From positions 164,371-228,370 of the forward strand of contig JAFLVK010000001.1 of the NCBI GenBank assembly GCA_022508345.1: DNA of 64,000 bases. The letters are read 5' to 3'. The translations under genes were made by a program, and so were the position numbers. Under the pieces are notes generated by a model, which was given only the letters and a program-made list of their open reading frames with translations, was not told where the DNA came from and ran no database searches. Positions 1-64,000 of the stretch are shown here, in pieces (positions within the stretch are counted from its first letter, which is position 1; every line of letters starts with the position of its first letter). Source of the DNA: Clostridiales bacterium (GTDB lineage: Bacteria; Bacillota; Clostridia; Christensenellales; CAG-314).

Positions 1-1723
1 CGTTGACTATGCGCAGCTTGTCGGCAGGGGTTACGCGCGCGTACACGGCAATTCGGCTTACCTTTTCGCTAAGCTCTTCATCCGTAAAGCCGGCAAGCGT
101 TTCACCGTCCACCGCCAGGTCGTTTTCGTTCAAAATCCCCAACCCAAGTGCAATTTCCGTTGCGGTATCAACATTGTCACCCGTAATCATAACGGGGCGA
201 ATACCTGCACTCTTGCAGGTAGCAACCGCCGTTGCTGCCTCTTCACGCGGTGGGTCTACAATGGTAAACAGGGCGCAAACAGTCAGCTGCTTCTCGAGCG
301 CCAACGACCGCGGAAAGTTGTGCGCAACTTCATTTACCGACAGCGCCATTACACGCAGTCCCTTTTTGGTGTACATGCGGTACTGCTTGTTGAACTCGTC
401 GTAGTTGTCGGCCCCCTTCATTGCCTCAAGGCTGCCCTTTGTTACGGCGTAGTATCTGCCATCCACCTTGACAACCACCGTCATGAGCTTGCGGTTGCTG
501 TCAAAGGGTATTTCGTAAAGTCGCACAGCGTGCTTGGAGTTTTTTGTAATGCTGGTAACTGCAATTTCCGTTGGGTCGCCAAGCCACTGCCCCTCGGCGT
601 TGACAACGGCATCGCTACACCAGCAGTACGCTTGCAAAAGAAAGCTTTGCTTATCCAAGTTGCCTGTAGCTGTATACGATTTGCCGTCGAACATGCCTGT
701 CAAGCTCATTTTGTTTTGCGTGAGTGTGCCCGTCTTGTCCGAACAAATAACCGTTGCGCTGCCCAGTGCTTCTACGGCAGTGAGGCGCTTGACAACGGCG
801 TTTTTGCTTGCCAACCGTTCAATGCCCTTGGCAAGTACTATCGTGACCACTGCGGGCAAGCCCTCGGGAATTGCCGCAACAGCAAGCGACACGGAGGTTA
901 GCAAAATATCAATGAAAACGGAGGTGAGCGTTGCGCCTGCCGCCATGTTCTTTACGCCCTTGATAAAGCCGATAATCAACACCAACAAGCACACAGCAAG
1001 GCACACAAGCCCAATAACCTTGGACAGCTGTTTTAGCTTTTGTTGCAATGGGGTGAGATTGTTTTGCGAATTGGCAAGCATGCCTGCAATCTTGCCCAGC
1101 TCTGTGCGCCTGCCCGTGGACGTAACCCTGGCGTAGCACCTGCCCTTTGTCACAAGGCTACCGCTAAATATCTTGTTGACGTCGCTTTCGCGCTTGCCGT
1201 GTGAAAGCGCCTGCTTCTCCACAGGTATGCTTTCGCCTGTCAGCGCCGATTGATTGACGAAAAAGCTCTCGGAAGATAGCAGCACGCAGTCCGCTGTTAC
1301 CACGTCGCCTGCTTCGAATATGCACACATCGTCAGGCACAAGCTGACGGCTATCCAAGAGCGTTACGGTGTTGTTGCGTATCACCTTGGTTTTGGGTGAG
1401 GTGAGCTGCTTGAGCGCCTCCAGCGACTTCTCCGCCCTGTACTCCTGAATTGTCCCCAGCGTTGCGTTGGCTAACACAATGGCAATTATTATCAGCGGTT
1501 CAAGTAGGTCCGCACGCTCGCCGGTGTAAAGTGCCATTCCAAACGACAGCGCCGCAGCAACCAACAAAATGATAATCATCAAGTCGCTGAACTGGTTGAT
1601 AAATTTCCGCAGGAAGCCGTGCTTGACCTTTTCTTCCGTTACGTTTTCGCCAAATTCACTTAGGCGCGCCGAAACCTGTTCGTCTGTCAAGCCGCTATTT
1701 ACTATTTTGTCGTTTTGCGTCAA
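1..1723 (-). CDS. P-type cation-transporting ATPase (Ca2+-ATPase-like), N-terminal ~574 codons; 3' end lies left of the window
   Basis: Absent from the ORF track because its stop is outside the window. My own minus-strand translation reads LTQNDKIVNSGLTDEQVSARLSEFGEN, TGESIPVEK, AAIPEGLPAVVTIVLA, phosphorylation site ICSDKTGTLTQNKM, MITGDN and PADKLRIV. TTG at 1723 with GGAG about 10 nt upstream is the likeliest start. Confidence 0.85.
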   Translation of the reverse strand, partial: MTQNDKIVNSGLTDEQVSARLSEFGENVTEEKVKHGFLRKFINQFSDLMIIILLVAAALSFGMALYTGERADLLEPLIIIAIVLANATLGTIQEYRAEKSLEALKQLTSPKTKVIRNNTVTLLDSRQLVPDDVCIFEAGDVVTADCVLLSSESFFVNQSALTGESIPVEKQALSHGKRESDVNKIFSGSLVTKGRCYARVTSTGRRTELGKIAGMLANSQNNLTPLQQKLKQLSKVIGLVCLAVCLLVLIIGFIKGVKNMAAGATLTSVFIDILLTSVSLAVAAIPEGLPAVVTIVLAKGIERLASKNAVVKRLTAVEALGSATVICSDKTGTLTQNKMSLTGMFDGKSYTATGNLDKQSFLLQAYCWCSDAVVNAEGQWLGDPTEIAVTSITKNSKHAVRLYEIPFDSNRKLMTVVVKVDGRYYAVTKGSLEAMKGADNYDEFNKQYRMYTKKGLRVMALSVNEVAHNFPRSLALEKQLTVCALFTIVDPPREEAATAVATCKSAGIRPVMITGDNVDTATEIALGLGILNENDLAVDGETLAGFTDEELSEKVSRIAVYARVTPADKLRIVN

Positions 1724-1885
1724 AATCCTGTTTCTCCAAAAAAATCTTCCGTAAAGTATATGAAGAAGCAGGCTCGGGTATTCATCTTGGAGCCTAGCGC
1801 CTTGCGATGTCTCCAATCCGAACACCCTCGCCTCTAGTATTTCGGTAGGCGAAAAATAATTCAGTACGCTAGTTCAAAAATGTAT

Positions 1886-1917
1886 AAGGACACAATGCCT
1901 TGATACATTGTGTCCTT
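1886..1917 (-). terminator. Rho-independent terminator downstream of the MATE gene
   Basis: Perfect 12-bp inverted repeat aaggacacaatg / cattgtgtcctt with an 8-nt loop. On the minus strand it is followed by a T-rich stretch (atacattttt). Confidence 0.6.
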
Positions 1918-1937
1918 GTGTGTTTATGATATGGTTT

Positions 1938-3533
1938 TTATTGTCTATCGAACAAATTGTCGCGATATTGCTTTTCCTTGTAAGCAAATTGCCTGCGATA
2001 ATCGCGTATTGCAAAGGGCAAGTAAATTAGCACCGACAGCACCTCCGCAAAGGGATAACAGTACCAAATTCCGCTTTGTTGCCACAGATAGTTGAACAGC
2101 AATGCCGACGGTATCAAAAACAGCAGCTGACGTGACAGGCTCATCAACAAGCTTGAAACGGCACAGTTGATGGACTGCAGCATATTGATAATCAATATAC
2201 TGAATGCCGCAGGAATAAAGGCTATGCTTATCGCGCGGAATGCGTAGGCACCCTCCTGTATCAGCTGTTGATTGGCTTGTGCAAGCTGCTCCGCTGTTTG
2301 CCCTTCTGCAACCTGGTTGCTTTTGAATATGGTCATTAGCGCTTCGGGGAATATTTGGAACAGCAGCGTGCCCACCACCATAACGCCCAGCGCGATAAAA
2401 AGACCAAGCTTAAATGTGTCATTAAAGCGCTTCTTTTGGTTTGCGCCGTAGTTGTAGCTCAGTATCGGCATTGCACCCTGCATAAGCCCAAATATCGGCA
2501 TAAAGATAAATGACTGCACCTTGAAGTACGCCGATAACACCGTGATACCGTTGGGGTAGCTCTTCAGCATGATGTTCATGATTATCGTAACTACGCTACC
2601 CATGGCGTTCATTATAAACGCGGGCGTACCTATACGAAGTATGCGCGCAAAGTACTTCTTTTGAAGACGGAAGCCTTTTAGCGTTATGGAAACGTCCTGC
2701 TTTTTGAATATGAACGTGGCAATGTCAATCGCGGCAGCCGCCCACTGTCCGATAACAGTGGCAAGTATTGCGCCCAGCACCCCCATCTTGAATACGACAA
2801 TAAACAGCGCGTCAAGGGCAATGTTTGTAAGCGCGCCCACAAGCTGTGTAATCATGGGTATCTTCATGTTGCCCGTTGCTTGCAGTATACGCGCGCAGGT
2901 GATGTCCATTATCAGACCGATACTGCCTGCCAAGTAAATTTCAAGGTACAGCGCACCTTGATTTACAACGTAATCTACATCTGTTGCGTTGTCGCTGTTG
3001 ACGAACGCACGCATAAATGGCTTGGATATCACAAACGCCAGCGCAAGCATAACAAGCCAAGCTGCAACGCTCATGACTATTGCCGTCTTTGCCGCCTTGT
3101 TGGCATGGTCGCGGTTGCCCTCGCCAAGCTTACGCGCAATGTAGGCGTTTGCACCCACGCCAATGCCAATAGCAAGTGCCACAACAAACATGGTCATGGG
3201 CATAACTACACTCACTGCATTGAAGGAATCCTTGCCGATGTTGGTACCGACATAGCCTGCAACATTGTAGCTGATATTTGTCAAAAACAGCGAGTCCACA
3301 ATGTTGTACAGCGCTTGCACCAGCATGGAAAATATCGCAGGCAGGCTCATGGTTAGCAGCAGCTTGCCAATCTTGGTATTGCGCATCTTGTCCGATTGCA
3401 GTGCCACTTCACCGGTCTGACGACTAGCTTCATCACCGTCGGTCACAGTTGATTGCGGTTCGATGTCTGCTTCTACTAAATCTATATCGTTTTGTCTTTG
3501 GTATATTTTTTTATTTCTCAATTTTTCACCCAC
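1938..3533 (-). CDS. MATE family efflux transporter
   Basis: 531-aa ORF, polytopic hydrophobic throughout. MatE-like N-terminal helix LLLTMSLPAIFSMLVQALYNIVDSLF and a second half-repeat ILRIGTPAFIMNAMGSVV. About 50-aa hydrophilic N-terminal extension. Confidence 0.85.
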   Translation of the reverse strand: MGEKLRNKKIYQRQNDIDLVEADIEPQSTVTDGDEASRQTGEVALQSDKMRNTKIGKLLLTMSLPAIFSMLVQALYNIVDSLFLTNISYNVAGYVGTNIGKDSFNAVSVVMPMTMFVVALAIGIGVGANAYIARKLGEGNRDHANKAAKTAIVMSVAAWLVMLALAFVISKPFMRAFVNSDNATDVDYVVNQGALYLEIYLAGSIGLIMDITCARILQATGNMKIPMITQLVGALTNIALDALFIVVFKMGVLGAILATVIGQWAAAAIDIATFIFKKQDVSITLKGFRLQKKYFARILRIGTPAFIMNAMGSVVTIIMNIMLKSYPNGITVLSAYFKVQSFIFMPIFGLMQGAMPILSYNYGANQKKRFNDTFKLGLFIALGVMVVGTLLFQIFPEALMTIFKSNQVAEGQTAEQLAQANQQLIQEGAYAFRAISIAFIPAAFSILIINMLQSINCAVSSLLMSLSRQLLFLIPSALLFNYLWQQSGIWYCYPFAEVLSVLIYLPFAIRDYRRQFAYKEKQYRDNLFDRQ

Positions 3534-3613
3534 ATAAATAAACGGCTGTCGATAACGACAACCGCTTTATATTTTAACATATTTTAATTCGATACACAAC
3601 CAAATTGCGCGCT

Positions 3614-4123
3614 TCAACACAGTATTGTTTTATTTACATACTTGCAAAACTGTATTTGATGTTCGCCGTCCTGTACAATTTCACTTGATTCCACCAATTC
3701 CCAGCCCTGCAATGTGTCAAGATTTGGGAAAAACAGTTGAGCATTGCCGCAGGAATTTACCTTGGTTACGTAGGCATACTTGCAGCGACTCAATAGCTGC
3801 GAATACACGCTTGCGCCACCGCAAACAAACACGTCGTCACTGTCGTAGCCTGCAAGCACCTTGTCAAGCTGTTCAATGTCGGCAACTGTTGTGGCATCGG
3901 GGCGAGGTGTACCACTGTCGTCCAATACAATGTTTACTCTGTTGGGCAACGCGCCGTTAGGAAAACTGTCGTAGGTATTTGCACCGACAACAATCACCTT
4001 GCCCGTTGTTGTCTGACGGAAAAATGCCATATCCTTTTTCAATGAGAAGAGCAAACCGTTGTTTTTGCCTATTCCCCAGTGATTGTCCACAACTACAATT
4101 ACATTCACGTTTTTGCACCCCAA
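3614..4123 (-). CDS. folA: Dihydrofolate reductase
   Basis: VVDNHWGIGKNNGLLFSLKKDMAFFRQTTTGKVIVVGANTYDSFP and LPNRVNIVL match the DHFR fold signature. The ORF-track start is a TTG; an internal GTG at 4108 (MNVIVVVD...) with GGGGTG upstream is an alternative start. Confidence 0.9.
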   Translation of the reverse strand: MGCKNVNVIVVVDNHWGIGKNNGLLFSLKKDMAFFRQTTTGKVIVVGANTYDSFPNGALPNRVNIVLDDSGTPRPDATTVADIEQLDKVLAGYDSDDVFVCGGASVYSQLLSRCKYAYVTKVNSCGNAQLFFPNLDTLQGWELVESSEIVQDGEHQIQFCKYVNKTILC

Positions 4124-4163
4124 GTGTAAAATTTTTCAACAGTGTAAGTTTACTATGCTTTGG

Positions 4164-5102
4164 CTAAATTTGCAAGGGTTTAACGGCTAACTGTTGAAAT
4201 TCCTCGCGACTGACGCCTTTGTGAACTTCCTGCAAGTATTCGCTGATACCAACAATCCACATGGGTGATTCATTTTCGAAATACAAATTGGTTACGTAGC
4301 GCAACGGATTGTAATAAGCGCTATTCGCGTACTCCACCTCGTAAACACTATCGGGGATGTACATATGTTCAATGCTGGCGTAGCGTAGCGACAGACGACC
4401 AATTGTACGCACTCCGTCGGGCAACTCCAGCACGCTGTCATGACCGTAAGGCACGTATTCCAGCCTTGTACCGCTATTGGAAAGCAGCACGCCGTCCACT
4501 TCGCTAAAGACAACATTGCCCTCTTCCACGCTTACCCTTTCAACGTATTTGTTGCAGTAGTTCCAATAACTTTCGTAAATTTCACTAACGCCACGGTTGA
4601 TGTACATTGTTGTGTCACGCTTTGCCGGCGGATACATGATGAGCGTAAGGTAATCCTTGCTGTACAGCACTCCGTCAAGGCTTGCGTAGCTTTCGTTGTT
4701 CTTGTGCACTTCTATTTCTTCCAGGTAATCAAAGGTGTCCGTCACGCTGAAGCCGAACAGGTTGATTTCCGTAACAGTTTCAGCAATGACAAGCTTTTTC
4801 ACATGTCCGCCCACGACAAGTTCACGCTCGTAGCCGTTGTCGGTCAACTCGGTAACTGTGTACTCCTTGTCGTTGTAGTAAATGATTGAGGGCACAACAC
4901 ACTCCTGTGGCTCGTACGCACCTACACTGCTGTCCTTGTCAAAGCCGTAGATGGATGCCGTATTACTCGAAGTGTCTAGCACTGCGTAAAGCCCGTTGAT
5001 GTGCACATCTATATAAGGATCGCAGCAACACAACAAAATCAATGTGCATGCAAACATTGCTGCTGCTAACAATATTGAAATTATCTTTTTTGTTTTGTTC
5101 AT
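4164..5102 (-). CDS. BspA-type leucine-rich-repeat (LRR_5-like) lipoprotein
   Basis: Signal peptide with Cys cluster (LILLCCCD). Motifs DGVLYSKDYLTLIMYPPAK and DGVLLSNSGTRLEYVP are typical of BspA-like LRR proteins. Paralogous to the next gene. Confidence 0.75.
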   Translation of the reverse strand: MNKTKKIISILLAAAMFACTLILLCCCDPYIDVHINGLYAVLDTSSNTASIYGFDKDSSVGAYEPQECVVPSIIYYNDKEYTVTELTDNGYERELVVGGHVKKLVIAETVTEINLFGFSVTDTFDYLEEIEVHKNNESYASLDGVLYSKDYLTLIMYPPAKRDTTMYINRGVSEIYESYWNYCNKYVERVSVEEGNVVFSEVDGVLLSNSGTRLEYVPYGHDSVLELPDGVRTIGRLSLRYASIEHMYIPDSVYEVEYANSAYYNPLRYVTNLYFENESPMWIVGISEYLQEVHKGVSREEFQQLAVKPLQI

Positions 5103-6241
5103 AACTGTTCTCCTGCACTCTGTAGCGCCTCAACGTCAGCCTGGAACTGCTCGCGCGTTACCCCGAACTGCACACTGCCTGTAAAGTTGGTGTAGCGCAA
5201 AAATATCGGCAGCTCGCTGCTTTCAAAATAAACGTACGCCACCTCTGCAATGGGGTTGCTCACATTGACGTCCTCGTAACGGTTGCTTGTTTCAAATACA
5301 ATCCTTTCAAGTCCCGACGGAACGTAAAGATACTTCACCTTGTCTAACATGCCAAGTCCGACTGTCGTGATGTTTTCCGCCAGCTCCAGCACTTCCATGT
5401 TGTTGCCGCGGGGGCGATACAGCAGTATCGTGTAGTTGTGTGAATACAAGTCGCCTTGGAACGTGGCAAATACGGTGTTGCCCTCTTCCACCTCCAGGTA
5501 CTTGAGATGTGCGTTAGCATCTAAGCGGAAGGTGTTTAGCACTGTACAGCTTTGGGGGATGACGTAGGTATTGTCCTTTTTGTTAAGCGGATAACACAGC
5601 ATTTCCTTGCCGTCGGCGGTGAACAGCACACCGTCTTTAGCGCTGTAGCTTGTGTTGCCCTCTTCCACCTCGATTGTGCTTAAATTCTTTTTGCCGCTGA
5701 GGTAGTCGTTGATGCTCGAAGTTTGCTTGGGTAACACAAGATTGTTGCCCACCTTAGCCGACGGATAAAATACAAGCGTACTCAAGTCCTTGGAGTAAAC
5801 AACGCCGTCTACGCTCATGTAAGTGGAGCTAGCTGTGTTGACAGTTATCTTTTGCAAGTTTTCAAGCTCCGCGTACGCATACCTGCTCAGCTTCAGCTCC
5901 GCCATCGTTTCGGGAACAATGAGCTCGGTGACAACACCGTTGTCGCGCACAAGCTTGTAGTTTGTGTCTCCCGACGGACTCAGCTCCCTTACAGGATACC
6001 TGATTGCCTTGTACTTGACGCGTGACGGTATTTCGTACACGCTGCCGCTGATGTTTTTGTCAAAGCCGTGCGCCACAGCATAGCGCTTGAGTACATATAC
6101 CGTGTAATACACGCCGTCCTTGTGTATTGATATTCCGTTTTTCAAATCTGAAAGATTGCATGCCGACAAGGTTGCAAGCACAACCGTCGCAAGCATTACA
6201 AGTAAAATAATTGAACAGATTTTCCTTTTAACGCCAGTCAT
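5099..6241 (-). CDS. BspA-type leucine-rich-repeat (LRR_5-like) lipoprotein
   Basis: Lipobox LATLSAC. Motifs DGVVYSKDLSTLVFYPSAK and DGVLFTADGKEMLCYP. The C-terminal VTREQFQ tail is shared with 4164-5102. 4-nt overlap with the downstream gene. Confidence 0.75.
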   Translation of the reverse strand: MTGVKRKICSIILLVMLATVVLATLSACNLSDLKNGISIHKDGVYYTVYVLKRYAVAHGFDKNISGSVYEIPSRVKYKAIRYPVRELSPSGDTNYKLVRDNGVVTELIVPETMAELKLSRYAYAELENLQKITVNTASSTYMSVDGVVYSKDLSTLVFYPSAKVGNNLVLPKQTSSINDYLSGKKNLSTIEVEEGNTSYSAKDGVLFTADGKEMLCYPLNKKDNTYVIPQSCTVLNTFRLDANAHLKYLEVEEGNTVFATFQGDLYSHNYTILLYRPRGNNMEVLELAENITTVGLGMLDKVKYLYVPSGLERIVFETSNRYEDVNVSNPIAEVAYVYFESSELPIFLRYTNFTGSVQFGVTREQFQADVEALQSAGEQL

Positions 6242-6379
6242 AATATCACCTTTTTAGCCACTCGGGGCTTGTTTCTGCTAATACAACACCGCGGGACAAA
6301 GTTTTGTCCCGCGTGATAAAAAAATAGTAGATTTTTTAAAAACTTAACACATAGCCTGCATCACGAAGCGAATGCGTTT

Positions 6380-7210
6380 TCAAATTGCTACTTCAAATTT
6401 CTCGTTGAATGGCTCGTATTCGTAGCCCTCCAGCGCGAAATCGTCCACAGTAAACTTGTAAAAATCGGTAATTTCTCTGTTCATCACAAACTTGGGAGCG
6501 GGGTGCGTTGCTCCCTTTAGCATGCGTTCAACCTGCGGGATGTGTCTGTCGTAGATGTGCGCATCGGCAATGACGTGAACAAGCTCGCCTACCTGAAGCC
6601 CGCTAACCTGCGCCAACATATGCACAAGCACGGCGTACTGCACTACGTTCCAGTTGTTGGCTACCGCCATATCGTTGGAGCGTTGATTGAGGATAGCATT
6701 GAGCTTGCCGTCTGCCACGTTGAACGTGACGGAGTACGCGCAGGGATACAGGTGCATTTCGTGCAGGTCTTGGTGCACATATATATTTGTGATTATGCGC
6801 CGACTTGACGGATTGTGCTTGAGGTCGTACAGCACGCGGTCCACCTGATCGAACTCACCCTCGGGGTACACATGCTTGATACCCAGTTGATAGCCGTACG
6901 CCTTGCCAATGCTGCCGGTTTCGTCCGCCCAGCTGTCCCAAATGTGCGAGTTAAGTTGGTGAACATTGTTGCTCTTCTTTTGCCATATCCACAACAGCTC
7001 GTCAATTGCCGACTTAAATGCCGTGCGGCGCAGGGTGATTACGGGAAATTCCTCCTGCAGGTTGTAGCGGTTGACAACGCAAAAGAGCTTGCGTGTGTGC
7101 GCGGGTGTGCCGTCCGCCCAGTGTGGACGAACCTGCGAATTGGCGTCGTCTACACCGTGAGCTAAAATGTCCTGCATGTTTTGTATAAAGATTTCGTCCG
7201 CTCTACTCAT
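6380..7210 (-). CDS. thyA: Thymidylate synthase (ThyA type)
   Basis: Conserved ThyA-type blocks FPVITLRRTAFKSAIDELLWIWQ and QRSNDMAVANNWNVVQYAVLVHMLAQ, with PCAYSVTFNV around the presumed catalytic Cys. Start moved to ATG 7210 (MSRADEIF) because GGGAGAAAGCAA precedes it and the promoter at 7247-7275 lies inside the longer ORF-track version. Confidence 0.9.
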   Translation of the reverse strand: MSRADEIFIQNMQDILAHGVDDANSQVRPHWADGTPAHTRKLFCVVNRYNLQEEFPVITLRRTAFKSAIDELLWIWQKKSNNVHQLNSHIWDSWADETGSIGKAYGYQLGIKHVYPEGEFDQVDRVLYDLKHNPSSRRIITNIYVHQDLHEMHLYPCAYSVTFNVADGKLNAILNQRSNDMAVANNWNVVQYAVLVHMLAQVSGLQVGELVHVIADAHIYDRHIPQVERMLKGATHPAPKFVMNREITDFYKFTVDDFALEGYEYEPFNEKFEVAI

Positions 7211-7246
7211 TTGCTTTCTCCCTGAGCTTACACAAATAATGAAGAT

Positions 7247-7275
7247 ATTGTACCAAAACACAACCACGCCGTCAA
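7247..7275 (-). promoter_or_regulatory. Sigma-70-type promoter for thyA (TTGACG-17-TACAAT with TGn extension)
   Basis: Minus strand reads TTGACG gcgtggttgtgttttgg TACAAT. Spacing is 17 nt, and it lies about 37 nt upstream of the thyA ATG. Confidence 0.5.
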
Positions 7276-7351
7276 ATGTAAATGTAGGTGTATCACATTA
7301 AAATTTAGTTTTTAAACAGTGGTTTGCAATATAAATTTCTATATATCAGCA

Positions 7352-7381
7352 TTGACTAACAGTTTATAATTATGTTATAAT
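7352..7381 (+). promoter_or_regulatory. Candidate sigma-70 promoter (TTGACT-18-TATAAT) facing the XRE/membrane gene
   Basis: TTGACT aacagtttataattatgt TATAAT on the + strand, about 277 nt upstream of ATG 7658. A second extended -10 (TGgTAAAAT, 7589-7597) lies closer to the gene. Confidence 0.35.
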
Positions 7382-7657
7382 TTAAGCCAACAAAAAGCTT
7401 TGCAACAAAAAGTTGCAAGAGTGTTTGTTATAACAAAAACATTCTCAACTGATAGTTGACGAAGACAATTTCGCCTTTAAAAGTAGCAAAAAATGCGCCA
7501 AAAACTATCCAAAAAGTTGATTTTCAACTAAATGTAGACAAATACAACTTTTGGTTGCAAGGAAACTATACACAAACCGCGCCGTTTTTGGTAAAATGTT
7601 TGTACGTGGCGAGCGACTGTGTTGCTCCGCCCAAAATACTTATTTAAGGAAGGACTT

Positions 7658-8506
7658 ATGACAGACTACGGAACTAAAATTGCCGAGTTGCGCTCAGCCA
7701 ACAAGATGACGCAAGCTCAGTTAGGCGAACAGCTCAACGTAACTTCACAAGCGGTGTCCAAATGGGAAAACGGATTGTCCGAACCGGACATTGAATCCAT
7801 AAGAAAGATATGTGAAATTTTCCACATAACCTTCGACGAATTTTTTGGCGCAGAAACAGCCAAGCAGGATTCGGAGGAGGAATCAACGCAAGAAAAAAAA
7901 TCGCAAGAGGCACCGTCAGTTATACTTGCGTACTGCGACACCTGTGACAAACCATTGTACAACCCCAAGGAATATCAGGTAACAATAGAAAACGGCGTAC
8001 AGCACACCACCTGCATGGAATGCGTACCCAAGAAGGCTGCCGCAAAGCAAAAGGCTGCTGCAAAGGCACGCGAACAAAAGAGAGCCGCCCAAAAAGCCGA
8101 AAACCGACGCGAACTGCGCAAGGGTATGCTGTGGGGAATTCTCGGTGGCGTTGTGTTGGCAGTACTTGCACTGATTGGCGGCATATTCGCCGAACAACCG
8201 GCGTGGCTTATTGCAATAGGTACGTTACTCGGCGCGTACGGCGGCTTTGCCATGCTTACGCAGCTTATATGGGTGAACAGTGTGTGGGACGTGTTCTGTT
8301 TCTTTTTGAAAACGGTCAAGTGGCCCGGCGTAATATTTACACTTGATCTTGACGGAATATTCTTCCTTATCTTTGTAAAGATACTGTTTGCAGTGCTGGG
8401 CGCAATCATAGGCGTGTTGCTGTTTATCGTCGGTTTCTTCGTAACCTGGGCATACGCAATGATAATCTTCCCCTTTGCACTGATAAAGGAACTGCGAGAA
8501 CTGTAA
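7658..8506 (+). CDS. Membrane-tethered XRE-family HTH regulator with central zinc-ribbon-like Cys pairs
   Basis: N-terminal HTH MTQAQLGEQLNVTSQAVSKWENGLSEPD, then CDTCDKP...CMEC, a Lys/Ala-rich linker and 3-4 C-terminal TM helices. Start set at ATG 7658 after AAGGAAGGA. Confidence 0.8.
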   Translation: MTDYGTKIAELRSANKMTQAQLGEQLNVTSQAVSKWENGLSEPDIESIRKICEIFHITFDEFFGAETAKQDSEEESTQEKKSQEAPSVILAYCDTCDKPLYNPKEYQVTIENGVQHTTCMECVPKKAAAKQKAAAKAREQKRAAQKAENRRELRKGMLWGILGGVVLAVLALIGGIFAEQPAWLIAIGTLLGAYGGFAMLTQLIWVNSVWDVFCFFLKTVKWPGVIFTLDLDGIFFLIFVKILFAVLGAIIGVLLFIVGFFVTWAYAMIIFPFALIKELREL

Positions 8507-8551
8507 AACTTGTTTTGTAACAATAAACATTCACTTAATAGGAGAGGCAAA

Positions 8552-11500
8552 ATGAACAAACTACGCAAGCTTAACACTTTGCTACTAACGGTACTGACGG
8601 TAGTTTTGGCAGCGGCTCTGCTAGCTGCATGCGCAACGAATGAACCTCCCGTAACTCCGAAAAAGGACATTACGGGCGTAACATTTGAAAATGCTACCGT
8701 CAACTACGACGGAAACGAACATGAAATAACCGTAAGCGGCACTATCCCCGAGGGTGTAAATGTAAGCTACACCAACAACAAGGGAACGGACACGGGAACA
8801 TACAACGCCACCGCAACCTTATCGGGCGAAGAGTACAACACGTTGACGCTCAATGCAACCCTTAAAATTGTGGGAACGGATATTACGGGCATCACATTTC
8901 AAGATGCAACATTTCCATACGACAAGCAGGAGCATTCGATATCCATTTCGGGTGAGCTGCCCGACGGCGTAACCGTTGTTTACCAAAACAACAAAGCAAC
9001 GGACTACGGTGTGCACACCGCTACTGCAACACTTAGCGGAAAGGGCTACAACACACTTACGCTCACAGCTACTCTCACCATTGAGGCAAAGGATATAACT
9101 GGCGTTACGTTTGCCAACCGCACTGTTACCTACAACGGAAGCGAGTACACTATCGACACGATTACAGGCTTGCCTACAGGTGTCACTGTCCAGTCCATTA
9201 CCGGCAACAAGGCAACAGATGTGGGCACCTACACTGCTACTGCCGAAATTTGGGGAGTAGGCTACAAGCCCTTGACACTCAAAGCAACTCTCACGATAAA
9301 CCCGGCGGAAATAACAGGCATTGACATTAGCGACGATACCGTAACGTATGACGAGCAACCCCACTCGATAGAAATCGTTGGAACATTGCCCACCGGCGTT
9401 AGCGTAGCTTACACCTACAACGGACAGGCAGCAACTAGTGCAACAGTAGTCGGTTCATACACAGTAGTAGCAACACTCAGTGGCAAGAACTACGTTACAA
9501 AAACGCTCTCCGCAACCTTAACAATTGACAAAGCAACTATCACAGGTGTAACCCTCACCGGGAAAAACGTAGAATACGACACCTTTGTACACTCGTTGCA
9601 GGTGGTTGGAAACGTCCCCGCAGGTGTTACCACTACCTATTACTACGACGGCGAAATAGCAGACGGCGTTTCTGCCGTTGGCAAGCACGAGGTTACAGCA
9701 GTGCTGAGCGGACCTAACCACAAGACGTTGGAGCTGACGGCTAATCTCACCATTACCGCCAGCGAAGAAATGCTGTACAGCGTTTACTACAACGGCTACG
9801 TGTACTTCCAAAACAATCTTGACGGAAACAGGCTGTACCGCGTAACAGGAAACGGCACACCCACCAAAGTGTCCAACGACGTGGCAACACACTTTACCGC
9901 AAGCGGTTCAAAGCTATTCTTTTACAGTGCAAGCTTGTTTTCTCAAACGGTAAAGACCTTTGACGAAAACGGCAAGCTGAGCGTTGCGTTCAACCCCGGC
10001 AGAAGCACCTACCTCACAAGCGACGGTGATGGCTACATCTACTACTCCAAGGCAAACCTTGTAGATACCAAAAATGAAAACGGAATTTACAAAGTAAAAA
10101 TACTGGACGAGGATGGCAAAATTGTAGAAGATTCAACAGCTGTTCGCTTGACAACTGACAAGGCAGACTACTTGGCATACTACAACGGATACATCTACTA
10201 CTGCAACAACAGCGACAGCGGCAAGCTTTACCGCATATCTGTGGAGGCACAGGAAGTAGTTGAAATCACGGACGGAATTAAAGAAAAACTAACCGACGAA
10301 AAGGTATCGGATATCATTGTAGACGGCGGCGTTGTATACTTTGCACAGCATGCTACGTTGAACACCACAATTCAAAGATACAACATCACCACCAAGGAGA
10401 AAAAGCAATTAACGGTAGACAACGGCGCTTACCTGACCAAGATTGGCGAATACATCTACTACGTCAACAAAGATTTGCTAACAACACATATCTACGGCAA
10501 GGGTATCTTCCGCGTGTCAATACAGGGCGGCGACAAGGACAAGGTACTGGAAGATGACGGAAACGGTTACTACTCGCTTGCAACGGACGGAACCAACCTG
10601 TACTACTACAAGCTGAACGACAAGCACATCTACTGCTACTACGTATCCACGGAAAGGGAAATTGACCTGATGCGCAACTTCGAGCCGCAGGAAACGACGT
10701 CGATTTCACGTTCTCCTTACGCAAGCATTGCAACCTACAACGGCGAAATTTACTTCACTAACGTAACCGACAGCAACAATCTGTACAAGTACAACTTGCA
10801 AACCAAGTCAACCTACAAGGTGCTTTCCGACAGCGTATCCAACGTGTACTTCAACGGCACCTACATGTACTACAGCACGTACATTGTTACCAACTACGCT
10901 TTGTGGAGAGTAGACTTGTCCAACCCCGAAGCTGTACCGGAAAAGATTTCCTCCAGCAGATACGAAAACCTGATATTCGAGGGCGACCACTTCTACGCAA
11001 TACGGGTTTCACCGCCGTTTGCTTATCACAACTATATTATAAAGATGAACCTTGACGGTACAGAGGAAACAGAGCTGTACACTGAAAGAAACTTGTATAT
11101 AGCAAAGCTGTACTTAGTAAACGGCAATTTCCACTTCACAATCAATCCTGCAAGCTCGGCAGTGTCGGAAAATATCTACACTCACGCACTAGACGACAGC
11201 AATCCCAAGTCACATACCAACGTGGGCTTGACGTCAAATAACTTCGTAATAAGCAACGGCAGATATTTCTACTACAATCACAAGAAAAACACCTTCTGCA
11301 GTAGTGATATAACAAACGCCAAAGAGGAAGTTATCACACAAAAAGTGGACATCACCGACATCTACGTATACAACGGCGTTATTTACTACACCAGTAAGAG
11401 CAGCCAAAACACAGGTATTTATGCTTACAATATTGCAAGCGGTACAACTACCAGATTAACAGAACAAGTTGGACACGGCTTCAAGGTTGTTGACAATCAA

Positions 11501-11617
11501 CTGTACTTTGTAAACATTGCAATTAGCTACACCACCGACTACCCGCAGTACAAATCGGGTGACGGACATCTGTACAGCATCAACCTGTCAACAAATGCAT
11601 TGACAAAGATTGCATAG
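8552..11617 (+). CDS. Large surface lipoprotein: five Ig-like (MBG-type) repeats plus a beta-propeller-like (DUF5050-like) C-terminal region
   Basis: Lipobox LLAAC. Five ~72-aa repeats of ITGVTF.N.TV.YDG.EH.I.V.G.LP.GV.V.Y..NK.TD.GTY.ATA.LSG..Y..L.L.ATLTI. The C-terminal ~600 aa has recurring NG.IYY / LYY blades. Start at ATG 8552 after GGAGAGG. Confidence 0.85.
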   Translation: MNKLRKLNTLLLTVLTVVLAAALLAACATNEPPVTPKKDITGVTFENATVNYDGNEHEITVSGTIPEGVNVSYTNNKGTDTGTYNATATLSGEEYNTLTLNATLKIVGTDITGITFQDATFPYDKQEHSISISGELPDGVTVVYQNNKATDYGVHTATATLSGKGYNTLTLTATLTIEAKDITGVTFANRTVTYNGSEYTIDTITGLPTGVTVQSITGNKATDVGTYTATAEIWGVGYKPLTLKATLTINPAEITGIDISDDTVTYDEQPHSIEIVGTLPTGVSVAYTYNGQAATSATVVGSYTVVATLSGKNYVTKTLSATLTIDKATITGVTLTGKNVEYDTFVHSLQVVGNVPAGVTTTYYYDGEIADGVSAVGKHEVTAVLSGPNHKTLELTANLTITASEEMLYSVYYNGYVYFQNNLDGNRLYRVTGNGTPTKVSNDVATHFTASGSKLFFYSASLFSQTVKTFDENGKLSVAFNPGRSTYLTSDGDGYIYYSKANLVDTKNENGIYKVKILDEDGKIVEDSTAVRLTTDKADYLAYYNGYIYYCNNSDSGKLYRISVEAQEVVEITDGIKEKLTDEKVSDIIVDGGVVYFAQHATLNTTIQRYNITTKEKKQLTVDNGAYLTKIGEYIYYVNKDLLTTHIYGKGIFRVSIQGGDKDKVLEDDGNGYYSLATDGTNLYYYKLNDKHIYCYYVSTEREIDLMRNFEPQETTSISRSPYASIATYNGEIYFTNVTDSNNLYKYNLQTKSTYKVLSDSVSNVYFNGTYMYYSTYIVTNYALWRVDLSNPEAVPEKISSSRYENLIFEGDHFYAIRVSPPFAYHNYIIKMNLDGTEETELYTERNLYIAKLYLVNGNFHFTINPASSAVSENIYTHALDDSNPKSHTNVGLTSNNFVISNGRYFYYNHKKNTFCSSDITNAKEEVITQKVDITDIYVYNGVIYYTSKSSQNTGIYAYNIASGTTTRLTEQVGHGFKVVDNQLYFVNIAISYTTDYPQYKSGDGHLYSINLSTNALTKIA
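8666..9760 (+). repeat. In-frame tandem coding repeats (5 x ~216-228 bp) inside the surface lipoprotein gene
   Basis: Five successive protein repeat units starting DITGVTF, DITGITF, DITGVTF, EITGIDI and TITGVTL. Boundaries are approximate. Confidence 0.7.
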
Positions 11618-11640
11618 TAAACCAAATACTAAATAAAAAA

Positions 11641-11671
11641 AGTAGCGTACGAACCGTACGCTACTTTTTGT
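11641..11671 (+). terminator. Rho-independent (probably bidirectional) terminator
   Basis: agtagcgtacg / cgtacgctact 11-bp stem with a 3-nt loop, A-run before and T-run after. It lies between convergent genes. Confidence 0.75.
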
Positions 11672-11800
11672 TATCAATTTTATTAATTATGATTTATTGT
11701 ATCATCATTCGAAAAGCTCAGAAGCGAGCAAGACGAGGCGCACGCGGATGAGGCGACAGGAGCGTACTAATCGTACGTGACTGAGCCGAAACGCAAGTGC

Positions 11801-11824
11801 AACAAAGTATTGCGAAGCTTATCA
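11801..11824 (-). repeat. 24-nt sequence identical to 23333-23356, spanning the glmM tandem stop codons
   Basis: aacaaagtattgcgaagcttatca on + (minus sense TGA TAA GCTTCGCAATACTTTGTT). The same 24-mer sits at the end of alaS. Confidence 0.8.
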
Positions 11825-13120
11825 GCTTTTCGAAGCAAATGTGGCAACAACCTCCGACATTGCTTCGTTTGCTTGCTCACCCTCGAGATATGCGCGGACG
11901 GCATTTTCCGTACCGCTTTTGCGCAGTACAATCCTGCACCCCGGGTACAGCGCATTTATACGGCTGACAGTTGCAGTAAGGCTTTCGTTTGTTGTAAGCC
12001 GCAAATTTGCCCGTGTAATGGGTATGTTGGCGCTGGCACAGGGCTTGTCGCAACACTCCTCAGTGTAACCGAGCAGGCTTCCCTTTTCGGCGTAAATCTT
12101 GCACGCAAACAGCGCGTTGACAATGGCGTCCGAGCTTGTGGCGTAGTCGCACAGCAGGTAATGCCCGCTTTCCTCTCCGCCGAAGTTCAGGCTGTCCTCA
12201 ACCATTCTGTTAAATACGTTTGTGTCGCCGACACTTGAGCGCACAAGCGTAATTCCCAGCTTGTTTAGTGCAAGTTCAACTCCGCCGTTTGTGAGCACTG
12301 TACCGCAAACAGTGCCCTTGTGCAGTTCGCCCTTTTCGTGCAGGTACTTGGCAAAAGCGTAAAACACTCTGTTGTTGGGAACAAGCTCCGTCCCTTCAAA
12401 AACGGCAAGCCTGTCCGCATCACCGTCGAAAGCAAACCCAAGCTGGTAATCGCCCTGTTTTAGTATATCCAGCAAAAACTGCGGATTTGTTGCTCCGCAA
12501 CCGACGTTGACGTTTGCACCGTTGTTTTGGTTGCAAAATGCCGTAACGCTAGCGCCTGCCTTGGTGAACGCCAACGGAGCAACCTTATATGATGCACCGT
12601 AACAGCAGTCCAAGGCCACCTTGATAAAGGGCAGCTTCACATTCACCGCGCGCAGCATATCGTCGCAGTAGATGTTTTCAATGTCGTAAAATACAGGCTC
12701 GTAAATCTTGCTGACCTCTGCGCGCTCGTTTCTCAGCCCGTCCATCATGCGGGATACAACCAGCTGCTTGGATTCGCACAGCTTCACCCCGTACCTGTCA
12801 AATACTTTCAAGCCGTTGTCGTCAGGCGGGTTGTGGCTTGCCGTTATCATAACGCCGTAGTCGCCACCAAGTTTGCGGACAAAGTGCCCCACCGAGTTGG
12901 TGGGCAATATACCAAGATTGATTACATTGCCCCCACCGGAGTACACACCCTGCGCCAAAGCTGTGAACAGATTGTCGCCCGAAAGCCGTGTGTCACGTGC
13001 AATGACAATAATCGGGCAATCGCCCAAACTTGCCAGGCTTTTTCCTAACAGAAAGGCAGTACTGTCCTTAAGGGTACTGCCGTATGTTCCGCGTATTCCG
13101 TCCGTACCAAAGTAGTTCAT
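11822..13120 (-). CDS. glmM: Phosphoglucosamine mutase
   Basis: MNYFGTDGIRGTYG start, active-site TASHNPPDDNGLKVF, FDGDADRL and GGEESGH blocks. Confidence 0.92.
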   Translation of the reverse strand: MNYFGTDGIRGTYGSTLKDSTAFLLGKSLASLGDCPIIVIARDTRLSGDNLFTALAQGVYSGGGNVINLGILPTNSVGHFVRKLGGDYGVMITASHNPPDDNGLKVFDRYGVKLCESKQLVVSRMMDGLRNERAEVSKIYEPVFYDIENIYCDDMLRAVNVKLPFIKVALDCCYGASYKVAPLAFTKAGASVTAFCNQNNGANVNVGCGATNPQFLLDILKQGDYQLGFAFDGDADRLAVFEGTELVPNNRVFYAFAKYLHEKGELHKGTVCGTVLTNGGVELALNKLGITLVRSSVGDTNVFNRMVEDSLNFGGEESGHYLLCDYATSSDAIVNALFACKIYAEKGSLLGYTEECCDKPCASANIPITRANLRLTTNESLTATVSRINALYPGCRIVLRKSGTENAVRAYLEGEQANEAMSEVVATFASKS

Positions 13121-13178
13121 AATTATCCCCCTGAGATTTTGTTACTTCTTTGGTACTTCGTATTAGCTTTGTAAAATT

Positions 13179-13673
13179 TTATTTAAGCTGCAAAATATAA
13201 CTATGTCCGTTGGCTGTCTTATCTAACGGAGTAAAACCCAACTCTTCAAAAAGTTTAATTGACGCTGTATTGTAATCAAAAATCTCTCTAATGCAAAGAT
13301 ATGCATAATCTAGTTTTTTACCTCTATCAATAAGCGTTGAAATAACCTTTTTACCTATACCCTTACTGCGAAAATTCTTGTCGCCAATTACTATCGGCAT
13401 ATCCGTTTGACTAAACGTAACGTCACCAATTGGTTTGTACATCCCATCTATGAAGCTTTCAATAAAATACAACTCACCTTTATCATTGAGATACTCATAC
13501 ATATCGGCTAATAATTGCTCATCATACGTTTTTTGCACCCCATCGACCAAATACACAGTTTGTGTATCTTGATACCACTCAAGTGCGAAATCAAATACTC
13601 CGTCGTACTTTCTCAACCTAAGTTGTCTATTTATATGAATGATTTCGGGTTGTTGTACTCCCAAGATAGGCAT
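13179..13673 (-). CDS. GNAT-family N-acetyltransferase (AAC(6')-like layout)
   Basis: 164 aa. LEWYQD...VYLVDG, PIGDVTF and the acetyl-CoA loop FRSKGIGKKVISTLI fit the GNAT fold. The gene is visibly more AT-rich than both neighbours. Substrate is unknown. Confidence 0.75.
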   Translation of the reverse strand: MPILGVQQPEIIHINRQLRLRKYDGVFDFALEWYQDTQTVYLVDGVQKTYDEQLLADMYEYLNDKGELYFIESFIDGMYKPIGDVTFSQTDMPIVIGDKNFRSKGIGKKVISTLIDRGKKLDYAYLCIREIFDYNTASIKLFEELGFTPLDKTANGHSYILQLK

Positions 13674-13675
13674 GA

Positions 13676-14581
13676 CTATTTTTCCTTTGTACTAGCCGCA
13701 AATGCTGATGCAAAAGCGCCCGCCTTTGCCCCATCAGCGCAGGCGGTAACAATTTGTTTCAGCGGACCGTTGGTAACGTCCCCTGCTGCAAACAAGCCCT
13801 TGACCGTTGTTTCGCATCTTCCGTCTACAACAATGTAACCGCGTTGCTTTTCCACTTGGTCTATGTGGATAAAGTCTGTTACGGGGATTGCACCTATTGC
13901 CACAAATATGCCGTTAACTGCCAAGTGTTGCACTTCGTTGTTGTTGAATATCTTTACTTCACTTACCGTGTCGGAGCCTAGTATCTCGGCAACGGAAGTG
14001 TTGTACAACGCCTCAACATTTTGCTTTTTCAGCAGCGTTTCAACCAGCATTTCTTCCGCAGTAAAGTTCGCCTGCGGAACAGCAACGTAAACCTTGCTAC
14101 AAATGTCGGACAGATACAACGCTTCGCGCGCTGCTGTCGATCCGCCGCCCACAACCATAACAGGAAGGTCGCGGTAAAATGCGCCGTCGCAGGTTGCACA
14201 GTAGCTCACACCACGACCTACGTAGTCGCCCTCTATTCCCAGCTTGTTGTGCGCTGTTCCCGTAGCAACTACCACACTGGGGAATGTGTACTCTCCCTTA
14301 TCCGTTACAATCTTGAAGCCCAATTCGTGAGTTTCCAGCGAAAGCACCTTTTGACGGACTGTTTTGAGCCCCAGCGCCTTTGCCTGAGCAGCCATGTCGC
14401 TTGAGAGCTTCCAGCCCTCCACGCTCTTGTAAGATGGATAGTTTTCTATCTTGTCGATTGTTGTTACAAGTCCGCCCAAGCCGAACTGTTCAAACATTGT
14501 AACTTCGGCATTTGCGCGCAATGCGTACACCGCTGCGGACAGTCCTGCAACTCCACCGCCTATAATTGCTATCTTTTTCAT
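13676..14581 (-). CDS. trxB: Thioredoxin-disulfide reductase
   Basis: FAD site IIGGGVAGLSAAVYA, redox-active CATCDG, NADPH site VVGGGSTAAREALYL, and C-terminal GLFAAGDV. Confidence 0.92.
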   Translation of the reverse strand: MKKIAIIGGGVAGLSAAVYALRANAEVTMFEQFGLGGLVTTIDKIENYPSYKSVEGWKLSSDMAAQAKALGLKTVRQKVLSLETHELGFKIVTDKGEYTFPSVVVATGTAHNKLGIEGDYVGRGVSYCATCDGAFYRDLPVMVVGGGSTAAREALYLSDICSKVYVAVPQANFTAEEMLVETLLKKQNVEALYNTSVAEILGSDTVSEVKIFNNNEVQHLAVNGIFVAIGAIPVTDFIHIDQVEKQRGYIVVDGRCETTVKGLFAAGDVTNGPLKQIVTACADGAKAGAFASAFAASTKEK

Positions 14582-14870
14582 AATTCTCCTTTGTGATGCA
14601 AGTTTCCAATTGCGTGCTGATTAACAGTTACTATATTGTACATCATACATATTACGCAACTTGTAAAAAATTGCCTTTTCGTCAACTATTATATCACAAA
14701 GATATTTGCGTGTAAATCACAAAACGTCTCGCGCCGATACAGTGCGGATAAAGTTCTTTATTTTCGGAAATATCTATGGTAAAATATAAATATAACAAGG
14801 AAAAAACGAAATTCTTTTGTAATCTTTCGGCATTATTTGGCTGTATCTAAATTGAGTGAGGTAATGGGTA

Positions 14871-15764
14871 ATGGAATACTACGAAAAGTTAAGAGATTTA
14901 AGAATACAAAGCAACATGTCACAGGAACAACTTGCCGAACTGCTGCATGTAACTAGGCAGACCGTATCTAAATGGGAGCAAGGCGTAAATCAGCCTGACA
15001 TTTACACTCTCAAGCAGTACGCATCAATATTTAACGTGTCGCTTGATGAATTGATAGGCGATGGGATAAATGTTAAAAACCCGGGTGATAAACGCCGCCT
15101 GGCAAGCAAATGCTTGTTTGTGGCAAGCACGCTACTTTTTGTTTTTTGCGTATTGACAGCATTTATTTTTTGGCGTTTTTTGCAGGATACCATGCCCGGG
15201 CACTACAATATTCACGGCGAAATAGACCGCTATGCCAATAAGTCGGAAATACTGCTGCACTTGCTGTCATTTACCGTATATTACATTGTTGCCTTGTGCT
15301 TGTATCTTACAGGCAGGCGAAATGTAGGAACCAAGCTACCCAACACAAGCTCGGCATCCTTTATAGTTCTGTTTTCAATTGTATTGGCAATACAGCTAGG
15401 GTACTTAATATTTGTGCTGTGCTTTTACGCTCCCTATCTGGTAAGCGAAAGCGTGGTTTCATTTGTTTACTGTGAAGCATCGGCGCTGATACTTGTCGTT
15501 GCAATTGCCACTCACCCGAAAATTACACCGCAAAACTTTGTTATGGGCATGCGCACCAATTTCACTATGACAAATGTCGATGCCTGGAAGAAAATCAACA
15601 ATGTTTCCTCCATATGTATTTCCGCAACAGCATTGATTATGATTGCAATCAACATGATTTTTGTACAGTTTTGGGTGGCACTAGCTTCACCACTGTTATT
15701 GATAGTTACCGTAGCAATTGTATTTATTTACCACGAAATTGTGCGCAAACAAATGCAAAATTGA
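14871..15764 (+). CDS. XRE-family HTH fused to a DUF1648/SdpI-like polytopic membrane domain
   Basis: HTH MSQEQLAELLHVTRQTVSKWEQGVNQPD. Then TM helices with the DTMPGHYNIHGEIDRYANK motif typical of DUF1648/SdpI-type immunity-signalling proteins. Confidence 0.8.
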   Translation: MEYYEKLRDLRIQSNMSQEQLAELLHVTRQTVSKWEQGVNQPDIYTLKQYASIFNVSLDELIGDGINVKNPGDKRRLASKCLFVASTLLFVFCVLTAFIFWRFLQDTMPGHYNIHGEIDRYANKSEILLHLLSFTVYYIVALCLYLTGRRNVGTKLPNTSSASFIVLFSIVLAIQLGYLIFVLCFYAPYLVSESVVSFVYCEASALILVVAIATHPKITPQNFVMGMRTNFTMTNVDAWKKINNVSSICISATALIMIAINMIFVQFWVALASPLLLIVTVAIVFIYHEIVRKQMQN

Positions 15765-15799
15765 CACACACTACCGTAAGTTGTTTTTTCTTACAGCAT

Positions 15800-15836
15800 A
15801 AAAAAACCTCGAAACAATCGTTTCGAGGTTTTTGTT
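15800..15836. terminator. Bidirectional Rho-independent terminator between convergent genes
   Basis: cctcgaaac / gtttcgagg 9-bp stem, A-run upstream and T-run downstream. It serves both the + strand membrane regulator and minus-strand rpsI. Confidence 0.8.
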
Positions 15837-15860
15837 TGAATTTGTAAAGATGTTGAAAGA

Positions 15861-16271
15861 TTATCTCTTGCTGAATTGAGGAGCCTTACGAGCTTTCTTC
15901 AAGCCGTACTTCTTTCTTTCCTTCATACGGGGGTCACGGGTGAGGAAACCGCTCTTCTTGAGGATTGCCTTGTCTTCGCCTGCAATTACCAACGCACGGG
16001 AAATACCGTGGCGGATTGCGCCGGCTTGTCCTGTGTAACCGCCGCCTGAGACGTTAACTACTACGTCGTACTTGCCGAGAGTTTCTGTTGCGTTCAAGGG
16101 TTGACGAACGATGTACTTAAGCGTATCAAGACCGAAGTAGGTGTCGATATCACGCTTGTTGATGGTGATAGCGCCAGTGCCGCCGGGGATAAGTCTTACG
16201 CGTGCAATGGACTTCTTTCTTCTGCCTGTTCCCCAAAATTGAACTTTTTTACTAGCTTTAGCTTTTGCCAT
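15861..16271 (-). CDS. rpsI: 30S ribosomal protein S9
   Basis: [33 protein letters not shown], and the C-terminal [12 protein letters not shown] signature. Confidence 0.97.
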
Positions 16272-16285
16272 TGTTCATACCCTCC

Positions 16286-16720
16286 TTAGTCCAACACCAG
16301 CACTTCGGGATGTTGTGCTTCGTGCTTGTGTTCTGCGCCTTTGTAAACGCGAAGTTTTGTGAGCATCTTTCTACCGAGACTGTTGTGAGGAAGCATGCCT
16401 TTTACAGCGTGCATCATTGCGAAATCACTTCGTGTAGCCATGAGCTTAGCGTATTGCGTTTGCTTCAGATGACCGGGTCTGGGTGAACGGCGAACATACA
16501 TTTTTTGTTGTAGTTTATTTCCTGTCAGCACCACCTTGTCGCAGTTGATAACGATTACATGATCGCCAGTGTCAACGTGCGGAGTGAATGTGGGCTTGTG
16601 CTTACCGCGAAGAACGGAAGCTACTTGGCTTGCAACACGTCCGAGAGGAAGTCCTGCAGCGTCTACAACGTACCATTTTCTTTCAACGGCTTCTTTTTTA
16701 GCCATAAAGGTCTTTACCAT
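16286..16720 (-). CDS. rplM: 50S ribosomal protein L13
   Basis: [51 protein letters not shown] is the canonical L13 N-terminus. AGGAGAAAT RBS upstream. Confidence 0.97.
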
Positions 16721-16747
16721 TGTTAATTTCTCCTGACATTTAAGATT

Positions 16748-17034
16748 TAGCCACTCAGGAATTGAATCAGTAAGGTTTTGTCGGTGTAATGAACAGTTAT
16801 TCGGCGTAAATCCATGTTTGCAGTACGTCCAGTACAGCTTCGCATGTATTTACTTGCCTAACGGTCCATTCCATCCGCCAAAACTGCTACGCACCGAAAG
16901 GGTGTAGCTTGTGTGGAATTGACATTATTGCGTTGCGAACTCGTACTCTCTGCAGTACGTGGAGCAATGGAATGTGGCAAGAACGCGCGAGATACGCGCT
17001 ATTCGGCTTGCTGGTTTCAATTCCTGAGTGGCTA
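16748..17034 (-). ncRNA. Candidate structured RNA / ornate 5' leader of rplM-rpsI (class not recognised)
   Basis: 19-bp perfect closing helix tagccactcaggaattgaa (16748-16766) / ttcaattcctgagtggcta (17016-17034). Nested helices: cttgcc/ggcaag, cattccat/atggaatg, a 9-bp hairpin gctacgcacc-gaaa-gggtgtagc, and gcgcg-agata-cgcgc. It lies downstream of a consensus minus-strand promoter and upstream of the rplM RBS, with no U-tract after the helix. Strand assignment is inferred from the promoter. Confidence 0.4.
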
Positions 17035-17128
17035 TTGCTGTTCACGGTTGAACAATTACCGCCAGTGGAAATGCGGTTTAGACAAGGCAGAGCTTAAAAT
17101 ACCTTGCCGAATTATTCACAGCCTTACT

Positions 17129-17157
17129 ATTATATAAATAACTACAACTATTGTCAA
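17129..17157 (-). promoter_or_regulatory. Perfect consensus sigma-70 promoter (TTGACA-17-TATAAT) reading toward the structured element and rplM
   Basis: Minus strand reads TTGACA atagttgtagttattta TATAAT. The predicted start near 17122 gives a leader of about 400 nt before the rplM ATG at 16720. Confidence 0.6.
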
Positions 17158-17233
17158 GCAAATAAAGCCGTTTGCGCGACTGTTTGTTGCAAATTCATGG
17201 TATTTTTCATATTGTATACAGAGGAAAATTGTT

Positions 17234-19294
17234 ATGAAAAGAGCAAAAGACAGTATAAGTTTTGCCGAAAACGTATTTGACGACGGCAAAATGAAAAAAT
17301 ACCTGCCAAAAAGTACATATAAGGCACTAATTTACGCCCGTGAAAACTACACGGAGCTGTTGCAAAAGGACAGAGACATATACGCAAACGCTGTGTGCCG
17401 TTGGGCTCTCAAAAAGGGCGTTACACGCTACACGCACTGGTTTCAGCCGCTAAACAACTACACCGCCGAAAAGCGCAACAGCCTGTACAGCGTTGATAAG
17501 GAGCGCAACGCCGTGGTCAAATTTCGCGGAAAGGAGCTTTCCATTGGCGAGGGGGATGCAAGCAGCTTCCCCAACGGCGGTATACGCCAAACATTTGAGG
17601 CAAGGGGAATTACGCACTGGGACTACACCTCCTACGCGTTTATCAAGGACGGTTGCCTGTGTATCCCCACTACGTTCAGCGGCAACAACGGCGAAATGCT
17701 GGACAAAAAAACGCCCCTGATCAACAGCTGCAAGGCGCTGGACATGCAGGCGGTGCGGGTGCTTAGGGCAATGGGTGAGAACGTAAAGCACGTGTACAGC
17801 GTTGTTGGCGCCGAACAGGAATACTTCCTCATTGACAAGGCACTGTACGAACGTCGAATTGATTTGATGTACACAGGTCGCACCATATTCGGGGCTGAGC
17901 CACCCAAGGGGCAGGAATTTGACGATCACTACTTCCGCCCGCCGAACAAACGCACGGACGAATTCATGAAATCGGTGGACGACGAGCTGTGGAAGCTGGG
18001 CATACTTGTGCGAACGGAGCACAATGAGGTAGCACCCCACCAGCATGAGCTTGCACCATGCTACACCAAGGCAAACCTTGCTTGCGACTACAATCAGCTT
18101 ACTATGGAAACGCTGAAAAGGGTGGCAAGCGAGCACGGCTTTGCCTGTTTGCTCCACGAAAAGCCATTTGCCTACGTAAACGGTAGCGGAAAGCACAACA
18201 ATTGGTCGTTACTTACGAACGGTGACGAAAATCTGCTGGAAATTGGCGATAATGAACGGCAAAACGCGCGATTTTTGCTGTTTTTGTCCGCTGTTATCAA
18301 GGCGGTGGACGACTACTCCGAGCTACTAATTGAAAGCGTAAGCACTCACGGAAACGACTGCCGTCTGGGCGGATACGAAGCTCCGCCAAAGGTGTTGACG
18401 GTGTTTTTGGGCGAACCGCTAACCAAAGCTATACAGTACGCAACAACATCGCGCAAATGGCGTTGCGGGCTTGACGCACTACCCACAATATCCATGGTGA
18501 CGGACAGAAACCGCACTTCGCCATTCGCATTTACGGGGAACAAATTTGAGTTCCGCACGGTGGGTTCGTCTGCGTCCATATCCGACGTCAACACGGTATT
18601 GAACACTGCCGTTGCAGAAAGCCTGCGAGTGTATGCCGACAGGTTGGAAAACAGCACCTGCGTGTGGCAGACGGTACACGAGCTAATCTGCGAAACATTT
18701 GCCAAGCACAAGCGTGTAATATTTGAGGGGGATAACTACTCGGATACCTGGGCAGAGGAGGCAAAGCGGCGCAATTTGAAAAACGTCTCCACCGTTGAAG
18801 CCATTGAAAACCTGTCCAACGCGCACAATGTAAACTTGTTGGAAAAGCACAATGTGTTGAGCCATCGCGAAGTGTTGGCGCGCCAGCAGGTGTTACTGCA
18901 AAACTACGTAAACACCGTCAACATCGAGGGTAATGTTGCGCTTAAAATGTATTCGAAGCAAATTGAGCCATGTGTGGAAAAATACGTCAAAGAGCTGACG
19001 GATATAATAACAAACAAAAGCAGCATAAACACTCCCTGTGAACTGGAGCTGAGCAAGGTTGACAAGCTTGCCAAGCTGTTGAAGCTGTGCAACGTAAGGA
19101 CCGCAGCGTTACGCAACCACCTGCAAAAGCTAAACACTTGCGAAAACACTTTGCAAAAGGCGCACTACTGCGAAAGTTACGTTTTGCCCGCACTCAGCAA
19201 CTTGCGCAAAAGCGTTGACAGGTTGGAGCGGCTAACTCCGCGGCATTATTGGGAGATACCCACCTACGGACAGTTGCTATTTGATGAAAAATAA
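17234..19294 (+). CDS. glnN: Glutamine synthetase, type III
   Basis: 686 aa. The N-terminal FAENVFDDGKMKKYLPKSTYKAL and WALKKGVTRYTHWFQPLNNYTAEKRN blocks are characteristic of GSIII. The catalytic region has NEVAPHQHELAP and NGSGKHNNWSL. Confidence 0.9.
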   Translation: MKRAKDSISFAENVFDDGKMKKYLPKSTYKALIYARENYTELLQKDRDIYANAVCRWALKKGVTRYTHWFQPLNNYTAEKRNSLYSVDKERNAVVKFRGKELSIGEGDASSFPNGGIRQTFEARGITHWDYTSYAFIKDGCLCIPTTFSGNNGEMLDKKTPLINSCKALDMQAVRVLRAMGENVKHVYSVVGAEQEYFLIDKALYERRIDLMYTGRTIFGAEPPKGQEFDDHYFRPPNKRTDEFMKSVDDELWKLGILVRTEHNEVAPHQHELAPCYTKANLACDYNQLTMETLKRVASEHGFACLLHEKPFAYVNGSGKHNNWSLLTNGDENLLEIGDNERQNARFLLFLSAVIKAVDDYSELLIESVSTHGNDCRLGGYEAPPKVLTVFLGEPLTKAIQYATTSRKWRCGLDALPTISMVTDRNRTSPFAFTGNKFEFRTVGSSASISDVNTVLNTAVAESLRVYADRLENSTCVWQTVHELICETFAKHKRVIFEGDNYSDTWAEEAKRRNLKNVSTVEAIENLSNAHNVNLLEKHNVLSHREVLARQQVLLQNYVNTVNIEGNVALKMYSKQIEPCVEKYVKELTDIITNKSSINTPCELELSKVDKLAKLLKLCNVRTAALRNHLQKLNTCENTLQKAHYCESYVLPALSNLRKSVDRLERLTPRHYWEIPTYGQLLFDEK

Positions 19295-19330
19295 GGCTGG
19301 ATTGTTTCCGTCGTCAAAAATATTGCAATA

Positions 19331-19366
19331 AAAAACTTCAAGTCGAAAATGACTTGAAGTTTTTTC
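19331..19366. terminator. Bidirectional Rho-independent terminator
   Basis: acttcaagtc / gacttgaagt 10-bp stem, 6-nt loop, A5 before and T5 after. It lies between convergent glnN and the LRR giant gene. Confidence 0.85.
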
Positions 19367-19387
19367 ATTATTTTTAATATTTCAATC

Positions 19388-22300
19388 TTACGTGCGACTC
19401 CACGAGCGTTCTGCATAAGTGACTGTGAGTAGCTGAGCAGCGTGTTCTGCGTCGAGAAGCTCAGTCTCGCTTAACAGTCTGTCATCACCCAAAGGATAAG
19501 TTCTATTCGCAATCCAACCTTTTGCATTTACGAAGGTGACTTCCTTTAGATTAGTGCAACCTCCAAAAGTCCCGGAACCAATGCGAGTAACATTTTCGGG
19601 AATGGTAATCGCCGTCAAGCTTGTGCAACCGTTAAATGCCGAGTAATTGATTGTCTCCAACGAATCGGGCAATTGCACATTCTTCAGCTCCTTGCAACCG
19701 TAAAACATAGTATTGGGAATTACCTTGACCTTGTCGCCGAAAACTACTTTTGTCAGGTTTGTAGCGGACGAAAAGCTTACAGAAGAGGTCAATTCTATTA
19801 CATTCCAGTTCACTAGGTAAATGTTGGTGCATCTGTTAAAAGCATCTCTACCAATGTACGTTACGTTCTCGTGGATGGTAATAACGGACAGTTGACTGCA
19901 CCCGGAAAAGGCACTGTCGCCAATTGTGGTAATGTTATCGGGCACGGTATATTCGGTTACGTTACTACCTGCGTACATATACGCGGGAAGCTCCGTTTGT
20001 CCGTGGAAAATAACATTGAAGTTTCCGCATTTGTAGAAAGCGCTGCCGTCCAGCGTGCAATCGAACGGATACCATTCGACAGTTTGAAGATTAGTGTTGC
20101 TGCCAAATGCGCTACTTTTCAGCACCTTCATACTTGAAGGTATCACTATCCTTTCCAGGTCGTTGGAAGAAAAGGCGGTTGCGTTTACTGTTTCTATGCC
20201 TTCGGGCAACTCAAGAATCCTGATATTTGCCCACCAAAATGCTCTTTCGTCAATGCTGTTTAACTTGCTACCCGAAGCAAACGTCAAGACACTCAAACTG
20301 CTACAATCGCTAAACGCGTATTCGCCTATGGTTTGTACGTCTGCGGGAATTTCAATATTTGTTACTCCACTTTTGTAAAAACAGTACGTCGGTATCTCCG
20401 TCAAATGAGCAGGCAAATTTATTTCGGTCAGCACGTCGCAATAGGCAAAAGCATACCAGCCAAATGTAGTAATGCCGTCGGGTAGCTCCACTCGTGTGAG
20501 GTTGGAACAGTGTGAAAATGTGTAGCTGCCTATTTCTTTCACACCGCTAGGTATACTGATAGATTCAATTGCGCTGTAATAGAAAGCGCTGTTGCCAATG
20601 ATATTTACGGTGCTGGGTAACGTGATACTCAACAGGCTGTCACAGTGAGCAAATGCCCCACTGTTTATGATACGCAGTCCGTCCGAAAGCGTTACTTGAG
20701 ATAGCGACGTGCAGTTGCTAAATGCACTTGCGCCAATATGAGTGATATTGCTTGGAATGGTTACGCTTACAAGATTTTCCAAATACTCAAATGCCTTACT
20801 AGGAATGGATGGAATGTCCTCGCCTATCACCAACGTCGTAAGCGCTGTGCAACCTTCGAAAATAGTGTCACCAATTACGCACTGCGAGTTGTTCCAATGC
20901 AAGGTGGATATATTAGTACAATTTTTGAATACACCTTTACCCAGGCTTTGCAAAGTGTTGGGTATAGTAAGCGAAGTGAGACCTGTGCAGCCTTCGAAAG
21001 CGGAACTTCCCACAGTCACAACATTGTTCCATTCAATTTCCGTCAAGCCACTGTTTATAAAAGCCGACTCGCCGATTTCCGTAACGCTATTGGGGAATTG
21101 TATGCTAAGTAAGCCCGTTGTATCCTTAAATACTTGTTCCCCTATCGATGCAAGCTTGATGTCTGCATCAAACAATATATTATTGAGGCTACTGCACCCG
21201 TCAAAGGCTTTAGCGCCAATGGAAGTTACGCTTGCAGGGATGTAAATTTGAGCAAGATTGGTACATTCTGCAAAGGCATACTCACCTATCGTGGTTGTTT
21301 TGTTAAGAACGATACTTTCGAGCATGTCGAACTCGTTAAATGCGCAGTAATGCACTTCGCCACCGGTAACGGTAACCGACCGCAAACTACCGGGAACTGT
21401 ATGCAATCTCATGTTGCTTCCCGTGCCGTCTGCCCTGCGATAGTATCCGCGTACTATCGTGCTTCCCTCAAAGGAAGGACCGTTAAATATGTAACCAAAC
21501 GGATACAGGTAATCCTTAGTACCGTAGCTTGCATACGCGCCTATAAATGGGACGGTAATGCTCTCCAATTGGCTACAGCCGTTGAATGCGCCCTCGTTGA
21601 TAGCGGTTACGTAATCGGGAACAATAATTTCGGTAACGGTTTTGTCATAGATACCCGTTATTGTACAAGTGTTTATTGTTGAAGTAAAGCGGAACAGTTG
21701 CAGCTCCTCATTAGCCTGCCACTTTGCAGTGTAAGTAGCGTTGTTTTCCGTCAGCTTAATAGTATAGGTGGATTGATTGGATAGCAATGTATCGCCGTCA
21801 AACCAACCCAGGAACTTGTAGCCCATGTACGTAGTTACACTGAGTATAGTGCTGTCGCCCACCTTGTATTTGCCGCTTAGTCCGTTGATTACACCTGCAC
21901 CGCTGATGTTTGTTGCAACGGTTACCTTGGACCACTTGGCAGTAAGAGACCTGCCTAAACCCATTGTAAAGGTGTAGCTTTGATTGTCCGTAAGCTTGGT
22001 GTTGCCGTCAAACCAGCCCACCCAGGTGTAGCCTGCGTTGGTGCTTGCCGTTACCGTTACACTGCTTTCGTAAGCGTGCTTGCCGGCTCCCGTTACACTA
22101 CCTGCGCTTGTATCACTGCGAGTGATTGTCACGTCGTAGTTATTTGCTTGCCAACGCGCGGCCAGCTGCGCGTTTTGTGCTGTTGACCATGTTGAAAGGC
22201 TTGCTCCGTTTGCGCCTGTGAGCTGATTGTTGCCCGCATACCAACCCAAAAAGGAATATCCCGTGCGCGTGGGTACAGGCAACGTAAAGGAACTGCCGTA

Positions 22301-22942
22301 GGTTAGTTCATATTCCGTTTTGCTCAGCTGGTTTCCGCCGTTAACACTAAGTGATACGGCGTACTTGTTTCCCGTTTTGTCGGCATAAAGGGAGATAGGT
22401 TCCCACAGCGTTTCTGTGGTGAATGGCTTGCCCGTTGCGTCTACCCATCGGTTGAAGGTGTACCCCTCAAGGGTAGGCTGATAGCTTGCTGTGTACTCCA
22501 CGCCCGTTTGGCATGTATCGATGTACAGCAATATGCTACCGTCGTAGTAATGTATGGTGATTTCACTGTTACGGTAAATGATAAGGGTGTAGGTAAGCGA
22601 ATCGTTGGTAATGTAGCTTGTAACAACGATGTAGTAGATGTTTTCTCCCTCTCCTACAGGGGCAACCTTGCTTGCAATTTCCCGCTGTCCGTATTCGTCA
22701 TCGGCGCAAAGCTTCCAAGTACAACCCACGCCGCACTTTACCTTATCTGAAAGATCGACAGTTTTCACATTGCCGTAAACGTGCATTGTGAATTCATTGC
22801 CCGATCTCGTTGCGCCTTTAATTGACGAAATACCGTCCTTTAAATGCAAAGGCGAATTGTTACATGCAATCAAAAGAGTTGCCGTCAATGTCAGCATTAC
22901 GGCAAGCACCAATATCAACAATTTTTGTTTCGTTTTGTTCAT
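19388..22942 (-). CDS. Giant surface lipoprotein: Listeria-Bacteroides (InlB B-repeat-like) repeats plus a long BspA-type LRR array
   Basis: Lipobox LLIACN. Repeats GYTFNRWVDATG, GYSFLGWYAGNNQL, GYTWVGWFDGN and GYKFLGWFDGD. Then more than 20 units of IP..VT.IG..AF..C..L..I. Confidence 0.88.
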   Translation of the reverse strand: MNKTKQKLLILVLAVMLTLTATLLIACNNSPLHLKDGISSIKGATRSGNEFTMHVYGNVKTVDLSDKVKCGVGCTWKLCADDEYGQREIASKVAPVGEGENIYYIVVTSYITNDSLTYTLIIYRNSEITIHYYDGSILLYIDTCQTGVEYTASYQPTLEGYTFNRWVDATGKPFTTETLWEPISLYADKTGNKYAVSLSVNGGNQLSKTEYELTYGSSFTLPVPTRTGYSFLGWYAGNNQLTGANGASLSTWSTAQNAQLAARWQANNYDVTITRSDTSAGSVTGAGKHAYESSVTVTASTNAGYTWVGWFDGNTKLTDNQSYTFTMGLGRSLTAKWSKVTVATNISGAGVINGLSGKYKVGDSTILSVTTYMGYKFLGWFDGDTLLSNQSTYTIKLTENNATYTAKWQANEELQLFRFTSTINTCTITGIYDKTVTEIIVPDYVTAINEGAFNGCSQLESITVPFIGAYASYGTKDYLYPFGYIFNGPSFEGSTIVRGYYRRADGTGSNMRLHTVPGSLRSVTVTGGEVHYCAFNEFDMLESIVLNKTTTIGEYAFAECTNLAQIYIPASVTSIGAKAFDGCSSLNNILFDADIKLASIGEQVFKDTTGLLSIQFPNSVTEIGESAFINSGLTEIEWNNVVTVGSSAFEGCTGLTSLTIPNTLQSLGKGVFKNCTNISTLHWNNSQCVIGDTIFEGCTALTTLVIGEDIPSIPSKAFEYLENLVSVTIPSNITHIGASAFSNCTSLSQVTLSDGLRIINSGAFAHCDSLLSITLPSTVNIIGNSAFYYSAIESISIPSGVKEIGSYTFSHCSNLTRVELPDGITTFGWYAFAYCDVLTEINLPAHLTEIPTYCFYKSGVTNIEIPADVQTIGEYAFSDCSSLSVLTFASGSKLNSIDERAFWWANIRILELPEGIETVNATAFSSNDLERIVIPSSMKVLKSSAFGSNTNLQTVEWYPFDCTLDGSAFYKCGNFNVIFHGQTELPAYMYAGSNVTEYTVPDNITTIGDSAFSGCSQLSVITIHENVTYIGRDAFNRCTNIYLVNWNVIELTSSVSFSSATNLTKVVFGDKVKVIPNTMFYGCKELKNVQLPDSLETINYSAFNGCTSLTAITIPENVTRIGSGTFGGCTNLKEVTFVNAKGWIANRTYPLGDDRLLSETELLDAEHAAQLLTVTYAERSWSRT

Positions 22943-23037
22943 AGCTATCCTTTGAATAAAGTTTATAGATATATTGTACTATGATTTTGTCAAACTTGCA
23001 ATATATTTTAATGAAAATATAGTCATAATTATGAATA

Positions 23038-23066
23038 TTGTCAATTTTTTGACAACAAAATATAAT
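23038..23066 (+). promoter_or_regulatory. Promoter TTGTCA-17-TATAAT with overlapping palindrome; implies a leaderless mRNA for the small HTH gene
   Basis: TTGTCA (23038-23043), 17-nt spacer, TATAAT (23061-23066). The ATG at 23074 is 7 nt after the -10 and has no Shine-Dalgarno. The inverted repeat ttgtcaa-tttt-ttgacaa (23038-23055) covers the -35 and spacer. Confidence 0.45.
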
Positions 23067-23073
23067 TATTGAT

Positions 23074-23277
23074 ATGATAAGTTACGAACCATTTTGGAAA
23101 ACGCTCAAGGAAAAGGGCGAAAGTACGTACACGCTTATAACCAAGCATCATATAAGCAGTGCCACCATTGACAGAATGAAAAAGGGCAACGGAATAAGCA
23201 CAGCTAAGGTGGATGATTTTTGCAGAATACTCAATTGCCGAGTTGAAGATATAATAGAATACAAGAAAAATGACTAA
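23074..23277 (+). CDS. Small XRE/Cro-like HTH DNA-binding protein
   Basis: 67 aa. TLITKHHISSATIDRMKKGNGISTAKVDDFCRILNCRVEDII matches the short HTH_26-type transcription regulators. Confidence 0.75.
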   Translation: MISYEPFWKTLKEKGESTYTLITKHHISSATIDRMKKGNGISTAKVDDFCRILNCRVEDIIEYKKND

Positions 23278-23301
23278 CGCGACTGCAAATGCAGTCGCGT
23301 T
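23277..23301. terminator. Hairpin terminator shared by convergent HTH gene and alaS
   Basis: acgcgactgc / gcagtcgcgt 10-bp stem with loop aaat. It overlaps the HTH stop codon and lies about 50 nt downstream of the alaS stop. Confidence 0.6.
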
Positions 23302-23332
23302 TAATTATAGTTACATTTCTATTTATAAGGGT

Positions 23333-23356
23333 AACAAAGTATTGCGAAGCTTATCA
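23333..23356 (-). repeat. 24-nt sequence identical to 11801-11824, spanning the alaS tandem stop codons
   Basis: aacaaagtattgcgaagcttatca on the + strand. Flanks diverge immediately on both sides. Confidence 0.8.
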
Positions 23357-25141
23357 CCGTCTCAACTCGGCTTTAATGCGGCGCACACCGCTCGACGACG
23401 ACTGTTCCTTGGTAATGACAAAATGTCCAAGCTCTTCGGTGTTGTTTGCGTGCGGTCCACCGCATATTTCCTTGCTGAAGTCACCCATTGTGTACACCTT
23501 GACAACTTCGCCGTATCTGTCTCCGAACAAGCCGATTGCGCCTGTTTTGCGAGCGTCCTCGATTGGCATTTCTTCGCAGGTGATGGGTAGCTTGCGTGCA
23601 ATTGCGTCGTTTACCAAGCGTTCCGTTTCAGCAATTTCTTCCGCAGTCATGGGGCGTCCGAAGCTGAAGTCGAAGCGCAAACGCTCGGGTGTGATATTGC
23701 TGCCCTTTTGCTTTACTTCGTCGCCAAGCACCTTGCGCAATGCCGCTTGGAGCAAATGGGTTGCCGTGTGTAGGTGGGTTGTTTCCAAGCCGCCGCCTTC
23801 TGCCATGCCGCCCTTGAAGCGTTGTTCGCTACCTGCGTGAGACTTAGCCTGGTGCTCGGCAAACTTTTGCTTGAAGCCCTCAACGTCCACTTCGTAGCCG
23901 TTTTCAGCGGCAAGCTCCACTGTCATTTCCACAGGGAAACCGAACGTGTCGTACAATTTGAAAGCCGTACCACCGGGCACCACCTTGCCGGGGATGTGCG
24001 AAATAACCTTGAAAAATTCCTTTTCGCCGGCAACCAATGTCTTGGTGAACTTTTCCTCTTCCTTGATTAGTTCGTCCACAATTTTTGCTGCGTTATCCTT
24101 GAGTTCGGTGTAAACGTCTTGGTACACGTCAATGTACACCTTGGCAATTTCCGCTATTGCGCCCTTGCTCATTTCAAGGGAGTTAGCCATGCGAACGGCT
24201 CTGCGAATGAGCCTGCGGAGCACGTAACCTTGGTCTACATTGCTGGGCACTACACCCACGGGGTCGCCCAAAAGGAATGTTGCCGTACGAACGTGGTCGG
24301 CAATGATACGCATAGCCTTGGTGGTTTTCACATCTGCGCCGTACTTTTTGCCCGACAGCTCCTGAATCTTTGCAAGTGCACCTTGGAACAAATCGATATC
24401 GTAAACGGATTTCATGCCGTTAAGCACGCACACCGTACGCTCCAAGCCCATGCCTGTGTCAACATTCTTTTGTTGAAGTGGCAGATACGTTCCGTCAGCT
24501 TGACGGTTAAATTGCATAAATACGTTGTTCCATATTTCCAGGTATTTGCCACAGTCGCAGGACGGATCGCAGTGGTCGCTGCATTTCGGCTTGCCCGTAT
24601 CCCAAAAGATTTCCGTATCCGGTCCGCAAGGTCCCGTTATGCCTGCTATCCACCAGTTGTTCTTCTTGGGAAGGTAAAAAATACGTTCCTTGGGGATACC
24701 GCACTGTTCCCAAACCTTTGCGGAGTCGGTATCTCTCGGCGCATCGTCGTCGCCTGCAAAAACTGTTACGGAAATACGGTTTTTATCCAAGCCAAGATAC
24801 TTTTTGCTTGTCAAAAATTCGTAGCTCCACTGTATGGACTCGTGATTGAAGTAATCGCCAAGCGACCAGTTGCCCAGCATTTCGAAAAACGTCAAGTGGC
24901 TGTCGTCGCCCACTTCTTCAATGTCGCCCGTACGCACGCACTTCTGCACGTCGGTGAGGCGCGTTCCTGCAGGGTGCTTTTGTCCCAGCAGATACGGAAT
25001 AAGTGGGTGCATGCCTGCCGTCGTAAACAAAACGGACGGGTCGTTTTCGGGAATGAGGCTTGCCGACTTGATAACAGCGTGCCCCCTGTCCTTAAAGAAA
25101 TTCAAAAATTTTTCTCTCAAAAATTGTGATGTGATATTCAT
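23354..25141 (-). CDS. alaS: Alanine--tRNA ligase, short form (catalytic + tRNA-recognition + editing domains, no C-Ala domain)
   Basis: N-terminus FLNFFKDRGHAVIKSASLIPENDPSVLFTTAGM, FFEMLGNWSLGDYF. Editing-domain zinc ligands HTATHLLQAAL and ICGGPHANNT. The ORF ends about 20 aa after the editing core at 595 aa, whereas typical bacterial AlaRS is about 870-880 aa. Confidence 0.88.
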   Translation of the reverse strand: MNITSQFLREKFLNFFKDRGHAVIKSASLIPENDPSVLFTTAGMHPLIPYLLGQKHPAGTRLTDVQKCVRTGDIEEVGDDSHLTFFEMLGNWSLGDYFNHESIQWSYEFLTSKKYLGLDKNRISVTVFAGDDDAPRDTDSAKVWEQCGIPKERIFYLPKKNNWWIAGITGPCGPDTEIFWDTGKPKCSDHCDPSCDCGKYLEIWNNVFMQFNRQADGTYLPLQQKNVDTGMGLERTVCVLNGMKSVYDIDLFQGALAKIQELSGKKYGADVKTTKAMRIIADHVRTATFLLGDPVGVVPSNVDQGYVLRRLIRRAVRMANSLEMSKGAIAEIAKVYIDVYQDVYTELKDNAAKIVDELIKEEEKFTKTLVAGEKEFFKVISHIPGKVVPGGTAFKLYDTFGFPVEMTVELAAENGYEVDVEGFKQKFAEHQAKSHAGSEQRFKGGMAEGGGLETTHLHTATHLLQAALRKVLGDEVKQKGSNITPERLRFDFSFGRPMTAEEIAETERLVNDAIARKLPITCEEMPIEDARKTGAIGLFGDRYGEVVKVYTMGDFSKEICGGPHANNTEELGHFVITKEQSSSSGVRRIKAELRR

Positions 25142-25212
25142 AAGACCTCTTCATTAAGAAAGACCAAGGCTCTTGGTCTTTCGGTTTTGCTATTGTAAAT
25201 TGTTGTATTTAA

Positions 25213-26226
25213 CTACGCCTTCTCTTTGAGCTGCTTAGCCTTGGCGCACAGTGAGAAAAGATAGAAGAACCAGAAATACACGGGGATTGCCCAGATTGCA
25301 AGTCCCAGCGATGTATCTTCAGGCAGTATGAACCAGCCGGCAACCGTGGACATAAATCCATCGGGCACGCTTACATACTTGAACAGCGTCATTAAGCCCA
25401 CAACAACCGTTGCAACGATGGCAACAATCATGAAGTACAAGTTCATCTTCTTGGAGCGTTTCGTAGTGAAGATACGTACAATAACTACAATCAAATGCAC
25501 CAGCAACGTAAATACCGCAAGAAGCACAAGCACACCTATCATAAAGCCTGCAACGCCATTGGCAAACAATGCTTCACCGATAGCAGCGCCGCCTACAACA
25601 GCCATGATGTTGCTTACAAGCGCAAATAATGTTTCGTAGCCGTAGGTGGTTGTATCAACGCTTCCGCCATTGGTAAAACCGCCGTCAATGCCCACCAAAA
25701 CGCTTGGACGTGCTTGGTACGGTGCTACAATGTAATACGCAAACAGCAACAGGAAAACAAGCGCTGCAATTGCCCAACCGCGGCCGCCTTTGGTGCTGTA
25801 CACCTTTTCAACCTTTTCTTTCTTTTGCTTTTTCTTTTCGGGCTTGTCAGCTTTGGCTTGGTCTTGCACTTGGGAATTTGCGGAAGTCTGCTCATCCTTC
25901 AATACAGACACATCTACAGCGTGCTCGGTACTGGGAATTGTTTGTTGATAAGTAACAAATGAGTAGCCGCATTCGCAAATTGCTTTGTCTCCGCTCACTT
26001 CTTTGCCGCATCTTGGGCAAAGCTTAGTTTCCGAACCCACCTTGAGGGTCGTGCCACAGTTACGGCAGAAGTTAGCCATAGGCGTGTTGTGTGTATGACA
26101 CTTGTGACATACCACGGGCTCTTCGGGAACCTTGAGTTGTCCGCCACATCTACTGCAATATTTGGCGTTCAATGCGTTGGAGTTACCACAACGCGGACAT
26201 ATATTGAAACTGTTGGAACTGTTCAT
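25213..26226 (-). CDS. Zinc-ribbon array protein with C-terminal polytopic membrane domain
   Basis: Four CxxC...CxxC ribbons (CPRCGNS..CSRCG, CHKCH..CRNCG, CPRCG..CECG), a Lys-rich linker, then 5-6 TM helices. Start set at ATG 26226 after AAGGAGAA. Confidence 0.75.
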   Translation of the reverse strand: MNSSNSFNICPRCGNSNALNAKYCSRCGGQLKVPEEPVVCHKCHTHNTPMANFCRNCGTTLKVGSETKLCPRCGKEVSGDKAICECGYSFVTYQQTIPSTEHAVDVSVLKDEQTSANSQVQDQAKADKPEKKKQKKEKVEKVYSTKGGRGWAIAALVFLLLFAYYIVAPYQARPSVLVGIDGGFTNGGSVDTTTYGYETLFALVSNIMAVVGGAAIGEALFANGVAGFMIGVLVLLAVFTLLVHLIVVIVRIFTTKRSKKMNLYFMIVAIVATVVVGLMTLFKYVSVPDGFMSTVAGWFILPEDTSLGLAIWAIPVYFWFFYLFSLCAKAKQLKEKA

Positions 26227-26237
26227 AACCGTTCTCC

Positions 26238-27074
26238 TTATTTTTGTCGTTTTTGTCCGCAGTTGGAACAAAACGAATCTTCGTGTTCATTGGCGTGTTG
26301 ACAGAAAGGACACGTCCATTTTTCTATTTTGTCGGGTGTTTCACCCTCAAATGACCAACGGCACTTTGAGCAGAACTGGCTTTCCGCCGAGTTCTCCGTA
26401 CCGCAGTTGGGGCAGTACTTCTTGGGAGCGTCTACTTCCAGCTTCAAGCCACAGTTTACGCAGAAGGGTTCACCCGGCTCATTCAATGTGCCGCAATTGG
26501 AACAAATGAGCTGCTTGCCGTTCAACCCCTCAAGGTACACCTGCCTGATGGTAATCTCCCCAAGGTTTTCGCTTTCGTGCGTTACGTGCAGCTGCTCCGT
26601 ATCGGCGTGCGCAAGAGAGCTAAAGCAGTAGGAACACAGGCTTGTGTCCAGCTTGTTGAGCTTGCCGCAGTGTGGGCACACCTTGCGCTCTACTACGCGC
26701 CTGGAGTGTAAATTTGCAACGCTTACTCCGCACTTGGGGCAAAAGATTGCCGTAATGGGCACCATCGTTCCGCAATGAGGGCAGCGCGCCATTTCGGACG
26801 GAATTGACGTCAGCCCTGTGTCGAATACCCCCGACAGCTCCTGCTTGATGTCCACGGGAACGGGTGTGTATCCGGCGCTTTGCGGTGCTTCGCGAGTGGA
26901 AGTATCTCTTAGCCTTGTGCCGCAGTTGATGCAGTGAGAAAAGGACTTGTCGTTTAGTGCGCCGCAATTGGGACAGGCAATTTCGTCCTGCAATATGAAG
27001 TTGGATTGACCGCAGTTACAACAATACGACGAATCGTTAGTGTTGATTTCTCCGCAGTGTTTACATACTTTCAT
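26238..27074 (-). CDS. Multi-zinc-ribbon (DZR-like) protein
   Basis: 278 aa consisting almost entirely of 10 or more CxxC pairs (CKHCG, CCNCG, CPNCG, CINCG, CPHCG, CPKCG and others). No other domain is evident. Confidence 0.7.
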   Translation of the reverse strand: MKVCKHCGEINTNDSSYCCNCGQSNFILQDEIACPNCGALNDKSFSHCINCGTRLRDTSTREAPQSAGYTPVPVDIKQELSGVFDTGLTSIPSEMARCPHCGTMVPITAIFCPKCGVSVANLHSRRVVERKVCPHCGKLNKLDTSLCSYCFSSLAHADTEQLHVTHESENLGEITIRQVYLEGLNGKQLICSNCGTLNEPGEPFCVNCGLKLEVDAPKKYCPNCGTENSAESQFCSKCRWSFEGETPDKIEKWTCPFCQHANEHEDSFCSNCGQKRQK

Positions 27075-27172
27075 TGTACCACCTTAAATAGCGATTGTTA
27101 CTATTTATACAATATTATACTATTTGAGCACGTTTGTCAAGATTTAATATTGTCAAAGTTACGCGATTAAAG

Positions 27173-28813
27173 TTACTTGGAGGGGTTAAAGCTGTCCTTT
27201 AAGCCGACTATTTCGTTGAAAACAAGCCTGTCGCCCTTGCTGTCCTTGTCCAGTACGTAGTAGCCTACCCGCATAAATTGGAACCTATCCTCCACCTTGG
27301 CAGAAAGTAGACTGCGCTCAACCTTGGCGGTTACAACCTGCAAGCTGTCCTCGTTGAAGCGTTCGTTGAAGTCGGTTACGCCGTCAACAACATCGCACAG
27401 CAGGCTTTGCAACTTGCGAACGGTCACGTCAACGCACGTTTTGGCATCTACCCACTGTATAACGCCCTTTACCTTTACTCCACTTGTATCGTCGCCCGAC
27501 TTGGAATTGGGCACCACCGAACAACGCAGTTCAACAACTTCGCCGTCGCTGCCCAGCACTGCTTCGTCACAGTGAATGATATACGCACCCTTGAGCCTTA
27601 CGTATCCGTCGGGCTTCAGGCGGTAGTACTTGGGCGGGGGAACAAGCGCGAAGTCACTACGGTCTATATAAATCTCCTTGGAGAACGGAACGGACCTGTA
27701 CGTCACAACTTCCGCATTGCCGTTGTCTTCAACCGTCACTTCTTCTGCACCGTCGTAGTTGGTCAGCACAACCTTCAACGGGTCGAACACTGCCATTACA
27801 CGGTTTGCCGTGCGGTTGAGGTTGTCGCGAACACAGGACTGCAAATAGCTTTCCTGCACTTCGCTGTTTGCCTTGGACACGCCTATACGCTCGCAAAAGT
27901 CCTTGAGCGCTTCGGGTGGGTAACCGCGCCGTCTAAGTCCCGAAAGGGTGGGCATGCGGGGGTCGTCCCAGCCCATAACCTTGCCCTCGTCCACCAGCTT
28001 TTTGAGGTAACGCTTGGACATTATCGTATTGGTGACGTTCAAGCGGGCAAATTCAATCTGTTGCGGAAGAGGCTTTTTGAAGCCGCACTCGCGTACAACC
28101 CAGTCGTACAGCGGGCGGTGATCTTCGAATTCCAACGTACATATAGAGTGCGTGATACCCTCGTGCGCGTCCTCGATTGGGTGTGCGAAGTCGTACATGG
28201 GATAGATACACCATTTGTCGCCCGTGTTGTGGTGCGTTGCGTGTAGCACCCTGTAAATTACTGGGTCGCGCATGTTGAGGTTAGGTGAAGCCATGTCAAT
28301 TTTTGCACGCAGCACCTTGGAGCCGTCGGGATATACGCCGTCACGCATTTCGTAAAACAGCTTGAGGTTTTCTTCCACACTTCTGTTGCGGAATGGGCTT
28401 TCAACGCCTGCGTCGTAAAGCGTTCCACGGCGCTCGCGAATTTCCTCCGCCGTTTCGTCGCTGACATACGCCAAGCCCTTTTTGATAAGCTTTACAGCGC
28501 AGTCAAACATCACGTCGAAGTAGTCGCTGGCAAACAAAATCTTGTCCCACTTAAATCCCAGCCACTCAATATCCGACTTGATGCTCTCAACGTACTCTAC
28601 GTCTTCCTTGCTGGGGTTGGTGTCGTCGAAACGCAAATTGCACTTGCCCTTGTACTTGCTCTTTATGCCGAAGTTGATGCACAGGCTCTTTGCGTGACCG
28701 ATATGTAAGTATCCGTTTGGCTCGGGCGGAAAGCGCGTGTAAACCTTTTTGACCTTTCCGCTTGCCAAATCATTGTCTATGATGTCTTCGATAAAATTTT
28801 TAAATTCACTCAT
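27173..28813 (-). CDS. glnS: Glutamine--tRNA ligase
   Basis: RFPPEPNGYLHIGHAKS (HIGH), TIMSKRYL (KMSKS variant of GlnRS), and the C-terminal anticodon-binding beta-barrel region. Confidence 0.93.
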   Translation of the reverse strand: MSEFKNFIEDIIDNDLASGKVKKVYTRFPPEPNGYLHIGHAKSLCINFGIKSKYKGKCNLRFDDTNPSKEDVEYVESIKSDIEWLGFKWDKILFASDYFDVMFDCAVKLIKKGLAYVSDETAEEIRERRGTLYDAGVESPFRNRSVEENLKLFYEMRDGVYPDGSKVLRAKIDMASPNLNMRDPVIYRVLHATHHNTGDKWCIYPMYDFAHPIEDAHEGITHSICTLEFEDHRPLYDWVVRECGFKKPLPQQIEFARLNVTNTIMSKRYLKKLVDEGKVMGWDDPRMPTLSGLRRRGYPPEALKDFCERIGVSKANSEVQESYLQSCVRDNLNRTANRVMAVFDPLKVVLTNYDGAEEVTVEDNGNAEVVTYRSVPFSKEIYIDRSDFALVPPPKYYRLKPDGYVRLKGAYIIHCDEAVLGSDGEVVELRCSVVPNSKSGDDTSGVKVKGVIQWVDAKTCVDVTVRKLQSLLCDVVDGVTDFNERFNEDSLQVVTAKVERSLLSAKVEDRFQFMRVGYYVLDKDSKGDRLVFNEIVGLKDSFNPSK

Positions 28814-28898
28814 TATTTTGACTTTCGTCCTTATTTATTTGGATTTTACTTTGTATAAGAATAATTTTGAAACCTCCGATGGATTCAAGCGGTTCAAT

Positions 28899-30407
28899 TT
28901 ATTCTTCGTCTGAGGGAACGTACTCAGGAGCAACGTCGTCCATTTCGTCTTGCGGGGGCTCGCCGTTGCTTTGCTCAGCGGGTTGCTCGCTAGTTACGCG
29001 GATACCGTGTTGCATCAAATATTCCTCGTCCACGAAACGAACAATCTTGCCCAGCCAGAAAATGGGAATGTTGCCCGTTTCACCGTTACGGTGCTTGGCT
29101 ATAATCAGGCTGTACTTGGTGTTTCCGCCACCGTCCGACTCCTTGTGTATGAACATGACGATGTCGGCGTCCTGCTCGATTGCGCCCGATTCGCGCAAGT
29201 CGGACAGTACAGGTTCGCCACCGCCTGTGGAGCCGTCCTTACCCTTGATGTTGCGGATTTCCGCATCACGCTTCAACTGTGACAGCGCAATTACGGGAAC
29301 ATTGAGCTCCTTGGCAAGCAGCTTCAATGCACGGGATATTGCAGCAACTTCCTGCTGTCTGCCGTCGCTGCGTGACTTGTCGCCACCCGACATCAACTGG
29401 ATGTAGTCGATGAGCACCATGTCCAAGCCGTGTTGCGCCTTGAGCCTGCGGCACTGAGAGGCAATTTCCGACGGCTTGATGTTAGCGTAGTCGTTACCGT
29501 ACAGGCGCATAGATGAACATATGGTCTCTTGTGCAACTCTCAGCTTTGTAAGGTCGCTTGCGCCACCGGGGAGCTGACCGCTCTTGATGTATTCAAGGGG
29601 CACCGTGGACATACTGGACAGCAGACGTTCGATGAGCTGTTGGTTGCTCATTTCCAAGCTGAACACCGCTACCGTCTTGCCCTGCTTTGCCACGTGCTCG
29701 ACAATGTTCATTGAAAGCGCCGATTTACCCACACCGGGACGGGCAGCAATGACAATTAGCTCGCCGCCGTGCAGTCCGTTTGTGATACGGTCAAGACGCC
29801 TGATACCAGTTTGTATTCCGCGGAATTTGCCGGGGTTGAGGAAACGCTCGTTGATTTCCCACAATGCCCGCGACGTGTCGTCAGCCAAGGAAACCAAACC
29901 GCCGTTTGCACCACCCTGCGAAAGCTTGAATATTTCCTCTTCCGCGTAGGTGATTGCTTCCTCGGCGCTACTTGCACTTCTCGCTTTTTGCGTGACGTCG
30001 CTGCAAATACGGATAAGCTGGCGCATCTTGGAAGCGCGCAGCACAATGGACAGATACTCGTCGTAATTTGCCGTGCTGGGAAGAAAATCGTTCAGTCGCG
30101 TTATGTAGTCGATGTCGCCTACAGCGGCTAACTGCCCGTTACGTCTCAGGTGGTCGATTACCGAGGCGATATTTACGGTGTTTGCCCTGTTTTCGTCCCC
30201 CGAACGGTGCGTTTCCGAGTTGATTTCGCGCATTGCGGAAAAAATCACCGAGTGATTGTTTTGATAAAAATCTTCAGGCTTCAACGCCGCAATTATTTCC
30301 GCCTGGAATGCTTCGTCACGCAATATACAGCACAAAACACTCTGTTCCGCCTCTACGCTGTTGGGCATTGTTACGGTTGCAGCTACCTGTTCTTTCTTGG
30401 CTGGCAT
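28899..30407 (-). CDS. dnaB: Replicative DNA helicase DnaB with acidic C-terminal extension
   Basis: PNSVEAEQSVLCCIL N-terminal domain, Walker A AARPGVGKSALSMN, LIDYIQLM, and RNGETGNIPIFW. Start set at ATG 30407 after AAGGAGG. Confidence 0.92.
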   Translation of the reverse strand: MPAKKEQVAATVTMPNSVEAEQSVLCCILRDEAFQAEIIAALKPEDFYQNNHSVIFSAMREINSETHRSGDENRANTVNIASVIDHLRRNGQLAAVGDIDYITRLNDFLPSTANYDEYLSIVLRASKMRQLIRICSDVTQKARSASSAEEAITYAEEEIFKLSQGGANGGLVSLADDTSRALWEINERFLNPGKFRGIQTGIRRLDRITNGLHGGELIVIAARPGVGKSALSMNIVEHVAKQGKTVAVFSLEMSNQQLIERLLSSMSTVPLEYIKSGQLPGGASDLTKLRVAQETICSSMRLYGNDYANIKPSEIASQCRRLKAQHGLDMVLIDYIQLMSGGDKSRSDGRQQEVAAISRALKLLAKELNVPVIALSQLKRDAEIRNIKGKDGSTGGGEPVLSDLRESGAIEQDADIVMFIHKESDGGGNTKYSLIIAKHRNGETGNIPIFWLGKIVRFVDEEYLMQHGIRVTSEQPAEQSNGEPPQDEMDDVAPEYVPSDEE

Positions 30408-30483
30408 CTTAGCCTCCTTAGTGATACGCAAATAGCCCCGTGTTGTACACCGAGCGCCAATTTACGCATAATATGCTAGCCTA

Positions 30484-30512
30484 ATTATACTGTATTTACC
30501 TTTATAAAGCAA
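30484..30512 (-). promoter_or_regulatory. Sigma-70-type promoter for dnaB (TTGCTT-17-TATAAT)
   Basis: Minus strand reads TTGCTT tataaaggtaaatacag TATAAT, about 75 nt upstream of the dnaB ATG. Confidence 0.5.
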
Positions 30513-30546
30513 TAAAATCTTTGAAAATTTTAAAATTATTGCAACA

Positions 30547-31788
30547 CTACATGGGCTCCTGCTCCACGGGGCGTTGCTCTGCACCGTGTGCGATAACCTG
30601 GTCTACGCGCTTGTAGCTGTTTTTGCGGATGAGTTTCGTTTCCACAAGCTGCTCCCCTTGGTAGTACTTCAGATATGATTGCGTTTTCACCCCGTCGGAG
30701 CCGCTTGTAACCACCTTGGTCTGGTCGGTGTAGATAAGGTCGGGATATTTGTCGGTGTCAACAACGTATGTTGTGCTAAATTTGTCCCGCTCCTCCACGC
30801 TTACGCGCTCAATGCGGTACACATTGGGCTCGCCGTACACCGTAAAGGTTACGCTTTTGCCCTGCGTTGTAGCGGCAATGTATATGGGGTGGTTGGTATT
30901 GTTGGTAAAGGTCAAGTCTGCCGAGCCGTAGCTTACCATGGCGTCAAAGCCCGCCTTGACGTAGGAGGAAATAAGTGAGTGCTGCACGGCATGAGGAACA
31001 AAGCCCGCAAGCAGCAGCGCGTTGTACAGCGTTGTGGATACCTGACACACGCCTCCGCCAACGCCCTCGGTATAGTTGCCGTCCAGTATCACCTTGGATA
31101 GCTTGTAACCGCGCTCAACTGTTCTGTCTCCCACTATGTCGTTAAAGGAAAATGTTTCGCCCACACCTACAGTTGTGCCGTCGATAGCATCGGCGGCCTT
31201 TGCAATGTTGTAACAGCGGTTAGCAGCACTATTTGCGTAGGTTGTAGTAAAAGTGGATTTCAACACCGTGTTTTGCTTCAATTCTGTCACAGTAACGGCC
31301 TTGTCCACCGTAAGCGGAAGGGTCAGTCGCAGCTGCTTCCCGTTGGAACGCAACGCCTGCTCAAACAGTTTTTGTGCGTTTATCTTCACCCCATTGCGTC
31401 CGTTAGCGTAGCAGAAGCCGTTTTTACCAAATGTAACGGAGGCGTCCTGTCTTGCACAGTTGACGTAATTAAAATGCGAAAGAAGCTTGGAAAAGTTGGG
31501 CAACAGATACTCGTACACTGCAACTTCGTCCACGCCGGTACCAAGTAACTGTCGGTACAATTCACCCTTGGCCTTACGCCCCAGATAGAACCCACGTTTT
31601 TCCGCCTGCGCCTCCAGACCCTTTATTTCCTTTTGCAGATTGTACGCGACAACGTCGCCCTTGTACTCCACAGTGAACTGCACGTTCCATGGAGCAAGAG
31701 ATTCGGCAAAAGCAACGTCCTTGCTACAAATAAAAATGCCCGTGAACAACACGAGCATAATTGTCAATACTGTAAAAATTTTTTTCAT
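30547..31788 (-). CDS. VanW-family protein with C-terminal G5-like domain
   Basis: N-terminal signal/anchor. The VanW core is GETFSFNDIVGDRTVERGYK...GVGGGVCQVSTTLYNALLLAG. The C-terminus TKVVTSGSDGVKTQSYLKYYQGE is G5-like. Confidence 0.85.
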   Translation of the reverse strand: MKKIFTVLTIMLVLFTGIFICSKDVAFAESLAPWNVQFTVEYKGDVVAYNLQKEIKGLEAQAEKRGFYLGRKAKGELYRQLLGTGVDEVAVYEYLLPNFSKLLSHFNYVNCARQDASVTFGKNGFCYANGRNGVKINAQKLFEQALRSNGKQLRLTLPLTVDKAVTVTELKQNTVLKSTFTTTYANSAANRCYNIAKAADAIDGTTVGVGETFSFNDIVGDRTVERGYKLSKVILDGNYTEGVGGGVCQVSTTLYNALLLAGFVPHAVQHSLISSYVKAGFDAMVSYGSADLTFTNNTNHPIYIAATTQGKSVTFTVYGEPNVYRIERVSVEERDKFSTTYVVDTDKYPDLIYTDQTKVVTSGSDGVKTQSYLKYYQGEQLVETKLIRKNSYKRVDQVIAHGAEQRPVEQEPM

Positions 31789-32600
31789 ATACCCAATATC
31801 TTTCGAGTGTAGACGTTTGGCGAAAAACTCTTTGTTCCCAGCTCGACGCCGTGCACGTAATCGTGGAAATCGCTGCCGCCTGTCACTATGAGTTTGTACT
31901 TTTTCGCCATCTTGTTGTAGAAATTACGCTCGGGCATATTGTGTGTAAAATAGTTGGCTTCAATACCTGCCAACCCCGCTTTCACCAACGGTTTCAAAAA
32001 CTCTTCAAATTCCCTTTCGTTCATATGCAGCTGCTTGGGGTGCGCAAGGACGGGAATACCGCCAAACTGCAACGTGAAGCGCACAACCTCAACAGGGGTG
32101 AGCCTGCGCGTCTGCACAAAGCAGCACTTGCCCGTACCGACGTATCTTTCAAAGGCGTCGGCAACGTCCTTTGCCGCTCCCAGCCTCACCATTTCGCGAG
32201 CGATGACGGCACGGCCGACGGAGTTGACCTTTTGTTTCAGCGCATCAAGATCGATGTCTATCCCGTGTTCGTGAAGCTTGCCCACAATTGCGATGTTTCG
32301 CTGATTGCGCAAATCGGATATACGCTCCATTGCCACGCGGAACTCGGGATTATCGATGTCGACGTTGTACGCCAGCATGTGTACGTCCAGCCCGTTTAGC
32401 ACACTGGATATTTCCGCCCCGACAACGTATTTCAACCCCAGTTCGTGAGCGCGCCCCCTTGCACGTTCAACGCCCTGAAAGGTGTCGTGGTCGGTGATTG
32501 CAATGCAGTCCAGTCCGCGCTCCTTCGCCATCTCGACAATAGCTTCGGGAGCAAACAAGCCGTCCGAACAGTTGGTGTGTATGTGTAAATCGCACTTCAT
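31785..32600 (-). CDS. PHP-domain metal-dependent phosphoesterase (TrpH/YciV-like)
   Basis: MKCDLHIHTNCSDG...AITDHDT...HMLAY...AHP...GGSDFH histidine/aspartate ligand pattern. Start set at ATG 32600. Confidence 0.85.
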   Translation of the reverse strand: MKCDLHIHTNCSDGLFAPEAIVEMAKERGLDCIAITDHDTFQGVERARGRAHELGLKYVVGAEISSVLNGLDVHMLAYNVDIDNPEFRVAMERISDLRNQRNIAIVGKLHEHGIDIDLDALKQKVNSVGRAVIAREMVRLGAAKDVADAFERYVGTGKCCFVQTRRLTPVEVVRFTLQFGGIPVLAHPKQLHMNEREFEEFLKPLVKAGLAGIEANYFTHNMPERNFYNKMAKKYKLIVTGGSDFHDYVHGVELGTKSFSPNVYTRKILGI

Positions 32601-32655
32601 ATCCAAAATATACCAAATTTTGCAAAAGGTGTCAAGTACCTCACAAGTTCGCAAC

Positions 32656-35600
32656 TTACAGCATATTCATCAGTTCGTGGTAGGTTATGATGTCGAAGTC
32701 TACCTGCTTGATGTCGGCGTTAAACACCTTGTTGGTAACCATGTAGCTTTGCACCGTGTAACCATCGGTATGCTGCACGTTTAACGCCTTTAAGATGGGC
32801 TGCAGGTGCTTTTCAAGATACTTTATCCGCGCCGAAAATTTCTCGTCCTTTTTGTCCGAAATGAAAAATGTGTATTGGTGGTTGTAATATTCTCTGGTGG
32901 AACCCACCATTATCAAAAATTTACATTCGATGTTCCACACCCTTTTGTTGGCGGTATCAACTGCAACAATGTCGTAATCGCCCAGCTCTTCCGGGTGCCC
33001 GTAGCTTTTGTCCAATTTGTGCAGCTTCAAGTCTTTCCTTGTATCCAAGCCCAGCGCTTTGAATTTGTTTGCAATATCCTCCTCCATTTTCTTTTCGCAC
33101 AGTGCTTTCCATTCTTTAAGCTTTGCCATTGTCGAATCTAACCCGTATTCGTACGGAGGGTAAAACTGCACAATTCCCGATTGCCACATCGTACTTAACT
33201 CGTACATTACCGCAGGGGAAAATATCAGCATATCGTTGTGCTTTACAATGGGGCGCACTTCGAACCTGTAATCACGCCCCTCTCTGTGCCACAGGGGAAC
33301 AAACTGCTCCTTTTTGCCCTTCAAGTCTTTTATCCTGTCGCCTTGCGCAATCAGGTAATCCAATGCGTCGAATACGCCCTGTAGCTTCTCCTCCTCAAAA
33401 CCTTCTAACCAGCTTATTATGTCTTCCTTTACCGCTGCTTGCGGTATTTCAAACACGTCCGGGCAAGCCTCCTGCTGAAATGTGTGGTAGAACTCTCTGT
33501 AAAAATAGGAGCATACAAGCCAAATGCAATCCAGGCTGACTTTGGTGTCATTGTAAAAGCATTCCTTAACCTGCCTCACCATTTCCTCGTCCTTTTCCAA
33601 TAGCGGTCGGTAATCAACATTGTCGTAAAATCGCTTGTTTCGCCTGAGAGCCAATTCCGATTGCTCGTCGTTATGAACGGTGGAAACTCTGTAGTCCTCT
33701 TCAATTTGCACCTTGGTTTCGAAAAGATTGTAGTGTGCTTGGTCGGCGCAATCTTGCAACACCACCAACCAGTGCGAATATGCAATCAACTCTTTCAAGT
33801 TGTCATCTGTTAGCTTTGTTGATTTAGCTGTGTGCTCTATTGCCAGGTTGGTGTCAATGATATAAAGCAAATCGCGTATGGTTTCCTTGTTGCGCTCCCT
33901 GCTGTTCAGAGTGTTTGCGCCGGTCGTCTGCTGCGCATCCGCGCTCAAATTGCTTTTCTGTATTAGCGCATACCGTTGAAAATTTATGTTTTTGTTGTGT
34001 ATGTTGTACGCCAATTCGGAAAGCAACGCCTTGTGCAGTTCTATCCTGTCGTATTGGGCGATTGCCTCTTCGAAATGGGGAATGACTATCTGCTGAATTG
34101 ACCTTATCGTTTTAGTAGCCTGCTCTGCCGTGTACACGCCACTTTTCACGTTGGCTTTTTTGCAGTCGTAGGCAATCTTTTTTCTGACGTTTATGTAGTG
34201 TTTGTCGTCAAGCTTGATACCAATGTTTTTATCCGACATAAAGCATTTGATTTCTATTTTCATGGCTTCGATGTCTTTTTTGTCGGTGCGCGCGCCGTCT
34301 ATTGCCTTGCATATTTCCGCGTAGTTTACAGATGGGAAATCTTGCACACACAGCAACAGCTCCTTCAAAAAGTCGCATTCCACCGACTTGTCCTCGCTTG
34401 CCATGATGTCATCGAAAAGCTGCTGTTCATTTACCGCAAAACGGATAAGGATTCTGTCTTGCTCAATACGCGCGTCGCTGTACACGTATTTTCTGCTTGG
34501 GTCGAAGAATGCGTCGCCGAAGTTATCCCTGGCATATTTCGTGGGGATATACAACACATGCACGCCTGTACAATTGTACAAGCCGTTTTCGCACAAAGAT
34601 TTCTCGTGCGTAACAAAATTGTGCATGCACACTTCCTCAATCATTCGTATTATTTCTATACGCTGGTGGACACCGTCGTCGAAATCTAAAAGTGTGGCGT
34701 TGTGTGTCAAAAACAAATAGGAGGAAGCTACCTTTCGGAAATACCCGCCAAGATCCCTTGCGGCTTTGTTGGTCAAGGTTACAAAACCTTTTTCCGCCCT
34801 GTAATCAGCTATCCATCTACATGGGTTATCGAACGTGTAAGTGTATTTTTCAAACGGATACCAAGCTGCAAGGGTCCTGTACTCCTCGAACAGGCTCCAT
34901 TCCAACACATACACGCCGGCATACACCGCATTTATTTCCACCGCGCCCTGCGAAAACTCCTTGTTTTGCTTCAACCATGCCTCGTATAGCCCTGCTATTC
35001 CCCAAAAATCGAAGTTTATTATTTGCCCACTGTATAGCTTTGTGAAGAATTCACACACGTCTTTTACATGGCGCGTCCTGTACAGCAACGCAATGATATC
35101 GTACACAAAGTAATGTATCGCTTCATTTCTTTCAAACGCTTTCATTGCGTAATCCAGCATGAGGTGGTTGTCGTATACTACCACCACCGCATTCTCAATA
35201 GGAGAAAAATCGTATACGTTTACGCGATTGGAATCGGTAAATTCCGCAATCTTCAACTGCTTGTTTTTGACCAATGAGTTTATCTGTTTTTCCAGCTTTT
35301 TGATATCTCGTTTTTCAATGTTGTCTTCATTAAGCAACAAAACAAGAGACCGCTCACCCACAATTGCAAAATTAAACAGTAATTGCTGCGCAATTTTCTG
35401 AGTAGGCAAATCCTCCACAACGCCTACATTCAGCATCAGATTTTTACTGTCAGGGTTCAATACTATGTTGCTTTGAAGCGCGTCGTACATTGCCAGGTTA
35501 GCCGCTTCGCACACCTGTGTTTTCGTTAAATTGCAATTGAGAAACAGCAATTGAAAAGCATCTACAATAATACCTGCATTAAACAGCGCATAGGTGCCGT

Positions 35601-36267
35601 TTTTTACCACGACAAAGTGCGCTTCTTCAATTTCGCTTTTCTTTTCATTTGTCAAGCCGTTGAGGACACTGCCATTGCTTAACTTGCGCACACGATACCA
35701 CTTTTTGCATGCGTCGAAAAAGCTTTTCTTAGGCAAGTGCAGCTGTGTTAGACTGCTGTTTTCATCATATGGATTTGCTGCACCCAATGCGCGCACCATA
35801 TCTTGGACATACACTAACACTTCTTCAAGTTGAGACACGAAGTCAAACTTTCTGGCGATAGGATACATGCTTTGCATCATCGGAAACACGAAATTGTGTC
35901 CCGTGCCTAAAAACACAGGATAAAATTTTTCGTTATATGCCACTTTAATATCCCCGAAATCGGGCAAAATATTGTCGTAATTCGTGTCTACAAAAAACTG
36001 CTTGATTTTATTGAAAAATTGAGTAAATTCCGAGTACGTTTGCAATCTTTTTTCACCCTTGCGTTCGCAAACAGTCAGGGCGTAATTTAGCGTCAGGCCA
36101 AATTGCAGCTGCACCTTGTTGGATCGCCACGCGTTTATACAAAAAACTGCCCGACACAAATCGAAATAGTTGTAGGTTGAAAATATGGGGGCTAATGTAC
36201 CCGCCAATTTTTTGTCATACAATGTTTGTTTCAAAAACTCCTTCATTCCCGTCTCAAGCATCTTCAT
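32656..36267 (-). CDS. Large (1203 aa) uncharacterised protein with C-terminal PD-(D/E)xK nuclease-like core
   Basis: Long uninterrupted ORF with RBS AGAGGAG, its own upstream terminator (36459-36487) and a candidate promoter. I could find no NTPase motif. Near the C-terminus, GDYDIVAVD...VWNIECKF fits the D...(D/E)xK motif. Confidence 0.7.
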   Translation of the reverse strand: MKMLETGMKEFLKQTLYDKKLAGTLAPIFSTYNYFDLCRAVFCINAWRSNKVQLQFGLTLNYALTVCERKGEKRLQTYSEFTQFFNKIKQFFVDTNYDNILPDFGDIKVAYNEKFYPVFLGTGHNFVFPMMQSMYPIARKFDFVSQLEEVLVYVQDMVRALGAANPYDENSSLTQLHLPKKSFFDACKKWYRVRKLSNGSVLNGLTNEKKSEIEEAHFVVVKNGTYALFNAGIIVDAFQLLFLNCNLTKTQVCEAANLAMYDALQSNIVLNPDSKNLMLNVGVVEDLPTQKIAQQLLFNFAIVGERSLVLLLNEDNIEKRDIKKLEKQINSLVKNKQLKIAEFTDSNRVNVYDFSPIENAVVVVYDNHLMLDYAMKAFERNEAIHYFVYDIIALLYRTRHVKDVCEFFTKLYSGQIINFDFWGIAGLYEAWLKQNKEFSQGAVEINAVYAGVYVLEWSLFEEYRTLAAWYPFEKYTYTFDNPCRWIADYRAEKGFVTLTNKAARDLGGYFRKVASSYLFLTHNATLLDFDDGVHQRIEIIRMIEEVCMHNFVTHEKSLCENGLYNCTGVHVLYIPTKYARDNFGDAFFDPSRKYVYSDARIEQDRILIRFAVNEQQLFDDIMASEDKSVECDFLKELLLCVQDFPSVNYAEICKAIDGARTDKKDIEAMKIEIKCFMSDKNIGIKLDDKHYINVRKKIAYDCKKANVKSGVYTAEQATKTIRSIQQIVIPHFEEAIAQYDRIELHKALLSELAYNIHNKNINFQRYALIQKSNLSADAQQTTGANTLNSRERNKETIRDLLYIIDTNLAIEHTAKSTKLTDDNLKELIAYSHWLVVLQDCADQAHYNLFETKVQIEEDYRVSTVHNDEQSELALRRNKRFYDNVDYRPLLEKDEEMVRQVKECFYNDTKVSLDCIWLVCSYFYREFYHTFQQEACPDVFEIPQAAVKEDIISWLEGFEEEKLQGVFDALDYLIAQGDRIKDLKGKKEQFVPLWHREGRDYRFEVRPIVKHNDMLIFSPAVMYELSTMWQSGIVQFYPPYEYGLDSTMAKLKEWKALCEKKMEEDIANKFKALGLDTRKDLKLHKLDKSYGHPEELGDYDIVAVDTANKRVWNIECKFLIMVGSTREYYNHQYTFFISDKKDEKFSARIKYLEKHLQPILKALNVQHTDGYTVQSYMVTNKVFNADIKQVDFDIITYHELMNML

Positions 36268-36458
36268 TACTCCTCTTTTGTGACACTATTTGCGCAAATA
36301 ACACACCACAACATGCCATTTTTTCACTTGCAACACAACATTCCCACCCAAGCTATTGTAACAGCTATCTTGCCACCATATCATCGCATTACATATAATA
36401 TATACCGCATTTACATCAATTTTGTTAAGCACATTGCCACATATTAGCTTTTTGCAAC

Positions 36459-36487
36459 AAAAAAGAGCGTACACTGGGTACACTCTT
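36459..36487 (-). terminator. Rho-independent terminator after pgmB
   Basis: Minus sense agagtgtac-ccag-tgtacgctct (9-bp stem with one G-U) followed by TTTTTT. Confidence 0.7.
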
Positions 36488-36506
36488 ACTGTCGCATGTT
36501 TAACAA

Positions 36507-37148
36507 TCAATTCCCCTTCAGTTGCAGAATGTCGGACAGCTTGTTGATTTTGTAATTCGATTTTTCATAACTTGCCGCTACACCTATACCAACGGTTGTG
36601 AAACCGCCTGCATTACCTGCGTCAATACCGGATTCAGCATCCTCCACAACCAGGCACTTATCCGGTGGTAGCTGTAGCATATTCGCCGCCTTCAAAAACA
36701 CTTCCGGATCGGGTTTCGACTTGGTCAGTCCGTTTCCGTCGGAAATAGCGTCAAATATCTCAAGTATCCCAAGCCGTTCCAAAATGAAACGGGTATTCTT
36801 GCTAGACGAACCGATTGCAATCGGTACACCACGGTGCTTAAGACTGCACAACGTGAACATTACATCCTCACTCACATCATTGGGAGAAAGGTTTGTCAAC
36901 AGTTGCTTATAAATGTTGTTTTTAGTTTCGCACAACGACGCCTTTTCCTGTGAAGAAAGCTTGCCATCGTACTTTTCCAAAATAATTTCCAGGCTTTGTT
37001 CTCTACTTACACCGCGCAATCTGTCGTTTATTTTTTCGTCAAAGTAAACGCCCAACGGTTCTACCGCCTGTTTCCACGCCAGATAATGAAAGCGGTCGGT
37101 AAAGCATATAACTCCGTCTAAATCAAAAATTACACCCTTGTACTGCAT
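36507..37148 (-). CDS. pgmB: Beta-phosphoglucomutase (HAD superfamily)
   Basis: VIFDLDGVICFTDRFHYLAWK, LRGVSREQSLEIIL, AIGSSSKN, and VVEDAESGIDAGNAGG. Confidence 0.85.
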   Translation of the reverse strand: MQYKGVIFDLDGVICFTDRFHYLAWKQAVEPLGVYFDEKINDRLRGVSREQSLEIILEKYDGKLSSQEKASLCETKNNIYKQLLTNLSPNDVSEDVMFTLCSLKHRGVPIAIGSSSKNTRFILERLGILEIFDAISDGNGLTKSKPDPEVFLKAANMLQLPPDKCLVVEDAESGIDAGNAGGFTTVGIGVAASYEKSNYKINKLSDILQLKGN

Positions 37149-37149
37149 A

Positions 37150-37914
37150 TTACACTTTCCTGCGTTTGTTTTTGTAAAAATCAGTGCGTGGCAGCCACTT
37201 TATAAACTGTTCCAGCTGTTCATCCCAGAAACGCCATTCATGTCCGTATCCGCCCACTTCGTTCCAACTGAATTTAACTTTTCTATCCTCACAATATTGT
37301 TTCAATTTCAGGCTACAATCCAGTATAAAGTCCTCCTTGCCGCAAGATACATATATATCGCCCAATTTTGCGCGTTCTTTCAATCTTTTATCGACAAGAT
37401 GATAAATATTGTACTCCTGTCCCTTTTCCGTTTCAGCGTAATCGAACTTGCCTACCGCACCCGAAAAACAACCGACAGCCCTGTACTTGTCGGGACATCT
37501 GAAAAAGTGAAGAAGCGCGCCATAGCCACCCATAGACAAACCTGCAATGTAGGTGTCTTCGGGGCGTTTCGAAATGGGGAAATAGCCGCTCACAAGGCTG
37601 GGCAATTCCTCTTCAAGAAACTCGGAAAATTTTTCTTCTGTCACGTCAGCGTAAAATTTGTTTTCTCCACTGATGGCAACAACGGCGATGTTGTATTCTT
37701 CTGCAAAAAGCTGTGCGCGAGTGTAATCGAACACTGCATTGCAGTCATTGCCTATTCCGCCAAGGAAATACAAAACGGGATATTGGTTTTCGGGGGCATA
37801 TTCTGCTTTACCTGTGTATCCCAAGATTTCCGGATACACGGGCGAAGGTACCGCTACTATGATGTCCACGGCTCTTCCCATTGCTTTTGATAAGTAATTA
37901 CATTTAATCTTCAT
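37150..37914 (-). CDS. Esterase-family alpha/beta hydrolase (esterase D / putative esterase family)
   Basis: YPVLYFLGGIGND and the nucleophile elbow GLSMGGYGAL. Start set at ATG 37914 (AAAGGA RBS, avoids overlap with the GH3 gene). The ORF-track start is 37944. Confidence 0.8.
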   Translation of the reverse strand: MKIKCNYLSKAMGRAVDIIVAVPSPVYPEILGYTGKAEYAPENQYPVLYFLGGIGNDCNAVFDYTRAQLFAEEYNIAVVAISGENKFYADVTEEKFSEFLEEELPSLVSGYFPISKRPEDTYIAGLSMGGYGALLHFFRCPDKYRAVGCFSGAVGKFDYAETEKGQEYNIYHLVDKRLKERAKLGDIYVSCGKEDFILDCSLKLKQYCEDRKVKFSWNEVGGYGHEWRFWDEQLEQFIKWLPRTDFYKNKRRKV

Positions 37915-37925
37915 ATTACAGTCCT

Positions 37926-39632
37926 TTATATACGGGTATCCCATTTGCCGCAGAAAGCGTCAACAGGTTGCTGTGCAGTAAATTTGCTTCTACCCAAAAG
38001 TTTATCTACCAAGCACGGCACGGTGTATTCATTCATTCCGTAAGTGTTGATATACGTCTTTACCATTGGTACATCCAGAAGGTGATACGGATTTTCCGTC
38101 GAAACAAAAATAGTCGGAACGGATTTCACGAACCTGGGCACGTTTACACCCATGGGATTCATCCATTCGATTCGCACCGTCGTCTGGTTGGATTTAGTCG
38201 CCAAATTGCACAGATATAAAATGAGGTCATAGTTTTCGACCGTGTCGGAATACCGTGCGGTTTTTCCCTCCTTGCCTGTGTTGGGGACAAATCGCGTTAC
38301 GTTGAAGCCTTCCTTTTTCAGTAACGGTTCTATTTGTTCGTAAACACCCAAGCTACGGACATAACCCAAAGCGTTTTCGCCACTTTCTATGTCGTATATG
38401 AGAATATTTTTGATTTTCTTTTTGTCCAACGGCAGTATGTTCTGCTTGTTTTTTACCAGTGCAATGCTCTTGTCTGCCACTTCTTTCGCTACTTGCTTAT
38501 GAGCGGCACAACCAAGTGTTTTTTGCGCATTTTTCCCATTGGGGATATTGTCTTTTTCGTGCAGCTTAAGCGACGCTTTCAGTGCAAGAATACGGGCAAC
38601 AGCTTCATCAAGTCTTTCTTGCGTTATTACGCCCTCGTCGATACCCTGCCGCATGTATGCGTAATCCTCGTCCAAGTTTTTGGAAAACAAGAACATATCG
38701 CATCCTGCCGCTATCGAATAGGGCACGGCTTTATCCCGTGGCATTGCCGCATCAAAACCGGCCATAGTGGTCGCGTCGGAAATAATTAGACCGTTAAAGC
38801 CAAATTTTTCACGCAACAGATTGTTAAGCAGTTCCTTCGACAGCGACGCAGGCAATATTTGCTCATCTGAAAGAGATGGATTTAACAGCTTTGCATATGC
38901 AGGCTGCATAATATGCCCCACCATCACGGTCTTTGCGCCTTGGTCAATTAGCGTTTTGTATATATTGCCGTAAGTTCTATCCCAATCCTCAACCGAGAAA
39001 TCATTTACAGTTGTACACAAATGCTGATCACGCTCGTCCCTACCGTCCCCGGGGAAGTGCTTTATTGAACACGCCACGCCTCTTTTTTGGCACTCACGCA
39101 TATACTCGGAAGCAAAGTGCAAAACGGTATCGGGACTGGATCCAAATGTCCTAGTGTTAGTTATTGGGTTACGGAAATTGTAATCGATATCAACTATTGG
39201 AGCAAATGCGTAATTCGCTCCCACTGACAGTCCTTCCTCGGCGCAAATAGCACCAAGCGAAGCACCGTATTTTTTGTTACCTGTAGCGGCAACCATCATT
39301 TGAGACCCGACTTTCGTTCCGTCAGAACATATCCCGTTGCCACCGGCTTCAAGATTAGCGGCTATAAGCATAGGAATTGTGCTGCCACGTTGCAAAAGAG
39401 AAACTGTTTCCACCACCTTTTCCCGTGACATTACGCGGCACATTACGCCGCCAGCATGTATTTGATTGGTAAGTTTCTCAATATAATTTACGTCAGGTTC
39501 GTAAATGATAAGAAAAAACAGTTGTCCTGTTTTTTCTTCAATGCTCATTGTGCTGAGCGTATTTTTAACCCATTCAATGTCCTTATCTTGTAAAAAGAAT
39601 GGATTTAATTTGAATTGTGCGAAATTTATCAT
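37926..39632 (-). CDS. Glycoside hydrolase family 3 (NagZ/beta-glucosidase-like)
   Basis: KHFPGDGRDERDQH, GLIISDATTMAG, GCDMFLF. Start set at ATG 39632, immediately after the permease stop at 39634. Confidence 0.85.
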   Translation of the reverse strand: MINFAQFKLNPFFLQDKDIEWVKNTLSTMSIEEKTGQLFFLIIYEPDVNYIEKLTNQIHAGGVMCRVMSREKVVETVSLLQRGSTIPMLIAANLEAGGNGICSDGTKVGSQMMVAATGNKKYGASLGAICAEEGLSVGANYAFAPIVDIDYNFRNPITNTRTFGSSPDTVLHFASEYMRECQKRGVACSIKHFPGDGRDERDQHLCTTVNDFSVEDWDRTYGNIYKTLIDQGAKTVMVGHIMQPAYAKLLNPSLSDEQILPASLSKELLNNLLREKFGFNGLIISDATTMAGFDAAMPRDKAVPYSIAAGCDMFLFSKNLDEDYAYMRQGIDEGVITQERLDEAVARILALKASLKLHEKDNIPNGKNAQKTLGCAAHKQVAKEVADKSIALVKNKQNILPLDKKKIKNILIYDIESGENALGYVRSLGVYEQIEPLLKKEGFNVTRFVPNTGKEGKTARYSDTVENYDLILYLCNLATKSNQTTVRIEWMNPMGVNVPRFVKSVPTIFVSTENPYHLLDVPMVKTYINTYGMNEYTVPCLVDKLLGRSKFTAQQPVDAFCGKWDTRI

Positions 39633-39633
39633 T

Positions 39634-40650
39634 TTAAGCGATCTTCTTTTTGGCAGGTTTAATTTTTGCAATAAATTTTTTAATAGCTGTTACTATCAAG
39701 TCTTGGTTAGATGTGTAAGCCATAATTACTACAATGACCACACCTGTAATTATCGTTTGAATAGAGCCGTCTATTCCCGTGCAAACCATACCGTATGTCA
39801 TTACCTGCATACCGATAGCGCCCATCCATACGCCCCAAGGCATACAGGAAAAACGCGCAAGGAACAAGCCAACAAGTACAGGTCCCATTGACGAGTACAT
39901 TAGTGACGTAGAACTCAAATTGGAGGCAGGGTTTACATTTGCTTTGCTTGCATTAAACAGCGCGGCAAAACCCAGCAACACGCCTACTAGCAGGTAAGTT
40001 AGGAATATGTTCTTTTTTTCTTTAACTCCGGAATTTATCGAAAGCAACGCGTTGTTTCCAAGCGATCTCGTGTCGTAGCCGAATTTTGTGTGCTCCATCA
40101 GGAAATACACCGCAACGAGAACGACCGCCAATACGATATAGCACCACGGAGCCTGTGTTATTGCAATAATTCCGTCATATCTATTTAATTTAACGCCACC
40201 GCCTTCGAACACCACTTGAGAAATAGCTTCGTACAGCATAACTACACCTAACGAAACAATCATATTGGGTACCCGCAGGAAAATATACAACACTGCTTCA
40301 ACCATTGCAAGGATAACACAAGTTACTATGCAACACAAAAGCACCACAATTACATTTTCGCTTATCATTAACCCGATGTTACCACCGATAATGGCACCAA
40401 GCACGGCAATTGTTCCCGTAGCGAAGTCCCACCTTCCACCGGAAAGCGGAATGGCAATAGCAAGCGCGACAAATGTAGACAGAATACTCTGTCTGAATAT
40501 ATTGTCAAATCCGTTAGCCGAAACAAACAAGTTTGCCTGTCCGTATGCAGCAGTTATTATCAAAAACAACAGCCACATGGCTATGGGAAATATAAGCGTC
40601 AACGAATAGTTAATCGCTGTCTTTTTTACTTTTTTAGCGTTAAATTTCAT
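39634..40650 (-). CDS. Sugar ABC transporter permease (CUT2 / BPD_transp_2 type)
   Basis: About 9 TM helices with the branched-chain/ribose-type permease pattern. Start set at ATG 40650 after AGGAGG. Confidence 0.85.
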   Translation of the reverse strand: MKFNAKKVKKTAINYSLTLIFPIAMWLLFLIITAAYGQANLFVSANGFDNIFRQSILSTFVALAIAIPLSGGRWDFATGTIAVLGAIIGGNIGLMISENVIVVLLCCIVTCVILAMVEAVLYIFLRVPNMIVSLGVVMLYEAISQVVFEGGGVKLNRYDGIIAITQAPWCYIVLAVVLVAVYFLMEHTKFGYDTRSLGNNALLSINSGVKEKKNIFLTYLLVGVLLGFAALFNASKANVNPASNLSSTSLMYSSMGPVLVGLFLARFSCMPWGVWMGAIGMQVMTYGMVCTGIDGSIQTIITGVVIVVIMAYTSNQDLIVTAIKKFIAKIKPAKKKIA

Positions 40651-40710
40651 AACGGTCCTCCTGTATTTCCTCATACCCACGAATGTGGGTACGAGGTAAC
40701 AGAAATTTAA

Positions 40711-41913
40711 TTATGCGCTTCTTGCAGCTTTAACTTGTGCAAGAGTTCTGGTTGTAAGTGCAGTTAAGCTAGCCCAGGTTGCATTCTCGTTGAAGGAGAG
40801 CATGCATTGTTTAAGCTCTTCATTGGTGATGGGGCCGTTTGCCTTGTCGCCGATTATGAATGCTTTGAAGTCATTTACTTCTGCAACTGATGTAAGGATT
40901 GTATAATCTGCTACACCGTCTGCACCTGCGTATTGATAATATTGGCTATCTGCTTTTGCTCTGTCCGAATACCATGCAGTACCGTCGGATTCAAGTGCGT
41001 CGTATGCTCTTGCAAACATGCTTGCCATACATTGAACGTAGTTGTTGGTGCCTGCAGCAAGCAATGTACCGTCTTGCATATAGGATGCAACATCATCTGT
41101 GTAACCGAGAGAAAGCATCTTTACATTGTTGTGTCCGCCGTTGCGCAGTGCGGGAAGTACGTAGTCCATACCGGAGCCCATACCTACAACGATTTCAATG
41201 TCGGAGTGAGCCGTGAACATTGCCGTAACTGTAGCTTCGCACATTTCCTGCGTGAACATAAAGTACCAGTAGTCGCCTCTGTAATTGAAGGGGAAAGGCA
41301 TCGGATCATTGCCGGCACTGTAAAGGGTCTTAGATGCGTCCAAATCGTCAACCATCTGGTTGAACAATGTTGTTCCGTCAACAAATGCAAAAGGAGGGAA
41401 GGAGATACCTGCAATCTTTGTAAGGTTACTTGCGTTGATAACTTCTGCAAAGATTTTGCCGGTTGCAGCGGGATCGCCGCTAAATTGCTTTACACCGCCC
41501 AGGTAATATTTGCTTTGCAACTTGTCGGAAGCAATTTGTGTGGTTTGTGTATCGCCAAGGATAAGTCCGTAATAAACGCCCGCCTCTTCGCACTTTTCAA
41601 TGCAGGTATCAATTGCTGTGTTGTATCCGCTGAAAATTGCGTTGCAGCCTTGGTTTAAGCAGGATTCAAGTCCTTGAATGTGCGAGTCATCGTCAGAACC
41701 TACTGAAACGTAAACGAATTTAACGTCGAAGTCTTTTTCCAGATAATCGCCATATGCTTTAATTTGTGTGCCTTGTATATCGGTGAAGTTGTACAGAAGT
41801 ATACCAATCTTGTATTTAGCATTATCTGCGCAGCCTGACAAGAGCACTACCGACAACATACATGTGATTGCCAACATAACAATCAAGATTGTTGCTATAA
41901 GTTTCTTTTTCAT
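40711..41913 (-). CDS. Sugar ABC transporter substrate-binding lipoprotein (type 1 periplasmic binding fold)
   Basis: Lipobox LLSGCADN. Alternating beta-alpha pattern KIGILLYNFTD...GCNAIFSGYN typical of Peripla_BP proteins. It sits between two CUT2 permeases. Confidence 0.8.
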   Translation of the reverse strand: MKKKLIATILIVMLAITCMLSVVLLSGCADNAKYKIGILLYNFTDIQGTQIKAYGDYLEKDFDVKFVYVSVGSDDDSHIQGLESCLNQGCNAIFSGYNTAIDTCIEKCEEAGVYYGLILGDTQTTQIASDKLQSKYYLGGVKQFSGDPAATGKIFAEVINASNLTKIAGISFPPFAFVDGTTLFNQMVDDLDASKTLYSAGNDPMPFPFNYRGDYWYFMFTQEMCEATVTAMFTAHSDIEIVVGMGSGMDYVLPALRNGGHNNVKMLSLGYTDDVASYMQDGTLLAAGTNNYVQCMASMFARAYDALESDGTAWYSDRAKADSQYYQYAGADGVADYTILTSVAEVNDFKAFIIGDKANGPITNEELKQCMLSFNENATWASLTALTTRTLAQVKAARSA

Positions 41914-41970
41914 TGTTTTCTCCTTTTTTTGTGTTTTTTTATTATATTTACGGTAACTTGCCCGTAATTT

Positions 41971-42981
41971 TTATCTAGGCATTGCCTTGATTGTGGACGA
42001 ACGGCGAAGCGTAGTAGCTATCATAATAATAAATACAACACTCTTAATAATTAGCACGTACGCATCTGACAGCCCAAGCTGTGACAGTCCATTGGTCAGT
42101 ATAACGTAAGTTATTGAGCCGACAATCGCGGCACTCATTCTCGATTTGCTGCCGCCGGACAGTAGCATTCCGCCCAGTATAAGCGCAATCATTATATCCA
42201 TTTCTCTTCCCTGTCCAAAGTTCTGCGTGACACTGTTGGTACGGGAAAGATAGAACAAAGTAGCCAATCCGACACATGCTCCGGCTATGGCATAGCTGAT
42301 ATACTTTACCTTATTAACCTTTGCGCCCGACTGCATGGAAGAAAGGGGATTGTCGCCTATCGCCCTGTCGTATTTGCCGAAAGCAGTAAAGGAAAATACC
42401 AACCAACATATCACCGCAACGATAATTACGCACAAAATCATAAACCACTGTTCGCGGAACAATGCAAGCGCAGACGTATCGTCCAGTTTGTATCCACTCA
42501 TCGTTTGTGAAACGAGATAAGTTACAGCACCTCTTGCGGTAAACATAATGGCAAGGGAGCCTATCGTGCTCATTATTCTAAATTTAATCGAAACAAAAAT
42601 GTTGAATAAATAGAACACTTCGCACAGGACTATTCCGACAAGCAGCGCCACAAATACGCTTAGCGGCGTACACCCCATTCCATTTATTACAAATATGGAA
42701 ACAAGCGCGCTCAAAGCCAGTACTGCGCCGGAAGAAATATCAAAGTTACCATGAGCAAAAATGAATGTCATTCCCACGCACAGTATGATTAGCGGCGTAA
42801 GCTGGCTTAAAATGGAACTGATACTGAATTTGGAAAAGATTCTTCCTCCCGTAGCAGCAGCAAACACTACCACAACCAAAATCAGAAGTCCGTAACGAAT
42901 AAATGTGTTTTTGTTTACCTTAACAAAGTGTAAGGCGGTATTCAACTTGTTTCTATCTGTTGATTTCTTTTCTTGTTCCAT
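41971..42981 (-). CDS. Sugar ABC transporter permease (CUT2 type), second subunit
   Basis: Polytopic, paralogous in layout to 39634-40650 (GGRIFS, FDISSGAV, LGGMLLSGG). Confidence 0.85.
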   Translation of the reverse strand: MEQEKKSTDRNKLNTALHFVKVNKNTFIRYGLLILVVVVFAAATGGRIFSKFSISSILSQLTPLIILCVGMTFIFAHGNFDISSGAVLALSALVSIFVINGMGCTPLSVFVALLVGIVLCEVFYLFNIFVSIKFRIMSTIGSLAIMFTARGAVTYLVSQTMSGYKLDDTSALALFREQWFMILCVIIVAVICWLVFSFTAFGKYDRAIGDNPLSSMQSGAKVNKVKYISYAIAGACVGLATLFYLSRTNSVTQNFGQGREMDIMIALILGGMLLSGGSKSRMSAAIVGSITYVILTNGLSQLGLSDAYVLIIKSVVFIIMIATTLRRSSTIKAMPR

Positions 42982-42992
42982 CGTACTCCGCC

Positions 42993-44642
42993 TTAAATCA
43001 TATAATTTATTATATCCGTATCGCGCAAATTTTCACTGCGAACAAATTCTTTGGTTATTTCGCCGTTTTTCATGATTACCACTCTATCGCTCATACCGAT
43101 AAGCTCCGGCATTTCTTCAGATATTATCAAAATGGCGTAATTTTGTTTCTTTAGTTCGTACAAAAGCTGATACATCGTGGTTTTTACGCCCACATCAACG
43201 CCACGCGTGGGGGAATCAAACACCAGTATTTTGGAACGGTTGCCTATCCATTTGCCGAAGGAAACCTTTTGCTTGTTTCCGCCGGATAGCTCCCTGACTT
43301 CCTGATTGGGTGAAGAGCACTTAATTTTCAAGCCGTCCACCTGCTCTTGCGCAAACACCGTTTCCCTCGAAGTGGGAATGACGCCGAATACACTCAACAG
43401 CTCTGTTGCCGAAAGACAAAGATTTTCCTTTATTGTTGCCGCAGTGATAAGCGTCTCTCTATCTCTATCTTTTGAAATATATCCAATACCTGCGTCAAAT
43501 GCACTTTTGATGTTTTTTATGTTGTAACCCACAGTATCTTTGACAATGGTTTTACCGGCAAGGTCAATGTTCGGATTTGCAGCTGCTTTACCAAACAGCT
43601 TTCTCACCCTGTGACCGATAAGTATGAGCGTGTCCTTTAGCCTATGCAGGTGAATTGTGCGTCGCTCTTTGAAATCGGGCTTTCTGGGCGCATATGCCGT
43701 AACGGTTCCGGAAATCACTTTTTCCATTCCAAAAAACAGTTTTCCTATCTCATGCATTCCGCTTCCCGACAATCCGCCTATACCGACGATTTCGCCTTTA
43801 TGCACTGCAAGGTTTATGTTTTTTAGCGTTGCCGTCGTTACGTTCTCGGCGGACAGGGCTACTTCGTCACTGCATGTCGGGTCGTAGTCAGACCGATAAT
43901 AGTTGCCTTCAATTTTTCTGCCAACCATTGTCTGCTTGATTTTGTCCTCATCGAACTCGCTCTTGTCTATTTTTGCGATATACTGTCCGTCACGCAAAAC
44001 AATCAACTCATCGCAAGTTTCCATAAGCTCCGGCAAATCGTGCGAGATAAACAATACTGCTTTACCTTCTTGTGCAAATTGCCTAATTATTTCGTGAATC
44101 TTATTTCTGCCATCCTGCGAAAGCGCCGTTGTCGTCTCGTCTACTATGAGGAGCTCGGGATTGTAATACAATGTCTTTGCTATTTCCACCATCTTGCGCG
44201 TTTCAAAGTTGTAAGCGGCGGCAGGTGCAGTTACATCAATCTCAAGCCCGACAAGTGCCAAAGCTTTTCTCGCTTCCTCTTCCAGCTTCGCTCTATTGAC
44301 AATGCCAAATTTGGCGAACTTGTTTTCTTCGCCAAGGAAGATGTTTTCCGCCACGGAAATGTAGTCAACCGTTCCCGCTTCCTGAACAATCATGCCTATG
44401 CCGTGCTTGCGCGCATCACCGGGATCTGTCGGTTTGTACGGTTGACCTTTCAAAAATATTTCGCCTGACGTTATAGTGTGAATTCCACTTATCATTGACG
44501 ATATAGTAGATTTACCCGAGCCGTTTTCTCCTATTAGCCCGAGCACTTTACCAAGTTCTATTTTGATATTTACCGCATCAACTGCAACAACTTCTCCGAA
44601 GTGTTTTGTCAGGTCGCGTGTTTCAATAAAAATTTCACCCAT
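42993..44642 (-). CDS. Sugar ABC transporter ATP-binding protein, duplicated NBD (RbsA/MglA type)
   Basis: NBD1 Walker A GENGSGKST, signature-like TTALSQ, and LLIVDETT. NBD2 has LSGGNKQKV and ILVFDSPTRGVD. Start set at ATG 44642 after AAGGTG. Confidence 0.9.
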   Translation of the reverse strand: MGEIFIETRDLTKHFGEVVAVDAVNIKIELGKVLGLIGENGSGKSTISSMISGIHTITSGEIFLKGQPYKPTDPGDARKHGIGMIVQEAGTVDYISVAENIFLGEENKFAKFGIVNRAKLEEEARKALALVGLEIDVTAPAAAYNFETRKMVEIAKTLYYNPELLIVDETTTALSQDGRNKIHEIIRQFAQEGKAVLFISHDLPELMETCDELIVLRDGQYIAKIDKSEFDEDKIKQTMVGRKIEGNYYRSDYDPTCSDEVALSAENVTTATLKNINLAVHKGEIVGIGGLSGSGMHEIGKLFFGMEKVISGTVTAYAPRKPDFKERRTIHLHRLKDTLILIGHRVRKLFGKAAANPNIDLAGKTIVKDTVGYNIKNIKSAFDAGIGYISKDRDRETLITAATIKENLCLSATELLSVFGVIPTSRETVFAQEQVDGLKIKCSSPNQEVRELSGGNKQKVSFGKWIGNRSKILVFDSPTRGVDVGVKTTMYQLLYELKKQNYAILIISEEMPELIGMSDRVVIMKNGEITKEFVRSENLRDTDIINYMI

Positions 44643-44834
44643 AAAATTCACCTTCGTTTTTATTTTAATATAGTATAAAAAACAAATAAATACAGTTTGA
44701 TGTCTTATTATATGTAAATTTTTGAACTGTAACGGACGAAAATTGTCAATTTTTATTCTTCCGTATTGACTTTACATTATTTATATCGTAAAATATTGAT
44801 AAATTATGTAAAATTTTGTTTTCAAAGGAACATT

Positions 44835-47327
44835 ATGGAACACAGACACGAAATTATCAGCTTCCCCGATAACTCTCCAATTAAAGTATTCATTCACAAG
44901 CTTGGCGACGTCAACATGCATTGGCATCGCTCACTGGAATTGCTGTATATTGTCAAGGGAGAAGTCAAAATTACCGAAGGGGGTAATTTATACACGCTTA
45001 AGGATGACGATATAATTTTAATCAATTCGAAGGTTCCGCATTCTTTACATGCCGAAAACGCCACCATGATAGCGGCACAAATTAAAATCGACCTCCTCTC
45101 TGTCATTCCCGACAAGATAAAAAACTATTTTTTCAATTGCGTTTCCATATCTGACGACAAAGACAAATATACACCGATAAAACAGTGTCTTGCAAATCTG
45201 CTAAAGTTCAACGTGGAAAGCAGCGGAGATTATTCCAATCTTATCAATATTTCGTTGTGTTACAGGCTGATGTACGAATTGTACGTCAATTTCGGCAATC
45301 CGGAAAACAAGATTGCCGGCAATCAAAATGAGCAACTTTCACGGCTCAATGTCCTGCTGGAATATATCAATAAAAATTATTCCGACGATTTATCACTGGA
45401 AAGCCTTGCAGGAATAGTTAATGTAACCCCGTCGTATCTTTCGAAATCGTTTAAACTTTTGATGGGCATGACTGTGAGTGATTACATCAAAAGTATAAGA
45501 CTGCATCAAGCTGCTATCTTATTGAGCACTACTAATCTCAGTTCGGAAATTATTTGTGAAAAATGCGGTTTCCCCAACACGCATTCCTTTTTGTCCGCTT
45601 TCAAGGAGAAGTATTCTACCCTTCCAAGCAAATGGAGAAAAGAAAATAAAAGTCGGGCCAATGTCATAGACGACCCCGAACAGACAATTGGTTATAACGC
45701 AACCAACTCCGCTATTCTCTATAGCAGCGTCACTGACTTTATAGACAAATATGCCAATGCCACTATTTCTACAGGCGAAAGTTCACAAGTAAACTTTCTG
45801 CAAAATGAAATTACCGTTGTTGACGACACTAGCACTAAGCTGACCAGCACGGAAAGATATGTACTCGGCGTAAGTCGCGCAAAAGAATTACTGTTTGCGC
45901 CGGTACGGGAAATGATAACAGAGCTACAGCGAGAGATAGGGTTTAAATATGTTAAAATGCACTCCATTTTTGATGACGACATGATGGTATACAGTGAGTT
46001 TGACGGTACGCCACATTACAACTTCAACTTGATTGACAGCGTTTACGACTTTTTGCTCTCCATCAATTTGAAGCCGTATGTACAGCTTTCCTTTATGCCA
46101 TCTGCTTTGGCTACGCAAAAAGATAAGACCACATTTTATGCCAAAGTAATAGTATCCACACCCAAAGACATCAACAAATGGAATGCATTGGTAGACAAAT
46201 TTGTACAACATCTTATTGCGCGTTATGGCAAAGAAGAAGTTGAAAGCTGGCCCTTTGCCGTTTGGAATGAGCCCTTTACTTCGCAAAATATTTTTGGGTT
46301 TGAAAATAGAGAAGACTATTATTCGCTGTACATCAATTCATATAACACAATAAAAAATATAGACGCCAATATTAAAGTCGGCGGTCCGTCGCACTTTGCA
46401 GCATATGGGAAAAATAACCACCTGCTTGCGGAGTTTTTAACAGTAATGAAAGAACGCGACTGTACCCCGGATTTCATCGATTTGCACTATTACGACACTG
46501 ATATGTCGCGTCTTTATTTAGATAAAAACGGAATGAAAATTTCCACGCAGCTTTCACCTCGCCCGGGAACTTTCGGTGAAGAGATGACAAAACTACAAGC
46601 CGAACTTGCTGCTGTAGGCTTCGGAGACATTCCAATTTATCTAACAGAATGGAATTCCACAACGTCACATAGAGATTTGCTATCCGACACTTGCTTTAAA
46701 TCGTCTTACATTGTCAAAAATGTGCTTGAAACGTACGGTATGTTACAGGCAAGCGGATATTGGCTTTTAACGGATTTGCACGAAGAGAGCTATCTTGAAG
46801 ACAAATTATTCCACGGTGGATTAGGGATGTTTACTGTTAACGGCATCAAGAAGCCGGCGTATTTTGCGTATCGTTTCCTATCGATTCTTGGCGATGAACT
46901 GATAACAAAGGGTGACGGGTATTTCGTTACTAAACGCAATGACAGCTATGTAATTCTATTATACAATTACGCCCACTACTCCTCTGCATATTCCGAAGAG
47001 GTAGGAATAAACACAAACTATACAGACAGGTATTCTGTATTCCCCGAAAGTGGCATCAAGGAATTTTGTTTCAATTTTCCCAATATCAAAGGAACACACT
47101 TGGCTGTACACCACATTATGAACAGAAAGCACGGATCTGCCTTTGACAATTTTATAAACATGGGCGCAGTTGAACCACTTTCAAAAGAAGAAACAGTGTG
47201 GCTAAAACAAATTACCGAACCGCAAATAAAAAAGGAGCTAATCAAAGCTCCTGTCAATATTCGCATTACTCTTCAACCCTTTGAAATAAGATTGATTGAA
47301 ATAATCCCAACCATAGACTCACAATAA
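44835..47327 (+). CDS. AraC-family regulator fused to a GH39 (beta-xylosidase-like) glycoside hydrolase domain
   Basis: N-terminal cupin (VFIHKLGDVNMHWHRSLELLYIV). AraC HTH pair (VTPSYLSKSFK...GFPNTHSFLSAFKEKY). Then a TIM-barrel region with FAVWNEPF (acid/base) and IYLTEWNS (nucleophile). Start set at ATG 44835 after AAAGGAA. Confidence 0.85.
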   Translation: MEHRHEIISFPDNSPIKVFIHKLGDVNMHWHRSLELLYIVKGEVKITEGGNLYTLKDDDIILINSKVPHSLHAENATMIAAQIKIDLLSVIPDKIKNYFFNCVSISDDKDKYTPIKQCLANLLKFNVESSGDYSNLINISLCYRLMYELYVNFGNPENKIAGNQNEQLSRLNVLLEYINKNYSDDLSLESLAGIVNVTPSYLSKSFKLLMGMTVSDYIKSIRLHQAAILLSTTNLSSEIICEKCGFPNTHSFLSAFKEKYSTLPSKWRKENKSRANVIDDPEQTIGYNATNSAILYSSVTDFIDKYANATISTGESSQVNFLQNEITVVDDTSTKLTSTERYVLGVSRAKELLFAPVREMITELQREIGFKYVKMHSIFDDDMMVYSEFDGTPHYNFNLIDSVYDFLLSINLKPYVQLSFMPSALATQKDKTTFYAKVIVSTPKDINKWNALVDKFVQHLIARYGKEEVESWPFAVWNEPFTSQNIFGFENREDYYSLYINSYNTIKNIDANIKVGGPSHFAAYGKNNHLLAEFLTVMKERDCTPDFIDLHYYDTDMSRLYLDKNGMKISTQLSPRPGTFGEEMTKLQAELAAVGFGDIPIYLTEWNSTTSHRDLLSDTCFKSSYIVKNVLETYGMLQASGYWLLTDLHEESYLEDKLFHGGLGMFTVNGIKKPAYFAYRFLSILGDELITKGDGYFVTKRNDSYVILLYNYAHYSSAYSEEVGINTNYTDRYSVFPESGIKEFCFNFPNIKGTHLAVHHIMNRKHGSAFDNFINMGAVEPLSKEETVWLKQITEPQIKKELIKAPVNIRITLQPFEIRLIEIIPTIDSQ

Positions 47328-47374
47328 GGTCACGCCAAATTATAAATTTCACTATTATCCCCAAAATCAATTTT

Positions 47375-47402
47375 CTGCCCAAAACCGCAATGTTTTGGGC
47401 AG
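47375..47402 (+). terminator. Rho-independent terminator of the AraC-GH39 gene; last core feature before the island
   Basis: ctgcccaaaa / ttttgggcag 10-bp stem with an 8-nt loop, followed by a T-rich tail. Confidence 0.7.
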
Positions 47403-47450
47403 TTCAATTTCTCCATTTACTACCACTATTCCTTAATCCCATATCACAAA

Positions 47451-47725
47451 GTCAGAAGCATTTTGACCCAAAATCCAATTTAGGAAATCTTAACCATTTT
47501 CCCTCTTTTTCTCGCTTAAAATACGACGAATTCGTGCTAAAACTAGGATTTTTTAACCACTTAACATCTTTTCTCGTTTGCATATCGGATTTTTCCCCAA
47601 TTTTCCCAAACACGGAACTGGAATCCTTTACATCCGGTGGAATATAACATATACCCCCATCGAATTCCCCAGATTAAAAAGTTGCAAAAATTACATTTCC
47701 CCAATTTTCAATAAATTGGGGAAAA
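47451..47725. repeat. Direct repeat copy A (~275 bp) at the core/island junction, 3' of module 1
   Basis: Aligns with 52978-53250. The core 47531-47725 versus 53058-53250 looks roughly 80 percent identical by eye (not computed). It contains TTTCCCCAATTT twice direct (47592-47603, 47696-47707) and once inverted (47713-47724). The last pair forms a 12-bp hairpin followed by a U-run on the minus strand. Confidence 0.8.
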
Positions 47726-47823
47726 TAGATATCATGATGTATTGAACTGATTTTCATTGGAATTAAAAATAAACATTTATGATTGACCGCTAGTCAATAA
47801 ACTTGGGGACTTCCTATAATTAT

Positions 47824-49719
47824 TTATTTTGTTTTACCATACTGTTTCATCACATCTCTTAGACATATCTCATTCACTTTATCAAAAAAATTATGATCAA
47901 ACATGCTACCGACAAAATAGTTCTCTATACGCAGTTTATATCGCCCGATACTCATTTGATTTTCTTGATAAACTATTTTATCTCTATAATTAAAAATACA
48001 GAAATCACAATCATAGAATTTAAAGAGTTTATAGATATTTACTTCACCCTCGAACACCTTTTTTAGTTTGCGTATCTTAACATAATCTTCAAATAATGTC
48101 CCTCTGTCAAATGGCAAAATAAAATTGTCAAAATCCATGATATACACATCATCCTTTACAATAACACCATCTACTGTTCCAGAGTGTATAACAATGCTCT
48201 TTATACTATAAAATTTTTTGCTTTTAATTTTTATTCTTTTTTTCTCAAATGCTTCAAAAACGAAGTTCATATTGTTTTTGTAAAAAGAAACAATTCGATT
48301 CAACTGCTTTACATCATCTAAATATTTGACTGATTCTCTTGTTTCTAACTCATGTCCAGTTCTACTTTTACATTCGCAAAAAACGAAAGTATCATTCATA
48401 TAAAACACGGCATCACATTCATATTCTTCCCTATCTACATGATGATGCATCTGCACATACGGAGTTTTGGTTAAATCTAAAAATCTATATAAATTTTTTT
48501 CAAAATTATGTCCTTTGATATCAATATTAATATCTTGACTGTTAAACCTCGAAATGACAGACCTCGCTGCGTGAATCCATTTTGTAATAGAAAGACAAAT
48601 GGCATACTTATTGTTTATTGGAATAAATGGATAATCGTATAAATCTGTCGCACCTTTGCGTAGTATCATGTTATCAAAAACGATTGTCGCACTCTCTACA
48701 GGAATTCCATTTTTTACAAATATATTAATCCATTGCTTTTTAGTCTTACAATAAATGTGATTAGATAGAATTTTTGAAAAAGACACAATATCTTTGTTAG
48801 AGTTATTTTGGCTTATTTTATAAATAATCACATAGGCTTTAATCCAATATTTTATTTTAACACTTTTTATTTCGATGTCTGCACTTTCGCAGTAAAAGTG
48901 CTTATCCAATATTTTTTGACTAGTGTACTCCATCACTTTGGGAGTCAAATTTCTAAACGGTTTAATATAAAAATAATATTCATGAAGCGCGTTATTTTCA
49001 TAGATAAAACTCATTATTTTTTCTTTTATATACGGACTCGTGTACTGTGTGAGCCTTATCTTATCAAGTATAGATAGGTGAACTTCTTTATCATTTATTA
49101 TTTCTAAACCATAAATGTTCTTTTTCCAATAATTATATTTTTCATGCCACATGGAAACGTTGTATGAGTTAATTAAATACTCCATCACGCACCTTTTATA
49201 TTTAAATGGTGACGACAAAGCATCTGCGTCATTTAAACTACACATAAACTTACTATCGCTATACACTTTTTCATTGTATATTAAGGACTTTATTGCTTGT
49301 ATGGTAAGTTCCGCATTTTTTTCATATGCCGTGACGCTGTCTGCATGTTTTCCCTTGAAAAAGTCTTTTGCTTTAGCAGACTCGTATTTTTCAACATTAT
49401 ATGATCCCCAATAAAGTAAAAGCGGCAAAATTAAGTTGGGTGGGACAGCATCGATTTTGCTTTGCAACCTTGCGCATTCCTCAAATATAGCATTTATTAT
49501 GTTTATTTCCTCGAGATAAGCTATAGCTTCTTTTATTTGAAGTTTCTCCAAAATGTCATCAACCAACTTATTGAATTTATGAGTCCCACGAACATCAACT
49601 AAAAAGTCACAACTCTTTAATTCTTTAATATTCTCAAGGAAATTTCCATTTTGAATTAAGTTACATAACTCTTCCGTATCACTATTATCAATAATTCTAT
49701 CTACAGTTTTTTTATTCAT
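47824..49719 (-). CDS. Uncharacterised 631-aa protein with PD-(D/E)xK nuclease-like core
   Basis: AT-rich ORF with a 14-nt gap to the upstream gene. GHNFEKNLYRFL...EYECDAVFYMNDTFVFCECKS fits E...D...ExK. The N-terminal ~400 aa has no motif I recognise. Confidence 0.7.
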   Translation of the reverse strand: MNKKTVDRIIDNSDTEELCNLIQNGNFLENIKELKSCDFLVDVRGTHKFNKLVDDILEKLQIKEAIAYLEEINIINAIFEECARLQSKIDAVPPNLILPLLLYWGSYNVEKYESAKAKDFFKGKHADSVTAYEKNAELTIQAIKSLIYNEKVYSDSKFMCSLNDADALSSPFKYKRCVMEYLINSYNVSMWHEKYNYWKKNIYGLEIINDKEVHLSILDKIRLTQYTSPYIKEKIMSFIYENNALHEYYFYIKPFRNLTPKVMEYTSQKILDKHFYCESADIEIKSVKIKYWIKAYVIIYKISQNNSNKDIVSFSKILSNHIYCKTKKQWINIFVKNGIPVESATIVFDNMILRKGATDLYDYPFIPINNKYAICLSITKWIHAARSVISRFNSQDINIDIKGHNFEKNLYRFLDLTKTPYVQMHHHVDREEYECDAVFYMNDTFVFCECKSRTGHELETRESVKYLDDVKQLNRIVSFYKNNMNFVFEAFEKKRIKIKSKKFYSIKSIVIHSGTVDGVIVKDDVYIMDFDNFILPFDRGTLFEDYVKIRKLKKVFEGEVNIYKLFKFYDCDFCIFNYRDKIVYQENQMSIGRYKLRIENYFVGSMFDHNFFDKVNEICLRDVMKQYGKTK

Positions 49720-49733
49720 TCAATATACCCATA

Positions 49734-50987
49734 TTAATTTAAAGCTGAATTATGGACAATAATCGTCTTAGAACTAATGATTTCTCTCGGTTCTGCGAGT
49801 CTTACAATCTCATACTCAAAGCTGGCCACACCTATTTTTTGTTGATATACAGTGAGATTATTTTTCTTTGCAATTTGCATGAGTCGTTCTTTATTCTCTT
49901 TAGATATATCTTTCCCCATATAAATCCCTGTGGCAAAAGGAAACCATATTAAACCCGGCTCTTCTCCGCCGATTACAATTCTCCATTCTTGCTCATTCGA
50001 ATACTTCGGGTTTTTCATAAGCGTTTGCAGATGTAGTTTTGTTGCCATATCTGGATCATGGGAGGTGTTCTTTATTTCGAACAATGTATCATGGTATTGT
50101 AGAAATTGAAATTTATATGAGTTAAATTTCGGTCTTCGTTCCGTATAAAATACAGGTAATAATCCTTTCAACGCATATACTGAACTTTCAACATCCAGCA
50201 AATCGAATCTTATTCCTTGAGTAAAATCATATCTAATACAAAAGCCACCATAATTGTCCGCATATTCTTCCCACATTTTAGGGTTGTTATTAGTTTCAGT
50301 CAAACTGCAAACATATCTTGCTTTTCGATTTAAATCGATTGTAGACGAACACCATTCCTCACAGTGTGCCTTATACCAATCAAGCAATCCCTGTGCTCTG
50401 CCGCGCTGTGATATTTCTTGATCGAACAGCACAATTTTTTTTACAATTTTCTCCCGTTGTTCTATCGGATACTTTTTCTTTATATATTTTTGTGTTCTCT
50501 TAACATTTAATACTAAATCGTCATTATAACAATGTGCAAAAAATATGTTTCTTACTTCTTCTGGCGTTAATGAATTTTCGTCTTTAGAAAGGTTATCTTC
50601 ATTGTTGACATAAATGTAGGAGGCAAAAACAAACCATTTTGCAAGCCTTTTTATTTTACTTTTCGGCAGGTTCTTGATTGAAAAAGGTAGTCTACAATCG
50701 TATGGATCCATAAATTGTTCAGCCGAAGATACCCAAATACTGTTATCTTCTAACGCTTTGAAATTGTTCGCATTGCAACTTCGATATTTAAACAAACACT
50801 TCGGAACCGTCTTCAGGTGATCCAAAATATATCCTAAATCATCAAACTTTTTTCGCTGCTCGGATATTTTCAGCGAAGCCCAAATAGAATTCGGATCTTC
50901 TGACATTTCTCTAAAATACTCTTCAAGCAACATGTTCCTTATGTATCGTTCAGTTTTTTTGAGTCGATATTTTTGTTTTAACTTCAT
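49734..50987 (-). CDS. DUF2971-like protein
   Basis: CLFKYRSCNANNFKALEDNSIWVSSAEQFMDPYDCRLPF reproduces the DUF2971 N-terminal signature (L.KYRs...l....lw.s....fNDP.E), with a later EQEWRIVIG block. RBS is AAGGAGAA. Confidence 0.7.
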   Translation of the reverse strand: MKLKQKYRLKKTERYIRNMLLEEYFREMSEDPNSIWASLKISEQRKKFDDLGYILDHLKTVPKCLFKYRSCNANNFKALEDNSIWVSSAEQFMDPYDCRLPFSIKNLPKSKIKRLAKWFVFASYIYVNNEDNLSKDENSLTPEEVRNIFFAHCYNDDLVLNVKRTQKYIKKKYPIEQREKIVKKIVLFDQEISQRGRAQGLLDWYKAHCEEWCSSTIDLNRKARYVCSLTETNNNPKMWEEYADNYGGFCIRYDFTQGIRFDLLDVESSVYALKGLLPVFYTERRPKFNSYKFQFLQYHDTLFEIKNTSHDPDMATKLHLQTLMKNPKYSNEQEWRIVIGGEEPGLIWFPFATGIYMGKDISKENKERLMQIAKKNNLTVYQQKIGVASFEYEIVRLAEPREIISSKTIIVHNSALN

Positions 50988-51191
50988 TTATTCTCCTTAG
51001 CATTTCGCTCTCACATTTTTATTATTTTGGTCTATAAATAATGAATGAGTGATATACTTATTGCCATGTGCTTGGATGTGATATTCCCATAATAAATTTT
51101 TTTTACCAATTCTCAAAATGTTCACCACGCATTCTAATAACAATTTATTTTACTGCTATCTCATCGCTTTCGAATTTCATAATATTGTCGA

Positions 51192-51512
51192 CTACCTTCC
51201 ACTTCTACTGCCTACAATATTTTTCTTTTTGTTATTATGGTAATGTCCGTGAAATTGTATAGACTTGCTTTTATTCGTTTTATTGAGACTAATATATGTA
51301 GTAATATTAGTTGTTTTACTAACCGGTTGTCTCATTTCTACTTTTGCAATGTCAATTTCAACTTTGTTGCGATGTATCTCCTGGTTAATTTGCCAATATT
51401 TACTCGGTTCATAAAATTCACTTACATTAGATCTTTTACTACGTAAGCGCTGAATATTTTTATCTGCAATTCTAATTCTCTCTTGTGGTGTTTTATTTTT
51501 AAATATAAACAT
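51192..51512 (-). CDS. Small basic protein (106 aa), unknown function
   Basis: Start moved to ATG 51512 (MFIFKNKTPQERIRI), which has AAGGTGGA 8 nt upstream and removes the overlap with the RNase III-like gene. Lys/Arg/Asn-rich. No homology recognised. Confidence 0.55.
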   Translation of the reverse strand: MFIFKNKTPQERIRIADKNIQRLRSKRSNVSEFYEPSKYWQINQEIHRNKVEIDIAKVEMRQPVSKTTNITTYISLNKTNKSKSIQFHGHYHNNKKKNIVGSRSGR

Positions 51513-51531
51513 TTCTAAATTCCACCTTAAA

Positions 51532-52515
51532 TTATTTCTCATCTTGTTCGAGTACATATAACAGCATTGAGTATGCTGATGCCTTTTTAGCTTCTTTCTT
51601 TAGAGGCGCTGTCTCCCTAAAGCAAATATCATATTCTTCTATACTACATGTACAAGTCCAAAAAGTATTGTTGTGCACGTCCAATTGTTCTTCGAATAAA
51701 TACTCGGGCATCGAAAAATATTCCTTTTGCGCCAATTCCTGCAATTGATTTATTGCATTGTCTAACGATGGTTCGTCGATTTCATCTGCCATAGAGTACA
51801 TCCTCCCACTATCTTCTAGATAGCGATAAACTTGTTTTGCTGCCTCCATTCGGGCTTCATTCTTTGTCATTCCATCGCCTGAAAATTTGTAGCCATCAAC
51901 ATTTACTGTACAATGATAATAATCCCACGTAAACTTAAATCTATAATTCGGCGCCTTGCCAAATTCCTTTTGATGCCACTGTTGAACTAAAGCGACATAG
52001 TTATTGTCCTCAGTGAAACTATTTTGAATATAATGATCAATATCCAACATAAGACCGACTACTTCTTGTATGATTTCAAGATCCCAATTACAGTCCAGTG
52101 TTACAGCTCCTACGATAGCTTCAAATAAATCCTCTTTAACATGAGTATCCTCGGCAACATTTTGCTTAATATCGCCGTTTCCCATTATCAAATATTTTTG
52201 AAATCCGAACAACTCAGTTCTGCTGGCGAGCATTTTGCTTTTCACAAGCCGTTTCTTGATTTCGGTCAGCTTTCCTTCAGTGCGTTTTGAGATAAATTCT
52301 TCTTCCTCAGTAAATTCGCCATAATACTCTATAAGTGTTTTCATTACGGCAATATCAAGAGCTTTATCTCCAATAAACTCCAATACCTCATTATCTTCAC
52401 TTTCTGGATGCTCTTGCGAATAGGATTTTCTGATAAACGCCTGCTGTAACAACATTTTGTTATCAAACTGATATCCAATTTGTTTTTCAATTTCTCTTAG
52501 TTCTTTTTTTGTCAC
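51532..52515 (-). CDS. RNase III-like ribonuclease with two C-terminal dsRBD-like domains
   Basis: RNase III signature NEVLEFIGDKALD and second acidic cluster KEDLFEAIVGAVTLD. dsRBD-like 1 is NYRFKF...GDGMTKNEARMEAAKQVYRYL. dsRBD-like 2 is MPEYLFEE...TAPLKKEAKKASAYSMLLYVL. GTG start with GGAGG 10 nt upstream. Confidence 0.8.
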   Translation of the reverse strand: MTKKELREIEKQIGYQFDNKMLLQQAFIRKSYSQEHPESEDNEVLEFIGDKALDIAVMKTLIEYYGEFTEEEEFISKRTEGKLTEIKKRLVKSKMLASRTELFGFQKYLIMGNGDIKQNVAEDTHVKEDLFEAIVGAVTLDCNWDLEIIQEVVGLMLDIDHYIQNSFTEDNNYVALVQQWHQKEFGKAPNYRFKFTWDYYHCTVNVDGYKFSGDGMTKNEARMEAAKQVYRYLEDSGRMYSMADEIDEPSLDNAINQLQELAQKEYFSMPEYLFEEQLDVHNNTFWTCTCSIEEYDICFRETAPLKKEAKKASAYSMLLYVLEQDEK

Positions 52516-52736
52516 AAAAAAATACCTCCGTTGTAAAATTTACACGAAGGTATAATAATAGCCTAACGATAAGAGTATAGTATTCCCCTCTAAATTTCGT
52601 TAGGCACCATATATTAAAATAAATTACATAAATCATTTTTATTTGAATTAAGCCACTGCCAACCCAATTCAAATAACCCTATTTTATGTTCAGCATTTTA
52701 ATCTATTATACCCTCGGGTTAGATTTATTTTAGCAT

Positions 52737-52765
52737 CTCTTAACTAATTTGTCAATAGATGCATC
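52737..52765 (-). promoter_or_regulatory. Near-consensus promoter (TTGACA-17-TAAAAT) for module 1, giving a ~215-nt leader
   Basis: Minus strand reads TTGACA aattagttaagagatgc TAAAAT. The leader contains hairpins atttgaatt/aattcaaat (52643-52676) and gcctaacga/tcgttaggc (52561-52604). Confidence 0.55.
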
Positions 52766-52977
52766 AAAATTATATGTTGTTTTACGTAAATTCAAAACAA
52801 CTTGAACTAACGACATAATATTCATCATTGTTGCTTTTACATAATTAAGACTACCATTTACATAGCAATCGAACAATAAGTTCATTACCGTTCAATGCTG
52901 CCACTATGTTTTTTGTTGTTATGCAAAATTTCTTTAGAGATTTTGATACCATATTTTGTTATATATTGTCGAAAAAT

Positions 52978-53250
52978 GTCAGAAGCCTTGACATCATAAA
53001 TTCGATTTTGAATATTTTAACCATTTGACATCATTTTGCACAAAAAAGACGGTAAACTCGTGATAAAATTAGGATTTTTTAACCACCTTACCAATTTTCT
53101 CGTTTGCACAACGGATTTTTCCCCAATTTTCCCATATACGGAACAGGAATCCTTTACATCATTTAAGATGTAACATATACCTTATCGGATTTGCCAGATT
53201 AAAAAGCAGCAAAAAATAACTTTCCCCAATTTATTGAGAAATGGGGAAAG
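52978..53250. repeat. Direct repeat copy B (~273 bp), 3' of module 2 and upstream of module 1
   Basis: Aligns with 47451-47725. The hairpin tttccccaattt...aaatggggaaa (53221-53249) starts 7 nt after the stop of 53256-53852 and is followed by UUAUUUUUU on the minus strand. Confidence 0.8.
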
Positions 53251-53255
53251 TTTGA

Positions 53256-53852
53256 TTAGTTGTTATCTTCAATATTCTTATAATGTGCTTTGTATACCAC
53301 GGTATTACCCGTGACGTTATCCAACCGTACATTTCTAAATTTTTTATATCTAATTTTGTTATCTATTAATGTAAAAACTACGGTAACATAAGTCTCTGTC
53401 TCTCTTATGGCCGGAAAATTCGGAAATATAAAATAACCCATAATTGCCGAATATGCCGGAACTACAAGCGGCACCTGTAGTCGTAATGATTTACTATCCT
53501 GTGGTATGCCGCTTCTCTGACCAAACGTTAGATTAAACGGTGCGATATCATAAATTGAACCTACTGTTTCAGCATGATACTGCATATTTTCATATTCTAT
53601 GTAAATATCTGCAATTGTACCACCCACCGAAGAATTATTGTAAAAACTTAATCTTAAATCCACCAAAGTTTTAAAACCCACACCTTCAAATACAGCATCT
53701 GCATATGACAATGTGCCAAAATTCTTCTTTAGCCTAACACCTATTTTAGGTTTTGAATGCCGAAAGTGTATAATACAAGAAACGACTGCTGCAATTGCTG
53801 AAACTGCAGCACAAATCGAAGAAATCATTGCTATTAACTCTGACGTTTTCAT
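53256..53852 (-). CDS. N-terminally membrane-anchored 198-aa protein, unknown function (last gene of module 2)
   Basis: One strong TM helix (LIAMISSICAAVSAIAAVVSCII) followed by a beta-rich soluble domain. RBS AAGAGG. Confidence 0.65.
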   Translation of the reverse strand: MKTSELIAMISSICAAVSAIAAVVSCIIHFRHSKPKIGVRLKKNFGTLSYADAVFEGVGFKTLVDLRLSFYNNSSVGGTIADIYIEYENMQYHAETVGSIYDIAPFNLTFGQRSGIPQDSKSLRLQVPLVVPAYSAIMGYFIFPNFPAIRETETYVTVVFTLIDNKIRYKKFRNVRLDNVTGNTVVYKAHYKNIEDNN

Positions 53853-53903
53853 TTGTTACCTCTTAAAACGCGTAAAATCTGATTTATTAAACACATGCAC
53901 ATT

Positions 53904-55355
53904 TTAACTGTTATTGATTTCATCGTACTTTTTTAATAAAAAGTCACTAATTGTATTGTCGATTTTCCTTTGTTGCAATAATTCAATTATTTCCTCATCC
54001 GTTATATGTATTATCCAGCCACGCCCATCCTTTACTGTGTCCATTTCACATTGAATAAATTTTTGCGGATCATCCAAATATCTACAGCAAATAATACCGA
54101 ATTTTCCTCTATTTGCAGAAAATCTCCCTGACATTTGATCCAATTCTGGGTTTGCAATGTCTTTAGAATAATTCTTACACTCTACCATAATTAAACTGCA
54201 TGGTACATTATAGGTCGTACCTAAATAATGTAAGAATCCACTCTCAGCAATATTATTGAACACAATATCTATGCGCTTTCTGCCGTCATTTATCTCCTTC
54301 TCGATTTTGGGATGAGCAATATATGGATAGAAAAGCAACTCTAAAATTCCGCTAATCAGTCGATGATACCTTGTCGCATGCTCACTTCCCGGTGGTATAG
54401 ATTTAAGCGCCTCTATAAGATTATCGATAATTTCTTCTATATCTTCATCGCTTATATCATCTAATTCTCCATATGATATCTTTTGAATAATCTCATTTTT
54501 AAATTTGCTCAGCACATCAGGATTTTCTTTTGTAAAACGTGATAACCAATTTTTTGTTAAAAATTCGCCACGACTTTCGTAATCTGCTACAATGTCTTTC
54601 TTACAAACCTTAGCATTTTTTAGTGATCCATTTTTGTCGTATGTTTTTCGAACCAAATGCGTGTCCTCTTTTAAGTTTTTCTCTTTTAAAAATTCAAGCA
54701 CATATTGATTCAAGAATTCCTGTGCGTTGTAATATTTTGCGTCAGAAACTAAATTTTTAGGAAACAATAGATATCTTTTCCCATCTATTACCAGTGTTTC
54801 GTGGTGTCCTCTATCCCAACGTGTAGCAGTTTTATTCCAATAGTAGCCAACCTCAGCATTAGTTAACTTTATACCCAATAACTCACACTGTTCCTTAGTG
54901 TACTTAATAAGTGGATATTTTATAATATTAGCAACCATATCAGAAACCTTGTCCTTATCCACACCTTCGACGAACAATCTTAAATCTTCAATATGTTCTG
55001 CTACCCCATCATTTATTGCGCAACTTTTCTTGATTGCTTCAAAAATCGTTCGCGCGTTTACTCGTCCAACGCCTTTACCCGCCGGCTTGCCACGACTCAT
55101 TCCTAAGCATATCTCATTAACTTCTCCCAAATGATTAAAAAGCTCAAACGCACGTTCTTCATCATATTGTAATAAGTATAAAAATCTATTAAAAAAGGTT
55201 TCTATGTACTCATTACATTCAGCTAAAAAAGCATCTTCCTTCCGGGAAATATAATAAGGATCGAAAAACATATATGTGTCGAGTTCTATTTCATAGTCAT
55301 AAAAATCCAATTCCAGTTGAGACTTCTTAAGCCCTAATTTCTCACTTATTTTCAT
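53904..55355 (-). CDS. 483-aa protein with novel N-terminal region and C-terminal restriction-endonuclease-fold (Mrr/NERD-like) domain
   Basis: C-terminus EHATRYHRLISGILE...GRKRIDIVFNN...SLIMVECKNYSKDIANPELDQMSGRF fits E...D...ExK. Start set at ATG 55355 after GGAGGAATT. Confidence 0.7.
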   Translation of the reverse strand: MKISEKLGLKKSQLELDFYDYEIELDTYMFFDPYYISRKEDAFLAECNEYIETFFNRFLYLLQYDEERAFELFNHLGEVNEICLGMSRGKPAGKGVGRVNARTIFEAIKKSCAINDGVAEHIEDLRLFVEGVDKDKVSDMVANIIKYPLIKYTKEQCELLGIKLTNAEVGYYWNKTATRWDRGHHETLVIDGKRYLLFPKNLVSDAKYYNAQEFLNQYVLEFLKEKNLKEDTHLVRKTYDKNGSLKNAKVCKKDIVADYESRGEFLTKNWLSRFTKENPDVLSKFKNEIIQKISYGELDDISDEDIEEIIDNLIEALKSIPPGSEHATRYHRLISGILELLFYPYIAHPKIEKEINDGRKRIDIVFNNIAESGFLHYLGTTYNVPCSLIMVECKNYSKDIANPELDQMSGRFSANRGKFGIICCRYLDDPQKFIQCEMDTVKDGRGWIIHITDEEIIELLQQRKIDNTISDFLLKKYDEINNS

Positions 55356-55368
55356 AATTCCTCCTAAA

Positions 55369-57171
55369 TTATAATATATCAGCAATAGTAATTTTTATAT
55401 ATTCGCGCAAATACTTAAATGGGAATGGCACAACTGTTAACTGTCCGTTGCGAACAAATGTAACCGACATTAATGGCAGCAAATCATCAAACATAACAGT
55501 TGCATTTTTGTGCGCTTCTATTAATCTAATATTAGCTGCTCGATTAATTTTTCTCTTCATTCCTTCTCCGATTTCGCCGACAAAATAATATTGTATGCCA
55601 TCAATTTTAAACATCTTAATATCTAAGCACGCTGATAGTAGTTTTTCTCGCATTGCTTTACCACGCAGCTTTGTATTTCCGCTTTCAAGTTCTGCTTTGA
55701 TACTATCAATCATCGGAATAGTAAACCAATCGGTATCTTTAATAATGTTAATTTCATTTTTCGAGTTTTTTATAATACCGTTAATCTTTTCCGATCTTAA
55801 TTTGGCATCCTCAAATATTTCAACACATTCGCTATATTCTGTTAAGTTAAACAAATCTAACTTCGTTTCTCTAAATTCAAATGTACCATCTGGATGTATA
55901 TTCATAAAGAAAGATCTATCCTCATGCGTCACGCCAAAAGAAATGTTTTCATTGTAACCAAGCTTGTCCCATTCAAACAAAGAAATGCGTTTTGTCTTGA
56001 TGTCGTCCTTAATTAACAATTCGTTAACTACCGTTTTAATCGCAAATTCAGCACAGTCGACGAAATCTTCCAATGTGATATGCTGAATAACCGCATCGTT
56101 ATATTCTTCATAAGCATCCTCATTTCCGCCATAATACTCGGCATTATGAATAACGCATATATTTAAACTTTGTTTGTTGATTTTTTTGCTTAAGTTTGCA
56201 TTTATACTGTATGTATCATATAAAAGTTGTTGGATTTCCGAACAAAATCTTTTTGAGTATTCGTCAGATATTTTATCAACAATGTTTATTGACTTGGAAG
56301 TCAAAATCGTCTCGATACGTTTTTTATTTTCTCGTTTTTCCACATGTGAATAATCAAGTGAAGAATACTCCTCTATCTTTTCGAGCTTTATTTGCGCATA
56401 TTTTGCATGCTTGCCATTAAACTCATTTAAAACTGAATACAAAACGCCTAGCTTACAACAATTAAATTTGTCGATGTCTTCCAAATTTAAAAATGGAATT
56501 TCAATCTTTTTGCCTTCTATTTGTCTTAGTATAAAGGCACCACCTTTATCATCTTTCAACTTGCGTTTTAATGTATAATGTGCTGAAATGACATATTGTG
56601 GATATTCGTCAAATTTTCGCTTTTCGAACACTATATGATTGCGTAATTTAATTGATGTAAAAGTATGAACATTGAACAATAAATGAAAGTCTTTCGTTAT
56701 TCTAATGTCTAGGCAAGGAATTTGCCATATGATTTCATTAGTTTTTTCCTTAGATTTTTTCAACCATTGGGGATGAAAACAGTATAAGTGTCCAGTTAAG
56801 TTATTAAACTTCAAGTTTGTACTCTCAAAATTTCCCATGCCATTTAACAATAATTGCAACGAGATATAATGAGGAAGTTGAGAAAAATTGAGTTGTTGTA
56901 TAGACAAGTTTTCAGATCCTTCGCAACTGTTTAGGATTAGGAGTAATGAATGTCTGTTTTCTTCATTATGTTTCATTAATACATATAACGATTTGCCTTT
57001 TTCAAAATACAATGAATAAACAGAATTTCCAAGGGATGGTGCATCTAATATAAATGCACCACTCCGAATATAATTCTCAGATGTTGATATTTGAAAAACA
57101 TCAAATTGTTTATTTAATTCTGTTATATTCAAAGAGTAGTTTACTCTATTAGTACTAATTGGAAAACTCAT
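55369..57171 (-). CDS. 600-aa protein, possible catalytically inactive Argonaute/PIWI-like protein
   Basis: No catalytic motif found. The C-terminal TVVPFPFKYLREYIK resembles the PIWI C-terminal [ST]VP.P..YA motif. LNICVIHN...YEEYNDAVIQHI resembles a MID strand-helix. The gene overlaps the helicase gene by 17 nt and has AAGGAG 8 nt upstream of its ATG. The fold assignment is inference only. Confidence 0.6.
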   Translation of the reverse strand: MSFPISTNRVNYSLNITELNKQFDVFQISTSENYIRSGAFILDAPSLGNSVYSLYFEKGKSLYVLMKHNEENRHSLLLILNSCEGSENLSIQQLNFSQLPHYISLQLLLNGMGNFESTNLKFNNLTGHLYCFHPQWLKKSKEKTNEIIWQIPCLDIRITKDFHLLFNVHTFTSIKLRNHIVFEKRKFDEYPQYVISAHYTLKRKLKDDKGGAFILRQIEGKKIEIPFLNLEDIDKFNCCKLGVLYSVLNEFNGKHAKYAQIKLEKIEEYSSLDYSHVEKRENKKRIETILTSKSINIVDKISDEYSKRFCSEIQQLLYDTYSINANLSKKINKQSLNICVIHNAEYYGGNEDAYEEYNDAVIQHITLEDFVDCAEFAIKTVVNELLIKDDIKTKRISLFEWDKLGYNENISFGVTHEDRSFFMNIHPDGTFEFRETKLDLFNLTEYSECVEIFEDAKLRSEKINGIIKNSKNEINIIKDTDWFTIPMIDSIKAELESGNTKLRGKAMREKLLSACLDIKMFKIDGIQYYFVGEIGEGMKRKINRAANIRLIEAHKNATVMFDDLLPLMSVTFVRNGQLTVVPFPFKYLREYIKITIADIL

Positions 57172-60100
57172 GAATCAAACTCCTTATTTCTCTAAATGCC
57201 TTTACACTGACCTGCGGTTTTTTATAACCGAAAAACAAACATGGAACATCTACAATTGTGACTTCGCCGGAACTCCGAACAATTGGACGTTCTTCTTTGG
57301 TCAAAATGTTAATAGTCAAAACGCATTTGCATCCACATTTTTTTGCTTTACAAATTATTTTTGATCTCATTTTTTCTTTATCTATAGTCATAGATTCATG
57401 CCAGTGTTTAAAATCAACATATATAGGTGCGTCTTTAACCTTAAAATCAAAACACTCAAATAAGTCATTATCGTTTATTTCATCTAGGTCTATGTCAAAA
57501 TAACGCTTTAAGAGATACCTGCCAACGAATTCACCCAATGCGCCTTTATATATGTTGTTATATAAGGCTGGGGACACAATAAAATTACCCGGTTTAAATG
57601 TGGTTGCATAGTGTTTTTCATTAAATTGATCTTTTACACCTTCTATTTCCATTAAAACATTTAGTCGCGCATCGTGGGCTGACACTTCATAGTTAAAATG
57701 ACTTCTTTGCTGGAATGAAACTAATATGTTATTAAAATCTGATTCTTGCTGGTAAAATATGCGATCTTGTACTTGCGGCAATTTTACATACAGCTGATTT
57801 ATCATAAAATTTTTATCCATATCAATTTCATTTCTAGAGAATGTTGGATTTCGTAACACCATTTCTCGCATTTCCTTCCAATCCTTCATGCTATCATCAG
57901 TCCAATCCTCTCGCAAAATGTTCTGTATAAATTTATTAACACGAACAGATAGTAAAGAGGCCGTATTTTCGGCGATATTGCTATTGTTGATACATGATGT
58001 TGATTGCACCTTACTCATCAGTGCCAAAAACTCAGGATTAAACAAATTACTATTAATAATTGTTTTATCAATATTTTCATGCAATCTACTATCTGCTAGA
58101 ATATAAATTTTTCTTTTCTTCTGATTGGTTCTGCAGATACGACCTATTGCTTGAATTATGGTCCGTGTGCAAAGCAGTTTAACATCCTGCAGGTCATATA
58201 AATTTTTAACCCATTCTGAACGTGCATGACCAGTCATGTAGCATCTAAAAGCCTTTTTTATATGGGAGAACGCTTCCGTCATTGAAAGCTGTCCATTCTG
58301 CTGTAAAAACTCAACATGGAAAATGTATTTGGCAAAGTCCTCCTCTATCAAATGTTCGTCTAGTCGAACCAATAAATTTGTTGGTTTGTCTAAATATATA
58401 GCATCAAAATCTTTCTCGTTTCTAGAATCAAAATCATTTACACCAATTAGCCGTTTTCTATCACCTTGCGGTATAGGATATTGTAAGTTTTGTCCAGCTC
58501 CAATAGTTTGATAAACGGAGATGACGAATAATCTTTCCCCTTTTGCTAAACGCGAAATAATATGTTCTTTTCGAGCATCGTATTCATCTCCATCCAACTG
58601 AATAACTGTATCCTCTTGAAAAACCTCTTTTTTGTTTTCTTCCCATATGTGTTTGAAAATTTTCAACAAAAAATCAATATCAAGCATTGCATTATTTTTT
58701 CGAGGATGTCTGGTTAATACACATAAGAATGATTGAATATCATCATGTTGAACGAAAAATTTAAAAGCGGATGCTACTCGACAGTATCTTTTCTTATCGT
58801 AATTATTACTGTCATCGGAGAACATTATTTCTAAATTTTCATAAACATCATAAACGCGTTCTGTCTTCAAAACTTCTTGCCATGCAGATAGACCATAATT
58901 TGCCTCTGAATTTTCACCAATGATGGACACATCAATATCTATATTGTCATAGCCTTTTGTAGCAATTGCATATTGATCGCTTAACCGCTTCAGATCTTCT
59001 TGCGAGACCTTGCAAAATGCAGTCTTCATTTTTGCTTGTAAATAATCCATGTCATAATTTCCTATATTCGTTGGAATTGTAGCCGTTGCTGAAATACCAA
59101 TTACCTTGGCACGCTCGCAAATTTTCAACAATATTTTTTCTGGAGTATTTTGAAAAGAATACATCATTATTTTAGACTGCATATCATGAAAGGTGTCGTT
59201 CTCAAATGCGTAATATCTGAAACCCCGTTCATAAAACGACAGGTCATAGTTTGCTCCCTCAATGTTGGTAGACCTTTTGGGCGATGCTGATAGTATTTGT
59301 AGTGTAAGGTATTCTATCGAATCATTTGACAATCTGAATTCTGACAAAACCGATCTTATTGCTGATTCCATCGAAAAATCGTCTTCGCCAGTTTTATGTC
59401 TCTCCCGCTTCGTTTCCAGATAATTTATTGCAAGAATGCTGACGCCAATTTGAAAATACGTAATAAATCCGCGCAATTTGCCAAGCATAACATGGATATT
59501 TTGCGAATCATGCTGCGGCTTTTTATCCGCAAACTTTATTTCATTTAGTCTTAACTTTTCATTACTGTATGTATAGATGAAAGATTTATTACCATTCAAT
59601 ATCGAATGAAATTGGTGATCTTGAAATAAAAAATTCTTATTTTGATCTTCTGCTTCCACACTAGTTCTATGACTAAATTTTAAAGAAAAATCTTTGTATA
59701 ATACCTCTGCTTTTGACCTTATATCATCAATAATACCATCAAGTGACTGATCGGCGAATCTACTAGCTTGTCTCTGTCGCGATGCGGTTGTTAAGACAGA
59801 GGGAAATTCAGTGGTTTGCAAACCAGAATAAATTTCTCTAAACAATTCAATATAATCAATTTTATCTCGTAACCCATTTTCTATAATATTGTTTAAAATC
59901 GTTGCCTTTGTTGCGTCAAACTCATCTATAAATATTACTGCATCTTTAATTATGTCTGAATTGTAAAACATATATGACGGTTCAACAATGGTTGAATTTC
60001 TAGAAAGAAATTTATCCATGCTCATAAAAATAATTTGTTTGCTTTGTGTAAATACAGCAGGATATAACCTGCCTAACCATTGCCAACGCTCACTTGTTTT

Positions 60101-60625
60101 TATGGCATAAAGCTTATCTTTAACGGATGTAAATTCTTTATTAAGATACGCTTGTATTAAGCCTCGGAATGCGGGCTCTGTTTTTTCGCGAAGATTTTTC
60201 TCGATGGTCTCCACTAATTGTTTAGTCGTATTATCAGATTTTTGTCTTTTGATAAAAAGAAGATCTTGTTTAAGTGCTCTATATTCGTCTGTTTTTGTTA
60301 TTTCAGATGGCATACTTTTTTCTAATTTGGCATTCCAGTTGGTTAATACAGTATCAATATTGGAATCCAAAAAGACAAATTTTTCATCAAAAAGCACTTG
60401 TTCATTACGTCTAGCAAACCTTTCTTTTAATTCATCAATCGGCAGGTTCTTTTTTTGCGTGGTAATAAAAAACACTTTTTTCTTATCAAACTTATGCGAC
60501 AGCACTGCATCACAAATATAGTCTAAAACAGAATGTGTTTTACCAAATCCTGTTGGCATATCTATTAGTAATAACCCGTTCGATTTGTCATTATTCTCGC
60601 AGTATTTTTTTATGATTTGATACAT
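57155..60625 (-). CDS. SF2 (DinG/DdmD-like) helicase with C-terminal PD-(D/E)xK nuclease-like domain
   Basis: Motif I LIDMPTGFGKTH, II VIFIDEFDAT, III VIGISATATIP, V-like QTIGAGQNL and VI IIQAIGRICR. The C-terminus is GALGEFVGRYLL...ECFDFKV...IYVDFKHW. Start set at ATG 60625 after GAGGTG. Confidence 0.85.
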   Translation of the reverse strand: MYQIIKKYCENNDKSNGLLLIDMPTGFGKTHSVLDYICDAVLSHKFDKKKVFFITTQKKNLPIDELKERFARRNEQVLFDEKFVFLDSNIDTVLTNWNAKLEKSMPSEITKTDEYRALKQDLLFIKRQKSDNTTKQLVETIEKNLREKTEPAFRGLIQAYLNKEFTSVKDKLYAIKTSERWQWLGRLYPAVFTQSKQIIFMSMDKFLSRNSTIVEPSYMFYNSDIIKDAVIFIDEFDATKATILNNIIENGLRDKIDYIELFREIYSGLQTTEFPSVLTTASRQRQASRFADQSLDGIIDDIRSKAEVLYKDFSLKFSHRTSVEAEDQNKNFLFQDHQFHSILNGNKSFIYTYSNEKLRLNEIKFADKKPQHDSQNIHVMLGKLRGFITYFQIGVSILAINYLETKRERHKTGEDDFSMESAIRSVLSEFRLSNDSIEYLTLQILSASPKRSTNIEGANYDLSFYERGFRYYAFENDTFHDMQSKIMMYSFQNTPEKILLKICERAKVIGISATATIPTNIGNYDMDYLQAKMKTAFCKVSQEDLKRLSDQYAIATKGYDNIDIDVSIIGENSEANYGLSAWQEVLKTERVYDVYENLEIMFSDDSNNYDKKRYCRVASAFKFFVQHDDIQSFLCVLTRHPRKNNAMLDIDFLLKIFKHIWEENKKEVFQEDTVIQLDGDEYDARKEHIISRLAKGERLFVISVYQTIGAGQNLQYPIPQGDRKRLIGVNDFDSRNEKDFDAIYLDKPTNLLVRLDEHLIEEDFAKYIFHVEFLQQNGQLSMTEAFSHIKKAFRCYMTGHARSEWVKNLYDLQDVKLLCTRTIIQAIGRICRTNQKKRKIYILADSRLHENIDKTIINSNLFNPEFLALMSKVQSTSCINNSNIAENTASLLSVRVNKFIQNILREDWTDDSMKDWKEMREMVLRNPTFSRNEIDMDKNFMINQLYVKLPQVQDRIFYQQESDFNNILVSFQQRSHFNYEVSAHDARLNVLMEIEGVKDQFNEKHYATTFKPGNFIVSPALYNNIYKGALGEFVGRYLLKRYFDIDLDEINDNDLFECFDFKVKDAPIYVDFKHWHESMTIDKEKMRSKIICKAKKCGCKCVLTINILTKEERPIVRSSGEVTIVDVPCLFFGYKKPQVSVKAFREIRSLIHEFSN

Positions 60626-60785
60626 AAAACACACCTCATCTTATTTGTACAAAAATTGTTCTACCATCGATTTGGGTTTCCTCTCATAAGAGTGAAAAAT
60701 AATTATCAGGAATTCCCTTCGATAAAAGTAGATATATAATATACCTATACAAATATATTTTTGTTAAGCACAATTAAAAATATTA

Positions 60786-60815
60786 TAAAAAGCTATTGCT
60801 CAATTACAATAGCTT
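60786..60815 (-). terminator. Rho-independent terminator ending module 3, upstream of module 2
   Basis: Minus sense aagctattg-taattgag-caatagctt followed by TTTTTAT. It begins about 15 nt after the stop at 60830. Confidence 0.7.
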
Positions 60816-60829
60816 CATATTGATATCGC

Positions 60830-61597
60830 TTAGGATAAAGTTTTATTTTTTATATGATAGGCTATATTACGTGCCTCGCAAAACTCTATTACTTGGTGAG
60901 CTGCATTGTTGAAAAACTCTTTGTGCTGTTTATATGTTGTTGCCACCTTGTTGTAGTGAATACGCCCAAAGATTATTTTGTCAACAAAGCTTATTTCTTC
61001 TAATATTTGTGCCAAATCTTGCTCGCACATATTAGGTGTAGGATACGGCTCAACGCTTACCCATGTCCTAAACCCTGCATCGTGTAACGCACGTAGAGCG
61101 GCTATTCTTTCAGGATACGGTGCTGTGTTACACTCATATTGCACGCGAAAATGATCATCCAAGGATACCAAGGTAATACCATATTCATTTTCATGAGAAT
61201 AGTTGACGAGTTCAATTGGCAAAAGACCTTTTGTCAATACAGTGCACTTTATACCGTTATCATTTAGTGTACCTATTATTTGTAGACTTAAATTTTTTAC
61301 TTCGTCCTGACCATACATAAAAGGATCTGTCATAAAGGACAATTGGACCGATTTAATTTTATTCTTGTATTTAGGTATTTCCTTGTTCAGTATTTCAAGA
61401 GCATTCCCGACAAGCTTGGGCTCACACCAATCTTCATAAGTTTTAACTTGACCAAATCTCTTCTTCATCATCATCGCATAACAAGGATATTTACAACCAT
61501 GTGAACAGCCTTGAACATGATTTATTGTATAATCCCCATATTCCACACCTGTTTTATATAAAAGAGATTTTCGGTTGATCTTTTTCACTTTTTCCAC
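60830..61597 (-). CDS. Radical-SAM-like (SplB/COG1533-like) protein with atypical three-Cys motif CX3CX3C
   Basis: NHVQGCSHGCKYPCYAM resembles the NPY.GC.HGC.YCYA cluster motif but has one extra residue. Downstream blocks FMTDPF, VLTKGLLP, RIAALRALHDAGFRTWVSVEPYP follow the COG1533 layout. 13-nt overlap with the TcmP-like gene. Confidence 0.7.
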   Translation of the reverse strand: MEKVKKINRKSLLYKTGVEYGDYTINHVQGCSHGCKYPCYAMMMKKRFGQVKTYEDWCEPKLVGNALEILNKEIPKYKNKIKSVQLSFMTDPFMYGQDEVKNLSLQIIGTLNDNGIKCTVLTKGLLPIELVNYSHENEYGITLVSLDDHFRVQYECNTAPYPERIAALRALHDAGFRTWVSVEPYPTPNMCEQDLAQILEEISFVDKIIFGRIHYNKVATTYKQHKEFFNNAAHQVIEFCEARNIAYHIKNKTLS

Positions 61598-62786
61598 CTC
61601 ACAGAAACAGTTTTCCCGCGTCCTTCAGACATAAAAGTTGTTGCCTTTCCATTGTTTGTGGTTTGAGGATTGCGAATTACTTCGATGATTCCAGCTTTTT
61701 CCCATGTTTTTAATATGTCTTTGATGTGATTCGTAGCGCAGATTGCTCCATATTCAACAAAAAAGTTCGCCAAAGCCTCATGTAGTGAAATTGCTGTTGT
61801 ATATTTAGAAAAATGGCGCCTTGCTTTTTCTTTGATGTCATCTATGTCTATTATCTCATTGTCAAAGGTCTCTTCAAATAGCGACATTTGTCCATAATTT
61901 TGAATATCTCTAAGGTTTTGCCAACGATTATAAATATTGTCTACCATCAACAGACATCCATCTTTGTGATTAGTGGCATGAACCATTCTGTACTTTGGTC
62001 TTTGTCCTGGTTTTATTCTAAGTGGCAAATTCAAAACATATTTGTAACTATGACTTAGTCTTCTACAATATTCGTCGGCAAATGTTTTCTCTGCTTCATA
62101 GCCGTCGATTTTTGACGCTTTATAATCTTTAATAATTTCTTGCCAATAATCTCCACCTGCAATATCGTTAAGGTCTTGTATTGACTTTTCGGAAGCGACA
62201 AATCTACTGGGTTCATATTCGACTAGGTCATCAAACAATTCCTTATCATCGAATCGTGTTCCTAAAGCATTACAAGCCTCTCTGATAAAACCGAATGAGT
62301 TCAAATTTATTAGCAACTCAATTGAATTAAAGCCACTTCTTGCAAAACCGTCAAACTGCCAACAATTAAGTGCTTTTATACCATATGGATCAATGTATAA
62401 GAACACATTACAATTTCTTTTTTTTTCAAGATGTCGAGAATATTATCCTCATATTTACCCGAATAGATATTTACATACTGATATCCGCACAAATTTTCGC
62501 GTAAATCATCAGCATAATTTAGATCAATAAAATTGGTGCTGATATCAACAGCATCCATAGTTGTGCTACTCACGCAATTTTGTATTATATCTAACGCAAT
62601 CAGTGGCGAACCAGGTTTGCCATCGTCAAACTTACCCTTTCCGGCAAAGCAATCGACGTAAACCAACGGTTTGTATGTATGTAAAATTTTTTGAACGTAC
62701 GGTCTAAAATAACAACCAAGTAGTTCGTCCTTTACCTCAGACCATGCCTTCTTCTCTTTGAAAAAATCATCATTATTTTTCGACAC
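61585..62786 (-). pseudogene. TcmP-like (three-Cys-motif partner protein, methyltransferase-fold-like) gene split by a frameshift at an A9 tract
   Basis: The N-fragment 62376-62786 (KKAWSEVKDELLGCYFRPYV...LVYVDCFAGKGKF...GSPLIAL) and C-fragment 61585-62406 (FLYIDPYGIKAL...) are adjacent frames. The C-fragment frame stays open upstream through EKKRNCNV into the run of nine T (62418-62426, A9 on the coding strand). A 1-nt change there fuses them into one protein of about 400 aa. Confidence 0.7.
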
Positions 62787-62808
62787 TTAATAATCTCCTC
62801 TTTCGCAT

Positions 62809-63267
62809 CTATTTGTCTAGTACAACTACTCCTTTTTCAGTTTCCAGGAGTATCCCTTCTAGCATGCCGCCTTGATTTATGTGGCCGACAACAATTTCGT
62901 CCGCAAGTTCGATAACTTTGAGGTTGCGAATCCGAGCACGTTCGCGAGTTACAATGGGGATATCATCATCGAAGGGTGATACAATCAACATTTGCCCGCT
63001 TTCCACTGCTGCACGGTATTTGGCAGGACACTTGACAAAGATACTTCTTGCCAACACCATTACAATTGGACTTGTCCCCTGCAACAAAATATCCAAGATG
63101 TCCATTTCCAATCTGCTTTGAAAGCCGGAAATTACACACCTCTTTTGCTTTTTAATTTCACTTACCCAGTCATAAGATGCCAGAACAGATTTGCTACTGT
63201 ATTTATCCGAGCAAAGAAAAGCTATCTTTTGAGTATTTAATAGTTGTATATTACCTATTGATTTCAT
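62809..63267 (-). CDS. DprA/Smf-like (SLOG superfamily) Rossmann-fold protein
   Basis: KIAFLCSDKYSSKSVLASYDWV...RCVISGFQSRLEMDILDILL...SPIVMVLARSI...GQMLIVSPF follows the DprA core layout (ivGsR...vvSG.A.GiD...tiaVla.g...llsp). Confidence 0.6.
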   Translation of the reverse strand: MKSIGNIQLLNTQKIAFLCSDKYSSKSVLASYDWVSEIKKQKRCVISGFQSRLEMDILDILLQGTSPIVMVLARSIFVKCPAKYRAAVESGQMLIVSPFDDDIPIVTRERARIRNLKVIELADEIVVGHINQGGMLEGILLETEKGVVVLDK

Positions 63268-63292
63268 TTCGTTAAATAGCTACTTAACACCG

Positions 63293-64000
63293 TTAATCGT
63301 TTTCGTCTTCAACGCCGAGCCGATATTTGATATCGTAGTTGATAATATAATCCAATTCTTCCTGTGTAAAGCCATATGCTGTCGCCAAGTTTATATCAAT
63401 TAAATCCATAGTGTTTTTACTGAGCGCCTTATTGTATGTAATAGTCTCGTTTGCACCACGTGTGACACTGTTTATAGTGTAGTGTTTTGCATTAGAAAGC
63501 AACTCGCTTTCCATGGTATTTGATAATTCTACAATAGAGGCTACATCAATGGAATAATAGTTCATTCTAAAACCAAATAGCATGTAGTCTTTAAAATTGA
63601 AGTGATCATAATTTACACAGTAATACCACCAGAAAATGTTAGAGTTCAGCGCAGCACTTATTACTCTTGAATCACATTTAACTTCAAAACTTTTTGACTT
63701 GTTACTCAAAGACTCTGTTTGAAAAGGAGAATTGAGAATAGTTATCCAATATCCACCACCTGCTGTTCTATAATAAACGGCATTTTCAACATTGTGTTTA
63801 TCTAGATAGAGGTTAATAGGTCTGTGCCTATATAATTTATCTTCGATAGCCAACTCGATTTTATTGCCTAGTTTTAAGAAGTGGTCAACTTTTGCTTGAT
63901 TCGATTTAATATATGCTACTCCCTCAAATAAAAAACGACGTGTATGAGAATACCATCTTTTTACACCCGATGTATAAAAAGCGCGTTGATAACCATGTAT
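63293..64000 (-). CDS. C-terminal (TaqI_C-like specificity) part of an N6-adenine DNA methyltransferase or type IIG restriction-modification enzyme; 5' end beyond the window
   Basis: My translation shows the frame is open from 64000 (IHGYQRAFYTSGVKRWY...) through the ORF-track segment. IFWWYYCVNYDHFNFKDY and the tail LATAYGFTQEELDYIINYDIKYR are typical of the TaqI-class C-terminal target-recognition domain. The catalytic part is not visible. Confidence 0.6.
   Translation of the reverse strand: MHGYQRAFYTSGVKRWYSHTRRFLFEGVAYIKSNQAKVDHFLKLGNKIELAIEDKLYRHRPINLYLDKHNVENAVYYRTAGGGYWITILNSPFQTESLSNKSKSFEVKCDSRVISAALNSNIFWWYYCVNYDHFNFKDYMLFGFRMNYYSIDVASIVELSNTMESELLSNAKHYTINSVTRGANETITYNKALSKNTMDLIDINLATAYGFTQEELDYIINYDIKYRLGVEDEND

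Follow-up and report, generated by a model that had tools for sequence, protein, structure and literature searches.

DdmDE systems, characterised in V. cholerae (VcDdmDE) and L. casei (LcDdmDE; PDB 9IX4, 9IW3 and 9IXM), are encoded by two overlapping genes arranged in the order ddmD then ddmE. Known DdmD proteins combine an SF2 helicase with Insertion and Arch regions and a PD-(D/E)xK nuclease, whereas known DdmE proteins adopt a prokaryotic Argonaute (pAgo) fold and carry a C-terminal P(F/Y)P(F/V)K(Y/H)LREY motif. A superficially similar arrangement, with helicase, PIWI-like and REase-fold proteins in a row, is the pPIWI-RE module, which reportedly consists of three genes encoding a DinG-like helicase, a pPIWI-RE protein and an REase. 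DdmDE has been described in Vibrionaceae and Lactobacillaceae, and K395 of LcDdmE binds the 5'-phosphate (10.1101/2024.10.09.617351). Searching the literature for how widely DdmDE is distributed among taxa returned nothing useful.

Here we analysed a 64,000-nt stretch of DNA from a Clostridiales bacterium (GCA_022508345.1, JAFLVK010000001.1:164371-228370), hereafter the window, in which four tightly spaced minus-strand ORFs were confirmed at 53256-60625. The original prediction had read these genes as a single expanded DdmDE/pPIWI-RE-like operon. Our analysis favours, with a probability of roughly 85%, a low-GC defence-island stretch of composite make-up, in which three evolutionarily independent modules happen to run in the same direction and are probably transcribed together. 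The first module (genes 1 and 2) would be a clostridial DdmDE pair; the second (gene 3), a candidate defence nuclease of the DUF8370/PDC-M36A family that would act autonomously as a single gene; and the third (gene 4), a rare, putatively membrane-anchored accessory protein that elsewhere occurs in mobile elements. The features of the locus are as follows.

~60786-60815, minus strand: terminator of the upstream radical-SAM gene, at the 5' limit of the unit; stem-loop folding at -14.1 kcal/mol (z -4.2), then a T-run
60626-60785, minus strand: putative 5' leader with promoter; a consensus scan gave sigma-70-like hexamers at 60809-60782 and 60767-60738
57155-60625, minus strand: gene 1, 1156 aa, ATG start; a GTG at 60634 is a possible alternative upstream start
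55369-57171, minus strand: gene 2, 600 aa
53904-55355, minus strand: gene 3, 483 aa, with AGGAGG before its ATG
53256-53852, minus strand: gene 4, 198 aa
53221-53249, minus strand: intrinsic terminator 3' of gene 4; stem-loop folding at -16.3 kcal/mol (z -5.6), then a T-run

Genes 1 and 2 share 17 nt, an AAGGAG ribosome-binding site (RBS) lies 8 nt 5' of the gene 2 ATG, and gaps of 13 nt and 51 nt separate gene 2 from gene 3 and gene 3 from gene 4, respectively. The ORF calls thus agree with the coupled four-gene layout proposed earlier, and the sequence motifs listed with it are all present in genes 1–3. The two terminators proposed to bracket the operon also fold as significant hairpins, since none of 200 shuffled sequences folded equally well in either case. 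A generic terminator scan missed both, owing to a 13-nt loop in one and too few GC pairs in the other, and they came to light when the sequence itself was read and folded. Folding of the two internal gaps against shuffles revealed no structure that outperformed the shuffles and no internal terminator, making a single transcript plausible. Given the 13- and 51-nt spacing, the lack of an internal terminator and the single bracketing pair, the genes are probably co-expressed, and functional interplay among the four may occur. A GAGGTG RBS precedes gene 1; sigma-70-like matches in the region are no more numerous than in shuffles, so the promoter evidence is weak. The terminator of gene 4 is included in a repeat element of ~207 nt (53044-53249), a second copy of which lies at 47518-47724.

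On sequence grounds, gene 1 is a true DdmD homologue, comprising an SF2/DinG-like helicase with predicted Insertion and Arch regions and a C-terminal PD-(D/E)xK nuclease, the same full-length architecture as in known DdmD. It matches the PADLOC DdmD HMM (E 1e-47) and V. cholerae DdmD (E 7e-47), and a phmmer comparison with L. casei DdmD (9ix4) aligned residues 6-1123 with 11-1150 (E 4.7e-66), consistent with a helicase-nuclease fusion homologous to characterised DdmD over its full length. Across 43 family members, the helicase residues K29 (Walker A), D234/E235 (within DEFD 234-237), S512-A513-T514 and R829/R832 are invariant, as are the nuclease residues E1032, D1060, D1071 and K1073.

Gene 2 is, as judged from its profile matches, a true DdmE homologue and a putative pAgo-like, guide-dependent sensor. 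It matches the PADLOC DdmE HMM (E 1.7e-8), and a gene 2 profile detected DdmE of both L. casei (9iw3, E 2.9e-28) and V. cholerae (E 1.6e-9). Its C-terminal TVVPFPFKYLREY, which contains the motif common to known DdmE proteins, is matched in the alignment by TVVPYPVKYLREY (L. casei DdmE) and TVTPYPFKHLREY (V. cholerae DdmE). The AlphaFold2 (AF2) model, which is of moderate confidence (pLDDT 67), predicts a pAgo fold (N-L1-PAZ-L2-MID-PIWI) homologous to characterised DdmE. In a Foldseek search with this model, the best matches were DdmE structures (E 9.5e-25 to 1.5e-13), including 9ixm_B (E 9.5e-25, TM 0.59) and 9ezy_B (E 6.8e-21), followed by weak matches to AfPiwi and MjAgo. The PIWI-like character originally assigned to the protein is thereby borne out and narrowed to DdmE. 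Residues K388 and Y354 of gene 2 align with K395 and Y339 of LcDdmE, respectively. There are also differences: in Foldseek, gene 2 is only ~16-18% identical in sequence to the solved DdmE structures, it encodes 600 aa versus 687-715 aa in characterised DdmE, and the PIWI insertion domain of LcDdmE (Lc 455-634) corresponds to only ~86 aa.

The two genes also travel together. Gene 1 lies directly 5' of gene 2 in 47 of the 51 gene 2 loci, with an overlap of ~14 nt, and the contigs of the other four end at the gene 2 start; ddmD is thus found immediately upstream of ddmE in two-gene synteny, while the content downstream of the pair varies between loci. HMM, sequence and Foldseek comparisons all support the DdmDE layout that the original prediction had recognised in these genes, namely a helicase-nuclease with a putative inactive-type pAgo, a DdmE being expected to lack the catalytic DEDX tetrad and to serve as a sensor, not a slicer. 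By homology with the systems of V. cholerae and L. casei, DdmE would use short DNA guides to recognise plasmid DNA and would then recruit an auto-inhibited DdmD dimer. The dimer would dissociate and translocate 5'-3' as a helicase, with the PD-(D/E)xK domain degrading the target.

Gene 3 is, from its model matches, a free-standing protein of the DUF8370 (PF28123) family, also modelled as PADLOC PDC-M36A and phrog_27295. It matches the DUF8370/PDC-M36A models over its full length, with E-values of 4.4e-39 (PDLC04597) and 2.1e-18 (PDLC04598) for the PDC-M36A models and a full-length match to phrog_27295 (E 6e-75). PF28123 is precomputed for a protein identical to gene 3 and for 120 of 120 homologues among the matches listed. 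The protein consists of an N-terminal domain (~1-335) and a C-terminal PD-(D/E)xK nuclease (E339, D363 and E392-x-K394), in which D363 and E392-C393-K394 are invariant among 22 homologues. Although the AF2 model is confident (pLDDT 86, pTM 0.86), Foldseek searches against PDB and BFVD gave nothing below E 1e-3; the N-terminal domain matched no known fold in them, the C-terminal part retrieved weak REase matches alone, and a gene 3 profile searched against PDB sequences yielded chance-level matches only. These results accord with the novel ~340-aa N-terminus and REase core noted at the outset. The last ~140 aa share a PD-(D/E)xK core with Type IIS/Mrr-like REase catalytic domains (FokI, EcoT38I, Nt.BspD6I) and the Cap4 nuclease, but none of those matches reaches significance (E ~0.1), and such enzymes contain nothing that corresponds to the N-terminal ~335 aa. 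Most likely, the N-terminal domain would sense or bind a foreign-DNA or infection cue and thereby gate the C-terminal DNase. The family, with >931 relatives, includes no characterised member, and literature searches on PDC-M36 and DUF8370 found no paper in the library covered.

The genomic surroundings of this family are diverse. Clustering by BLAST, together with PADLOC and Pfam annotation, identified no recurrent neighbour among the 149 neighbours of gene 3 homologues; these vary and include Type I R-M, Type III R-M and Dnd genes, with integrases as the commonest class (7/149). Even close relatives of gene 3 differ in this respect, being placed beside Dnd, within a Type III R-M operon or 5' of Type I R-M genes. 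A same-strand neighbour lies within 100 nt upstream in 20 of 74 cases and downstream in 12 of 75. In one locus (L136), a DUF8370 gene directly follows a DdmD-like helicase-nuclease gene, providing a second, independent adjacency of this kind. This exceeds the expectation for randomly placed DdmD-like and DUF8370 genes and, like the close spacing of the four genes, speaks against the composite reading. The same locus raised the idea that the 'B' component of PDC-M36 is a DdmD-like helicase, which was rejected, as the solo DdmD-like proteins match the DdmD model only. Loci L201–L206, which hold relatives of these solo proteins, contained neither DUF8370 nor DdmE.

Gene 4 bears out the single-pass membrane protein anticipated from the sequence: hydropathy analysis indicates one hydrophobic helix at ~residues 6-29 with a basic stretch after it, and the C-terminal domain, which is probably cytoplasmic, contains a VPLxVPAYSAxxGYFxFPxFP motif that is invariant in an alignment of relatives. 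Only five relatives were found among 5.8 billion clusters, and none in GTDB genomes or IMG/VR. They reside in mobile elements, adjoining an HTH_3 repressor and an integrase, and those examined never neighbour genes 1–3.

The question is whether genes 3 and 4 belong functionally with the DdmDE pair. The operon-like spacing within a single terminator pair would suit one integrated expanded DdmDE/pPIWI-RE-like system, with obligate REase-tailed and membrane proteins, and the four genes do recur together at one other place (L135). That sole other occurrence, however, is the same island again, identical at 100%. Two systematic scans of gene 3 homologue loci recovered gene 1, 2 or 4 in 0 of 80 genome and 0 of 64 metagenome loci (144 in total), and the 51 gene 2 loci contained neither gene 3 nor gene 4, giving 0/195 independent loci. 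A sister island (L134) shares 94.9% DNA identity with window 61587-55399, but the match ends ~30 nt before the gene 2 stop codon, and an Avs4-like gene occupies the position of genes 3 and 4. The latter would sit in a swappable cargo slot downstream of DdmE, and the comparison cleanly illustrates how cassettes can be exchanged exactly where a defence gene ends on its 3' side. The proposed pPIWI-RE relationship also fails at the level of individual proteins: neither gene 2 nor gene 3 matched a pPIWI-RE Pfam model even at E <= 1. Gene 2 returned only a spurious CBM9_2 match at this threshold, lacking RNaseH_pPIWI_RE, MID_pPIWI_RE and related models, and gene 3 has no pPIWI_RE_REase match and was not found together with genes 1 and 2 in the 195 loci. 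When all four proteins were scanned against Pfam and NCBIfam, every match stayed below threshold, the Pfam set being one without PF28123. The nuclease that accompanies the PIWI protein is here part of the helicase polypeptide, an arrangement known from DdmD and not from the pPIWI-RE module. An obligate four-gene system is largely refuted by the co-occurrence data, absence of the four-gene set outside this genome being an outcome that the original prediction had itself named as refuting it, and we consider it very improbable. The composite reading fits the wider setting, an island with a GC content of 0.31-0.34 compared with 0.45-0.50 elsewhere, whose other genes include Type IIG R-M, PsyrA-like, PDC-M30, PDC-S31 and RNase III-like genes; Rfam and tRNA scans of the island found nothing.

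Narrower forms of cooperation can also be envisaged. Genes 3 and 4 are separated by only 51 nt with no terminator, and PDC-M36 is nominally a multi-gene candidate, so that the membrane protein might be an effector that takes the place of the PADLOC 'B' component; no gene of the window matches PDC-M36B, which is also absent from the 25 most frequent PADLOC families among the 149 neighbours. Such a two-gene system appears exceedingly improbable in view of the disparity between five relatives of gene 4 and >931 of gene 3, none of the former adjoining a DUF8370 gene. Relatives of gene 3 with 69% identity have no gene 4-like ORF downstream, and at L213, a module whose boundary maps to window 53864-53118, homology to gene 4 begins inside the gap between genes 3 and 4. 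Opportunistic cooperation presents a different case, in which an autonomous DUF8370 gene would insert into DNA-targeting defence operons and act as a back-up or synergistic nuclease, following a logic like that of PrrC, which is embedded in Type I R-M loci. Several positions are consistent with this: a DUF8370 gene sits between the Type III genes mod and res, leaving gaps of 11 and 25 nt (L208), lies directly 5' of hsdM/hsdS (L210/L211), follows dndB-E (L207), and follows a DdmD-like gene in L136 and DdmE in the window. Most DUF8370 homologues are nonetheless not tightly coupled to any neighbour, their neighbours are mostly integrases or unrelated genes, and defence genes cluster in islands anyway; we therefore regard such cooperation as unlikely. 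A doubtful but conceivable extension is that DUF8370 represents a phylum-spanning single-gene defence nuclease lodging preferentially in or beside DNA-targeting immune operons (DdmDE, solo DdmD-like, Type III mod-res, Type I hsdMS and Dnd) as a back-up or synergistic effector, which might, for example, fire when the primary system is inhibited or use the DNA ends that this system makes.

With the locus read as a composite of three modules, an attractive but mistaken interpretation is corrected: the close packing of genes in a defence island, however operon-like, does not make them a multi-component system. DUF8370 emerges as a large family (>900 clusters) that spans many phyla and is also represented as a PHROG. 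Its structure is predicted with confidence, the N-terminal domain matches no fold so far known, and experimental screens for defence activity could reasonably include it. The present DdmDE clade, known here from sequence, is clostridial, in contrast to the Vibrionaceae and Lactobacillaceae systems of the earlier preprint (10.1101/2024.10.09.617351), and is well populated, with >450 protein clusters and a compact 600-aa DdmE. It widens the known range of DdmDE plasmid elimination to gut anaerobes, for whose plasmid transformability clostridial DdmDE could matter.

Four minus-strand ORFs are arranged within positions 53256-60625 as the original prediction described, and are transcribed in the following order:

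Gene 1, 57155-60625, minus strand, 1156 aa counted from the ATG: DdmD homologue
Gene 2, 55369-57171, minus strand, 600 aa: DdmE homologue
Gene 3, 53904-55355, minus strand, 483 aa, start at the ATG after AGGAGG: DUF8370/PDC-M36A protein
Gene 4, 53256-53852, minus strand, 198 aa: single-pass membrane protein

There is a 17-nt overlap between genes 1 and 2, with an AAGGAG located 8 nt 5' of the gene 2 ATG, and gaps of 13 nt and 51 nt separate gene 2 from gene 3 and gene 3 from gene 4, respectively. The terminators proposed to bracket the genes were borne out: both form strong hairpins (-16.3 kcal/mol, z -5.6, and -14.1 kcal/mol, z -4.2) with a T-run after each, and 0/200 shuffles fold equally well; neither was listed by a consensus terminator scan. 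Both internal gaps fold no better than shuffles. Given the tight spacing, the bracketing terminators and the lack of structure in the internal gaps, the four genes probably constitute one transcription unit.

Genes 1 and 2 form a DdmDE pair. Over almost its whole length, gene 1 fits the PADLOC DdmD model (E 1e-47), and it also aligns with the solved L. casei DdmD (LcDdmD, 9ix4; E 4.7e-66, residues 6-1123 against 11-1150) and with V. cholerae DdmD (E 7e-47). The helicase motifs recognized from sequence (Walker A lysine, DEFD box, SAT and QAxGRxxR, the arginine finger motif) are invariant across 43 aligned family members, as is the nuclease core (E1032, D1060 and D1071-x-K1073). The ~230-aa insert of gene 1, which separates motifs I and II, finds its counterpart in the Insertion domain of LcDdmD, residues 91-220, which participates in dimerisation (10.1101/2024.10.09.617351).

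The C-terminus of gene 2 matches the PADLOC DdmE model (E 1.7e-8), and a 15-sequence gene 2 profile matched both the N- and C-terminal parts of L. casei DdmE (LcDdmE, E 2.9e-28), as well as V. cholerae DdmE (E 1.6e-9). The six top PDB matches of its AlphaFold2 model (pLDDT 67, pTM 0.68) are all DdmE cryo-EM structures (E 9.5e-25 to 1.5e-13, TM ~0.5-0.6), followed by weak matches to AfPiwi and MjAgo. The C-terminal motif noted earlier as PIWI-like aligns with DdmE C-termini. K388, which is invariant, and Y354 align with LcDdmE K395 and Y339, respectively, which contact the guide 5'-phosphate (10.1101/2024.10.09.617351). Compared with characterized DdmE proteins, gene 2 is ~100 aa shorter, mainly across the segment matching the PIWI insertion domain, which contacts DdmD. 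This domain spans ~180 aa in L. casei DdmE versus ~86 aa in the clostridial clade (gene 2 residues ~444-529), implying a different or reduced DdmD-DdmE interface in this clade. In 47 of 51 related reference-genome loci, mostly from Clostridia but also from a few Bacteroidota, gene 2 is immediately preceded by gene 1; in the remaining four the contigs end at the start of gene 2. No conserved neighbor besides gene 1 was detected at these loci.

The reading of all four genes as one expanded DdmDE/pPIWI-RE-like system is only partly supported: the DdmDE part holds and the four-component system does not. No homologue of gene 1, 2 or 4 occurred within 10 kb of gene 3 homologues at 80 genome loci or 64 metagenome loci. 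All four genes recur on one other contig only, L135, whose sequence is 100% identical to that of the window across 10.8 kb; it is therefore not an independent observation. A sister island, L134, shares 94.9% DNA identity with window positions 61587-55399, spanning the radical-SAM gene, gene 1 and gene 2 (its gene 2 counterpart is 97% identical). The match stops ~30 nt ahead of the gene 2 stop codon, and downstream, in a cassette swap, genes 3 and 4 are replaced by a 1591-aa Avs4-like STAND protein with an REase-type N-terminus (L134:11840-16615; PADLOC Avs4 E 8e-38).

The co-occurrence data are decisive in identifying gene 3 as an independent DUF8370/PDC-M36A gene. It is recognized by two PADLOC PDC-M36A models (E 4e-39 and 2e-18) and belongs to Pfam PF28123 (DUF8370) and phrog_27295 (E 6e-75). 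Its family is large, with >931 clusters across Bacillota, Pseudomonadota, Bacteroidota, Patescibacteria and other phyla. The predicted REase core is present as a PD-(D/E)xK domain in the C-terminal third, where D363 and E392-x-K394 are invariant and E339 nearly so. Fold searches with the confident AF2 model (pLDDT 86, pTM 0.86) returned only weak REase matches to this domain (FokI, EcoT38I, Nt.BspD6I, Cap4 and phage 'restriction endonucleases'; E 0.02-0.1). The N-terminus is indeed novel, with ~335 aa lacking a recognizable relative; its conserved features include a glycine-rich loop (S87, G93, G95, G97) and acidic clusters that are invariant. Neighbor clustering and PADLOC/Pfam scans of 149 immediate neighbors identified no recurrent partner, the commonest neighbor being a phage integrase (7/149).

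Close gene 3 relatives (58-69% identity) follow a Dnd cluster (L207), lie directly upstream of Type I hsdM/hsdS (L210/L211), stand alone (L209) or, in L208 (6145-12429), sit between the Type III R-M genes mod (614 aa) and res (984 aa) with gaps of 11 and 25 nt. A 69% identical relative in L136 lies immediately after a 1132-aa DdmD-like gene (4478-7876; 30% identity to gene 1, all motifs kept) with no DdmE between them. This protein belongs to a 'solo' clade (L136, L201-L206; 1128-1145 aa, PADLOC DdmD E 1e-25 to 1e-32, catalytic motifs all kept), in which no adjoining DdmE gene was detected. Neither DUF8370 nor DdmE adjoins the L201-L206 members, so the arrangement in L136 is not a conserved one. 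Having two independent DdmD-DUF8370 adjacencies is nevertheless slightly above expectation and, combined with the operon-embedded positions seen in L208 and L210, keeps alive the low-probability reading that DUF8370 is a back-up nuclease that hitch-hikes.

Gene 4 encodes a rare membrane protein unlinked to genes 1-3. Only five relatives were found among 5.8 billion clusters; GTDB representative genomes and IMG/VR yielded none. Its sequence supports the single-pass topology, showing a lone transmembrane helix at the N-terminus with a basic stretch after it, and the motif VPLxVPAYSAxxGYFxFPxFP is invariant in the alignment. Two relatives (L132, L133) adjoin an HTH_3 repressor and a phage-type integrase and a third (L212) follows an unrelated opposite-strand gene; no relatives of genes 1, 2 or 3 were seen nearby. 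L213 is homologous at the DNA level to window positions 53864, within the gene 3-gene 4 gap, to 53118, and no gene 3-like sequence lies upstream. A ~207-nt direct repeat (47518-47724 and 53044-53249; 77-83% identical, 5.5 kb apart) brackets a block containing a 631-aa ORF, a DUF2971 gene and an RNase III-like gene; the second copy contains the gene 4 terminator and the first lies at the edge of a low-GC island. L213 matches both copies at its 3' end, suggesting that the repeat is the native 3' flank of the gene 4 module; it is possibly a recombination or insertion site.

The island (GC 0.31-0.34 versus 0.45-0.50) contains the four-gene unit and runs from ~47.4 kb to the window end, beyond which it extends, as its Type IIG gene runs past that end. 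Apart from the unmatched 631-aa ORF, the flanking genes listed here belong to other defence systems or candidates:

47824-49719: 631-aa ORF at the island edge, unmatched in Pfam, PADLOC and PHROGs
49734-50987: DUF2971 protein with a match (E 3e-33) to PDC-S31, a single-gene candidate defence system
Within 51532-53255: free-standing 327-aa RNase III protein with dsRBD
61585-62786 and 60830-61597: PDC-M30A/B (GMT-wHTH plus radical SAM/DUF5131)
Within 62809-64000: 152-aa PsyrA/DprA-like gene, and a Type IIG (MmeI-like) restriction-methyltransferase of which only the C-terminal part falls in the window

In the window, as in the identical L135, overlapping ORFs of 136 and 273 aa make up the PDC-M30A-like (GMT-wHTH) gene at 61585-62786, which in L134 is a single 368-aa ORF; the window copy may be a frameshifted pseudogene. 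The adjoining radical-SAM/DUF5131 gene is intact. Ahead of the RNase III gene, a ~740-nt stretch with no ORF >61 aa and no Rfam match carries a near-consensus promoter-like site (52755-52727; 11/12 matches, extended TG) and a 41-nt inverted repeat (52609-52706).

The documented evidence for this locus comprises homology, fold, conserved motifs and synteny. The gene 3 product would best be regarded as an autonomous DNase with its N-terminal domain as a gate; for the gene 4 product, only membrane anchoring is supported. By analogy with work in V. cholerae and L. casei, DdmE carrying a short DNA guide would bind complementary plasmid DNA and pass the displaced strand to the DdmD dimer, which would convert to an active monomeric 5'-3' helicase-nuclease and degrade the plasmid.

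Follow-up and report, generated by a model that had tools for sequence, protein, structure and literature searches.

Gene Organization of the Locus

The window, the whole 64,000-nucleotide stretch of DNA analysed here, ends in a string of genes whose features all lie on the minus strand, and translation of the open reading frames (ORFs) bore out their coordinates. Since the TcmP gene is split, the four genes give five ORFs. The last 235 codons of a DNA methyltransferase gene (63293–64000), whose ORF runs past the window end, are followed after a 25-nt gap by the ORF of a 152-aa DprA-like protein (62809–63267) and, after 22 nt more, by the N-terminal TcmP ORF (62376–62786, 136 aa). The C-terminal TcmP ORF (61585–62406, 273 aa) lies in the −1 frame, and the frame breaks at a homopolymer of nine A residues (62418–62426, T9 on the plus strand). 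The final gene (60830–61588) encodes a 252-aa radical-SAM protein from a GTG start at 61588.

A first-pass annotation of this DNA had described four co-directional genes with gaps of 22–25 nt and a closing terminator, all of which were found. It had also given a 13-nt overlap between the last two genes. That figure holds for the radical-SAM ORF taken as 60830–61597, while the database-supported GTG start at 61588 leaves a 4-nt GTGA overlap with the TcmP stop codon. The gene string is closed by an intrinsic-terminator-like hairpin and U-run (60782–60816, minus strand). The hairpin proper (60789–60816) has an 11-bp stem and a ΔG of −14.8 kcal/mol (z = −2.95 against shuffled sequences), and was not listed by a consensus terminator scan. 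Since each of the four has many full-length homologues, all are considered genes and not chance ORFs. The GC content is about 37% in the TcmP and radical-SAM genes and 31–35% in the flanks.

Co-Occurrence of the Genes

The radical-SAM gene directly follows TcmP in 78 of the 80 genome loci carrying a TcmP of the window type. At these TcmP/radical-SAM loci the other genes of the region were essentially missing: the DprA-like gene was found in 0/80, the HKD-SNF2 gene that lies upstream of the window methyltransferase in 0/80, and an MmeI-type methyltransferase in 1/80. No cluster of flanking genes recurs in more than 13 of the 80. Seen from the radical-SAM side, all 78 metagenome loci that keep upstream sequence have an abutting co-directional ORF, and TIGR04474 is matched by 70 of the 71 such ORFs of at least 250 aa. 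The pair is rare: a search of 185,579 species genomes gave 177 matching stretches. A literature search on TcmP or DUF5131 pairs returned annotation-level mentions only.

The four genes had been taken at first as a single DNA-modification or defence system, with a gene-neighbourhood survey proposed as the check and lack of co-occurrence elsewhere as the outcome that would speak against it. The window strain and its sister strain L109 were the only ones in which all four occurred together, so the single-system claim fails. The broader suggestion of an uncharacterised nucleic-acid-directed system linked to restriction-modification or defence agrees, for the TcmP/radical-SAM pair, with all the results. 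The string is accordingly described below as two modules: module A, from 62809 to beyond 64000, and module B, from 60830 to 62786.

Module A: Methyltransferase, DprA-Like Protein and HKD-SNF2 Gene

Extension past 64 kb, as the first-pass annotation had suggested, was possible in locus L001, whose DNA is 100% identical to the window and in which the full methyltransferase was examined. The segment 63293–64000 is the C-terminal end of a 1084-aa MmeI/Eco57I-family DNA methyltransferase, and its gene is preceded, beyond the window, by that of a 1117-aa HKD(PLD)-SNF2 helicase with Pfam domains PLDc_2, SNF2 and Helicase_C. The full methyltransferase matches Pfam MmeI_Mtase (PF20473) and Eco57I (PF07669) and, over residues 1–1081, the PADLOC model REase_MTase_IIG (5e-253). 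The fragment within the window aligns to positions 862–1098 of the PADLOC Type IIG model (1.5e-19). Its tail had been read as a TaqI_C-like target-recognition domain. Pfam TaqI_C gave no match to the 234-aa fragment at E ≤ 0.01, and what stands is the C-terminus of an MmeI/Eco57I-family (type IIG/IIL-like) methyltransferase. PADLOC matches of the upstream genes also include 'HKD+Snf2' (1.7e-53), DrmD and DrmMI.

The assignment of a DprA Rossmann layout to the second gene was borne out by the family profile A6, which matches only DprA structures in the PDB (5mll, 4ljr, 4ljk and 3uqz; best E = 0.002, residues 3–150 aligned). The protein aligns over its full length with the DprA Rossmann domain, but differs from DprA/Smf in consisting of this SLOG-type domain alone, without the flanking SAM and DML1 domains, and in carrying an invariant S-x-x-E-x-D pattern in place of the glycine-rich loop. 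Its score against Pfam DNA_processg_A (PF02481) is 24.0 bits (E = 2.5e-5), below the gathering score of 29.6. By these sequence criteria, it falls in the looser DprA-like Rossmann/SLOG class and outside strict DprA/Smf Pfam membership. It also aligns over its full length with PADLOC PsyrA (4e-13), the DprA-like antitoxin of PsyrTA (RqlHI). Both are encoded beside a large helicase gene, but the window protein is partnered by the HKD-SNF2 helicase and the methyltransferase, whereas PsyrTA has a RecQ-like toxin.

In 6 of 7 distinct neighbourhoods, five of them fetched through DprA-like homologues, the DprA-like gene follows the HKD-SNF2 and MmeI-type methyltransferase pair, and four of those have no TcmP or radical-SAM gene. 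Gene order and family matches indicate that the DprA-like protein is a recurrent third component of module A. The module resembles DISARM class 1, type ISP and type IIG systems in joining an SNF2 or HKD nuclease-helicase to an Eco57I/MmeI-type methyltransferase. Unlike DISARM, it has no DrmA, DrmB or DUF1998 component and consists of two large genes and the small DprA-like gene; unlike type ISP, its nuclease-helicase and methyltransferase are separate polypeptides.

TcmP: Family, Fold and Frameshift

The third gene had been called a TcmP gene with a motif I segment and an IDPYG block, and the profile comparison agrees. Against TIGR04474 the N-terminal fragment scores 51.8 bits (1e-13) and the C-terminal one 37.1 bits (3e-9), each below the curated cut-off of 53 bits, while the repaired 400-aa protein reaches 99.6 bits and passes it. 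The N-terminal fragment has a methyltransferase-like Rossmann core with motif I (VDCFAGKG) and matches PADLOC PDC-M30A. The C-terminal part comprises motif IV (IDPYG), a helical insert and a C-terminal winged helix. Because of the insert and the winged helix, the protein has 400 aa against the 263 positions of the TIGR04474 model, a difference from TIGR04474 TcmPs to which the frameshift of the window copy adds another. Residues 320–400 are predicted by AlphaFold at pLDDT > 90 with a helix-helix-helix-strand-strand pattern, and the L109 TcmP allele matches Pfam GMT-wHTH.

No Pfam match and no sequence match in the PDB were obtained for the window TcmP. Its AlphaFold model (pLDDT 76.8) has a class-I methyltransferase fold. 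By TM-score it comes closest to the rRNA m6A methyltransferase RlmJ; KsgA/Dim1 also rank high by E-value. Motif I (D-x-F/x-G-x-G) and a motif IV-like D-P-Y/F are common to TcmP and these enzymes. They differ in that there is no detectable sequence homology, that TcmP has DPY(G) where they have DPPY, and that they act alone, on rRNA. A moderate-confidence model and two short motifs thus indicate that TcmP is methyltransferase-like.

An intact TcmP ORF is absent from the window because the frame is broken at the A9 run. One added A is enough to restore the 400-aa frame (A10; A7 would also do so), and the homologous reading of the C-terminal part begins at the run. The repaired junction, ILKKKRNCNVFLYIDPYG, aligns without gaps to 20 intact 400-aa homologues, 0/20 of which have the K-K-K run. 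No disruption was seen among roughly 77 full-length TcmPs from genome loci, and the A9 frameshift occurs only in assemblies 100% identical to the window. Taken as the loss of one nucleotide from an A10 tract of TcmP, the frameshift would put the cassette off, as a pseudogene or in a phase-OFF state, and module B is probably switched off or decaying in this genome. Some full-length TcmP could still be made if RNA polymerase or ribosomes slip on the A9 run.

The Radical-SAM Partner

The fourth gene was identified, in agreement with the first reading of it, as a COG1533/SplB-type radical-SAM gene, and its product is placed in the SPL/DUF5131 clade. The protein scores 37.1 bits against Pfam Radical_SAM (PF04055), above the gathering score of 29.5, and its best NCBIfam relatives are the COG1533-type rSAM_mob_pairB, Rv2578c, PA0069 and SPL. 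Its score against DUF5131 (PF07505, phage Gp37/Gp68) is 27.9 bits for a threshold of 28.9, and a precomputed PF07505 match is present in many close homologues and missing in others. The SPL equivalog TIGR04070 is far from reached, at 16.8 bits for a cut-off of 400. In the RadicalSAM.org resource, DUF5131 lies beside SPL in Megacluster 5 (PMC9477430).

The motif C28-x3-C32-x3-C36, within GC(S/A)HGCK(Y/F)PCYA, is invariant in 21 sequences. Its spacing is CX3CX3C and not the canonical CX3CX2C. The AlphaFold model has a pLDDT of 80.2, with poor confidence over residues 28–53. In Foldseek its top six matches are spore photoproduct lyase (TM about 0.62), and others include PFL-activating enzyme, NifB and viperin, all top matches having probability 1.0. 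The model is that of a partial TIM-barrel radical-SAM fold, and [4Fe-4S] binding and SAM cleavage are putative.

SplB (COG1533; PDB 4FHC, 4K9R) is the closest solved fold and belongs to the same megacluster, but the two share 12–14% identity, the window protein has 252 aa against 340, and the cysteine spacing is different. In addition, the window protein has an obligate TcmP partner and SPL has none. SplB acts on a flipped-out DNA lesion.

TcmP is thus placed next to a three-Cys-motif protein, the gene with C28/C32/C36 overlapping its stop codon. The arrangement resembles known TcmP/three-Cys pairs (TIGR04474 with DUF5131/PF07505) in that the repaired TcmP passes the family cut-off and the next gene encodes a three-Cys protein weakly similar to DUF5131. 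It differs in that the partner scores above threshold as Radical_SAM, has CX3CX3C and has an SPL-like predicted fold.

Conservation Asymmetry and Allele Swapping

The two proteins of the pair are conserved to very different degrees. Any two of the radical-SAM proteins are at least 53.5% identical (median 67.5%), while clustering of the TcmPs at ≥40% identity gives 10 groups, and their mean column identity is 22%. In the TcmP alignment the D-P of motif IV is the sole invariant element. Motif I comes close, with a nearly invariant D and G.

From the radical-SAM start codon on, and to the end of the next two genes, the DNA of the sister strain L109 matches the window at 94.9% identity. The L109 TcmP has 22% amino-acid identity to that of the window and no detectable nucleotide similarity. 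Among 91 locus pairs with radical-SAM genes at least 80% identical, 12 have TcmPs lacking BLAST similarity to each other. A conserved radical-SAM partner beside a hypervariable, swapped TcmP is a new observation. It resembles HsdS and TRD swapping in type I, type IIG and MmeI-family systems, where a conserved catalytic partner stands beside a variable recognition partner, and here too near-identical strains differ in the variable gene, which recombination has exchanged, the breakpoint falling sharply where the two genes meet. TcmP has no homology to HsdS, however, and a recognition role for it is suggested by analogy only.

Genomic Context

DNA-modification genes are frequent around the pair. 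The nearest downstream neighbours (72 scanned) include N6_N4_Mtase (7), N6_Mtase (6), C5 DNA_methylase (5), Eco57I (5) and D12 (1), as well as the restriction parts ResIII, HSDR and PLD. Within three genes upstream and five downstream, a labelled DNA-methyltransferase cluster is present in 36 of the 80 loci. Upstream neighbours comprise ImmA/IrrE peptidases with XRE regulators, serine recombinases and relaxases. On (pro)viral contigs the pair adjoins integrases, DNA polymerase, primase, exonuclease and many DNA methyltransferases. It is also often the first gene pair of operons with complete type I, type III or type IIG systems. The enrichment beside methyltransferases may reflect mere co-residence in defence islands or mobile elements.

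In PADLOC, the window pair lies between a restriction-modification-like system and DdmDE-like genes. Related TcmP/DUF5131 pairs are the PADLOC defence candidates PDC-M30 and PDC-M41, whose A and B components are matched by the window TcmP and radical-SAM protein weakly or partially, over the N-terminal third to half.

Proposed Function and Alternatives

The explanation we favour, with a probability of about 0.55 for the whole, is that this 3.2-kb region combines two independent modules, which adjoin each other within a low-GC defence island. Module A would be an ATP-dependent restriction-modification-like system of three parts, namely the HKD(PLD)-SNF2 helicase-nuclease encoded outside the window, the MmeI/Eco57I-family methyltransferase with its recognition domain and the small DprA-like Rossmann protein. 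Module B is an autonomous, horizontally mobile TcmP/radical-SAM cassette, widespread and uncharacterised. The gene families, the pairing, the division into two modules, the asymmetric conservation with allele swapping, the genomic context and the frameshift are observed, whereas DNA as substrate, the roles of the two proteins and the biological function are proposals.

From its context and the SPL-like fold of the radical-SAM protein, we infer that module B is a DNA-directed two-enzyme module. TcmP, with a class-I methyltransferase fold keeping the SAM-binding motif I and the DP(Y/F) motif IV as in exocyclic-amine methyltransferases, may serve as the variable, swappable subunit for target recognition and base presentation. 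The SPL-like enzyme would be the conserved catalytic subunit, performing 5'-deoxyadenosyl-radical chemistry on a nucleic-acid base, most likely of DNA, presented by TcmP. The product could be a covalent DNA mark or lesion with a part in the restriction/anti-restriction contest between mobile elements and hosts.

Alternatively, the pair could be a self-contained, restriction-like defence effector, a two-protein 'radical restriction-modification' system. TcmP would recognise specific DNA sites and might also methylate them, and foreign DNA lacking protection would be damaged by the radical-SAM enzyme through radical chemistry in place of hydrolysis. An arms race would drive the diversification of TcmP. 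The defence-island position between the two systems named above, the weak PDC-M30 and PDC-M41 matches, the retained methyltransferase motifs I and IV and the HsdS- or TRD-like shuffling all agree with such an effector. This is nevertheless an unlikely reading, since a conserved self-protection partner is missing and the pair is also carried by mobile elements and phage-like contigs, within their modules for replication and methyltransferases. Its frequent place at the head of operons with complete type I, III or IIG systems fits an accessory role better.

Two further proposals appear clearly less probable, and about equally so. In the first, the substrate is rRNA or tRNA and the island location incidental; the pair might then be, for instance, a mobile determinant of resistance or of modified translation, in the manner of Erm/KsgA or Cfr/RlmN. 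Cfr/RlmN are precedents for radical-SAM methylation of rRNA, and an RNA target of TcmP has to be considered because its best structural matches, RlmJ and KsgA/Dim1, are rRNA methyltransferases acting on adenine. A conserved RNA target, however, leaves the extreme diversity and allele swapping of TcmP unexplained; both fold and superfamily placement put the radical-SAM protein nearest to SPL-type enzymes, which act on DNA; DNA methyltransferases, restriction genes and recombinases make up the great majority of the neighbours; and no match to the pair was obtained in the plasmid collection searched. In the second, the pair is an oxygen-independent DNA-repair module of anaerobes, with TcmP as lesion-binding, base-flipping subunit, directed at aberrant alkyl or methyl lesions from neighbouring DNA methyltransferases or at SP-like lesions. 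The hosts, which come from gut, rumen and digesters, are indeed nearly all strict anaerobes and so cannot rely on the O2-dependent chemistry of AlkB. The predicted fold is SPL-like, homologues are annotated 'DNA repair photolyase', and the pair tightly adjoins DNA methyltransferases of many classes. Against this, a general repair enzyme would not be expected to have a hypervariable, swappable partner, and repair would be expected in the core genome, whereas the pair is rare and on mobile DNA; the SPL equivalog score, moreover, is far below its cut-off.

It is very improbable that all four genes make up one system for DNA modification or modification-dependent defence, with the SLOG/DprA protein handing DNA over to the radical enzyme: the co-directional, closely spaced genes with a single closing terminator and none inside, in the same order in L109, would fit it, but the co-occurrence counts already largely refute it, the DprA-like gene recurs with HKD-SNF2 and the methyltransferase where TcmP and the radical-SAM gene are absent, and GC content sets the latter pair apart from its flanks.

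Gene Organization of the Locus

Between 60830 and 64000, the minus strand carries the four co-directional genes described in the first-pass annotation. Their spacing and terminator were confirmed by the ORF and hairpin coordinates, with the third gene being interrupted. The 3′ part (63293–64000, last 235 codons) of a methyltransferase gene that runs off the window is followed, after a 25-nt gap, by a 152-aa ORF for a DprA-like protein (62809–63267). After a further gap of 22 nt, TcmP is split into an N-terminal ORF of 136 aa (62376–62786) and a C-terminal ORF of 273 aa (61585–62406) that continues it in the −1 frame. The longest radical-SAM ORF begins at 61597, whereas the database entries favor the GTG at 61588, which gives a protein of 252 aa and overlaps the preceding TGA as GTGA. 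An 11-bp hairpin with a U-run on the same strand (about 60782–60816, ΔG −14.8 kcal/mol, z = −2.95) closes the gene string.

Two Adjacent Modules

Sequence beyond the window was taken from L001–L003, contigs 100% identical to it. This extension past 64 kb, advised at first reading to find the rest of the methyltransferase, revealed the full gene: the partial one encodes the C-terminal end of an MmeI/Eco57I-type methyltransferase of 1084 aa (PADLOC type IIG, 5e-253 for the full protein), and the TaqI_C-like tail once ascribed to it has no Pfam TaqI_C match. A 1117-aa HKD(PLD)-SNF2 helicase gene (PADLOC 'HKD+Snf2', 1.7e-53) lies 5′ of it, beyond the window. The 152-aa protein is, as initially read, DprA-like, a stand-alone Rossmann domain whose family profile matches DprA structures exclusively; its own scores are 2.5e-5 in Pfam, under threshold, and 4e-13 for PADLOC PsyrA, and PHROGs holds no family for it.

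The DprA-like family is rare (41 clusters). In six of its seven distinct neighborhoods, the gene stands at the 3′ end of an HKD-SNF2 and MmeI-type methyltransferase pair, and four of these six have neither TcmP nor radical-SAM genes. SLFN/AlbA_2-HATPase_c_4, dCMP-deaminase-HATPase_c_4 or Fic/MarR genes are variably inserted 5′ of it, and the genes on its 3′ side differ among loci (SIR2, UvrD-like helicase). The recurrent trio (helicase of about 1120 aa, methyltransferase of about 1090 aa, DprA-like protein of 143–160 aa) spans window positions 62809–64000 plus L001:1687–8780 and was found in the comparison loci L084, L088, L109, L111, L112 and L114.

A genome scan with one genome per species gave 177 stretches encoding this type of TcmP, the best 80 of which were examined. 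They belong to Bacillota, Bacteroidota, Spirochaetota, Synergistota, Verrucomicrobiota, Alphaproteobacteria and Actinomycetota, and nearly all the hosts are anaerobes. The radical-SAM gene was directly 3′ of TcmP in 78 of these 80 loci; one exception lies at a contig end and the other has lost the radical-SAM gene. Among the same best 80 of 177, the DprA-like, HKD-SNF2 and DdmD-like genes were each absent from every locus, an MmeI-type methyltransferase was present in one, and no flanking gene cluster recurred in more than 13. The neighborhood survey, set beforehand as the test of a single four-gene unit, thus found that the four genes do not co-occur in these 80 loci. That model fails because the DprA-like gene is missing from all of them while six of its seven neighborhoods contain the HKD-SNF2 pair. 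The first-pass interpretation is therefore supported in its gene families and not in their union. The stretch is best read as the tail of one module (HKD-SNF2 helicase, methyltransferase, DprA-like protein) followed by a second, the TcmP/radical-SAM cassette at 60830–62786. The operon model is corrected accordingly, with the small DprA-like protein assigned, from its gene neighborhoods, to a putative HKD-SNF2/MmeI-type methyltransferase system. No description of this trio as a defined system was found, and it constitutes a second lead.

TcmP: Family, Fold and Frameshift

Both halves of the split gene match TIGR04474, the NCBIfam TcmP model. The reading frame breaks at an A9 run (62418–62426), and one added A gives a 400-aa protein that scores 99.6 bits on TIGR04474 (cut-off 53), bearing out the original TcmP assignment, and aligns end to end with 400-aa homologues at 64–76% identity, gap-free at the junction. 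The model of TcmP (pLDDT 76.8) has a class-I methyltransferase fold, with the top TM-scores for the rRNA m6A methyltransferase RlmJ, and KsgA/Dim1 ranking high by E-value. A winged helix (helix-helix-helix-strand-strand) is confidently predicted at the C-terminus; Pfam GMT-wHTH is present on the TcmP allele of L109, a sister strain from the same study, and gives a weak match in 2 of 21 full-length TcmPs. Neither the two halves nor these 21 members matched any Pfam methyltransferase family at E ≤ 5. A PDB sequence search with the TcmP profile returned only spurious Ebola nucleoprotein matches (E about 0.5), PHROGs has no family for TcmP, and Foldseek of the model against viral structures gave nothing informative.

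No A-run occurred at the break site in any of 20 intact homologues, and a programmed −1 frameshift conserved at A_AAA_AAA was rejected on that ground. In the genome loci, the roughly 77 full-length TcmPs were all undisrupted, and homopolymers of at least 8 bases occurred in TcmP genes at 8 of 80 genome loci, at other positions. Since homologues lack the run and full-length copies are undisrupted, the A9 appears to have arisen recently from an A10 tract (K-K-K-R) by a slippage mutation. By the same reading of the sequence, TcmP in this genome looks like a pseudogene or a phase-OFF state, and the cassette in this window is probably inactive. Slippage on A_AAA_AAA, either transcriptional or −1 ribosomal, could partly restore a broken frame, and such partial rescue of TcmP on the A9 is possible. 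The frameshift was observed solely in assemblies identical to the window: L001 and L003 match it at 100% over 11–13 kb, which makes them the same strain, and they were discarded as independent support. Elsewhere, on an IMG/VR contig (L107:10001–10921), the TcmP beside an intact radical-SAM gene has lost an internal segment and contains stop codons, and this is a second case of TcmP decay.

The Radical-SAM Partner

The radical-SAM protein scored above the Pfam Radical_SAM threshold and just under that of DUF5131, a family placed beside spore photoproduct lyase (SPL) by RadicalSAM.org (PMC9477430). Its closest NCBIfam relatives are the COG1533-type rSAM_mob_pairB, Rv2578c, PA0069 and SPL, and its AlphaFold model (pLDDT 80.2) best matched spore photoproduct lyase, with a TM-score of about 0.62; the COG1533/SplB-type assignment made at first reading holds on these grounds. 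The family has an invariant CX3CX3C cysteine motif (GCxHGCK[YF]PCYA), unlike the canonical radical-SAM CX3CX2C. No match was obtained for the protein in a PDB sequence search or in the plasmid collection, and in PHROGs it matched phrog_13321, a family of unknown function. The 'Ophion' radical-SAM defense system was considered as a relative and rejected, as it is viperin-like with PHP and PRTase partners. A distant homologue, about 31% identical, occurs in two cultured Bacteroidales phages, Parabacteroides phage PDS1 (L196, 17996–19507) and Bacteroides phage C1_85S2P (L197), where it is solitary, without TcmP, and sits in the replication module between SSB and ASCH-domain genes.

Asymmetric Conservation and Partner Swapping

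A metagenome scan from the radical-SAM protein gave at least 600 matches, and the best 80 loci were examined. A co-directional abutting ORF was found 5′ of the radical-SAM gene in all 78 of these loci that retained upstream sequence, and 70 of the 71 such ORFs of at least 250 aa matched TIGR04474. In these best metagenome loci, the radical-SAM proteins had a median pairwise identity of 67.5% (minimum 53.5%), whereas the TcmPs had a mean column identity of 22% and formed 10 clusters when grouped at ≥40% identity. The TcmP alignment is invariant only at the D-P of the DPY motif and nearly invariant at two residues of motif I (IDCxxGxG), its D and its G.

In the sister strain L109, the DNA that begins at base 1 of the radical-SAM gene and runs through the DdmD-like gene and the one after it is 94.9% identical to the window, and the DprA-like gene is 88% identical. 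The TcmP allele of L109, of 368 aa, shares 22% amino-acid identity with that of the window and has no detectable similarity to it in nucleotide sequence. Identity breaks exactly at the TcmP/radical-SAM junction. Among 91 locus pairs with radical-SAM genes at least 80% identical, the TcmPs of 12 lacked BLAST similarity. From this variability and swapping next to a conserved radical-SAM enzyme, TcmP appears to behave as a specificity or sensor subunit would, one that can be exchanged while the catalytic subunit next to it stays conserved. The pair belongs to a catalogued family, and of the new facts about it, the asymmetric conservation and the swapping of one partner stand out as the most interesting.

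Genomic Context of the Pair

The 72 nearest downstream neighbors included, by Pfam, N6_N4_Mtase (7), N6_Mtase (6), C5 DNA_methylase (5), Eco57I (5) and D12 (1), as well as the restriction parts ResIII, HSDR and PLD. A DNA-methyltransferase cluster was present within three genes upstream or five downstream of the pair in 36 of the 80 genome loci, and the radical-SAM gene is often followed directly by a complete system (type I, type III or Eco57I-like). Ten TcmP loci (L012, L013, L017, L019, L021, L025, L030, L032, L034 and L041) have a common upstream trio, formed by an XRE-type HTH protein, a protein of some 480 aa that joins an ImmA/IrrE peptidase domain to a double zinc ribbon, and a small zinc-ribbon protein. 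Different restriction-modification systems follow on the 3′ side, and the shared trio suggests that these loci have one regulatory or mobile backbone in common. Upstream of TcmP, serine recombinases and relaxases are frequent as well. On 18 IMG/VR contigs, the pair was found beside integrases, DNA polymerase, primase, exonuclease and many DNA methyltransferases, with no structural genes among the top families.

Proposed Role of the TcmP/Radical-SAM Pair

TcmP/three-Cys pairs have long had entries in the catalogues (TIGR04474; PADLOC candidates) but are not known to have a function. The window proteins weakly match the PADLOC defense candidates PDC-M30 and PDC-M41, which are related TcmP/DUF5131 pairs, and the literature on TcmP, three-Cys, DUF5131 and PDC-M30/M41 members yielded only table-level mentions and no characterization, one example being TcmP beside Hna in Sinorhizobium and in phiLM21-like prophages. 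The large branch described here is a strict two-gene unit in at least seven phyla, mostly in anaerobes, and couples a conserved SPL-like radical-SAM enzyme to a hypervariable, swapped, recognition-like partner amid restriction-modification and mobile-element DNA. This pattern points to an undescribed radical-SAM activity in a self/non-self DNA contest.

DNA is the most likely substrate, because of the restriction-modification and mobile-element context and the relationship to SPL. We propose that the pair is a DNA-directed two-enzyme module that would place a covalent mark or lesion in the contest between restriction and anti-restriction. From the conservation of motif I and of the DP(Y/F) motif IV, TcmP is predicted to keep a pocket for SAM and a flipped base, and from its diversity and swapping it may choose the target. 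The SPL-like enzyme would be the conserved chemistry module, and the gene overlap and strict co-occurrence argue that both proteins may form a complex. In its full form, we give this reading about one chance in five: a new two-protein DNA-targeting kind in which a hypervariable methyltransferase-derived subunit picks the site and flips the base, the SPL-like CX3CX3C radical-SAM enzyme acts on it to yield a hitherto undescribed, sequence-specific DNA hypermodification or a radical 'restriction' lesion, and TcmP alleles are exchanged like specificity subunits. Three roles for the proposed module could not be told apart: modification of DNA for protection or self-marking, action as a radical 'restriction' effector, and service as an accessory to neighboring restriction-modification systems. 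Two further roles, the modification of RNA and DNA repair in anaerobes, are weaker rivals.

Genes beyond the Terminator

On the 3′ side of the terminator, the minus strand continues with a DdmD-like helicase-nuclease of 1156–1159 aa (57155–60634, PADLOC DdmD 1e-47) and an overlapping 600-aa gene with a weakly DdmE-like C-terminus (55369–57171, 1.7e-8), which together are predicted to be, in this low-GC anaerobe, a DdmDE-like pair of divergent sequence. The DdmD-like gene was rejected as a functional partner of the radical-SAM gene, since none of the 80 TcmP genome loci has it and the terminator separates the two. The DdmDE-like pair is followed by a 483–493-aa protein (53904–55385, PADLOC PDC-M36A 4e-39, Pfam DUF8370), a homologue of which stands just upstream of TcmP in another locus (L049), and, at 49734–52515 on the same strand, by an RNase III-like protein of 327 aa that contains a dsRNA-binding motif, a 121-aa ORF and a 417-aa DUF2971 protein, which may be another defense-type module.

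The GC content is 29–37% from about 47.4 kb to the window end, versus 39–40% in the preceding sugar-utilization and transporter genes, with a sharp fall at ~47300–47900, where about 40% GC across the glycoside hydrolase and ABC transporter genes gives way to 29–34%. Given the low GC, this fall marks the boundary of a defense island running to the window end. Next to it, on the plus strand (44766–47327), an 853-aa ORF combines an AraC-type cupin and HTH (residues 50–292) with GH39 (residues 354–823), and is an unusual fusion unless two genes have been read together.
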